Shown one piece after another: positions 1 to 34,925 of a DNA stretch of 34,925 nt. Within the stretch, counting starts at the first letter, position 1, and the number at the start of each line of letters is the position of its first letter. Origin of the DNA: Candidatus Woesearchaeota archaeon (GTDB taxonomy: Archaea > Nanobdellota > Nanobdellia > Woesearchaeales > CG1-02-33-12); assembly GCA_018399355.1 (NCBI GenBank), contig JAGYOA010000004.1:1-34925 (forward strand), read 5' to 3'. The position numbers were made by a program, and so were the translations under genes. The notes below the pieces were generated by a model. That model did no database searches and was not told the origin of the DNA. It saw only the letters and a list, made by a program, of their open reading frames with translations.

Positions 1-1986
1 AAGAGAAGTATATTATGTTTAATATTAATTCTACTTGTTTTGCCTTTCTGTAATGCAGATGAGTCATGGATATATCAAAGCGAGAAGATGGTTATTGATT
101 TAGGAATATCTTCAACAATAAATATTATTCCTGAAAGCCCAAACTATTATGTTGATTATATAAAAGCAAAAATTTCTTTTTTTCCAGATGATGGATTTCA
201 GCAAAAATTGTTAAGTTTTCAATCAAACCCTGACTCAATGAAAAAAGAGGAGGTTATTGAGTTTAACTGGAAAGAGCCTTACAATGAAAAACTTAAATTT
301 TCTTTGGATTACAGTGTGCAAACAGAAAACAAAATAATGGAAATAAGAAAAAAGGTTGACTTCCCAATCGTCTCTTTAGATGGTAGATATTTTGGTTATA
401 CAGAGCCATCTGAAAATTTTGATATAAATAATGATATAGTTATGCTTGCATCTGAAATAGTGCAGGGTGAAGATGATTTGTATGTTGCAACGCATAAAAT
501 TGCCTCATGGGTAAGTGAAAATGTTGAATATGACTTGAAATATGGAAATACAACAGAAAAAGCATCGTGGGTTTTAAAAAATAAGAAAGGAACCTGTGAT
601 GAGATATCTGCCTTGTTTATATCATTGTGTAGGGCTGTTAAGATTCCTACAAGATATGTTTCAGGAATAGCATACTCAAACATTCCTGAAATAGAGGGTT
701 TTGGAAACCATGCATGGGCAGAAGTTTACTTTCCAGAATATGGATGGGTTCCTTTCGATGTTACATACAAGGAATTTGGGATGATAAACCCTACACATGT
801 AAAGATGAAAAGTTCTTTTGACTCAAGAGAATTATCCACAAGCTATGAATGGAAGGGAAGGAACTTTAAAATACAAACAGAATCTCTTGATGTAAATGCA
901 AATGTTGTGGATTATTCTGGGAAAAAGATGCCAATGGTGAATATTAAAACAAAATTTTTTGAGGATAACATAGGATTTGGCTCTTATAATATTATTGAGG
1001 CAAGTATTGAAAACTTAAGGAATTATTATATTCCTGTGAGGATATTCCTTTCTGCGCCTAATGAGATTTATGTTGAGCAGGAAAAAAGCAGAGGATTTAT
1101 TGTTAAGCCTTATGAAACAAAAAAGATATATTGGGTTTTAGAACTCACAGATGACTTAAAAAGAAATTATGTTTACACTATTCCTTTAAGTGTTTATGAC
1201 TCGATGAATTCTTCATCAACATCAACCTTTACCTCTAAGTCAAATAATTTAGTTATATCAAAAAAAGAGATTGAGGATGTTCTTGAAAGTATGATTGAAC
1301 AAGATAAAAAGGTTTATTCAAAAAATATTGAGCTTAGATGCAGCGCAGATAAAGAAGAGTATTATAGTGATGAAGAAAAAAAGGTAACCTGTTATGTAAA
1401 GAATACTGGAAATGTTATCCTTGAAAAAGTGGATGTTTGCTGCGATAAAATATGCAAAACAATCAATATGGGAATTGCTCAGGAAAAAACAGTGATTTTT
1501 TCAGATAAAGTCTATGAAATTGGAAGGCAGCAATCAAAAATAAACGCAAAAAGCAGTGATGTATCAAAAACAGAATATTTAAGGTATGATGTCCTTGATT
1601 ATCCAACTATTGAAATAATAAATATAACTTATCCAAAACAAGTTAAATACAGGCAAGAATATGAAATAAGTCTTTTTGTAAACAAAACATCTTATTCAAA
1701 TCCTAAAGAAGTAAATATTGAGTTAAAACAAAATAGATTTTCAAATGAATGGTTGATTGGTGAGATGAAAGAAGGCCAAATAATCAACATAAATCTCAAC
1801 TCAAAAACATTAAGGCAGGGAGAAAACAATTTTAATATAATCGCAAGCTTTAAAGACAACAAGGAAAATACATACAAAGAGGAAAGCAGCTTTTCAATAA
1901 ATCTTGAAAAACTAACATTTATTGAAAAAGTAGAATCCTTTTTTTATTCCATTGAAATTTGGCTGGATAACTTAATTAATAAATAG
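1..1986 (+). CDS. Secreted transglutaminase-like (Cys-His-Asp) protein with probable C-terminal Ig/CARDB-like domains; 5' end truncated by the window
   Basis: Catalytic triad motifs GTCDE, NHAWAEVY and FDVT. The frame is open from base 1 (KRSILCLILILLVLPFCNA, signal-peptide-like), so the true start lies upstream of the window. CYVKNTGNV is CARDB/Ig-like. Confidence 0.85.
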   Translation, partial: KRSILCLILILLVLPFCNADESWIYQSEKMVIDLGISSTINIIPESPNYYVDYIKAKISFFPDDGFQQKLLSFQSNPDSMKKEEVIEFNWKEPYNEKLKFSLDYSVQTENKIMEIRKKVDFPIVSLDGRYFGYTEPSENFDINNDIVMLASEIVQGEDDLYVATHKIASWVSENVEYDLKYGNTTEKASWVLKNKKGTCDEISALFISLCRAVKIPTRYVSGIAYSNIPEIEGFGNHAWAEVYFPEYGWVPFDVTYKEFGMINPTHVKMKSSFDSRELSTSYEWKGRNFKIQTESLDVNANVVDYSGKKMPMVNIKTKFFEDNIGFGSYNIIEASIENLRNYYIPVRIFLSAPNEIYVEQEKSRGFIVKPYETKKIYWVLELTDDLKRNYVYTIPLSVYDSMNSSSTSTFTSKSNNLVISKKEIEDVLESMIEQDKKVYSKNIELRCSADKEEYYSDEEKKVTCYVKNTGNVILEKVDVCCDKICKTINMGIAQEKTVIFSDKVYEIGRQQSKINAKSSDVSKTEYLRYDVLDYPTIEIINITYPKQVKYRQEYEISLFVNKTSYSNPKEVNIELKQNRFSNEWLIGEMKEGQIININLNSKTLRQGENNFNIIASFKDNKENTYKEESSFSINLEKLTFIEKVESFFYSIEIWLDNLINK

Positions 1987-2439
1987 TTTTAAGGCAAGCG
2001 CAACAAGCAAAAACCAAAAATAACTGAAGAATATTTTCTTGAAAACAAAAAAGATATTGTTTTTTATTAATTTAGATGCAAAAACAGAGCCAATTGGAAA
2101 TCCGTAAAGAAAGATTAAGGAAGCCACTAAAAGGAAAGTGTTTGTGTTTTTTGAGCTAAAGAAAAAAACAAACCCAAGAAGAAAATATATGATTTCTTTT
2201 TTTATGTTTATCTCCATCAGTAGTATTAAGACAGCATAAGCAAAAAGTTTCATATAAACATTAACATTAAACATCTTAAGTAAGGCTATAAGGATAATCA
2301 AAAGTATTATCTTCTGCATCAAAACAAAGTATTTTTTTCCTGGCTTAAGCTCTTCTTTTGCTGAAAATGCCAAAATAACGCCAAAGAAAAGCCCAAGAAA
2401 GCAGACAATTAAGGTTAAAGAATAATTTAAGAGTTCCAT
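1972..2439 (-). CDS. Hypothetical multi-pass membrane protein
   Basis: 155-aa ORF with about 5 hydrophobic segments; TATA-like TTTTATAT about 25 nt upstream of the ATG. Confidence 0.75.
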   Translation of the reverse strand: MELLNYSLTLIVCFLGLFFGVILAFSAKEELKPGKKYFVLMQKIILLIILIALLKMFNVNVYMKLFAYAVLILLMEINIKKEIIYFLLGFVFFFSSKNTNTFLLVASLIFLYGFPIGSVFASKLIKNNIFFVFKKIFFSYFWFLLVALALKLFIN

Positions 2440-2476
2440 TTAATTTGAAAAATATAGATAATATAAAAAGATATTG

Positions 2477-2728
2477 CTATTTCCACTCGCTGTGGCCAAA
2501 CTGAATCAAAAGGTCTACTTTAAGATCTTTTAGTTGAGTAGGAATATCACAAGCTCCAAAACATGAACCGCCCCATATTAAAACCTGGGCCTTAGTTTTC
2601 TTCTCTATTTCATGCTGTATGTTTTTTGCTTCTGGCTTTAATCCGTCTGCAAGCTGTATGCAGACTAGTTTGGCCTTTTCTTTTTTTATCTTTTCAACGA
2701 CCTTGTCAATCTCTAAATCATAATCCAT
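2477..2728 (-). CDS. Diphthamide synthesis Dph2-like protein, N-terminal domain only
   Basis: VCIQLADGLK, SCFGACD and DLLIQFGHS match domain 1 of Dph1/Dph2; the ORF is only 83 aa. Confidence 0.8.
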   Translation of the reverse strand: MDYDLEIDKVVEKIKKEKAKLVCIQLADGLKPEAKNIQHEIEKKTKAQVLIWGGSCFGACDIPTQLKDLKVDLLIQFGHSEWK

Positions 2729-2767
2729 AAAACAAAAAAACAGAATTCAGTATAAAAGCCTTTCTAA

Positions 2768-3409
2768 TTATTTATTATTTAATATTTTGTCCATTAATTT
2801 ATAAATCTTGTCTGCATCGTTTTTTGGTATAAGCTGGCAATTTTCATAAATCCTGTTTTTGATTTCTTCTGCTTTTTTAGAATTATTTTTTATTCCTTTT
2901 AAACAGTTTATATAATCTAGAATTTTGTCAATTGATTTAGAATGACTGTACTCAATAAAATAAGTGCTGACCATATCTTTAAGAAGAGGTAACTGATTTA
3001 AAAGAAATTTTGTTTTTTCAACATCTTTCCCCAATCCTTTGTAACAAGTTATAACATTGGAAAAGCTTTTCATAGATATTTCCATCCATTCATGGTCATT
3101 TTCTTTAACTGCCATATCAAAACAGAGTTTTCCAAAGAAATCAAATGTCACTGCTGCCCCTGATCTGTGATTTTTTATATAGTCATCTGAATAGAATACT
3201 TCTTCTCTTACTGAATCCTTGTCTATCTTTTTATAGATTGTTGATTTATTTAAGAGTTCTATTCTTTCCGCAAGAAAATCTCCTATAGTATAATCTTTTT
3301 CTAGATTAGATTTTAAAAGATTAACTGGAAAACGTTTTTGTAAAACTATTTTTTCCAGACGCGTGATGTATAATTTATGTTTTTCAGGAGTTATATTTAT
3401 GTATTCCAT
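2768..3409 (-). CDS. Hypothetical helical protein, paralog of 3413..4216
   Basis: Shares the NLL---LE-DYTIGDFLAE-IE motif with the neighbouring ORF. Confidence 0.7.
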   Translation of the reverse strand: MEYINITPEKHKLYITRLEKIVLQKRFPVNLLKSNLEKDYTIGDFLAERIELLNKSTIYKKIDKDSVREEVFYSDDYIKNHRSGAAVTFDFFGKLCFDMAVKENDHEWMEISMKSFSNVITCYKGLGKDVEKTKFLLNQLPLLKDMVSTYFIEYSHSKSIDKILDYINCLKGIKNNSKKAEEIKNRIYENCQLIPKNDADKIYKLMDKILNNK

Positions 3410-3412
3410 ATT

Positions 3413-4216
3413 CTAAAAGATATTTTCAATCGCGGATTTTATCTTGCTTTGGTCTAATTCCAAAAATTTTGAATTTGTATACACTTCTTTTGTTGTCTGC
3501 TGAACTTTTTTAGAATTAACATCTAACCCTTGTTTTTTATAATCTCTTATATGATTTATTCCGCACAAAACATACTCTGTCAGTATCCTATTCTGCATTT
3601 CTTTAGAATTAATGTCTTTGTTTTCTTCTGCATATTTATTGATAATATCAATCCAGTCTAATGGATGGTATAAAAAATAAGGAAGAGTAATCTCATTTTC
3701 ATCTGTTTTTTTTATCAAGGAATCAATTTTTTTTTCATGGTTAAAGTAATCAAAAAGCATTTCCTGAAAGATAGGGATATTATCTGAAATCATTTTATAT
3801 TCTTTTGACCGATTGTTTTTTATCTTTTCTTCACATTTGCTAGCATATAAAAAACATTTTTTGATTAAATCAGAATATCTCTTATCTTGAAATTTTCCTG
3901 ATAAAGCAAGAGATTTTTGACCAGCATTTCTGTATCTTATTGATGCATATCCAGGCTTTTCTTTATTTTTGTTATTTGCCATATCTATATCCTTCATAAT
4001 TTCCTGATTGTGTTTTTCTAAAGAAATATTTGGGTTATTCACAATCTCAATTGTTTCTGCAAGAAAATCTCCTATAGTATAATCCTCTTCCAGCTTAAAT
4101 CTTAAAAGATTGGATGAATATCCTTTTTTTATTGCTATCTCTTCTAAATTTTTTATATCTGATTTCTGCTTCTCAGTATTTGTATTTTCATATTTCATTT
4201 TTCTTAAAAATATCAT
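3413..4216 (-). CDS. Hypothetical helical protein, paralog of 2768..3409
   Basis: 267-aa ORF with the shared N-terminal motif; the true start may be the second Met (MKYEN). Confidence 0.7.
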   Translation of the reverse strand: MIFLRKMKYENTNTEKQKSDIKNLEEIAIKKGYSSNLLRFKLEEDYTIGDFLAETIEIVNNPNISLEKHNQEIMKDIDMANNKNKEKPGYASIRYRNAGQKSLALSGKFQDKRYSDLIKKCFLYASKCEEKIKNNRSKEYKMISDNIPIFQEMLFDYFNHEKKIDSLIKKTDENEITLPYFLYHPLDWIDIINKYAEENKDINSKEMQNRILTEYVLCGINHIRDYKKQGLDVNSKKVQQTTKEVYTNSKFLELDQSKIKSAIENIF

Positions 4217-4764
4217 TCTTTGTTTTTTATGTTTGTTTTAACATAAACAGTATAAATCCCTTCACCTTTTTTAGTTACTGAAGCCATGAAAAGCAATGCA
4301 TCCTTTTTGTTGTATTTTAATGCAGATGCAACTCCTTTGATTTTATTTTCAATTCCATAGTTTGCACATGAAGCAAAATCAGGAGTTTCATCGCTTTTGA
4401 TTTCAAGTTTTAAGAATGCATAATCAAATCCATCAACAAAGCAAAGAGTCTGTCCATCTACTTTTTTTTCATATCCTTCCCATACTCCTATTTTAACATA
4501 ATTTGGCATTTGCTCATGAAAATTAAGGTTTATTTCATCGCTTAATTCTTGGTATGGATTTTCTGATTCCTCATTTACTTTTGCATTTTCAGTGATTTTA
4601 ACAGAAGGAGATATGTTGTCATTGACCTTTTCTTCTATTGTTCCCTGCTGTGCGAAGACTCCTGTGCTGAGAACAGCACTGACTAAAATAGTACCTCCTG
4701 CTATATAGGCTGCTTTCTTTATGTCTGACATCATGCTTTTATATTTTTCAATCATTTTAATCAT
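4213..4764 (-). CDS. Hypothetical secreted protein
   Basis: KKAAYIAGGTILVSAVLSTGVFA is a Sec-type signal peptide ending in V-F-A. Confidence 0.65.
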   Translation of the reverse strand: MIKMIEKYKSMMSDIKKAAYIAGGTILVSAVLSTGVFAQQGTIEEKVNDNISPSVKITENAKVNEESENPYQELSDEINLNFHEQMPNYVKIGVWEGYEKKVDGQTLCFVDGFDYAFLKLEIKSDETPDFASCANYGIENKIKGVASALKYNKKDALLFMASVTKKGEGIYTVYVKTNIKNKE

Positions 4765-4806
4765 CTGTAAATTCGCAATCCAATTAAAAAAGAATAAAAA
4801 TTAAAT

Positions 4807-5031
4807 TTAATCTGAATGTGGTCTTTCTTTATTATAACCTTCATTAATCTCTTTAGCGTTATATATGGAACTGTTAGTATTATATATGTCTCCTTCTGGA
4901 CCTGTAACAAATTCATGTTTCCCTGAAGTTTTACTAGGAATCTTTTTACTCATGTTTAAACAATGCTCATCTTCCTCGGTAAAAACAAGGTCTATTGAAT
5001 CTGTTTTTTTAATTTCTTTTTTATTTTCCAT
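4807..5031 (-). CDS. Small hypothetical protein (74 aa)
   Basis: GGAGG ribosome-binding site 7 nt before the ATG, with a BRE/TATA promoter upstream. Confidence 0.6.
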   Translation of the reverse strand: MENKKEIKKTDSIDLVFTEEDEHCLNMSKKIPSKTSGKHEFVTGPEGDIYNTNSSIYNAKEINEGYNKERPHSD

Positions 5032-5134
5032 ATTTATCCCTCCACTGTTTTTTAATCCCAGAACAAGCCCGGGATTTTACTGAGCTAAAGCAATTATAAA
5101 TATTTATCGCTCAGTTAATTTAATAAGTAAAAGG

Positions 5135-5158
5135 AAATACTAGTATTTAAATCTTTCT
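5135..5158 (-). promoter_or_regulatory. BRE/TATA promoter overlapped by a perfect 14-bp palindrome
   Basis: Minus strand reads GAAAGA-TTTAAATA; the palindrome AAATACTAGTATTT is at 5135..5148. Confidence 0.55.
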
Positions 5159-5191
5159 ATTTTGTTGTTACATATAAGTAGTAAAATAGAA

Positions 5192-5530
5192 TTATAACTT
5201 TATTTTTTTGATTTTTTTCTCTTTATTGTAAGGAAATCTCATGTATTTTTTGCATTCAAGGCAGTAATAAACAACCTTGCCATCTTTCAGCCTTACCCTG
5301 CAGTTTAGATTAGGCATAAGAAACTTATAACAGTGCTTGCAGAACTGCTTTTGTAATCTAGAAGGAATTCTAACCTTATACTTCATGGCTATCTTTCTTG
5401 CGAGCTCAACATACCTATTTGCAAGAATTTTATTTTTTTTGAAAACCTCATTGGCCTCATTAAAAAGAGTCTCAATCCTTTCAAGGGCTATCTTCTTTTG
5501 GCCTGAACTTTTCTCTTTATAACTCCTCAT
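5192..5530 (-). CDS. rnp4: Ribonuclease P protein component 4 (Rpp21)
   Basis: IALERIETLF, ANRYVELARKIAMK, and zinc-ribbon motifs FCKHC and YCLEC. The ATG at 5530 is preferred to the ORF-track start at 5545. Confidence 0.92.
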   Translation of the reverse strand: MRSYKEKSSGQKKIALERIETLFNEANEVFKKNKILANRYVELARKIAMKYKVRIPSRLQKQFCKHCYKFLMPNLNCRVRLKDGKVVYYCLECKKYMRFPYNKEKKIKKIKL

Positions 5531-5637
5531 ATGCCTTAAAAACACTTAAGGATATATTAAGCTTTTGTTATATACCTCCTCAAATTAATTAATAATTTTA
5601 CAAAGATTTATATAGATTATAAAATGATTGTAATCAT

Positions 5638-6012
5638 ATGAAACTAAGATGGATAATAGGGGTTATTATTGTTTCTTTTATTGTTCTTGGATTTGTGATT
5701 AGAGTTTTTCCTCCTTTGGTAGGTTGCACTGCGATGGGTTGCCCTTGTGGAAATATCTCTGGTGAAAGACCCTGCAATAGTTGTTCATTCTCTGAACCTA
5801 TTTTTACGACAGGTATATTAAATATTATGCAACAATGTAAGACACAGGAGATAATCACTTGTGAAGATGGTGTTCAAGTTGATTCAAGAATAGATTTAGA
5901 GAACAAACAATGCAGGACTGAATGTTACCTCTTTTGGTTTAAAATAAGGAATATTGGCAAAAGTTCTGAAGAAGAAACTATTATTAGTAGTAAAAATAAT
6001 ATCCATTCTTGA
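5638..6012 (+). CDS. Membrane-anchored or secreted Cys-rich small protein
   Basis: N-terminal hydrophobic helix, 9 Cys, and TTTATA about 25 nt upstream. Confidence 0.7.
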   Translation: MKLRWIIGVIIVSFIVLGFVIRVFPPLVGCTAMGCPCGNISGERPCNSCSFSEPIFTTGILNIMQQCKTQEIITCEDGVQVDSRIDLENKQCRTECYLFWFKIRNIGKSSEEETIISSKNNIHS

Positions 6013-6022
6013 TTAATTGATT

Positions 6023-7696
6023 CTAAATACCTCTCTTTGTATATTTTGTGTGCAGAAGTTCCTCGGCCTTCTCACTCAAAGGCCTTCCTAAATATTCCTT
6101 GTACAAAAGCTTTATTGCAGGGTTTTCATAGGAGCGTCTTATTATCTTGTTTTCATCATTGACATAAAGGGCCTGCATTCTTTTTTTGATAATTTCTTTA
6201 GTTGTAGGAATCGGCTGGCCTCCTCCTCCAATGCATCCGCCGGGGCAGGACATAACTTCAATAAAGTCATACTTGCACTCTCCTTTTTTTATCTGCTCAA
6301 GAAGCTCTTTTGCATAATGCAATCCATTAACAACAACAAAGGTTAAATCATGGCCATTAATCATTATATTCCCTTCCTTAACATTTTTTAATCCCCTTAT
6401 CTGATTGAACTCAAGGATTTCTAAATCCTTTCCTGTTTCCAGCTCGTAAGCAGTCCTCAATGCCGCTTCTGTTACTCCTCCTGTTGCTCCAAAAAGAGTC
6501 GCGGCTCCTGATGAAATTCCTAAAGGAGCGTCAAAATTATCCTCCTTTAAATTATTAAAGTTTATTCTGTGATTTTTTATCATCCTGGCAAGTTCTCTTG
6601 TTGTTAATACATAATCAACATCTTTGTTTAGTTCTTTTCTCTGTGCTTCAAATTTCTTTGCAGTGCAGGGCATTATACTTACAACAACTGCATTTTTCTT
6701 TTTTATCCTGCTGTTTTCAATATAGTAATTTTTTAAAACTGCCCCAAACATCTCATGAGGGCTCTTGCATGTGGAAACATGATTTAATAATTCTGGATAG
6801 AAATGCTCTATGTATTTTATCCATGCAGGGCAGCATGAGGTTATCATTGGCAGGTTTTTATTTTTTTTAACCCTTTCAACAAGCTCTGTTGCCTCTTCCA
6901 TTATTGTTAAATCAGCCCCAAACTGGGTGTCAAATACTTCTTTAAAACCGAGTTTTCTTAATGCAGACACCATCTTTCCTGTAACTAAAGTTCCTGGTTC
7001 TAATCCAAATTCCTCTCCTAATGAAGCCCTAACAGCAGGGGCTGTCTGGACAAAAACATGCTTGTTTTTCAATGCCTTTTCAACATCTTTTATTGAGTCT
7101 TTCTCATATATTGCATTTACAGGGCAAGCCAAAATACATTGCCCGCAATGAATGCAGACAGAATCATCTATTCTTCCCTCAAAAGCAGGTGTTATTTTCG
7201 TGTGGTATGAACGATATGCAAAGTCAATTGCGTTTACGTTTTGCATCTCACATGCCTGAATGCACTTTCCGCATAAAATGCATTTGTTGTCATCCCTTGC
7301 TATTCCTATTCCTTCATTAGGATTGTGTATCTTTCCTATTGTTGAGAACCTTGTTTGCCTAACTCCTACATCCTTGGCAAGAACGCAAAGCTCATGTTTT
7401 TTTGTTTGTGTAAGATGTTCTTTGTGCTCTGAAATCAAAAGCTCTGTGTTGATTTTCCTTGCTTTTAAAACGCGCTGTGATTCTGTGTCAATAACCATTC
7501 TTTCTTTGACTTTTGTTGAGCATGAAGGCATCATTTTTCCATTAACTTCTACAAGGCAGACGCGGCAAACTGATTTTGGATGAAATCTCTCGCTGTAGCA
7601 TAGAGTTGGAATTTTTATTCCTTGTTTTTTTGCAACCTGAAGTATTGTCTGCTCTTCTTCGCACTTTATTTTTTTTCCATTAAGGGTTATTTTCAT
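6023..7696 (-). CDS. hydA: [FeFe]-hydrogenase group A catalytic subunit
   Basis: H-cluster motifs TSCCPAW, MPCTAKKFE and EVMSCPGGCIGGGGQP. N-terminal [2Fe-2S] (PTLC...CRVC...PSC), 2x[4Fe-4S] (CILCGKC, CIHCGQC), and a fused small-subunit tail. Confidence 0.95.
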   Translation of the reverse strand: MKITLNGKKIKCEEEQTILQVAKKQGIKIPTLCYSERFHPKSVCRVCLVEVNGKMMPSCSTKVKERMVIDTESQRVLKARKINTELLISEHKEHLTQTKKHELCVLAKDVGVRQTRFSTIGKIHNPNEGIGIARDDNKCILCGKCIQACEMQNVNAIDFAYRSYHTKITPAFEGRIDDSVCIHCGQCILACPVNAIYEKDSIKDVEKALKNKHVFVQTAPAVRASLGEEFGLEPGTLVTGKMVSALRKLGFKEVFDTQFGADLTIMEEATELVERVKKNKNLPMITSCCPAWIKYIEHFYPELLNHVSTCKSPHEMFGAVLKNYYIENSRIKKKNAVVVSIMPCTAKKFEAQRKELNKDVDYVLTTRELARMIKNHRINFNNLKEDNFDAPLGISSGAATLFGATGGVTEAALRTAYELETGKDLEILEFNQIRGLKNVKEGNIMINGHDLTFVVVNGLHYAKELLEQIKKGECKYDFIEVMSCPGGCIGGGGQPIPTTKEIIKKRMQALYVNDENKIIRRSYENPAIKLLYKEYLGRPLSEKAEELLHTKYTKRGI

Positions 7697-8814
7697 TTTA
7701 ATTTTTCCTGAAACTCATTTTTAAAATACTTAAACTCTTTCATAATATGGTTTACAGAGGACTGGCCAAGCCCGCATAATGAAGTATCTCCTATAACACC
7801 GCATAATTCCTCTAAAAGCTTGAGATCTTTTCTTTTTGCTTTGCCTAATGAAATTTTCTGCAGCAGCTCAAGAACCCTTATATTTCCTTCCCTGCATGGA
7901 GTGCATTGCCCGCAGCTCTCAAACTCAAAGAATTTTGAGATTATTGCTGAGATATCAAGAATGTTTCTTGTCTCATCAACAAGAATTAATGATGACGCCA
8001 GCATAGCTCCTTTTTTTCTTATCGGCTCACAGTCAAGTATTAAGTTTTCATCATAGGGAATGCATCCGCCATAGCATCCAAAGTAAATTGCCTTTATTTT
8101 GTTTTTTGGTCTTGCCATTTGAATTGCTTTTTTTAATGGAATTCCAAGAGGAAGCTCGTAAACTCCTGGCTTTCGAACATCACCTGAAATGCAAAAGAGT
8201 CTCCAGTTATCATTCCAGTTCTTGTCAGTGAAAATTAAGGGAAGGTTTGCAAGGGTTTCAACATTATCAACCAAAGTAGGCATTGCAAAAAGCCCTTTTC
8301 TTGATGGAAAGGGGGGTTTTATCCTTGGATTTCCCCTTTTGCCCTCTATTGATTCTATGATTGCTGTCTCATCACCGCAGACATATGCTCCTCCCCCTAT
8401 TATTATATGAAAATTAAAGGTTATGTTAATCTTTTTCATTGCTTTTTTTGCAGCTTGAATTGCTTTCTCTATGTTTGGCTTTAGATAAGAATACTGGCCC
8501 CTAAGATAGATATACCCTTCTTCTGAGTTTATTGCCCTTGCAGCAATGAGCATTCCTTCTATTACATTTAAAGGGTTTTTTTTAAGAATAAATCTGTCTT
8601 TAAAGGTTCCGGGCTCGCCCTCATCTGCATTGCATATTATGTATTTTTTTACTCCTTCTCTTGACATTGTCATTTCTATTTTTTCACCAGTTGGAAAATT
8701 AGAGCCTCCTCTTCCTTTAAGTTCTGATTTTTTTATTTTCTCTTTGATTTCCTCTGGACTCATCTGCATTGCTTTTCTCAGCCCATTAAACCTTGTTTTT
8801 CTTAATATTTTCAT
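7693..8814 (-). CDS. hydB: NuoF/HydB-like FMN/NADH-binding diaphorase subunit (short form)
   Basis: GRGGSNFPTG, CNADEGEPGTFKDR, GAYVCGDETA and ESCGQCTPCREG...SLCGLG. Confidence 0.93.
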   Translation of the reverse strand: MKILRKTRFNGLRKAMQMSPEEIKEKIKKSELKGRGGSNFPTGEKIEMTMSREGVKKYIICNADEGEPGTFKDRFILKKNPLNVIEGMLIAARAINSEEGYIYLRGQYSYLKPNIEKAIQAAKKAMKKINITFNFHIIIGGGAYVCGDETAIIESIEGKRGNPRIKPPFPSRKGLFAMPTLVDNVETLANLPLIFTDKNWNDNWRLFCISGDVRKPGVYELPLGIPLKKAIQMARPKNKIKAIYFGCYGGCIPYDENLILDCEPIRKKGAMLASSLILVDETRNILDISAIISKFFEFESCGQCTPCREGNIRVLELLQKISLGKAKRKDLKLLEELCGVIGDTSLCGLGQSSVNHIMKEFKYFKNEFQEKLK

Positions 8815-9296
8815 CTTAACCTTGATATTATCTTTTTTATTTTATGTTCATTTAAATTGCCATAAACTTGATCATTTATCATCATTGCAGGAGATTTGTC
8901 GCAGCAGCCAAGACATGAGACAATTTCCAATGATATCTTTTTGTCTTTTGTTGTCTGGCCTGATTTTATATTTAATAATAACTCAAGAAATTTTATCAGT
9001 GTTACTAAATTATTGAGATAGCAGGAAGGGCTGTTGCATATCCTTATTATGTGTTTTCCCTTTGGCTCTGTGTAAAGCATGTCGTAAAATGTTATTACGC
9101 CGTAAATTGTTGAGAATGGAATCTTTGTTTTTTTAGCTATTTCATGGGCTGTGTTTTTTGAGATATATCCAAATTTTTCCTGTATTTTGTACAATAAAGG
9201 CAGAAGAAGAGGTTTTCCATCAGGCCCTTTAATAACTTCATCTATAATCATGCCAATTTCATCTGAAGACATCATCCACCTCTTTTTTGCGGCCAT
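8811..9296 (-). CDS. hydC: NuoE/HydC-like thioredoxin-fold [2Fe-2S] subunit
   Basis: IQEKFGYI, GVITFY and CNSPSC...CLGCCDKSP; 4-bp start/stop overlap with hydB. Confidence 0.92.
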   Translation of the reverse strand: MAAKKRWMMSSDEIGMIIDEVIKGPDGKPLLLPLLYKIQEKFGYISKNTAHEIAKKTKIPFSTIYGVITFYDMLYTEPKGKHIIRICNSPSCYLNNLVTLIKFLELLLNIKSGQTTKDKKISLEIVSCLGCCDKSPAMMINDQVYGNLNEHKIKKIISRLR

Positions 9297-9388
9297 TGAT
9301 TGAAAGGCTGGCCAACCAAAACATAAACAATAAGAAAGAAAACAAAAGGGCCCTATAAATAATTTATGATTTTAAAAAAAGAAAAAAA

Positions 9389-9736
9389 TTATTCTGGAGA
9401 GGAACGTGGAATATCAGATTTCTCCTCTTCAGTCATTCCTTCTATTCCTGTTTTTGCTTCCTCAAACTCTACTTTTTCAATACAACAAACTAATCCTTGA
9501 CCAAGATCTCTTTCTATTTCTGTATCTGTTAAACAATCACTCCTTTTTTCTACTGTGCCTCCTTTTCCAATGCATTGTGCTCTGGCCATTGCCTCAGATT
9601 GTGTTGTATCCTTGTCTTGTCTCCAGGTTCCAATTCCACCTGTAAATATTAATATCAAAACCACCATAACAACCAGCACAATTGCTGCAATCACAATTGC
9701 GTTCATTGGCATGCTTTGCGCTTTTTTGCTTTTCAT
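9389..9736 (-). CDS. Small pilin-like protein (class III signal peptide) with a Cys-rich head
   Basis: MKSKKA|QSMPMNAIVIAAIVLVVMVVLILIF; upstream GGAGGAG RBS. Confidence 0.8.
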   Translation of the reverse strand: MKSKKAQSMPMNAIVIAAIVLVVMVVLILIFTGGIGTWRQDKDTTQSEAMARAQCIGKGGTVEKRSDCLTDTEIERDLGQGLVCCIEKVEFEEAKTGIEGMTEEEKSDIPRSSPE

Positions 9737-9738
9737 TT

Positions 9739-10020
9739 TTATTCTCCTCCTGTAATTTCCTCAGCAGCTGTAACACAACAGACTAGATTGTCTATATTAT
9801 CATCATCAATATGATCGCAGTTACCTTCTATTATATTTCCTTCTGTACATGCACTTTGAGCAACACATTCTCCTCCTTTTGCCTCACACTTTTGGATATC
9901 TCCTACAAAATTGCCCATACTGCCTGTGTATATCAAGATAAGAACTACCATTACTACAAGAACTATGGCCGCAATCACAATTGCATTCATTGGAAGGCCT
10001 TGGCCTCTTTTTTGTTTCAT
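9739..10020 (-). CDS. Small pilin-like protein (class III signal peptide) with a 6-Cys head
   Basis: MKQKRG|QGLPMNAIVIAAIVLVVMVVLILIY; strong GAGGTGA RBS and its own promoter near 10070..10085. Confidence 0.8.
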   Translation of the reverse strand: MKQKRGQGLPMNAIVIAAIVLVVMVVLILIYTGSMGNFVGDIQKCEAKGGECVAQSACTEGNIIEGNCDHIDDDNIDNLVCCVTAAEEITGGE

Positions 10021-10091
10021 TTTTTCACCTCATGTTTAATATAATGTTTATATCTTGGTTTTAGCTATTCTAGTATTTAAAATTATCGCTA

Positions 10092-10571
10092 TTAGCTGCA
10101 TATATCAAGGGTTATAAACAATGTTCCTCTGTCAGTTGGAATAGGGTATGTTTTTGATACTCTGTCTGACCTTGGCCGGCATCTATCTATATTCTCTATT
10201 GTATCTCCTCCTACAGTATATGCCTTGAAATTATATTGCTTTTTCCATTCATCAAGAGTGTTGTTGAAAATATTCCTTGAAACCTGCTGTATTTTACTGC
10301 AGGAGTCCATTCCATCATTGCACTCTATTCTCTGGAATCCTGCGCAGTCCTGAAATAACTCTGTCATAGAACTTTTCTTGCAGTCTGTTGTTGTCTTAAG
10401 CAGAACATTTATCATATTTGATGCAAGCTCTGAATCAACATAATTTTTTTTAGGATCTGAGTCTGAATCATTTAACACAACAAACTTAACAAAAAAAAGC
10501 AAACCAACAGTTATAAGGAGAACTATTATAACCAGCCCCACTATTTCTGCCTGTGATTTTTTTCCAATCAT
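10092..10571 (-). CDS. Class III signal peptide protein (minor pilin-like)
   Basis: MIGKKS|QAEIVGLVIIVLLITVGLLFF followed by a Cys-containing ectodomain. Confidence 0.75.
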   Translation of the reverse strand: MIGKKSQAEIVGLVIIVLLITVGLLFFVKFVVLNDSDSDPKKNYVDSELASNMINVLLKTTTDCKKSSMTELFQDCAGFQRIECNDGMDSCSKIQQVSRNIFNNTLDEWKKQYNFKAYTVGGDTIENIDRCRPRSDRVSKTYPIPTDRGTLFITLDICS

Positions 10572-11075
10572 TTAATCATAAACCTCAACAGTCAATACTC
10601 CAAAACCATAAGAGTTGCTTACAGCATCGTAAAGCGAAACAGGAACTTTTATAGAAGACAAAGCCCTGCTGTTTGTTTTTGTTCTTTCATATATTGTCCA
10701 TTCTGAAACAGAAGGATATATCTTTTTGATATGTATTTTGCTGAATCCAAAGCTATCAAAATAATACTCATTTTTTATCTTTTGATTGGAAGAATCATTA
10801 AGTATGCTAGACAATGCCTCTACTTTTAAAACATCAAAGCAGTCATCAACAACTATGTTTGCAGAAGTGGAAGAAGTGCACTGAAGCTCAGGAAGAAAAG
10901 AAACTAATTGAGCTGTTTGTATTGCCTTAAGCTGAAACTGCTCCTTGCTTGCATCGCTGACAGATGTATTGGCAACTCTTGCATAAAAAATAAGTCCAAA
11001 TCCAATTAATACAAAGAATATAAGAAGCACAGCTATTGTTTCAAACATCTTAATTTGAGCTTTTTTGTTTTTCAT
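10572..11075 (-). CDS. Class III signal peptide protein (minor pilin-like)
   Basis: MKNKKA|QIKMFETIAVLLIFFVLIGFGLIFY. Start moved to the ATG at 11075, next to the upstream gene's stop. Confidence 0.75.
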   Translation of the reverse strand: MKNKKAQIKMFETIAVLLIFFVLIGFGLIFYARVANTSVSDASKEQFQLKAIQTAQLVSFLPELQCTSSTSANIVVDDCFDVLKVEALSSILNDSSNQKIKNEYYFDSFGFSKIHIKKIYPSVSEWTIYERTKTNSRALSSIKVPVSLYDAVSNSYGFGVLTVEVYD

Positions 11076-11076
11076 T

Positions 11077-12051
11077 TTAGTATATTGTTGGGCAGGATGA
11101 TGACTGCAGATAATTATTATATTTTTCAAGACTTTCCTTGGAATCTTTAATATCACCTATATTGTTTATGTTGTAATCAACTGTAAACGGAGTGAGAGGA
11201 TAATAGGACCTACAAATTGTGTTAGAGTATTCTTCTCTTAAAATTTCAGTTCTTTTTCTATAGACCATACTTACAATATTCATTTTTTCCATTGCCTTTT
11301 CCATATTGCACTTGTAATTTTCAGCATCTTGGCTGAACATTGCACCTATGATCATTTCATTTCCAAGATAAGGCATTTTCCTCACAGGCTCAAACCTTAT
11401 TCCTGATTTTTTGTAAAATTCTATCTCATTATTAAGAGAGTCAACATGCACTGCAACAACCTCCTTATCTTTCATGTTGCCTGCAAAATCAGGCAATGAA
11501 ATATCCTCTGGATAAACATTATCAAAAAAAACAAAGCTAAGCTTGTGTCCTGTTTTCCTTAAGCTGGAAACATCATCAATAAGTTCCTTGTTTATTCCTG
11601 TTGGAAGCATTGAATAAATCTCTTTTCCCTTGTCTGAATCCATAATAACATACTTGAAATCAGGAGTGGTTATATAAAGAAAATTAGAGATATGATAGGG
11701 ATAAGCCCATGATAAAGACCAGGTAATCATTGTTCTTCCCTTGATTAAATCAGGAGCAAAAACTATTTTGTTTTTTGTTATGTCGCTTGTTATACTTCCA
11801 ACTGAGATTGAATTGCAGCTTACCTTAATCTCTGTATCTGGAATGCTTATCGGATTCACTGTATTTGCGCTTACCTCTGCACCAGACATTATAGTTTGCA
11901 TATTAGTAAGAATATTGTTTGCTATATTGGTTTCTGAATTGTCTTTAAGCTTTAAAACAACTGAACCAAAAAACAATAATATAAGAACTCCTGCTATTAA
12001 AATGAAAACCCAGTTAAACTGTACATCAATCACCCCTTTTCTTGAACTCAT
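11077..12051 (-). CDS. Class III signal peptide protein
   Basis: MSSRKG|VIDVQFNWVFILIAGVLILLFF. Start moved to the ATG at 12051. Confidence 0.75.
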   Translation of the reverse strand: MSSRKGVIDVQFNWVFILIAGVLILLFFGSVVLKLKDNSETNIANNILTNMQTIMSGAEVSANTVNPISIPDTEIKVSCNSISVGSITSDITKNKIVFAPDLIKGRTMITWSLSWAYPYHISNFLYITTPDFKYVIMDSDKGKEIYSMLPTGINKELIDDVSSLRKTGHKLSFVFFDNVYPEDISLPDFAGNMKDKEVVAVHVDSLNNEIEFYKKSGIRFEPVRKMPYLGNEMIIGAMFSQDAENYKCNMEKAMEKMNIVSMVYRKRTEILREEYSNTICRSYYPLTPFTVDYNINNIGDIKDSKESLEKYNNYLQSSSCPTIY

Positions 12052-12073
12052 TTTTAATATCTCAATTAAGAAA

Positions 12074-15000
12074 TTACTTTTTCTTTTTCTTGTATTTTTT
12101 AAGCTCTGCAGTTGCAACTACAGATAATTTTTCAAAAACATCCTTTGGTCTTTTTTCTTTCTTTGAAGCTGGTTTTTTTGTTTTCTTTGAAGATACAGTT
12201 TTAGTTGTTTTCTTTTTAGTTGTTTTCTTTTTTTCTGTTTTTTCAGGTTGTTTTAAAGTTTCTGTTTTTCCAATATCCATTCTTGAATGTATCTTGCTTC
12301 CTGCATCGCTCTTAGGAGAAGAAAAGGTGCTGAAAATCTTGTCATGTTCCTTAAACCTCTCCCTATCTTTTCTTAAATTATCCATTGCCTGTTTTCTTCT
12401 TAATTCAATTGAACTTTCATGAGGAGTTAATGAAGGAGGAGGTCTGTAAGAATTTCCTGGGTTTGGTTTTGGTTGAATTGGCTTAAAGTTTGTTGTTGTG
12501 AATGAACTTGTTGGCTTGGTTTTTTTCTTTTTGTTTTTAAAAACAAGAAGATATAATAACCCTGATACCAAAAAGATTATTCCAATTATTAAAAGGAACC
12601 ATGGCCAAAATCTTGATTCTGAAACATCTGGTTCATCATCTATTGGTTCTTCTTTTATATGTTCATCAGATGTTGGTTTTGAGGGAGTAGGAGGTGTATA
12701 TTCCTCACATCTGTTAAATTCATTGCAATATCCTGACTCACAATCGGATTTTTCATCACATTTCTTACCTATAGCACATTTTTTATCTTTAAATTCTGCG
12801 CAGTATCCCCCACAGTCAACATCTGTTTCATCTTCATCTAATTTATTGTTTGAGCATGAATCCACTCCAATGCAAATGCCATCACATTTTCCTGAAGTGC
12901 AGTCTGAATTATCCTCACATTCCTTTCCTTCTATGCATGGATCACAAGATCCTCCACAGTCAGTATCTGTTTCATCGCCGTTTTTTACACCATCAAAACA
13001 GCTTGGCTCTGCGCACATATTGCTTGAGTTGCAAAAACCGCTATGGCAGTCACTATCTTCTGAACAATTTTTTCCCAATCCACATTCAGGGCAAATTCCT
13101 CCTCCGCAGTCAGTATCTGTTTCATATCCATTCTGTATATCATCATAGCATGTTGCAGGTTTTTTCAATGAATCAACAATAACCCCATCACTTTGTCCTG
13201 GCTGGCCTACTGATCCTGCCCTATTTGATGCTTTTACAAAAAAGAAATATTTTGTTCCTTCTGTAAGGTTAAGGTCTTCTTTATTATGGTCTTGGTCAAC
13301 CCAAATAAACATATCTTCATCATGGCTTTTTGTCCAGTTAACAATAATATTTTCTGATTCATCCTGTATTTTATAAAGGAAGTAATCAACTCCTGATAAT
13401 GGCCTTTCATACAATTCCCATTTAGCTCTTATCTTGTTTGTGTAGTAAGAATATTCAGGGAAATCATCTATGTTGCTTGTATCATCAACTACTGGTATGT
13501 TTACAGGCGCTGTATCAACAATAAATTGCGCTACTTCATTTGCGCTATTTCCGCCACTATGGCACTCTACATGATAAGTATGTGTGCCATCATTAAGATT
13601 ACTTATGGTTGTCTTATGCTCATATCCTCCTGAACCTAATCTTTCTTCTATATTGGAGGAAGTATTGCCGTAGAAACATTCTGAGTCCTTGTTTGTTTTT
13701 ACTTCTAAATAAACATAAGACTCATTGTTGTATTTTTTTGTGATTATTTCAATTTCAATTTCTGCATCAAGATCAACATTAACTGTTATTTCTTTTGTAT
13801 CAGATACAATCTCTGCCCTGTTCATGCATGCTACATAGTAAGAATATGAATTCTTTTCTTCGCTGTCTATGGTAATTGTTGCCTGATGGGCATCTTTGAA
13901 TATATTTTTATCAAAATCAGGAAATTTATTTTCCATCAGCTCATAATCCTGTTCTGTTGTATCATACCTACATATTGTTTTGTCATCAGTTCCAACAACT
14001 AGTACAGTTTCAAGAGGATATTCAATTATTTTTGGCGCATAATAAGTGTGTATAACTGGTTTTGAAGAATCCACTGAAAGCTCAAAATTATATGTGTTTC
14101 CGTCCGCATCCCAATAACCATCATAACATTTAACATAAAGTTTAGTTGTTTTTCCTTCAATTAATTCATAATCTGTTTTTTTGTGCTCTTCTCCTCCTGT
14201 AATTTCAAAATCAATCATATGCTTGTAGTTTAATATTCTATCATAATATTTGCATTCTGCATCATGGTCTGTTAACAGAACTATATCAAATGGGCTTTTG
14301 TCTGAAACGCCGTAACTAGGCTCAGCAAGTTCTATGTAAGGTCTGCACTCTCCCCCTAAATCAACAACAACCTCTCCTATTTGTTCATCTTTTTCCTTGT
14401 TAAAGCAGAGTATGTCTCTTGTGCACGCAGGGTCATCTTTGGTTATTTGAACAGAATCATCATAATCATTGCAGTCTAATCCCAGGCAATAACCATCTTC
14501 ATCATTATCTATTGCCTCTCCTTTTTCATTAACCTCGCAGCCCAAAGGAGTCCACTCTTCTTCATCAATAGGATTCAACACTTCATCTCCATCCTGATCA
14601 GGGTCAAATTCATCAGGATTTCCATCTCCATCATAATCGCTCATGCAAACCCCTTCCCAACAGGCATATCCTTCCCCACAGTCTGAATCTTCCTCACAAT
14701 CTGAATCAGGGCAAGTGCATTCATCTGTGCATCTTCCAGGGCAGGCATCATCATCTGTTCCGTCACATTCCTCAAGCCCTTCTCTTATATTATTCTGACA
14801 TTCAGAAGGAATTTCCCTGCATGTTAGGTCTCCAAGGCATTCATAACCTTCAGGGCATGGACATGCTACACAATCATAAGACAATTCACCATCACGGCAG
14901 AATTGGGATGTTGTCTCATTACATTCTCCATCCTTTGTTCCGTCTTCGCAATCTCTAGGTTCAGTTTGAAATTCGCAATGGCTTACATCAAGCCATTCTG

Positions 15001-16282
15001 ATTCATAGGCATCGTAATTTGATTGTCCTTCTGGATATTGAGGATAAAGGCGAAACATTATTTTTCCTGTAAGGTGTTCAACACATTCGCTTTCAGTTAA
15101 ATAATAAAAGGCAACAAAAAAAGAATTCCCTTCAACAGATGTTTCAGATAGAGTAACATCTACATCACATGAGCCGTCTTCTCCTCCTGTGCCATCCTCA
15201 TCATAAAATAAATCAATTTCATATGAAATAGCCTCTTCATATTCTCCCCAAGTGAGAAGTACATAATCGCAGCTTTCTAAGGTTGCCTTGAAATCTGCGG
15301 CTGTAACTGCAATTTCCTCGCATGATAAGGTTGTAGGATTATAAATTTTTCCAGGGGGGCAGTAAGCGCAGCATTTATTATTCCCTTCAAATGTTGTTCC
15401 TCCATTTTCTATTTTGCACCATTCGTCTGATGGTTCTCCAATGGAATATGATTTCCAAATAACATCATTACCTAAATCATAATTTGAGCAGTTTGTACTG
15501 CATGAAGAAAATCCAGTTTCAATATAACTTGATAATGAACTCATATCAAGGTTGAAGGGAAGACCTGAATTATTTTCGCATGAATCACATACGGGAGCCC
15601 CCACACATTTTTGCGCTTTTGAGCAGTAATATGTTTTTGGTGGGCAGTATATGCAACAATGTGTTCCCTGACCTGAACATAGAGTGCACCAATCACTTGT
15701 TCCTAAATTATATTCAACTAGATTAGGAGCATCTGGACACCCATATGCACATGTGGCAAATCCTTCTCCTACTGAAGATTCATCATAATCAACTAAAGAT
15801 ATAGCGCCAGAACCACATCCTCCTTGTTCCATAGTGCATGGAGTAACGCATGGAACAGAACAGCAGTTAGGACAACCATCAGGAGGATTAACCCAACAGT
15901 CTGGACAAACATCATTTCCCGTGCATTTATAACCTTCATATGGTGAATCACCACAACTTTTTGGAACGCACCAGCTATCACAAGTTTCATCTACAATATT
16001 TCCTTCATCATCATAAACATTTTTACAATTACATGTGCCTGAACGTTTCATATTATCTGGGCAAGAACTAAAACATGCTGCATCTAAAGGAGGATCATAT
16101 GGCGCAGGGTTTGATGCTTCGCAGAAACCTTCACAAGTTTCATCTGGTGGTGTGAGTTCCTCCTCAGGAGTAGAAGGAGAGTTATTAAAAAGTAACCATA
16201 ATATCCCCCCAATACCTAAAACTACTACAGCAGTTAAAGGATCAAATCCTTTTTTGTTTTTTCTGATCTTTCTAAGATACAT
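12074..16282 (-). CDS. Giant Cys-rich cell-surface (adhesin-like) protein
   Basis: KNKKG|FDPLTAVVVLG N-terminus, many Cys repeats, DxDxDG Ca-binding-like motifs, Ig-like stretches, 3 ETDxDCGG repeats, a C-terminal TM helix and a Lys-rich tail. The start at 16282 (upstream AGAGGA) is preferred; 16333 is possible. Confidence 0.85.
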   Translation of the reverse strand: MYLRKIRKNKKGFDPLTAVVVLGIGGILWLLFNNSPSTPEEELTPPDETCEGFCEASNPAPYDPPLDAACFSSCPDNMKRSGTCNCKNVYDDEGNIVDETCDSWCVPKSCGDSPYEGYKCTGNDVCPDCWVNPPDGCPNCCSVPCVTPCTMEQGGCGSGAISLVDYDESSVGEGFATCAYGCPDAPNLVEYNLGTSDWCTLCSGQGTHCCIYCPPKTYYCSKAQKCVGAPVCDSCENNSGLPFNLDMSSLSSYIETGFSSCSTNCSNYDLGNDVIWKSYSIGEPSDEWCKIENGGTTFEGNNKCCAYCPPGKIYNPTTLSCEEIAVTAADFKATLESCDYVLLTWGEYEEAISYEIDLFYDEDGTGGEDGSCDVDVTLSETSVEGNSFFVAFYYLTESECVEHLTGKIMFRLYPQYPEGQSNYDAYESEWLDVSHCEFQTEPRDCEDGTKDGECNETTSQFCRDGELSYDCVACPCPEGYECLGDLTCREIPSECQNNIREGLEECDGTDDDACPGRCTDECTCPDSDCEEDSDCGEGYACWEGVCMSDYDGDGNPDEFDPDQDGDEVLNPIDEEEWTPLGCEVNEKGEAIDNDEDGYCLGLDCNDYDDSVQITKDDPACTRDILCFNKEKDEQIGEVVVDLGGECRPYIELAEPSYGVSDKSPFDIVLLTDHDAECKYYDRILNYKHMIDFEITGGEEHKKTDYELIEGKTTKLYVKCYDGYWDADGNTYNFELSVDSSKPVIHTYYAPKIIEYPLETVLVVGTDDKTICRYDTTEQDYELMENKFPDFDKNIFKDAHQATITIDSEEKNSYSYYVACMNRAEIVSDTKEITVNVDLDAEIEIEIITKKYNNESYVYLEVKTNKDSECFYGNTSSNIEERLGSGGYEHKTTISNLNDGTHTYHVECHSGGNSANEVAQFIVDTAPVNIPVVDDTSNIDDFPEYSYYTNKIRAKWELYERPLSGVDYFLYKIQDESENIIVNWTKSHDEDMFIWVDQDHNKEDLNLTEGTKYFFFVKASNRAGSVGQPGQSDGVIVDSLKKPATCYDDIQNGYETDTDCGGGICPECGLGKNCSEDSDCHSGFCNSSNMCAEPSCFDGVKNGDETDTDCGGSCDPCIEGKECEDNSDCTSGKCDGICIGVDSCSNNKLDEDETDVDCGGYCAEFKDKKCAIGKKCDEKSDCESGYCNEFNRCEEYTPPTPSKPTSDEHIKEEPIDDEPDVSESRFWPWFLLIIGIIFLVSGLLYLLVFKNKKKKTKPTSSFTTTNFKPIQPKPNPGNSYRPPPSLTPHESSIELRRKQAMDNLRKDRERFKEHDKIFSTFSSPKSDAGSKIHSRMDIGKTETLKQPEKTEKKKTTKKKTTKTVSSKKTKKPASKKEKRPKDVFEKLSVVATAELKKYKKKKK
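12813..13125 (-). repeat. Three coding repeats (ETDxDCGG module, period 144-150 bp)
   Basis: CAGTCAGTATCTGTTTCAT at 12957..12975 and 13107..13125, with a 2-mismatch copy at 12813..12831. Confidence 0.85.
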
Positions 16283-16372
16283 TAATATTCCTCTTTTTCG
16301 TTTTCTTTTTATGTTATTATGGTTTTTATACAAATCTCTATATAAATCTTTTTGTTTTTATATCTGTTTATT

Positions 16373-17620
16373 TTAAATAATTGAAAATGCCTCTCCACTC
16401 ACATACACATTGAATGTTTGGCAATCTCTGTTGTTTGTATTGGTTTTTTCATGCGCGCAAACATTTAATTCAACAAATTTTTTTTCAAAATCTGGGTCTC
16501 TGACTATGTAAGGCAATTCAGGCGAATATGTAAATATTATCTCATCCTCATCAGGGTCATCTGCAATAGGATTTATGTGCTCTTTGGTTATCCTTGCTCC
16601 TGTTATAGCTTCTAAACCAGAAAATATAATGGTTGGTAAGTAAATGAAACGCAGCGCAGGGGGTCTGTTCTCCCGGGCAAACCTGAATTCATAAGGCTCT
16701 GTGTAAAGCAGTGAATTATTATCATAAACAATGATTATATCTTCATCTTCATAAACATTTTTTTCTCTGGATACTCTCATCCCTTCCTTAAGTTTAGGTG
16801 AATCTGGGTTAGTTATGTTAAACAATATGTCTGTTATATCCTTGTTTATTGTAAATTCTGTTAAATCATAAATTTTTCTTAATCTTATTTCAGGGTTTGA
16901 ATAAAAATAACTGACATTTGTTTCCATTCCTATTGATTTCTTTTCTATTAAGAGAGGATATTCAAGGATGGAAAAAACTTCATCTTCTGTAATTATAAAA
17001 GATATATTTATTTTTCCTTCATTTATATAAAATCCCTGATTTTCAAATATACTGAAGTTAATATTTTTCTCAAGATAATTAAGGATATAATGTTCCATTT
17101 GCGCCCTGATTGAAATTGCTGAACTGTTTAAATCAGGCAGGTTACTTTTACCAAAAAAACCTGAAAACCTTGGATTTCTGCCAAGAGTGGTTTCTGCAAG
17201 ATAGGGATAAAATTTCCATGGGTAAAGGGGAGTATCTGGGAAATAATAATTTTTTATTATTTCATTTTCTTTTTCTATGCAGTATGAAACATTATGCCTG
17301 TCTTCATAAGTGGGAGTAGATGTATCATAAGTTATAAATTTTGAAGGATCAGGAATAGGCCCACCCTGGCTTTCATAGATATAACCTCCCTGTCTTCCAA
17401 TTAAGTAAAGGCCTTTTTTGGTTGCATCATCAAGCTGTGTTGTTATATAATTTGTTACTGGAAGTGCTTCTTTTGGGATTTTCTGTGCTTTTATTATTCC
17501 TTCCTGGCTTATTTGTTTGTATGATGAGCCTTTAAAATAAAAGTAAATAATTGCTGATGCAAGTAGAATAATACCTAGAATTATGTAAACTGTTACCTGT
17601 CCCCTCTTTTTTTTAAGCAT
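16373..17620 (-). CDS. Class III signal peptide protein with a C-terminal Ig/cadherin-like domain
   Basis: MLKKKRG|QVTVYIILGIILL; C-terminal ENRPP...DDPDEDEIIFTY motif. Confidence 0.75.
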   Translation of the reverse strand: MLKKKRGQVTVYIILGIILLASAIIYFYFKGSSYKQISQEGIIKAQKIPKEALPVTNYITTQLDDATKKGLYLIGRQGGYIYESQGGPIPDPSKFITYDTSTPTYEDRHNVSYCIEKENEIIKNYYFPDTPLYPWKFYPYLAETTLGRNPRFSGFFGKSNLPDLNSSAISIRAQMEHYILNYLEKNINFSIFENQGFYINEGKINISFIITEDEVFSILEYPLLIEKKSIGMETNVSYFYSNPEIRLRKIYDLTEFTINKDITDILFNITNPDSPKLKEGMRVSREKNVYEDEDIIIVYDNNSLLYTEPYEFRFARENRPPALRFIYLPTIIFSGLEAITGARITKEHINPIADDPDEDEIIFTYSPELPYIVRDPDFEKKFVELNVCAHEKTNTNNRDCQTFNVYVSGEAFSII

Positions 17621-17664
17621 CTTTATAAACCAAATAAATATTTATATTAAAACCTTTCGATAAG

Positions 17665-18309
17665 TTAATTGTTTTTATATAGTTTAAAGATATTTTCAAG
17701 TGAATCCTTTGCTTCCTTGGGGTGCATTCCAAAACTTGTAAAAACACTTTTTAAATCATAAAAGGTTCTCATCTTATATGGATCATCAGCAAAAGATGCA
17801 ATAACAGATCCAACATTATATTTTCTGCACAGTCTTATATTCTGCATCATTCTTCCTATTATCTGTGTTCTCAGCATTTCTTTTGAATCCAAAATAGATG
17901 ATAATGAAAATCCAATTAAAATATTGTTTTTATTGGCAATATCACATAAAATATGGTTAAGCCCTGAGTTGCGGCTGTGCATTGAGTCTTTTTTTGCTGT
18001 TTTCTCAAGCTCAAAAATAACAGCCGGCTTTCCTTTCTCAAAAACATGTCTGTTGTCTTCAGGTGACTTGCATAAAACTAGTTTTGTTATCTGTCTTGCT
18101 TTTCTTACATCTTTTGGTTCTGAAATAATTGCTGTAAAAAGATTAACCTTTGTCTTTTCCTTTATCTTTGATATAATTTCTTTTTTTTCAAGAAAATCCT
18201 TTTTATTTTTAAGGTTGTAAGCAAAGCAAAGGCCTTCAATTCCTAGCTTCTCGGCCATTTCAATAAACCTTTTCTCATTTTTATCTGGAAAAATAATATC
18301 AACAAACAT
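17665..18309 (-). CDS. rnp3: Ribonuclease P protein component 3 (Rpp30)
   Basis: SGLNHILCDIA-KNNILIGF, NIRLCRKY and ASFADDPYKMR, typical of the Rpp30 PHP barrel. Confidence 0.88.
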   Translation of the reverse strand: MFVDIIFPDKNEKRFIEMAEKLGIEGLCFAYNLKNKKDFLEKKEIISKIKEKTKVNLFTAIISEPKDVRKARQITKLVLCKSPEDNRHVFEKGKPAVIFELEKTAKKDSMHSRNSGLNHILCDIANKNNILIGFSLSSILDSKEMLRTQIIGRMMQNIRLCRKYNVGSVIASFADDPYKMRTFYDLKSVFTSFGMHPKEAKDSLENIFKLYKNN

Positions 18310-18342
18310 CTTAATTCTAACCTTTTTTTGTGTTTAAATAGT

Positions 18343-19191
18343 TTACCTTATTTTTGTTATAATACTGCACGCATTGCAAATCTTGTTTTTTGACGGCTCT
18401 TCGCATATTTCGCAAAAAGATATTTCGCCTTGTTTTTCAAACTCTTTTTTTATATCAGGCAATATTTGTAAAAACCATTTTATTATGTTTTCATTTGTTT
18501 TTTTGTTTTTTCTCTGAAAATCAATCAATTCATTCCTTACTATCTCCCGGTAAGATGATTTTGCGTAGGGGCATCTTTCATATGCAACTGGAAATTTTTT
18601 CTTTTTTGAATAAGAGATAATCTCCTCTTCTTTGCAAAAATAAAGAGGTTTTACTCTTGGAACAAACTTTTTGCTTTTCTTTACTCCGCTTATTGGCCCG
18701 AGTCTTGACAAAAGCTCAATATTCCCCCTTAAAAGATTCATAAAAACTGATTCTGCCTCATCATCAAGGACATGGCCAGTTGCAACCTTGTCTGCCTTAA
18801 GCTCTTTGGATTTTTTATTTAATAGATACCTCTTTAATATCCCACATATTGTGCAGTAGGGCATATCAATTCCCTTTGATTTAAGAATTTTGTTTATCCC
18901 AAACAAAGTATGCCCAAACTCTTCCTTAAAAGAATACTCATAAAGCCTGATTTCGTTTTCCTTGCAGAATTTTCTCAGGTTTTCAATGTTTTTACTGCTT
19001 GACTCCCTTGCCTTTATTGATGGGTTTATTGTTATTGCATTTATATTATAACCTAATTTCTTTAATATATGGGCAAGAGTTGTGCTGTCCTTCCCGCCAG
19101 AGCAGGCAACAAGAACATAATCTTTTTTTGAAAATAGGTTATATTTTTTTATTGTATCTCTAACTTTATTTTCAATTTTTTCATAGGCCAT
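18343..19191 (-). CDS. TtuA/NcsA (TIGR00269-type) tRNA 2-thiolation protein
   Basis: PP-loop SGGKDS, CTICG, ATGHVLDDEAES, ERCPY and C-terminal CEIC...CNAC. The N-terminal zinc finger is absent. Confidence 0.85.
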   Translation of the reverse strand: MAYEKIENKVRDTIKKYNLFSKKDYVLVACSGGKDSTTLAHILKKLGYNINAITINPSIKARESSSKNIENLRKFCKENEIRLYEYSFKEEFGHTLFGINKILKSKGIDMPYCTICGILKRYLLNKKSKELKADKVATGHVLDDEAESVFMNLLRGNIELLSRLGPISGVKKSKKFVPRVKPLYFCKEEEIISYSKKKKFPVAYERCPYAKSSYREIVRNELIDFQRKNKKTNENIIKWFLQILPDIKKEFEKQGEISFCEICEEPSKNKICNACSIITKIR

Positions 19192-19281
19192 AATGATATG
19201 AATGAAACAATAGTTTATAAAAATGACCTTTTATTACAATAATTCTTATAAATTCTTAAATTTTAATTGTATTTCCTAAAA

Positions 19282-20397
19282 ATGGAAAAACAGCCAATAA
19301 CCAAAAAAATATCAGTTAATAATCTGCTTTACCAACTTGCAATAATCTGGTTTAATACGTGCAAAATAAAAAAACTGGAAGTTGAAGGAAAAGAAAACAT
19401 CCCTAATGAAGGGTATTGTATATTTGCTGGAAACCACGCAAGGCTTTTAGATCCTTTGGCATTTTACAGCAAAGTTCAAAAAAGGCCTTTTCTTGCAAGA
19501 GATGATTTTATAGATGATATAAGCCCTAAATTAGGAGGATTTGGGCCTAGGATTAACAAAAAGAAGTATGATGTAAACTGGGTGGTTAACTCAGTATTAA
19601 ACTATGTGTTTGATTCAATTCCAGTAAGAAGAAAAGGTATAAAGCCAACTCAATTAAAAACAGCAAAAAGAAAATTCAAGGAAAAAGAGTCTATTGTATT
19701 TTTTCCAATGGGAACAAGATCAACTACTGGCTCAATATATGATATATATAATTCTTCTGATGAGAGAACTCCTGGAAAATTAATTGACAGCTTACAGAGA
19801 ACAATAGGTGGGCCTGCTTACATAATTCCTTTTGCATTAAGCTATGATGAAATAATAAATTATGGAACTGTTTCAATAGGAAATCCTTTTCATATCCTTA
19901 CAGAAGGAGTAAAGGTAAATGATAAAAATCTTTTTTATGATAATTCTGTAGAAAAAATCATGGAAAAGATAGGAAAGCAGACAAAGATTTATAGTGACAG
20001 CATACTATCCACAATAATAACAAATGCCTGCAAAGACCTTGATGAAACAGAAAAATACCATATAAACACGGATGTTTTATCAAATGCATTTGAGGATTCT
20101 GTTTATGCAATAAGAGAAAACAAAGAAATAAACCTTTACAAAAGCCTTGAAGAAAAAGGATTCAGGGAAAAATGCTTAAGAAAGTTTATTGAATGGACAT
20201 GGGAAAAAGGAATTATTAGTTATATTGAGGGCAACATATTAAATATAAAAGAAATAAAGAGGTGGCCAGAAAGAAAAAAATTCCCTAAGAAAGATGTTAA
20301 TATGCTTTATTTATACAACAAATCAAAACATATAAATGGATTAGAGGGGATTATTTCACAGGTAACGAATGATTATAAATCTTCTTTAATTTATTAA
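19282..20397 (+). CDS. Lysophospholipid/glycerol-phosphate acyltransferase (PlsC superfamily)
   Basis: VEGKENIP, catalytic NH-x4-D (NHARLLD), FLAR, IPVRR, FFPMGTRS and IIPFALSY. Confidence 0.8.
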   Translation: MEKQPITKKISVNNLLYQLAIIWFNTCKIKKLEVEGKENIPNEGYCIFAGNHARLLDPLAFYSKVQKRPFLARDDFIDDISPKLGGFGPRINKKKYDVNWVVNSVLNYVFDSIPVRRKGIKPTQLKTAKRKFKEKESIVFFPMGTRSTTGSIYDIYNSSDERTPGKLIDSLQRTIGGPAYIIPFALSYDEIINYGTVSIGNPFHILTEGVKVNDKNLFYDNSVEKIMEKIGKQTKIYSDSILSTIITNACKDLDETEKYHINTDVLSNAFEDSVYAIRENKEINLYKSLEEKGFREKCLRKFIEWTWEKGIISYIEGNILNIKEIKRWPERKKFPKKDVNMLYLYNKSKHINGLEGIISQVTNDYKSSLIY

Positions 20398-21205
20398 TAT
20401 AACTAGAACTAAACCCAACAAGGGGCCTCAAAACCATTGTTTTAATCTCTCTCTCTTTGAAATTTTCAAGTGTTTCACCGATGACAACTGCCTTTGCATT
20501 ATTTTCTTCTGCAATCTCATCAATTTCTTTAACATCTTTTATTATCCTTAACTTTTCATTGCGGCCACAGGAAAACTTGTCAATAACTGAAATATCAGTT
20601 TTTTTCATTGAAACAGGAATAATTGAACATCCGCGCTTCATTATTAACAATGATGCAATCAATGAATTCTCATCCTCTATAAAAGAAACAACTTTTCCCT
20701 CACAACCAACAGGAAGCCCTCCTAAACCCTTTATTTTATCATTAAAAACATAGGCTTTTTCATTTATCTCAATTCCAAGATTAACATCATAATTTTTTAA
20801 ATCAACCTTTTTATTAATGTTTTCACATATAAAACCTCCAACTTTTTTTTCAATCTCAACAGAATTAATCTTAAAATTCTTGTTTGCGCGTTGTGCAGAA
20901 ACCCTGAAAGTCTTGAAATCAATATCTTCCAGAATTTCAAGGGCCTTTTTATTTATTTTATCAATATCTAAATCAACATTTGAAGAATAACTGAAGGAGG
21001 ATATTCCAAATATGTTTTTAAGAAAATCAGTTTTTTCATTTGTATAAATCAATATTCTTCCTCTTGGTTTTTCTATTTTTTCATAAATTATGTTTTGTTT
21101 TTTAAAATAATACTTTATATTGTCAACCAGATAGTTTTCAAACATGGGCCTGTTCTTTCCTTTTAACCCTATTTCAGAATACCTAACCAAAACAACATTT
21201 TTCAT
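20351..21205 (-). CDS. ThiI-like THUMP-domain protein with a degenerate PP-loop
   Basis: VRYSEIGLKGKNR-FE, THUMP motif TFRVSAQRANK, GLGGLPVG, and LRPLVG. SGG-DS is replaced by IEDENS. Confidence 0.82.
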   Translation of the reverse strand: MKNVVLVRYSEIGLKGKNRPMFENYLVDNIKYYFKKQNIIYEKIEKPRGRILIYTNEKTDFLKNIFGISSFSYSSNVDLDIDKINKKALEILEDIDFKTFRVSAQRANKNFKINSVEIEKKVGGFICENINKKVDLKNYDVNLGIEINEKAYVFNDKIKGLGGLPVGCEGKVVSFIEDENSLIASLLIMKRGCSIIPVSMKKTDISVIDKFSCGRNEKLRIIKDVKEIDEIAEENNAKAVVIGETLENFKEREIKTMVLRPLVGFSSSYINKLKKIYNHSLPVK

Positions 21206-21283
21206 ATTTTTAAAAAATTTTTTTGATTTATATTAGTTTGGTTTTGTCATATTGTGTGGTAGTTAATATTATACTCGACCACA

Positions 21284-21300
21284 GAAAAGTATTTATACTA
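21284..21300 (+). promoter_or_regulatory. BRE/TATA promoter for the long-leader 21525 transcript
   Basis: GAAAAG-TATTTATA; preceded directly by an imperfect inverted repeat at 21255..21283. Confidence 0.5.
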
Positions 21301-21524
21301 ATGTTGATTTTAACCATAAGTATGTTAGATATGGGACTATTTAAAGTGTGTAGAGTTTTGTTTAGTCCAATGTCCCATGTTATTAAGCTGACATCAATCG
21401 ACTGCTATAATAACAAGACATGGTAAGAACCCAACAAAAAACCTGGGTGCTTGCAATGTTTTGTTTTTCTAAAAATTTTAGATTATTGCAAACGCCCAGT
21501 AAAAACCAATAAAAGGTGGTAAAA

Positions 21525-21866
21525 ATGGAAAAAACAAGCTGGGAAGCAAGATGTCCTGTATGCAAGGACATCATAGACAATCCAATGTGTGAAGGATGTC
21601 TTGAAAGCGAGGTTGAGGAATGGCTTTCAAGCAAGGGTTTCAAGTATGTTGATATTTTAAGAAAGAGTATGCCCTATCTTGAAAGAGAAGACTCCAGCTT
21701 AAACTGCATAAAATGTGGTAATCCAGTGAATATATGTACCTTTTGTTTTATGAGAGAAGTGAAAGAGATAATAGAGGAAAAAATGCCTGAGCTATTGCCT
21801 GAGTTCAACAAGTTTTTTGGCTTTAGCTTGTGGAGAGACTACACAAAAATAAAGATTCCTGCCTGA
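21525..21866 (+). CDS. Small protein with four CxxC motifs (probable double zinc finger)
   Basis: CPVC, CEGC, CIKC and CTFC; AGGTGG RBS before the ATG at 21525. Confidence 0.75.
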   Translation: MEKTSWEARCPVCKDIIDNPMCEGCLESEVEEWLSSKGFKYVDILRKSMPYLEREDSSLNCIKCGNPVNICTFCFMREVKEIIEEKMPELLPEFNKFFGFSLWRDYTKIKIPA

Positions 21867-21870
21867 AGTG

Positions 21871-22350
21871 ATGGAGCAAAACATGAATGTAAATTACAGA
21901 AATTTGGATTTAAAAACAAACAGCAAGCAAGAATATCCTGACTTTAATAGTCCTGATACTATTGCAAAGATAGTAAACAATCTTATGAATGAAAAAAAAG
22001 ATAAGCTGTTTGAAATAAAAGGGTTTGAAAATGATAAAGGATACTGTATAAGCATAGGAGATCCAATGTATAATCATCCTGTTTTAATAAAAAATTTTTC
22101 AATAAAACCAACAGAAAATATAATGCTTTGTAACTTAAAGATGAATATATATGATAAAGGAAAGGATATTGAAAGGTTTTTTATTTCAGTGGATGGAAAT
22201 AAATATAACAATTTTGTTATGAATAAAATTAATAAAGGAATTGAAGGTAGAATTCAAGGAGAAGTTCCAAGAGGTAATCACACTATTCTTTGCTTTTTTT
22301 ATGACAATGCAAAAAATGAAACAATAGGAATATTAAATTACAAAAAATAA
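21871..22350 (+). CDS. Hypothetical protein
   Basis: ORF starts 4 nt after the upstream stop; no recognisable motif. Confidence 0.6.
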   Translation: MEQNMNVNYRNLDLKTNSKQEYPDFNSPDTIAKIVNNLMNEKKDKLFEIKGFENDKGYCISIGDPMYNHPVLIKNFSIKPTENIMLCNLKMNIYDKGKDIERFFISVDGNKYNNFVMNKINKGIEGRIQGEVPRGNHTILCFFYDNAKNETIGILNYKK

Positions 22351-22351
22351 G

Positions 22352-22555
22352 TTATTTTTTTAGCTTGCTTAATTCTTCAATAAGCTTCTCTGCATCAAGG
22401 TCATAGTTCTCGCATATTTGGCCGAGAGTAAGCTCATTCATCTCAAATTGGGCCATTGGGCAGCTTACACAAGGCACATCGTGCTCTGAAAGAACCTCAT
22501 TTGCTCCTTTTAATTCCATTATTTCCCCTAATTTTGTTTGTTTTGTTATTTCCAT
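22352..22555 (-). CDS. DUF1858-like small CxxC protein
   Basis: ITKQTKLGEI...VLSEHDVPCVSCPMAQFE...TLGQICENYDLD...LIEEL pattern. Confidence 0.75.
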   Translation of the reverse strand: MEITKQTKLGEIMELKGANEVLSEHDVPCVSCPMAQFEMNELTLGQICENYDLDAEKLIEELSKLKK

Positions 22556-22663
22556 TTTAATTTGAATTCTTTGGTTGTTTATATTTCTTTTGATAAAAAA
22601 ATAATCAAAAGGTTTATTAATTCAAACAGTAATTAAAAGTTATAAAATATTTGGGGTGGTAAT

Positions 22664-23401
22664 ATGTGGATATGGTTAGGACTTCTTGTTGTTTTTATTG
22701 CAGCAGGAATAAAGGTTGTTAATGAGTATGAAAGAGGAGTTAGGTTTACTCTTGGGAAATATTCTGGGGTTATTATGCCTGGACTAAGGTTTGTTATACC
22801 TATATTACAGACATGGCAGAAAGCTGATATAAGAACAAAGGCTATTGATGTTCCAGACCAGGATGCAATAACAAGAGACAATGTTTCTATAAAAGTGAAT
22901 GCTGTTTTATATTATAAAGTTGCCCAAGCAGAAAGGGCTATAATCCAGGTTGAGCATTATGGATATGCTGTTTCTCAGTTAGCCCAGACAACAATGAGGG
23001 ATGTTGTTGGAGAAGTAAGCTTAGATGATTTGTTAAGCAAAAGAGATTCTGTCTCATCAAAGATAAGAATGATTGTAGATAAGGCAACTGATCCATGGGG
23101 AATAAAAGTTGAATCTGTTGAGCTGAAGCATGTTGAGCTTCCAGAAAACCTAAAGAGAGTTATTGGAAAAGAGGCAGAGGCAGAAAGAGAAAAAAGAGCA
23201 GTGATAATAAAGGCAAGTGGAGAAGTTATTGCAGCAAATAACATGGCCAAGGCGGCAAAAACCCTTGCTACAGCTCCAGGAGCACTGCACTTAAGAACAC
23301 TGCAGAGCATAAATGATATAAGCTCTGACCAAAGCAATACAGTAGTATTTGCAGTTCCACTAGAAGCACTAAGAGCTCTTGAAAGCATGAAGAAAAAGTG
23401 A
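22664..23401 (+). CDS. SPFH/band-7 stomatin-like (slipin) protein
   Basis: EYERGVRFTLG, ITRDNV, LAQTTMRDVVG, PWGIKV, AEAEREKRA and ALHLRTLQ. Confidence 0.93.
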   Translation: MWIWLGLLVVFIAAGIKVVNEYERGVRFTLGKYSGVIMPGLRFVIPILQTWQKADIRTKAIDVPDQDAITRDNVSIKVNAVLYYKVAQAERAIIQVEHYGYAVSQLAQTTMRDVVGEVSLDDLLSKRDSVSSKIRMIVDKATDPWGIKVESVELKHVELPENLKRVIGKEAEAEREKRAVIIKASGEVIAANNMAKAAKTLATAPGALHLRTLQSINDISSDQSNTVVFAVPLEALRALESMKKK

Positions 23402-23410
23402 TTTTTGGGC

Positions 23411-23676
23411 TTCCAAAAGAAATAAAGGTATAATTTTTTTATTTTATTTTTTCCTTTGAAGTTTTCTAGTTAAATTAAAGGAATATTATAAAAAAGTATA
23501 GATTTCTCCTCTTCAATTATAAAACAAGAAAAACAGATTAGTATGGTTTTACCTATCCTAATATAAAAAATTTCCAGTGGAAATAAGGGGGTGTCATAAC
23601 AGTAAAAATTTCATATTTAAAAAACAAGCAAGCAAAAGCTTTATAATGAGGTTTTTCCATTTGAAATTAAGGGGGT
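23411..23676 (+). repeat. Cluster of ORB-like (origin recognition box) direct repeats upstream of mcm
   Basis: TTCCAGTGGAAATAAGGGGGT (23572), TTCCATTTGAAATTAAGGGGGT (23655), TTCCAAAAGAAATAAAGGT (23411), and a weaker copy at 23463, within an AT-rich 357-bp intergenic region. Confidence 0.75.
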
Positions 23677-23758
23677 ATAACCTTTTTAAAATATAGTTAG
23701 CTAAACAAAAGAATTTATAAAGAAGTTTTTTTATTGTTTTTTAGGGTAGGTAGTTAAG

Positions 23759-25777
23759 ATGGATGCTTCAGAGCAAATAAAAAGATTTTATAATTTTCTT
23801 GAAAAAAATTATCAGGATAAACTTCTGGAAAATATCAGAAGAGGGAAAAACTTCCTTATCATGGATTTTTCCAAGCTTTCTATGTTTGACCATGAACTCG
23901 CTGAAGAGATTCTTGAGCAGCCAGAAGAAACAATAAAGGCAGCTGAGATAGCAGTTGAGCAGTTTGAATTGCCTAGCCCCATAAAAAGATTCAGAATAAG
24001 ATTAACTAATATACCTGAAGACCAAACAGTTGCAATAAGACATATAAGAGCAATGCATATAGGAAAACTTATTGTTTCAAAGGGGATTGTAAGGCAATCC
24101 TCTGATGTAAGGCCTCAGACTGTATCAGCAAAGTTTGAATGTCCAAGCTGTGGCAACACAATTTCTATATTGCAGACAGGCCAAAAATTCAAAGAGCCAA
24201 CAAGATGTTCATGTGGAAGAAAGGGAAAATTCAGGCTTTTAAGCAAGGAGCTTGTTGACTCACAGCGTATTGTTGTTGAGGAAGCACCTGAATTTCTTGA
24301 TGGAGGAGAGCAGCCAAAGCGTATATCTGTTTTCTTAAGAGAAGACCTTGTAGAACCAGTAATGGAAAGAAAAACCACTCCTGGAAGCAAAATTTTAATA
24401 GCAGGAATATTAAAAGAGCTTCCAATTAATTTAAGAGAAGGGGGAACTTCAACAAGGTTTGATATTATTATTGAAGCAAATTATATAGAGCCAATAGAAG
24501 AAACATTTGAAACTATTGATATAAGTGAAGAAGATGAAAAAGAAATAATAAGCCTTTCAGAAGATCCTAAGATATATGAAAAGCTTGTAAAAAGCATTGC
24601 TCCTTCTGTTTATGGCCACGAAGACATAAAAGAGGCTCTTGTTCTGCAGTTAATGGGGGGAGTGAAAAAAGAAAGAAATGACGGCACAATAACAAGAGGA
24701 GATATGCATATCCTTCTTGTTGGTGACCCAGGAGCTGCAAAAAGCACCCTTCTTATATTTATGTCGCATGCAGCCCCAAAGGCAAGATATGTTGCTGGAA
24801 GAGGTGCAAGCGGAGCTGGATTAACTGCATCTGTTGTAAGAGATGAATTTTTAAGAGGATGGGCTCTTGAAGCAGGAGCAATGGTTCTGGCTAATGGTGG
24901 TTATTGTATGATAGATGAAATGGACAAGATGAGCACAGAAGACAGGTCTGCGCTGCATGAAGCATTATCACAGCAAAAAATCAGTATAAGCAAGGCAAAC
25001 ATACAGGCAACCTTAAGGGCAGAAACAACTGTCTTGGCTGCAGCAAACCCTAAATTTGGGAGGTTTGATCCTTATCAGCCAATTGCCCAGCAGATTGATT
25101 TGCCTCCTGCATTGATAAACAGGTTTGACTTAATATTCCCTGTAAGAGACCTGCCAAGCAGGGAAGTTGATGATAAGATTGCAAGCCATGTTTTAAATAT
25201 TCAGCAGAGTATGAATATAAGAGAGCCTGATATATCAATACCTTTACTTAAAAAATATGTCGCTTATGCCAAGCAAACCATAAAACCAAAGCTTACTGAC
25301 AGTGCAATAGAGGAAATAAAAAATTTTTATGTTGAGCTTAGGAATATGGGTACAGATGAAGAGGGAATAAGGCCAATCCCTATATCAGCAAGGCAGCTTG
25401 AGGCCTTAGTCAGATTTGCAGAGGGTTCAGCAAAGGTAAGACTGTCAAAAAAAGTTACAAAATCAGATGCAAAAAGAGCAATAAGAATCCTTAAATACTG
25501 TCTTATGCAAGTCGGTTTTGATTATGAAACTGGCCGCATTGATATTGACAGGATTTCAACAGGAATTCCTGCAAGTCAGAGAAGCAGAATAGTGCAGGTT
25601 AGGGAAATAATAAATGAGCTTGAAGGCACATTCGGAAAAACAATTCCATTGGAAGATATAATAAGCTCTGCCTCTGAAAAAGGAATAGAGGAAGCAGAGG
25701 TTGAAGAAATAATAGAAAGGCTTAAACGCTCAGGAGATATATTTGAGCCAAAAAGAAATTTTTTAAGCAAGCTTTAA
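23759..25777 (+). CDS. mcm: Replicative helicase MCM
   Basis: Zinc finger CPSC...CSC, Walker A GDPGAAKS, Walker B IDEMDK, AAANP, arginine finger NRFD and a C-terminal wHTH. Confidence 0.97.
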   Translation: MDASEQIKRFYNFLEKNYQDKLLENIRRGKNFLIMDFSKLSMFDHELAEEILEQPEETIKAAEIAVEQFELPSPIKRFRIRLTNIPEDQTVAIRHIRAMHIGKLIVSKGIVRQSSDVRPQTVSAKFECPSCGNTISILQTGQKFKEPTRCSCGRKGKFRLLSKELVDSQRIVVEEAPEFLDGGEQPKRISVFLREDLVEPVMERKTTPGSKILIAGILKELPINLREGGTSTRFDIIIEANYIEPIEETFETIDISEEDEKEIISLSEDPKIYEKLVKSIAPSVYGHEDIKEALVLQLMGGVKKERNDGTITRGDMHILLVGDPGAAKSTLLIFMSHAAPKARYVAGRGASGAGLTASVVRDEFLRGWALEAGAMVLANGGYCMIDEMDKMSTEDRSALHEALSQQKISISKANIQATLRAETTVLAAANPKFGRFDPYQPIAQQIDLPPALINRFDLIFPVRDLPSREVDDKIASHVLNIQQSMNIREPDISIPLLKKYVAYAKQTIKPKLTDSAIEEIKNFYVELRNMGTDEEGIRPIPISARQLEALVRFAEGSAKVRLSKKVTKSDAKRAIRILKYCLMQVGFDYETGRIDIDRISTGIPASQRSRIVQVREIINELEGTFGKTIPLEDIISSASEKGIEEAEVEEIIERLKRSGDIFEPKRNFLSKL

Positions 25778-25778
25778 A

Positions 25779-26465
25779 ATGCCAGAACCTCAAAAAAGAC
25801 AAATTGCGTGTAAGGTGCGCGTTTCAGACCTCACTGAAGGAGATTATATAAAAGAAGAGGGATGGAACCCTAATTATATTTTTACAAAAAAAGGAGAAAA
25901 AATATCAAGGGTAAATCTGATTGCAGCAGTAATATCTATAAATAATGAAGGTAGTTATAATTCTGCGGTTGTTGATGACGGCACTGGAAGTATTTCATTA
26001 AGGTCTTTTGAGGAAAATCAGCAAATAAAAAGTCTTGATGTTGGTGATGTTGTTTTAGTTGTGGGCAGGCCAAGAGAGTATGGTTCTGAAAAATATATTA
26101 TGCCTGAAATAATAAAAAAAATTGAAAACAAAAAATGGATTGATGTAAGAAAACTAGAGCTTGATATAGAAGAAAATAAGAAGAAAGAACTTAAAGAAGA
26201 TATAAAGGAAAAACAAGATACAAAAAAAGAAAAAGAATATGCAGTTGAAGAGATTGATGAAAACACAAAATCAGAAAATAATATGGGAAAAGACCATGAA
26301 ACTGTTTACAATAAGGTTAAGGAGCTGGATAAGGGCGATGGAGCAGATATTGATGAAATAATAAAAAAATCTAAATTAAGCAATGCTGAGGAAATAATAA
26401 AAAAGTTTATGATGGAAGGAGAGATGTTTGAGATAAGGCCCGGTAAAATAAAAATCTTAGAATAA
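25779..26465 (+). CDS. RPA2/RPA32-like OB-fold plus winged-helix protein
   Basis: SRVNL, VDDGTGSI and VLVVGRPREY OB fold, a charged linker, and the EGEMFEIRPG wHTH end. Confidence 0.8.
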   Translation: MPEPQKRQIACKVRVSDLTEGDYIKEEGWNPNYIFTKKGEKISRVNLIAAVISINNEGSYNSAVVDDGTGSISLRSFEENQQIKSLDVGDVVLVVGRPREYGSEKYIMPEIIKKIENKKWIDVRKLELDIEENKKKELKEDIKEKQDTKKEKEYAVEEIDENTKSENNMGKDHETVYNKVKELDKGDGADIDEIIKKSKLSNAEEIIKKFMMEGEMFEIRPGKIKILE

Positions 26466-27314
26466 TAAAGGAGTCACATAAACCTCAAGGAGAGCTGCGA
26501 ATAATAAAATTACTATTGCAATTATCACTAAGTTTGAAGTATCAAGAAGTATTTTCTCGTATTTTTTTGTTCCAAGGTCATGATTTATGACTGCTATTGA
26601 GATTACTGAGCCTGCTATTCCTCCAATAAAATAAGCTGCAATCTCTGGTATTCCATGAAGTGCGTATCTCAGTAAGCCAATTGGTACAGCGGCAAAATAA
26701 TGTGCTATTGATGTGTATCCTAGTTCTGCTGCTCTGTTGCTTATGTTTATTCTTATGAAGCTTCCAATTGCAGCTCCAATCACCGAGGCATTCCAGGTAA
26801 GAATGAATATTGCGCCAAGCCCGTATATGAAAGCAAATATAATGCAAAAAACCAAAACCTTTAGGTTATTTGAAAATATAGCCCAAAAAATATTAAGACC
26901 ATAATAAAAATTTCCTGTGACACTTGAGTTTATGCTTGCTATAGTCTGGCTTTGCACTGAAAATGCATGTTGGGCCATATCATTAGGAAGCAGGGCATAA
27001 GCCAAAGAGAATGTTATTACAAAACCAATAAAAAGAAAAATAAGAAAAGAAAGCACCTTCCAGTGTTCTTTTAACAGGGTTACCTCATCATCCACAACCA
27101 TATCTTTTTTTTCTTCTAATTTTATTATATTATAAATTAAAGGGGCGCAGACAAGTGCAGTTAAAAAAACCATAACCAAGCTAACATATTCAGCAAAAAC
27201 CCAATAACTTAAAAATAGTGCAACTCCTGAATATAACATTCCAATAAAAATCATGTGCCAAGGTTTTCTTTCAGCTGTAATAGGATTTATTATTGTTTCC
27301 AGAACCATATCCAA
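26457..27314 (-). CDS. SpoIIM-family membrane protein
   Basis: IFSNNLKV, WNASVIG, HGIPEI and AALLEVYVTP motifs. Confidence 0.85.
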   Translation of the reverse strand: MDMVLETIINPITAERKPWHMIFIGMLYSGVALFLSYWVFAEYVSLVMVFLTALVCAPLIYNIIKLEEKKDMVVDDEVTLLKEHWKVLSFLIFLFIGFVITFSLAYALLPNDMAQHAFSVQSQTIASINSSVTGNFYYGLNIFWAIFSNNLKVLVFCIIFAFIYGLGAIFILTWNASVIGAAIGSFIRINISNRAAELGYTSIAHYFAAVPIGLLRYALHGIPEIAAYFIGGIAGSVISIAVINHDLGTKKYEKILLDTSNLVIIAIVILLFAALLEVYVTPLLF

Positions 27315-27397
27315 TATTTTTTCTGTGAAATTTATATATGTTTTGTTTTTTGATTTTCAGATAAATTTATATATCAACCAGGGTTCCACTAAGTAAA

Positions 27398-27805
27398 ATG
27401 GATTATGAAGAAATGCTGAAAAAAGCGAGAAAAGAGCTTCCTGATATAAAAAAAAGTGAAGAAAGGCTGGAAATTCCTAAAGTATTGGGCCACATACAGG
27501 GGAATAAAACAGTTATATCAAACTTCCACCAGATAGCAAATGTTTTGGGAAGAAAGCCTGAGCATCTTTTAAAATACCTTCTTAAAGAGCTTGCCACTCC
27601 TGGAAGTCTCAAGACCAATGCCCTTATTTTGGGTAGAAAGATTTCTGCACGGCTAATAAATGAAAAAATTACAAGTTATGTTGAATTGTTTGTGGTTTGC
27701 CATGAGTGCAAAAGGCCTGACACAAAGATAGTAAAAGAGGGAAGTGTAACATTTATGAAATGTCTTGCATGCGGCGCAAGGCACCCTATAAAAACAAAAA
27801 TATAA
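27398..27805 (+). CDS. eif2b: Translation initiation factor 2 beta subunit
   Basis: GNKTVISNF, KYLLKELAT, CHECKRPDT and CLACGA. Confidence 0.95.
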   Translation: MDYEEMLKKARKELPDIKKSEERLEIPKVLGHIQGNKTVISNFHQIANVLGRKPEHLLKYLLKELATPGSLKTNALILGRKISARLINEKITSYVELFVVCHECKRPDTKIVKEGSVTFMKCLACGARHPIKTKI

Positions 27806-27806
27806 A

Positions 27807-28106
27807 ATGATAGTGAAAAAGCATGTTGTTGAAGGAGGAAGACTTATTCTTTGTGTTTGTGATGAAGACATAATTGGAAGAAAATTTCATACAGATGATT
27901 TCAAGCTTGATTTAAGCTCTGATTTCTACAAAGGTGAGAAAAAAACAGAGCAGGAAACAATAAACTTAATTGAGGCAGCTTATATGGTAAATCTTGTGGG
28001 AAATAAATCAGTTGATCTTGCATTAACATTAAACATAATATCAAAACAGGATATAATCAAAATAGATAATATTCCTTATGTCCAGGCAGTAAGCATGGAA
28101 AATTAA
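27807..28106 (+). CDS. DUF424 family protein
   Basis: CVCDEDIIG, FYKGE, NLVGNKSV and IPYVQ. Confidence 0.85.
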   Translation: MIVKKHVVEGGRLILCVCDEDIIGRKFHTDDFKLDLSSDFYKGEKKTEQETINLIEAAYMVNLVGNKSVDLALTLNIISKQDIIKIDNIPYVQAVSMEN

Positions 28107-28109
28107 ATT

Positions 28110-28415
28110 TTAAATAATTAATGTTCTTATTATTAAATATATGATTATTCCTCCAATTAATTCAGTTACTGGATGGATTATTGATATTTTTTTATTGCAA
28201 CACCTAGTTCTGCCTTTTAAAATTATATAATTTATAATTGGAAGATTTTTATGCCAAAAGGATATTTCTTTTCCACAATTTTCACAATAGCATTTAAATA
28301 AACTCCCAATTTTATGGTTCTTAAATAGTCTATAGGCTAAAGTGTTGATTGAACCCATCATAATAATACATAAACACAATAAAATTAAATTGGAAATTAT
28401 TGTTTTTATAACCAT
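28110..28415 (-). CDS. Stand-alone prepilin peptidase (PilD) N-terminal Cys-rich domain
   Basis: GS-INTLAYRL...CENCGKEI...NLPIINYIILKGRTRCCNKKIS..HPVTEL matches the bacterial peptidase A24 N-domain; there is no protease domain. Confidence 0.72.
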   Translation of the reverse strand: MVIKTIISNLILLCLCIIMMGSINTLAYRLFKNHKIGSLFKCYCENCGKEISFWHKNLPIINYIILKGRTRCCNKKISIIHPVTELIGGIIIYLIIRTLII

Positions 28416-28452
28416 TTTGTTTAATTTTTTCTGTGGCTAATAAACATTGAAA

Positions 28453-31400
28453 TTAACCAAACCACTTGCCTAATCCTTCCTGCTTTTCTTTTTCCTTGCC
28501 AAAAACATCATCAACCCTTCTTTGGGTTAATTCTAATGTTTGTTTTAAATAAACAGGAACATCATACTTATTGGCAAGGCTTATGCTTGGCTTTAAATAC
28601 TTGATAATTGATCCTTCAGATATTGTAAATATTATTTTTCCGCCGCACTTATCACACTTTCCCATTAGAGGGGGCCTTCTGAACTTTTTGTTGCACTTAA
28701 CACACCTAAATTGCTGCATTGAAAATTTTCTTAGGTTTCCTTTTATATCTTTTATAAAATGTTTGTCAATAACCATTGTAGCAACTTCTGTCTGGTTGAC
28801 TGCCCTTATTTTTTCAGCAAGTTCCATCTGGCCTTTTAATTTGTCTTCCATAGATGGAATCTCTTTGTATGAAGAGCATAATATTCCTGAGTTCATATTT
28901 TCAACAGGATGTGTAAACCCCATTTTTTCGTATTGTTTTTCTGTTCCTAATCTGGTGTTTATTTGTTCTATTTTAACATCATAAGGGGTTTTATATTGCA
29001 TGCATGCCTCATAAAACTCGAGAGGATATTTCCATGCAACATCTAGGTCAAAAAACATGTCATCAACTTCTGCAGGAATAACCTTTGATGTGATAACAAG
29101 GCATGCATCCTGTGTTGAACCGCGGTGTGCAGGAAGAAACTGCCTTGAAAAATTAAGGAGAGCATCCATTAAAAGCATAACACTTGCTTCATCACCATCA
29201 CAATCTCTTCTCGTTGCTGCATGAATCATTGGATGTGCATAGAATCCCTGTGTTTTTGAAAATCCTAAAATCCTGCAGACTGTTCCTGCAGATGTATGGG
29301 GAGCAAGGGCAACAACAAGCTGGCCGGCAAGCTCATCAGGAGATTTTATTTTATAGTAAGGATTTAATTGATAAATCTTGGAAAGAAGGTCATCAATAAA
29401 ATTAGCAACATTAAACAAAACTATATCGGCGCCAAGCTCACTTGAGTTAGGGCAAGAGGGAAGTATAATATCCTGGGGCATTATTTCAATAACCTGGTTT
29501 TCATCAATTATTTCCTTGCCATAAATATCTTTTACATATCCCAATTGTTTTAATTTTTCTATTGATGTCCTTATTTCTTTTGGTTTAAAATGAGTTATAG
29601 GAAGCTGTGTCATATCATATCTTGTAGTTCCGTCTTTGTTGACATAAATATCATGCTCTGCCCTTAATATTCCTTTTATTAAATGCTCAGGAATGTGATC
29701 TTTGTTGGAAGTTCCCCTAACTCCTTTTATTAAGTCAGGACATGTCTTAATCTTTAATTTTTTCATAGAATAATCAAAATATCTCTTAATATCAACGCTT
29801 TGTATTTTGTATGGTTTTGCTTCCCCATGTTCACATTTTTCTTTTTCGATATCCCCACAAATGTTGCAATAATACATTTTTTTTGTTTTCGAACCACATT
29901 TTTCACATACTGAAAAAATAGTTTTATTATCACATTTAGGGCATTTATACAAAGGGAGCTCTGCTGTTATCTTTCCATTTTCAATTGCTGCCTGAAAACA
30001 TCTTAAACGATCCCCTTCATCACCAACAGGAAACAATACATGTGGGCTTCCTGTAAGCTTTCTCATTTTTGCTTTTTCAGGCCTTCCCATCCTTGCACCA
30101 ATAAATATCCCTGCCTTGTCCATTACTTTTATACTGGAAATTAAATTTATTATATCAAGAACATTCTTATCCTTGTTTTCTTGAACTATTTTTTTTGTTT
30201 TTTCAATATCCTGTTTCTCATTTATATTTAAATTTGAAAGCAATGCAACTGCATCATTTCCCTCAATAACTACAAACTCATTTGTTGCAACGTTGTGCTG
30301 CACCCCAAGATTTTCAAGTATTTTTTTTGGCTCTTTTCTTAATGGAAGCACTAATTTTAATTTTTCTTCTGTTATTATCTTCATTTCATCAATCCAATTT
30401 AAAAAAACAATAAATTCATCAAAAGAAATTGTCTTCCAGTAAAAGGTATAGCTTGGATGTAGGGGTATCTTTAATTCTTCTGAAATTTTTATTGACAAAT
30501 TTGCACCTGGCTTTATATAAAAATAATTTTTTATTATGCTGTTAATTTTTTCTTCATCTATTTCTAATAAGTTTGATAGCTTTGTTGTGTCTAAGCTTCC
30601 AAATGTGTCAACAACAGCCTTTTCAAGATCCTGCACCCACCATTCTTCACAATATCCAGCAGGAGCAAGAATATGGCCTCTGTTAAAAAAGTCGCCGTAA
30701 TTAAAAAGGATATCCCCAAGAAAAATTATTTCCTTTATTTCATCAACATATTTTTTAGCTTCTTTTTCAGAATCAATTCTTATAACTCTTCCATCTTTAA
30801 GCTTTACTGTTGGGCCCTCTATTGAATTGCATGGGTTAACTGTTGTTGCTTTTCCCGGTCTTTCAATCTTTAGCTGCGTTCCTGTTGCTATATAGCCGTT
30901 TAAGACTACCATTGTTGCAGGATTGATGTTTGATGATGAATATCCTGATGTTCTTGAGCGGCCGTATCTCAATCTAAATCCTCCTGTTCTCATTGGAAAT
31001 GCAAGAATTGGCCTTCCTGCAACTAAATCCTGTATAAAGGTATAGTTAGGAGATATTTTTTCATTTTCCTTATTTACCTTGCCCCTTGCCTTCATCTTTT
31101 TTTGAATTTCTAAAAACTCCTCAAGAAAATCCCAGTGCTCAAGCTGAAAATCATGGCCCCATTTTGAAAGCCTGTTCCATAATTTTGCTGCTTTTTGGGA
31201 CAGGCATTCTGCTACAACAAGACAGAAACCCCCTCTTATTCTGTTTGTGGGTATTCTTTCAATATCTTTAAAGTTTGATACTTCAATACTTTCAGTAGGG
31301 TCGCCGTCAATCTGAACTGGAAGTTTTTTCAATAAAAATTCAAGTTCTTTTTCGCTGGGAAGATATTGTAAGTTAGTTGCTCTTTCATGATAATCAAATG

Positions 31401-31998
31401 TTTCCCTTATCATCCTATTTATTTCTATTTCTGTAGGGTCATAAGTGGAATAACCCATTTTTTTTCTTACATAATCTGCAATCAAAACAGAAACAGAGCC
31501 TCCTGTTCCCCCTGCGCTTCTTATAGGTCCTGAGTATTTTATTGCAAAGTATTCCTTATTATCCTGTTTTCTTGTTCTTATCTCAATTCCAACAAAGCCT
31601 TCTAAAGGAGATGCAACTGTACCCATTGTTATATATGCAAATCCCACCCTTATTCCTACTTCTATTGCTTGTTTTTTATTTTCAAATTTACAGAATTTTT
31701 CCTGCGCAATCTCAAGTGCTATTGTCAATGCAACTCTCCATTCCTGAGAACCATATTTTTTTTCAAGCTCAATTATTCTTTCTGATATTCCTGAATTTAT
31801 TATTTGGGGGGCAACTGTTGAAACAAGGCCTTCAACACGTTCGGCCATGTTTTTTGCAAGAGGTATGCTGACTTCATCTTCTGGGTCATATCCTTTTTTT
31901 CTTGCTTTTCCTGCAATTTCATAGGCCTTTTTAACTTCAACATCTATTTTATTGATGTAATCTCGGATTTCAGAGCTTGTTTTAATATCTTCTACCAT
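28453..31998 (-). CDS. polC: DNA polymerase D large subunit DP2
   Basis: GPIRSAGGT, GGFRLRYGRSR, IGARMGRPEKA, catalytic RRDCDGDE and C-terminal zinc fingers. The ATG at 31998 is preferred to the TTG at 32010. Confidence 0.97.
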   Translation of the reverse strand: MVEDIKTSSEIRDYINKIDVEVKKAYEIAGKARKKGYDPEDEVSIPLAKNMAERVEGLVSTVAPQIINSGISERIIELEKKYGSQEWRVALTIALEIAQEKFCKFENKKQAIEVGIRVGFAYITMGTVASPLEGFVGIEIRTRKQDNKEYFAIKYSGPIRSAGGTGGSVSVLIADYVRKKMGYSTYDPTEIEINRMIRETFDYHERATNLQYLPSEKELEFLLKKLPVQIDGDPTESIEVSNFKDIERIPTNRIRGGFCLVVAECLSQKAAKLWNRLSKWGHDFQLEHWDFLEEFLEIQKKMKARGKVNKENEKISPNYTFIQDLVAGRPILAFPMRTGGFRLRYGRSRTSGYSSSNINPATMVVLNGYIATGTQLKIERPGKATTVNPCNSIEGPTVKLKDGRVIRIDSEKEAKKYVDEIKEIIFLGDILFNYGDFFNRGHILAPAGYCEEWWVQDLEKAVVDTFGSLDTTKLSNLLEIDEEKINSIIKNYFYIKPGANLSIKISEELKIPLHPSYTFYWKTISFDEFIVFLNWIDEMKIITEEKLKLVLPLRKEPKKILENLGVQHNVATNEFVVIEGNDAVALLSNLNINEKQDIEKTKKIVQENKDKNVLDIINLISSIKVMDKAGIFIGARMGRPEKAKMRKLTGSPHVLFPVGDEGDRLRCFQAAIENGKITAELPLYKCPKCDNKTIFSVCEKCGSKTKKMYYCNICGDIEKEKCEHGEAKPYKIQSVDIKRYFDYSMKKLKIKTCPDLIKGVRGTSNKDHIPEHLIKGILRAEHDIYVNKDGTTRYDMTQLPITHFKPKEIRTSIEKLKQLGYVKDIYGKEIIDENQVIEIMPQDIILPSCPNSSELGADIVLFNVANFIDDLLSKIYQLNPYYKIKSPDELAGQLVVALAPHTSAGTVCRILGFSKTQGFYAHPMIHAATRRDCDGDEASVMLLMDALLNFSRQFLPAHRGSTQDACLVITSKVIPAEVDDMFFDLDVAWKYPLEFYEACMQYKTPYDVKIEQINTRLGTEKQYEKMGFTHPVENMNSGILCSSYKEIPSMEDKLKGQMELAEKIRAVNQTEVATMVIDKHFIKDIKGNLRKFSMQQFRCVKCNKKFRRPPLMGKCDKCGGKIIFTISEGSIIKYLKPSISLANKYDVPVYLKQTLELTQRRVDDVFGKEKEKQEGLGKWFG

Positions 31999-31999
31999 T

Positions 32000-33592
32000 T
32001 TAATTTCCAAATTTTAATATTTTTACATCTCTTGTTTGTAAATTAATTATAGGAACTCTTGATGGTTCAGGGTGATGTCCTACTTTTTCCTGAAAAGATG
32101 TTTTGCTTTGCCAGCATGAGCCGCAAATCATTGTAACATTTTTATAGTTTGCAACTGATGTTTTATGTATATGACCAGTAAGAAAAAAATCAGGCACTTT
32201 GTTTATAACCAAAGGGTCTATCTTAACATCAGGTATATAGAGCGTTGATGTATGTGTAGGGGCCAAATGCCTTTTTTGCAATAAAAATTTCATCATTAAA
32301 TCAGCCCTGTCATAACCTCCATTGTTTCTTATAGATTCCACATTTGCCATATAATAATCAAAAGAATATCCATGATAAAGCAATACATCAAAACCAGGAA
32401 AATCATTTGTTGCTCCTATATTAACAACAGAGGGGTTTGAAACCAGGATTGTATTTGGAAGGTCCCATATTGGCTTTGCAAAATCCTTGTATAAAACAGG
32501 CTGGGGCTCTGCAATGCGCATAGCATCATGGTTTCCAGGGCATATTATTATTTTTATATTTTCAGGTATTTTTTTTAAAAATTCAGCACATCCTTTGTAT
32601 TGTTCATATATATCTTTTACAACAAGCTCTGTTTCCTGGCCTGGATAAATCCCAACACCATCAACAAGGTCTCCTATAATAAATATATATTTCACGTTTT
32701 TTGCAATATTTCTTTGTTTTTCATTTCCTGTTTTTTGGTTAATCCATTCAATAAACTTGTTGAAATCTTGTTCAAGAAAGTTATTTGAGCCGTAATGAAT
32801 GTCAGAAAGGCATATTGCATATCCTTCATAAGGTGCTTTTTTTAATTCTTTATTTAGTGGGATGTCTGGAAAGATTAAATTGTTTGTAAAAACAATGTTT
32901 TGGCCGCTTACCCCAACTATACCTATAACTTCATCATGAACAATATCTTTTGCAGGGTTATAAATCTCAGACTTGTTTTTGTTTATCAAAACATTAACAG
33001 AACCTGTCTGATCTTCCAGAGTAATTAATAAATTATTATTTTTTGTGTATTTTTTTTCCATCACTGTTCCAATCAAAGAAATGTTTTCCTTTTCTTTTTT
33101 GTTTTTAATCCTGCTTATAGACATCAGGTTTTGAAATTCCTGTCTGTTTTTTAATATATCCTCTATAGATTTATATCTTGCATTAAACAATGAAACAAAG
33201 TCTTGAACATCCCTTTTTTTTGATTCTTCTTTATATGAAAATATAATTTTTACATCAGAAAAATCTGGTTTTTCTTTTTGTTTTTCATTTTCAGTGGAAA
33301 TATCAAGAAATTTTTCATATAAACTGTTGTTTCTCTGTTTTTCAGACAAAACTTTTAACCTTTCAAACTCCACCCAATTGGTTTCCTTATTATTTTTATT
33401 ATTTAATATTTTATAAGAATCATTGTTTAAAAAAAGAAAATCATCATTAATTTTATCTTCAGAGATAAGTTTTATTAATTCTTCTTTGTTTGTATTTTCT
33501 TTTATTTTATCAATAAAACCAGGACTTACTAAGATGTTTTTTCTTAAAAAGAAATCTACTATCTCCTCTTGTTTATTAAAATTATTTTCCAT
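32000..33592 (-). CDS. polB: DNA polymerase D small subunit DP1 (proofreading exonuclease)
   Basis: OB domain (LEDQTG) and phosphoesterase motifs SDIHYGS, GDLVDG, PGNHDA, YHG, RHLAP and GHIH. Confidence 0.96.
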   Translation of the reverse strand: MENNFNKQEEIVDFFLRKNILVSPGFIDKIKENTNKEELIKLISEDKINDDFLFLNNDSYKILNNKNNKETNWVEFERLKVLSEKQRNNSLYEKFLDISTENEKQKEKPDFSDVKIIFSYKEESKKRDVQDFVSLFNARYKSIEDILKNRQEFQNLMSISRIKNKKEKENISLIGTVMEKKYTKNNNLLITLEDQTGSVNVLINKNKSEIYNPAKDIVHDEVIGIVGVSGQNIVFTNNLIFPDIPLNKELKKAPYEGYAICLSDIHYGSNNFLEQDFNKFIEWINQKTGNEKQRNIAKNVKYIFIIGDLVDGVGIYPGQETELVVKDIYEQYKGCAEFLKKIPENIKIIICPGNHDAMRIAEPQPVLYKDFAKPIWDLPNTILVSNPSVVNIGATNDFPGFDVLLYHGYSFDYYMANVESIRNNGGYDRADLMMKFLLQKRHLAPTHTSTLYIPDVKIDPLVINKVPDFFLTGHIHKTSVANYKNVTMICGSCWQSKTSFQEKVGHHPEPSRVPIINLQTRDVKILKFGN

Positions 33593-33624
33593 TTTTTAGG
33601 TAAGAAGAGCTTATCTTGATTAAT

Positions 33625-34836
33625 TCAAGTTAATCCTAACCCTTCCTCTAAGATCTTCTTTATTTTGGATTCAGATGCAGACCTTATTGCAAGGGATATT
33701 TCCCTTGTTCTTCCGTAACGGCCCTTTGATATAACCTTTGCATTTATTATTCCAAGCATATCAAGTTCAGCTATTATATCAGAAACTCTTCTTTGGGTTA
33801 ATGGTCTTAATCCTGCCCTAAAGCATGTTCCCTTATAAACTTCATAGGCTTTTCCAGTAAATATTATATTGTTTTTTTTGGTATAAAGTGATAATATTGA
33901 ATGAAGCACTGCCTGAAATTGTTTTGGTTGTGTTGTTATTATATCCATGATACGGTCTCTTTCAATCTTGTCTTCAGCATCATCTATGTGTTTTATTTTA
34001 ACCTGTGTATATCCATTTCTCTCTGCGAGTTCACCTGCAACCCTTAAAAGCTCTAATGCACGCCTTGCATCTCCATGCTCACGGGCAGCATAAGCAGAAC
34101 ATTTTTCAATCACACCTGGCTCAATAACTTGTTCATTAAAGGCCTCTTTTGCCCTTTGATTTAATATATCCTGTATTTGAAGGGCATTATAAGGGGGAAA
34201 CAATATCTCTTCCTCTGATAAAGATGATTTAATCCTTGGATCAAGATTATCAACAAAAATCAAGTCATTTGATATTCCTATTATAGATATTTGGGATTTT
34301 TCAAGCTCTGCATTTATTCTTGTTAAATTATAAAGCAGCTCATCACCAACTTTCTTAACAAGCTGGTCTATTTCATCTAAAACAATTATTAAAAGTTGTT
34401 TTTCACTGTCAATTGTATTGAAAAATATTTTGTATACTTCATCAGTTGGAAGGCCTGTAGGAGGTATTTCTTTGCCAAACTCCCTTACAAGCTGGGCCAT
34501 TAGCCTGTATTCTGTATCAGCAACCTTTCTAAGCTTGCAATTAATATAAATAAGCTTTAAAGGTATTTTTTCTTTTTTTGCTATTTCTGACATCTGCTGT
34601 ATAGTATATTTAATGGAAAGTGTTTTTCCAACCCCTGTTTTGCCGTAAACAAACAAGTTTGATGGCTTTTCAAGCCTTAATGAAGGTCCTAATATGCTTG
34701 CTATCTGCTGTATTTGGTCATTTCTATGCAAAATAAGCTCAGGAAAGTAGGTTGAAAGGAATATCTGCTTGCTTTTAAACAAGGATTCCTTACTTAAGAA
34801 TTTTTCAAAAAAACTACCTAACCCCTTTTGTACCAT
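33625..34836 (-). CDS. cdc6: Orc1/Cdc6 replication initiator
   Basis: Walker A GKTGVGKT, YINC, Walker B LDEID, GDARRAL and wHTH GRYGRT. Confidence 0.96.
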   Translation of the reverse strand: MVQKGLGSFFEKFLSKESLFKSKQIFLSTYFPELILHRNDQIQQIASILGPSLRLEKPSNLFVYGKTGVGKTLSIKYTIQQMSEIAKKEKIPLKLIYINCKLRKVADTEYRLMAQLVREFGKEIPPTGLPTDEVYKIFFNTIDSEKQLLIIVLDEIDQLVKKVGDELLYNLTRINAELEKSQISIIGISNDLIFVDNLDPRIKSSLSEEEILFPPYNALQIQDILNQRAKEAFNEQVIEPGVIEKCSAYAAREHGDARRALELLRVAGELAERNGYTQVKIKHIDDAEDKIERDRIMDIITTQPKQFQAVLHSILSLYTKKNNIIFTGKAYEVYKGTCFRAGLRPLTQRRVSDIIAELDMLGIINAKVISKGRYGRTREISLAIRSASESKIKKILEEGLGLT

Positions 34837-34842
34837 TTTTTA

Positions 34843-34921
34843 CTCCATATGAAAATAAGGTTTAGTATTTCATATAAAAAACTTGTTATTTTAGCCACCC
34901 ACCCCTTGATTTCAGATGAAA
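34843..34921. other. ORB-like elements upstream of cdc6 (probable start of oriC, cut by the window end)
   Basis: Minus strand TTTCATCTGAAATCAAGGGGT (34901..34921) and plus strand CTCCATATGAAAATAAGG (34843..34860) flank an AT-rich spacer. Confidence 0.65.
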
Positions 34922-34925
34922 GCTG

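Follow-up and report, generated by a model that had tools for sequence, protein, structure and literature searches.

Tandem pilin-like proteins with a predicted beta-defensin-type head in a Woesearchaeales archaeon

Two small genes lying end to end in an archaeal genome raise the question of what a head resembling an animal defensin is doing on a protein that begins like a type IV pilin. The genes lie in the window, by which we mean the whole stretch of 34,925 nt analysed here; it is contig C34 of a 918-kb genome that is 97.5% complete. Mini-pilin gene A (9739..10020, minus strand) encodes 93 aa, comprising a class III-like leader, a hydrophobic helix, a six-Cys head and a short acidic tail. 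Mini-pilin gene B (9389..9736, minus strand) encodes 115 aa, with leader and helix as in gene A, a longer linker, a four-Cys head and a 30-residue acidic tail at the C terminus. The first-pass annotation had the coordinates of both ORFs right. They are 2 nt apart, and purine-rich GAGGTG and GGAGGAG stand immediately 5' of the two ATGs. P0002/P0024-type homologs show the same tandem arrangement. A promoter and terminator scan of the locus, which relies on a bacterial consensus, yielded nothing useful.

Genes A and B are the last two of seven co-oriented minus-strand genes, and in each of them a short basic leader at the N terminus is followed by hydrophobic residues. Upstream of them follow pilin-like genes of 159 aa (cluster 7, 10092..10571) and 167 aa (cluster 8, 10572..11075), both with a class III-like leader and each present in 10 of the 17 regions that we compared, cluster 7 being the conserved upstream neighbour. 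A 324-aa pilin-like gene (cluster 4, 11077..12051) and a Cys-rich surface protein of 1402 aa and 94 Cys, which has a class III-like leader and ends in a membrane segment (cluster 5, 12074..16282), recur in 11 of the 17 regions each. The first gene of the run (16373..17620; 415 aa, class III-like leader) was otherwise seen in G004 only. No Pfam match above the curated cut-off and no NCBIfam match at E<=0.001 was obtained for the seven-gene run (the Pfam scan took in the window ORFs other than ORF 28110-28415). The 1402-aa protein is a candidate adhesin or anchor; two of its homologs carry bacterial TSP3 repeats, and near its own N terminus there are several CC-ending Cys clusters that the head profile described below misses. 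Downstream of the mini-pilins lies a three-gene [FeFe]-hydrogenase operon (6023-9296, minus strand) encoding an Fe_hyd large subunit, a Nuo51/NADH-binding subunit and a 2Fe-2S thioredoxin-like subunit. At 23759-34836 the window holds a replication cluster (MCM, an OB-fold protein, aIF-2beta, PolD DP2 and DP1, Cdc6/Orc1), and the end of the contig may be close to a replication origin.

The head of gene A (C45-C82; 9775..9888, minus strand), re-read from the ORF, is C45-x6-C52-x5-C58-x9-C68-x12-C81C82, with GGxC at C2 and GxC at C4. That of gene B (C55-C85; 9482..9574, minus strand) has C55, C68, C84 and C85, with Val62 at C1+7 and Leu78 at C3+10, and its middle Cys is best taken as C3. Both readings agree with the first-pass annotation, which had proposed that gene B lost C2 and C4 together. 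The Val at C2 is unambiguous from the C-x4-GG-x-V register. The Leu at C4, on the other hand, cannot be fixed from the A/B pair alone, because the C3-C5 loop of gene B is 7 residues shorter than that of gene A; Leu78 gives a gap-free fit to the C-6-C-5-C-9-C-5-CC spacing of the close homologs P0005 and P0007. We infer gene B to be a derived copy, in which a dispensable C2-C4 bond has been shed.

The two genes belong to a large, unannotated and unnamed family that is found order-wide. The 93-aa protein was matched in 58 of 61 related genomes; gene A has 27 homologs, itself included, and the named ones are from Woesearchaeota/Nanoarchaeia. At class level, a full-length profile found matches in 225 of 251 genomes, and at the 20 other-order loci inspected the common part was the N-terminal helix only, the heads being different. 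At these loci (L121-L140) the helix is followed by C-x3-C-type heads, usually beside a 55-65-aa Cys-free pilin-like gene. With the head profile, 126 of the 301 genomes examined at phylum level gave matches, and 7 of the 126 belong to other orders. Six of these 7 were fetched: one has the head in small pilin-like carriers, three in secreted repeat proteins of 606-611 aa, one in a subtilase and one in a 507-aa repeat protein. Within these other-order proteins (L179-L183) the defensin-type module occurs in 2-3 copies in the 606-611-aa proteins, in about 7 copies in the 507-aa protein and once in the secreted 1540-aa subtilase (L182).

The analyses below use 353 complete members from the same order, drawn from metagenomic proteins and from 147 genomes that represent 75 families. 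Set 1 retained 248 of 300 matches, after removal of 33 from other orders, 12 open ones, 6 on length and 1 with X. Set 2 retained 105 of 106 and was recruited by an N-terminal-only profile at loci that had been chosen by head-profile matches, and is thus enriched in six-Cys heads. Counting the fetched stretches, at least two members occur in 113 of the 147 genomes; in the genome studied here the head profile finds no second copy, the 1402-aa neighbour included. When the head alignment was used in word-seeded searches of proteins, no match emerged from 4292 candidates of 103-2000 aa or from 22 of 21-102 aa; as known members were missed too, these searches are uninformative. In the ESM Atlas the whole protein retrieved unnamed archaeal clusters only (best 0.94, 1377 members), and the head alone gave no usable named match. 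A pattern scan of GTDB contigs returned three loci, two from named Woesearchaeota and one a weak 20-residue match in Lachnospiraceae.

Heads other than the single six-Cys type also occur on the family helix. Some members are double-headed (P0021, L063, L190, L213). A second recurrent head, C-x35..43-C-x7..11-C-x4..5-C followed by an aromatic residue, was seen 17 times in set 2 and is probably helical; it stands in tandem with a six-Cys member, for example at L051, L056, L058, L097, L104 and several of L191-L238. In the genome studied here, a gene on another contig (G000:C2:9378-9671, or L240:4979-5272) joins a family-type leader and helix to a four-Cys head that is a TSP3-like, Asp-rich repeat (E 1.5e-4, below the cut-off). 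Heads thus seem exchangeable on the mini-pilin helix.

The number of Cys after the helix is even in 351 of 353 members (246/248 in set 1, 105/105 in set 2). Single defensin-type heads number 295, of which 242 have six Cys, 42 have four with the terminal CC, 9 have four with a lone last Cys, and one each has two and five; the other 58 members carry tandem heads, extra Cys pairs or a different head. Chance does not account for this pairing: if Cys were lost independently at the observed per-site rate of 0.06, about 79 odd-Cys heads would be expected among the 295 and one is seen, a disparity whose significance is overstated by kinship. The middle Cys of the four-Cys/CC heads fits C3 in 38 of the 41 tested (the remaining three fit C4 or C2 better), which means that C2 and C4 were lost together. 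Genome loci supply 33 of the 42 heads in this class, spread over 26 genomes in 20 families, and the 22 residues recorded in place of the lost C2 include no His. Set 1 contains five lone-Cys heads, whose inner two Cys fit C2 and C4, so that here C3 was lost with one Cys of the CC pair. The register of the lone Cys in all nine such heads is C5 in six, a tie in one where spacing favours C5, and leaning to C6 in two, as judged by a flanking-residue profile that recovered 276/284 and 239/284 control cases, the controls lying within its training data. One of the family heads, L106, aligns without gaps to L057 and has Tyr at C6.

In alpha-defensins C3 pairs with C5, while the C2-C4 bond is common to the alpha and beta types. 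The C2-C4 pairing put forward in the first-pass annotation recurs well beyond this locus, in 42 members, yet the A/B pair by itself does not discriminate between the two types. What does separate them is the joint loss of C3 and C6, the complementary class brought out by the Cys covariation check. Its 9 members, which come from 6 families and 7 genomes, favour C3-C6 over C3-C5 and support the full 1-5/2-4/3-6 pattern that had been suggested from gene A and gene B. Once C2-C4 and C3-C6 are set, C1-C5 would follow by elimination. At the level of sequence, then, paired Cys loss implies the bonds C1-C5, C2-C4 and C3-C6, the pattern by which trans-defensins are defined (PMC7203481). Two heads run counter to it: the five-Cys L107 lacks C6 and keeps C3, and in the two-Cys L005 the score is slightly higher for C6 (3.1 vs 1.5), as would befit the alpha type. 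This two-Cys variant was considered as direct proof of C1-C5 and dropped, its register being ambiguous. On an N-terminal tree built from 45 columns, with 119 of 215 inner branches open, C2/C4 loss accounts for 26 state changes and C3/C6 loss for 5; scattered as it is over a weak tree, C2/C4 loss appears to have been repeated, the exact count lying beyond the resolution of the tree.

Spacing is conserved at the start of the head, where C1 and C2 are 6 residues apart in 117 of 172 heads and G stands two residues ahead of C2 in 137 of 172; further on, the loops range over the family from 2 to 33 residues (C3-C4) and from 2 to 31 (C4-C5). The genome studied here has no Pfam match to VKOR, DsbA or DsbD. 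It does encode a protein (G000:C27:2513-3634, or L239:1014-2135) in which weak matches place a glutaredoxin-like CPHC domain beside a DsbD/CcdA-like membrane domain, and this fusion is a candidate redox partner for Cys-rich surface proteins.

A profile of 126 heads, compared with 177,635 PDB sequences, gave 28 matches at E<=10, all 28 to proteins of the beta-defensin fold and none to an alpha-defensin. The best were to tick carboxypeptidase inhibitor (E 6.9e-5; three entries at E<0.001) and big defensin (1.7e-3); platypus DLP, hBD-1, hBD-3 and Gallinacin-11 were matched as well. In the reverse direction, Pfam at E<=0.1 assigned Defensin_beta to 12 and Inhibitor_I68 to 8 of the 126 heads, and the single head of the window, searched alone, reached a best E of 0.68. 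Much of the profile match may stem from the spacing of the Cys and from the GGxC motif. An AF2 model of the head from the 126-row alignment (pLDDT 73.8, pTM 0.52) predicts a short helix and three strands (H7-10, E12-16, E24-29, E41-46). Against 48,161 chains, VIA placed 30 at Z>=2, the top two being hBD-2 and, from crocodile, CpoBD13 (both Z 4.0, with 36 residues aligned at rmsd 2.0-2.5; hBD-2 at 2.0), with five alpha-defensins lower at Z 2.5-2.9. Of these 30 rows, 28 are defensins or defensin-like, including cnidarian peptides and crotamine, which we take to be defensin-like; the exceptions are Cypridina luciferase and an acetyltransferase. The N-terminal part of the luciferase (PDB 24nk/24ne, residues 29-73) aligns to the head model with 31-36% identity at Z 2.6, and that enzyme may contain an unnoticed defensin-like module. 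The top 12 Foldseek matches all belong to the beta-defensin family, although the best E, 0.45, is not significant. Low structural scores are expected for domains of about 40 residues. The lines of evidence overlap, since all lean on the cysteines and AlphaFold has been exposed to many defensins. Profile search and structural comparison nevertheless point the same way as the beta-defensin-like fold first suggested for these heads, and the modelled head very probably has that fold.

The heads resemble the animal trans-defensins of beta-defensin fold (hBD-1, hBD-2, CpoBD13, the C-terminal domain of big defensin, tick carboxypeptidase inhibitor; PF00711, PF14862, PF10468) in having six Cys with a CC end, C1-x6-C2, G two before C2, a predicted helix with three antiparallel strands and the inferred 1-5/2-4/3-6 bonds, as well as in their tandem gene arrays and double-headed forms. 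Unlike their animal counterparts, they are carried on a pilin-type leader and helix and not on a cleaved prepro-region, are acidic, have loops of much wider length range, and have often lost whole disulfides. According to a 2020 review, trans-defensins arose only in animals (PMC7203481). For a 40-residue Cys-rich domain, profile E-values of 7e-5 to 2.6 are compatible with either homology or convergence with animal defensins. We regard it as improbable that the scaffold is an old prokaryotic surface module, truly homologous to animal trans-defensins, that Woesearchaeales use as a hypervariable recognition head on a hydrolase-bearing filament attacking bacteria. Laterosporulins and bacterial cis-defensins are likewise prokaryotic Cys-rich peptides resembling defensins (PMC13487149, PMC11561630). 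They differ from the present heads in that laterosporulins are soluble antimicrobials with other Cys patterns, laterosporulin 10 being described there without a terminal CC, and the cis class is CS-alpha-beta; neither group appears among the head-profile, Foldseek or VIA matches.

The pilin-like character resides in the N terminus. A [KR][GAS] site precedes the helix in 298 of 353 members (55 lack the pattern), and Gln is at +1 in 186 of the 298 sites, genes A and B among them (K-R-G|Q and K-K-A|Q). In gene A the basic leader (10003..10020, minus strand) is 6 residues long, with a K-R-G end followed by Gln +1 at the predicted prepilin-peptidase cleavage site. Position +5 is mostly Leu, Met or Ile, and Glu is absent from its eight commonest residues. 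AlphaFold predicts, for the full-length protein, a continuous 32-residue helix from residue 11 to 42 (9895..9990, minus strand), hydrophobic in its N-terminal part and running straight into the head, with pLDDT 95-96 at residues 11-30. Codons 10-30 of genes A and B differ at 12 synonymous and no non-synonymous positions, which indicates that the helix is under purifying selection; with 12 of 21 codons differing synonymously, recent gene conversion is ruled out as the cause of the identical helices. Among 233 pairs of within-genome paralogs, median identity is 0.54 in the helix vs 0.21 at the non-Cys positions of the head. The genome itself encodes an A24 peptidase (C9:2077-2931; PF01478 and PF06847), an ATPase (C1) and TadC-like proteins (C1 and C25), and no assembly genes adjoin genes A and B. 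Other pilin candidates, of the E+5 type, lie on C1, beside the ATPase/TadC locus, and on C2. Leader, helix, gene context and machinery thus support the pilin identity assumed at the outset, which lacks a profile match: genes A and B matched no pilin in Pfam, NCBIfam or PDB sequences, and a full-length fold search retrieved generic helices only.

Among known pilins, the closest in kind are the Epd pilins of M. maripaludis (MMP1685, MMP1283, EpdA-C; EppA substrates, T4F system 1), which share with the mini-pilins a short basic leader with a Gly/Ala end, Gln at +1, a hydrophobic helix, small size and genes set apart from the ATPase and platform genes. Unlike Epd pilins, the mini-pilins lack Glu at +5 and PF04021/DUF361, their head is a disulfide knot, and sequons for N-glycosylation are few (49 of 353 members); the PF04021 matches of this genome are two other genes, on C2. 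The heads of the Haloferax volcanii PilA pilins are beta-sandwiches. PilA1-6 are similar to the mini-pilins in that several paralogs share a conserved helix at the N terminus, diverge in the head and have their genes apart from those of the ATPase (PMC4858521, PMC3875500), and differ in being larger; we found no sequence match between the two groups. Judged by sequence, genes A and B would resemble short type IV pilins yet lack the +5 Glu and DUF361 by which Epd pilins are recognised (PMC3875500). Within Nanobdellati, 1990 genomes are reported to encode pilin subunits of T4F system 1 (PMC13705601).

Comparison of the 17 regions shows that the mini-pilins are usually in tandem within a series of class III signal-peptide genes that is itself conserved, hereafter the island. 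Its order, found whole or in part, is the giant Cys-rich protein, clusters 4, 8 and 7, the mini-pilins, clusters 9, 2, 6, 11 and 3, RPA, YdjM and RadA. In the genome studied here the island appears split between the window and C2, where a pilin-like run (C2:7759-14179; L240), equated with the second half of the island by its layout, ends in a 372-aa SLT lytic transglycosylase protein and is followed by RPA, YdjM and a RadA-like gene. Since G004 (L162) has the same mini-pilin/hydrogenase junction, the break would be one of this family. The 372-aa SLT protein itself has a pilin-like basic leader and hydrophobic N terminus; two further SLT matches occur in this genome, on C56 and C23. Among 69 neighbour proteins scanned, five, from five genomes, carry SLT, M23, M15 or amidase domains. 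Nanoarchaeota have been reported to possess peptidoglycan hydrolases, and Woesearchaeota to possess murein transglycosylases (PMC12352652, PMC9723730). A bacterium is a plausible target of the surface structure, because the other half of the island ends in a pilin-like lytic transglycosylase.

Our best explanation, held with moderate confidence, is that genes A and B encode very small type IV pilin-like proteins, globular only in a disulfide knob of predicted beta-defensin fold, and that these proteins are minor, variable components of a filament on the cell surface by which host or prey cells are gripped or recognised. The A24 peptidase would remove the 6-residue leader at the predicted site, and the helix would pack in the filament core or in a tip complex. 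The knob would then face outward as a protease-resistant, stable scaffold whose loops could vary freely, and might provide recognition of host or prey, with tandem paralogs broadening or switching the specificity of binding.

A rather unlikely alternative is that genes A and B are the major pilins of a thin, Epd- or Flp-like filament, with the knob as a stabilising coat and its variation reflecting escape from viruses or proteases. Sizes of 79-115 aa are close to the 74 aa of MMP1685, a major pilin of M. maripaludis (PMC3875500), the Epd major pilin is described as lacking a globular domain (PMC13705601), and the multi-copy family with its highly conserved helix would suit such a role. The lack of Glu at +5, the separate E+5 candidates beside the ATPase/TadC locus and the position of genes A and B among numerous pilin-like genes, each in single copy and arranged as if in an operon, argue against it. 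Such an arrangement is the usual layout for minor-pilin or tip complexes.

Still less probable, in our view, is that the proteins do not polymerise and are class III surface proteins anchored in the membrane, comparable to the sugar-binding proteins of Sulfolobus, with the knob inhibiting or regulating an enzyme. Its targets could be the peptidoglycan hydrolases of the island, which it would shield or tune, or host proteases. Consistent with this idea, tick carboxypeptidase inhibitor is the best profile match, double-headed members exist, and the head also occurs in the secreted subtilase; moreover, in animal rusticalin a cell-wall peptidase is combined with two such repeats (PMC6339383). Ascidians, corals and placozoans have rusticalin-like proteins with Cx6Cx6-7Cx8Cx7CC repeats with a predicted beta-defensin/TCI-like fold (PMC6339383), and, unlike the animal proteins, which are secreted with the enzyme in the same chain, the present system has the enzyme as a separate pilin-like gene and the module on a membrane helix. 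Against an inhibitor stand the poorly conserved head surfaces, which are not those expected for a fixed target, and the conservation of the helix residue by residue, which exceeds the needs of a plain anchor.

It is very unlikely that the heads serve to attack bacteria as antimicrobial or membrane-active defensins, whether they stay on the cell surface or are set free, even with a predicted defensin-like fold, peptidoglycan hydrolases in the neighbourhood and a predatory lifestyle proposed for Woesearchaeota (PMC9723730). Net charge from first to last Cys is -8 in gene A and -2 in gene B (-11 and -8 from residue 34 onward), as the acidity noted in the first-pass annotation had indicated. Over the family the median is -2; 76% of 246 heads and 82% of 105 are negative, and 3 of 351 reach +3 or above. 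The heads are not cationic antimicrobials, and their acidity argues against cationic killing. Unlike antimicrobial beta-defensins, the head is not a soluble released peptide: it is tethered to a helix that this type of leader leaves attached, and no conserved release site occurs in the alignments. The family-wide acidity agrees with the non-antimicrobial role first suggested, and the adhesive part of that suggestion we would keep as a possible function. Equally improbable is that the defensin likeness is superficial, the Cys binding metal or forming another knot and the matches reflecting spacing alone: the low fold scores, the lack of a clear Dsb system and an [FeFe]-hydrogenase suggestive of anoxic life speak for it, and against it the strict pairwise Cys loss in two complementary classes, the absence of His at the lost C2, a leader that implies an extracellular location, and PDB profile matches free of any unrelated Cys-rich family.

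In the literature that we searched, outside subscription journals, no description of archaeal mini-pilins with defensin-type heads was found, and bioRxiv 10.64898/2026.05.13.725050 contains no mention of pilin or defensin; an arCOG that includes these genes could be present in tables S3-S5 of PMC13705601. The mini-pilins are thus, within that literature, an undescribed archaeal pilin-like variant with a beta-defensin-type module, and neither an antimicrobial defensin nor an Epd pilin. Genes A and B contribute a natural paralog lacking C2 and C4, and their relatives a test of the disulfide pattern by two classes of paired loss; together the natural variants with six, four and two Cys amount to a map of the disulfides that the fold can lose. 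An order-wide family of archaeal trans-defensin-like heads would represent a striking case of convergence or else a hint as to where the fold came from. In Woesearchaeales, whose T4F genes are reported to be scattered and hard to assign (PMC13705601), the mini-pilin family offers concrete candidate subunits for host attachment, set in an island that includes cell-wall hydrolases.

Follow-up and report, generated by a model that had tools for sequence, protein, structure and literature searches.

Why is the gene for the replicative helicase of an archaeon preceded by origin recognition boxes (ORBs), when the gene for its initiator, Orc1/Cdc6, lies 10-11 kb away from these boxes? The question is raised by a 34,925-nucleotide stretch of DNA (hereafter the window), which is a whole contig of a 918-kb genome of a Candidatus Woesearchaeota archaeon in 85 contigs. 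An initial annotation had listed an origin linked to mcm, one part of a split origin bracketing the block of replication genes, and an Orc1 operator for mcm and RPA. The last of these is the option that our analysis supports, on the presence of boxes at most such promoters of the order, on their constant orientation and on their retention at mcm in the window's family.

Gene content of the window

The features that bear on the question are collected in Table 1. The mcm gene had one match in the genome and was the only full copy found. The nearest structures to the product of orc1/cdc6, the only initiator match in the genome, were S. solfataricus Cdc6-1 (2QBY_A, E = 1.7e-109) and A. pernix ORC1 (2V1U). 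The genes for Cdc6, DP1 and DP2 run opposite to mcm and begin at 34836, 89 bases from the end of the contig. A record from Candidatus Woesearchaeota (L260) has an MCM 87.5% identical to that of the window and the same three-box layout.

Elsewhere in the window, a three-gene [FeFe]-hydrogenase cluster (large subunit, Nuo51-like protein and 2Fe-2S thioredoxin-like protein) was found at 6023-9296 on the reverse strand. On the same strand, 9389-17620 holds genes without Pfam matches, including an ORF of 1419 amino acids at 12074-16333.

Table 1. Features of the window at the mcm and cdc6 loci
Feature	Position	Strand	Remarks
SPFH/Band 7 gene	22664..23401	+	PF01145; 5′ neighbour of the boxes; same place in 9/9 other family members
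Intergenic gap with boxes	23402-23758		Between SPFH gene and mcm
ORB-A, distal (predicted)	23411..23430	+	PWM 23.5; short G-string (GG only); 161 bp before ORB-B
ORB-B (predicted)	23572..23591	+	PWM 28.9, top ORB of the genome; full G-string
Spacer, ORB-B to ORB-C	23592..23654	.	Length fixed, sequence free
ORB-C, promoter-proximal (predicted)	23655..23674	+	PWM 22.9; full G-string toward mcm
Predicted BRE and TATA box of mcm-rpa promoter	23707..23721	+	
mcm, replicative helicase	23759..25777	+	672 aa; Pfam MCM, MCM_lid, MCM_OB, MCM_N, MCM_WH_arc
OB-fold protein, putative RPA2-like	25779..26465	+	Pfam PF01336; starts one base past mcm stop
orc1/cdc6, Orc1-1 type	33625..34836	-	NF001625 above cut-off; first gene of cdc6-DP1-DP2
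Leader ORB, weak	34843..34862	+	PWM 18.2; in cdc6 leader, opposite to cdc6
cdc6-side ORB of canonical origin	34902..34921	-	PWM 21.1

Origin recognition boxes in the mcm gap

Sites were scored with a position weight matrix (PWM) trained on 42 ORBs upstream of cdc6, from other families only. The boxes of the gap scored 22.9-28.9 with this cdc6-origin matrix, which bore out their assignment to the archaeal ORB in the initial annotation. A genome-wide scan, which the annotation had proposed as a check, found the motif to be rare: ORB-A, ORB-B and ORB-C ranked 4, 1 and 5 in the 918-kb genome, and small contigs carry the remaining two of the five best sites, both within coding frames. In the reversed genome, the highest score was 19.0. 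Among 2000 dinucleotide shuffles of the gap, one had a single site of 16 or more and none had more than one. Two small, mobile-element-like contigs (G000:C72 and C82) carry ORB-like words in coding frames.

The annotation had counted four copies in the same orientation. Three of them stood (23411, 23572 and 23655), and both copies said to have full G-strings do have them. We rejected as an ORB the copy at 23464..23483 (+), which scored 3.3, a value reached in 187 of 1000 shuffles, and had 25% invariant columns among ten family members. The boxes at 23411, 23572 and 23655 combine a TTCC...GAAA core and a one-sided G-string with rarity, conservation and a cognate gene of the Orc1-1 type; they are predicted ORBs.

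Among the ten members of the window's family, which are close kin and not independent, invariant columns made up 70% of ORB-B, 55% of ORB-C, 40% of ORB-A, 80% of the BRE-TATA core and 25% of the spacer. ORB-A was found in 9 of the 10, 160-163 bp 5′ of ORB-B. ORB-B was identical in a contig of DNA run X1, which may be the source sample. As side observations, a conserved block with inverted ends lies directly 5′ of ORB-B in 10/10 family members (23539-23566 in the window), and a decayed box-like word lies about 66 bp 5′ of ORB-B.

The boxes end just before the likely mcm promoter, as had been proposed: TTTATAAA is at 23714-23721, 59 bases past the start of ORB-C. The spacing in the window results from a 14-bp deletion relative to the 73 bp of the family, with the loss of one TATA-like word. 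The gap was also correctly described as AT-rich (76%, against 67% for the genome), but its AT content is far lower than that of the unwinding elements at the origins of 9 family members (83-93%).

The origin at cdc6

In 24 of 29 cdc6 loci of relatives, we found an AT-rich element of 104-771 bp preceded by a reversed box and followed by a forward one, with the G-strings outward. This is exactly the anatomy of Sulfolobus oriC1 (ORB3-DUE-ORB2), an origin that uses the same box and an Orc1-1-type protein according to the accessible parts of its descriptions (PMC12141716, PMC6742236).

The initial annotation was right that the motif also occurs upstream of cdc6 in the window, at 34843 (+) and 34902-34921 (-). 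These two boxes are not the inverted pair of the origin. In relatives, the AT-rich element and the inverted box come next beyond the cdc6-side ORB, and the window contig ends a few bases past that box. The gene on the far side of the origin begins at the end of another contig (C21), so the remainder of the origin must lie in a gap of the assembly. Contigs of three DNA runs were searched, and none extends past the end of the window contig. Contigs C82 and C72 were considered as the missing part and rejected, their boxes being within coding frames. A weak box similar to that in the cdc6 leader of the window overlaps the leader in 27 of 30 loci, which are partly the training set of the PWM.

Rearranged and complete genomes keep the sets of boxes apart. 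In G043, an inversion split cdc6 from its origin: the inverted pair remained in place and only the leader box moved with cdc6, so that the origin pair, the cdc6 leader box and the tbp-mcm box are cleanly separate. G036, a single contig, has only four sites of 20 or more, three at cdc6 and one at the (tbp-)mcm promoter. Inverted ORB pairs away from cdc6 were seen in L384 (G043:C1:79500-90500) and L085 (G044:C36), as origins parted from the initiator gene by rearrangement.

Of the 24 AT-rich elements at cdc6 origins of the order, 23 contain a 14-bp palindrome of the TTTC-N6-GAAA type; in other orders, it was seen at 9 of 27 cdc6 loci. This palindrome is a possible analogue of the Sulfolobus ucm. 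GC skew in the window tracks gene strand, and in G036 neither skew nor third-position skew had a clean origin pattern. As a measure of marker frequency, the depth of assembled contigs is flat by construction.

Boxes at mcm promoters across the order

We compiled 52 promoters, namely 41 of tbp-mcm operons, the 10 of the window's family and that of G041; the set excludes G004, for which 65 bp upstream were available, G044 and G051, in which neither tbp nor a box lies upstream, and G089, which has no box. A box of 16 or more was present in 43 of the 52: in all 10 of the family, in G041 and in 32 of the 41 tbp-mcm promoters, the other 9 having none, like G089. The conservation upstream of mcm that the annotation had asked for was thus found in both the family and the order. 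All 76 boxes point toward the gene. Box-bearing promoters had 1-4 boxes, with one only in 20 of the 43. The boxes at mcm promoters are a real, order-wide feature.

Their spacing falls into discrete classes. Intervals between boxes were 83-86 bp in 23 of 33 cases, 160-163 bp in 9 and 74 bp in 1. From the start of the proximal box to the BRE-TATA core, the distance was 73 bp in 17 of 38 promoters, 57-61 bp in 12 and another value in 9; five more promoters had no match to the core. A TATA-like word at 56-61 was present in 31 of 43 promoters and may be the real constant of the spacing. Box-TATA distances step by 14 bp (45, 59, 73), which is not a helical turn, so a rigid direct contact with TBP/TFB fits poorly.

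A scan of a sequence collection for a box with a TATA returned at least 119 loci, of which 64 were at tbp or mcm, 17 at cdc6, 2 at a winged-helix gene and 36 unassigned. The scan required a TATA within 56-74, and it overlaps the genomes of the 52-promoter set, from which the spacing classes were picked. Among the matches listed, a TATA at exactly 57, 59 or 73 was found for 49 of 64 loci at tbp or mcm, 1 of 17 at cdc6, 0 of 2 at the winged-helix gene and 13 of 36 unassigned. Together with the 52-promoter set, the matches listed gave 79 unique promoters.

Strong ORBs were also seen at a gene of about 150 amino acids with a coiled coil and a winged helix. In 10 genomes, picked by their ORBs, 1-3 boxes lie just upstream or downstream of it in either orientation; examples are L081-L093 and L103-L113 (L092:2425-2877, L093:3134-3583). 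The copy in G058 has no ORB upstream, and neither do longer paralogues. Pfam, PDB and Atlas gave no confident name for the family.

Fate of the boxes where tbp left the operon

Across most of the order, the boxes stand ahead of a tbp-mcm-rpa operon; in the window's genome, tbp is on another contig. Over the 286-700 bp examined upstream of them, the 8 relocated tbp genes of the window's family had no box of 11 or more; at mcm, boxes were retained in 10 of 10 members. On the MCM tree, the sister of the family is G037, in which four boxes, tbp and mcm are retained, and the loss of tbp from the operon is therefore derived. G041, which stands apart from the family on this tree, has a box pair directly before mcm and a box-free tbp. 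The relocated TBPs of the family and of G041 join on long branches in a quick TBP tree, which leaves the full independence of the two losses in some doubt. In G048, a weak box (18.7) lies directly before mcm and none before tbp. The opposite outcome was seen in G040, where the box stayed before tbp and an ORF on the opposite strand separates mcm. In G044 and G051, there is no box at either gene. In the window's family, the departure of tbp without boxes points to mcm-rpa as the likelier unit of regulation.

TATA-like words averaged 3.8 per 130 bp upstream of relocated tbp (6 genes), 1.5 upstream of mcm of the family and 0.94 upstream of 346 background genes. Some tbp promoters (L101, L137-L141, L393-L395) have 3-5 such words within 130 bp, kept after relocation. 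These runs are a possible signal of TBP autoregulation.

Range beyond the order and distance to the origin

In other orders of the class, a box of 16 or more upstream of mcm was found in only 1 of 39 genomes, with three of the loci having less than 1 kb upstream. These orders often keep tbp-mcm (29 TBPs were recovered from the 39 loci). The same PWM found boxes at cdc6 in 27 of 27 tested, in both orientations in 25 (28 of 40 genomes were submitted). Since boxes were so rare at mcm in other orders, yet always present at cdc6, the mcm-promoter boxes look specific to the order within the class. Among the matches listed in the collection scan, there was no box before mcm outside Woesearchaeales-type sequences.

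Wherever the two share a contig in the order, the operon is 2-27 kb (possibly 32 kb) from cdc6, as read by hand. In other orders, mcm is 50-300 kb from cdc6 in five genomes; it is often far and box-free. With the operon near cdc6 in every such case of this order, a function at the promoter is not separable from proximity to the origin.

Some records in the collection need care. Twelve titled 'uncultured Methanosarcinales archaeon' have tbp or mcm of the Woesearchaeales type and look mislabelled (L186, L193, L194, L200, L216, L227, L229, L239, L240, L242, L243, L254), and an 'Acidobacteriota' contig (L187) carries archaeal cdc6-dp1 with ORBs. MCM matches in nine genomes (G030, G026, G049, G032, G021, G043, G057, G047, G051) are split in open frames of up to 1065-1429 amino acids, probably by inteins.

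An Orc1/Cdc6 operator as the favoured explanation

We lean, with slightly better than even confidence, toward the explanation that the boxes are Orc1/Cdc6 operators that control transcription of mcm-rpa, probably by activation, rather than a start of replication. Their fixed orientation and the set classes of distance to the predicted core promoter are what an operator would have. According to the accessible text of two papers (PMC6742236, PMC12141716), an ORB is bound by a single, oriented Orc1 molecule, with MCM loading proposed to take place between opposed boxes. Direct repeats cannot give this opposed geometry, which argues for the operator.

Each box would be occupied by one oriented molecule of the single Orc1-1-type protein, with the G-string side facing the promoter. 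The TATA core, 37-53 bp downstream of the boxes, is left uncovered, and Orc1 bound at the boxes would favour transcription and time the expression of the helicase. For archaeal activators, a site upstream of the core promoter leading to activation is the general rule. Activation is suggested here solely because the boxes sit upstream of the core promoter. The weak box in the cdc6 leader would have the opposite effect, repression of cdc6: because it is reversed and lies in the leader, it suggests that 34843-34862 is a candidate site of cdc6 autorepression. Shortly after initiation, the sites would be cleared and doubled by the replication fork arriving from the origin, which is 11 kb away.

An extension of this mechanism, which we regard as improbable, is a licensing sensor. 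Orc1-ATP at the proximal box would load an MCM ring into the 60-63 bp spacer, on the side that corresponds to the unwinding element of an origin, and the mcm-rpa operon would read both loadable helicase and active initiator.

Alternative explanations

An independent second origin linked to mcm, the first suggestion of the initial annotation, is very unlikely. It would account for the strength of the ORBs and for their setting between genes, in DNA of 76% AT. However, an inverted box within 900 bp was found at 0 of 79 unique promoters, a 60-bp window of at least 90% AT upstream at only 4 of 79, and the spacer was less AT-rich than the unwinding element at cdc6 in 12 of 12 paired genomes (0.61-0.78 against 0.72-0.93 for the whole element). 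In the accessible part of the work on Sulfolobus oriC1, both inverted boxes were required (PMC12141716). The canonical origin is at cdc6 in 24 relatives, and a second one only 11 kb from the first would bring little gain. The inverted pair, the highly AT-rich unwinding element and the adjacency to the initiator gene of an oriC1-type origin are all absent at the mcm boxes. We are doubtful, though less so, of an accessory role in which the boxes belong to a split origin and contact the cdc6 origin through a DNA loop, or in which Orc1 loads MCM from one side into the 60-63 bp spacer but the site does not fire. Boxes with a period of 83-86 bp are 8 helical turns apart, with free sequence, and 5 of 79 promoters, with G043 in addition, have the origin palindrome upstream of the boxes, against 2 of 253 background blocks, which were mostly coding. 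A second ORB cluster near oriC, bound by Cdc6, is conserved in Thermococcales, as the accessible text has it (PMC1904270). On the other hand, the mcm gap of the window has no such palindrome, and 20 of the 43 promoters have one box only. The distance to the origin (2-27 kb) and the orientation relative to it vary, but the orientation to the promoter is constant: in G042, G043, G059, G128 and G129, read by hand, the operon points away from the origin and the boxes follow the promoter. The bracketing split origin of the annotation is disfavoured by these five operons and by a cdc6 origin that is already complete.

The boxes might also form a titration locus, for which the promoter is only a convenient gap: they would sequester Orc1 close to the origin, be doubled just after initiation and hold back re-initiation, in the manner of Haloarcula oriC2D or E. 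coli datA. We consider this unlikely, though it has the best prospects among the alternatives. The boxes are always origin-proximal in the order and lack origin anatomy, and they equal or exceed the origin boxes in strength. The extra-origin clusters at the coiled-coil/winged-helix gene lie on either side of it in no fixed register, and in the accessible account (PMC3936714), oriC2 of H. hispanica is under negative control from a separate cluster of ORBs. Titration, however, needs neither a single orientation nor set distances to a TATA, and many genomes have a single box, with 1-4 per promoter, against 11 in oriC2D. Both titration and the accessory role keep some probability mainly because the boxes at mcm coincide with closeness of mcm to cdc6. 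There is very little to recommend a different winged-helix factor as the reader of the boxes, or the notion that they are neutral relics of an origin duplication. ORB clusters do flank the coiled-coil/winged-helix family in relatives, but the gene was not found in the window's genome, and the boxes match the PWM of cdc6 origins and are better conserved than the spacer.

Comparison with known systems

Compared with the accessible descriptions of Sulfolobus oriC1, the mcm boxes are direct repeats in a promoter register, with neither an inverted partner nor a strong unwinding element. The cluster in dp1 of Thermococcales (Matsunaga 2007, PMC1904270) is likewise an order-wide, extra-origin ORB cluster near oriC; in the text available, Cdc6 binding is shown for it, whereas it is predicted here. 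The dp1 cluster is intragenic and about 1.5 kb from oriC, whereas the mcm boxes lie between genes, at 2-27 kb from the origin, and are linked to a promoter. H. hispanica oriC2D (Wu 2014, PMC3936714; PMC4010727) is also a separate ORB cluster near its origin and has no origin activity, so far as the accessible sections describe it. Its 11 boxes lie directly downstream of cdc6E, with titration as the proposed role; here, 1-4 phased boxes lie upstream of the helicase operon. The regulation proposed here resembles DnaA boxes in the dnaA promoter and Sulfolobus Orc1-2 (PMC6061795), in that a protein of the initiator family controls promoters. Orc1-2 is described in the accessible text as a non-initiating paralogue, whereas here the true initiator and canonical ORBs would control a helicase gene.

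The literature that we searched consisted of main texts, few of them from subscription journals. We found in it no paper on ORBs at an mcm or tbp-mcm promoter and no described archaeal case of a true initiator and canonical ORBs controlling a helicase gene. ORB, MCM and TBP do not appear in the main text of a 2026 preprint on 208 Nanobdellota genomes (bioRxiv 10.64898/2026.05.13.725050), which reports 123 complete genomes of Woesearchaeales. The new part of our analysis is the comparison across tbp losses, in which the boxes stayed with mcm in the window's family, in G041 and weakly in G048, with tbp in G040, and with neither gene in G044 and G051.

For tools that predict origins, the finding is a warning, as the best ORB in such genomes can sit outside the origin. 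The binding of Orc1 can be tested in vitro on a short fragment with the protein encoded 10 kb away. Samson et al. 2013 reported non-origin ChIP sites of Orc1/Cdc6 and, as unpublished data, altered transcripts in mutants; on these grounds, archaeal initiators have been proposed as transcription regulators in the accessible part of that work (PMC3607249). The helicase operon of this order is a specific candidate target. If the licensing sensor were true, the order would have an Orc1 regulon comprising cdc6, mcm-rpa and the coiled-coil/winged-helix gene, with feedback from the helicase.
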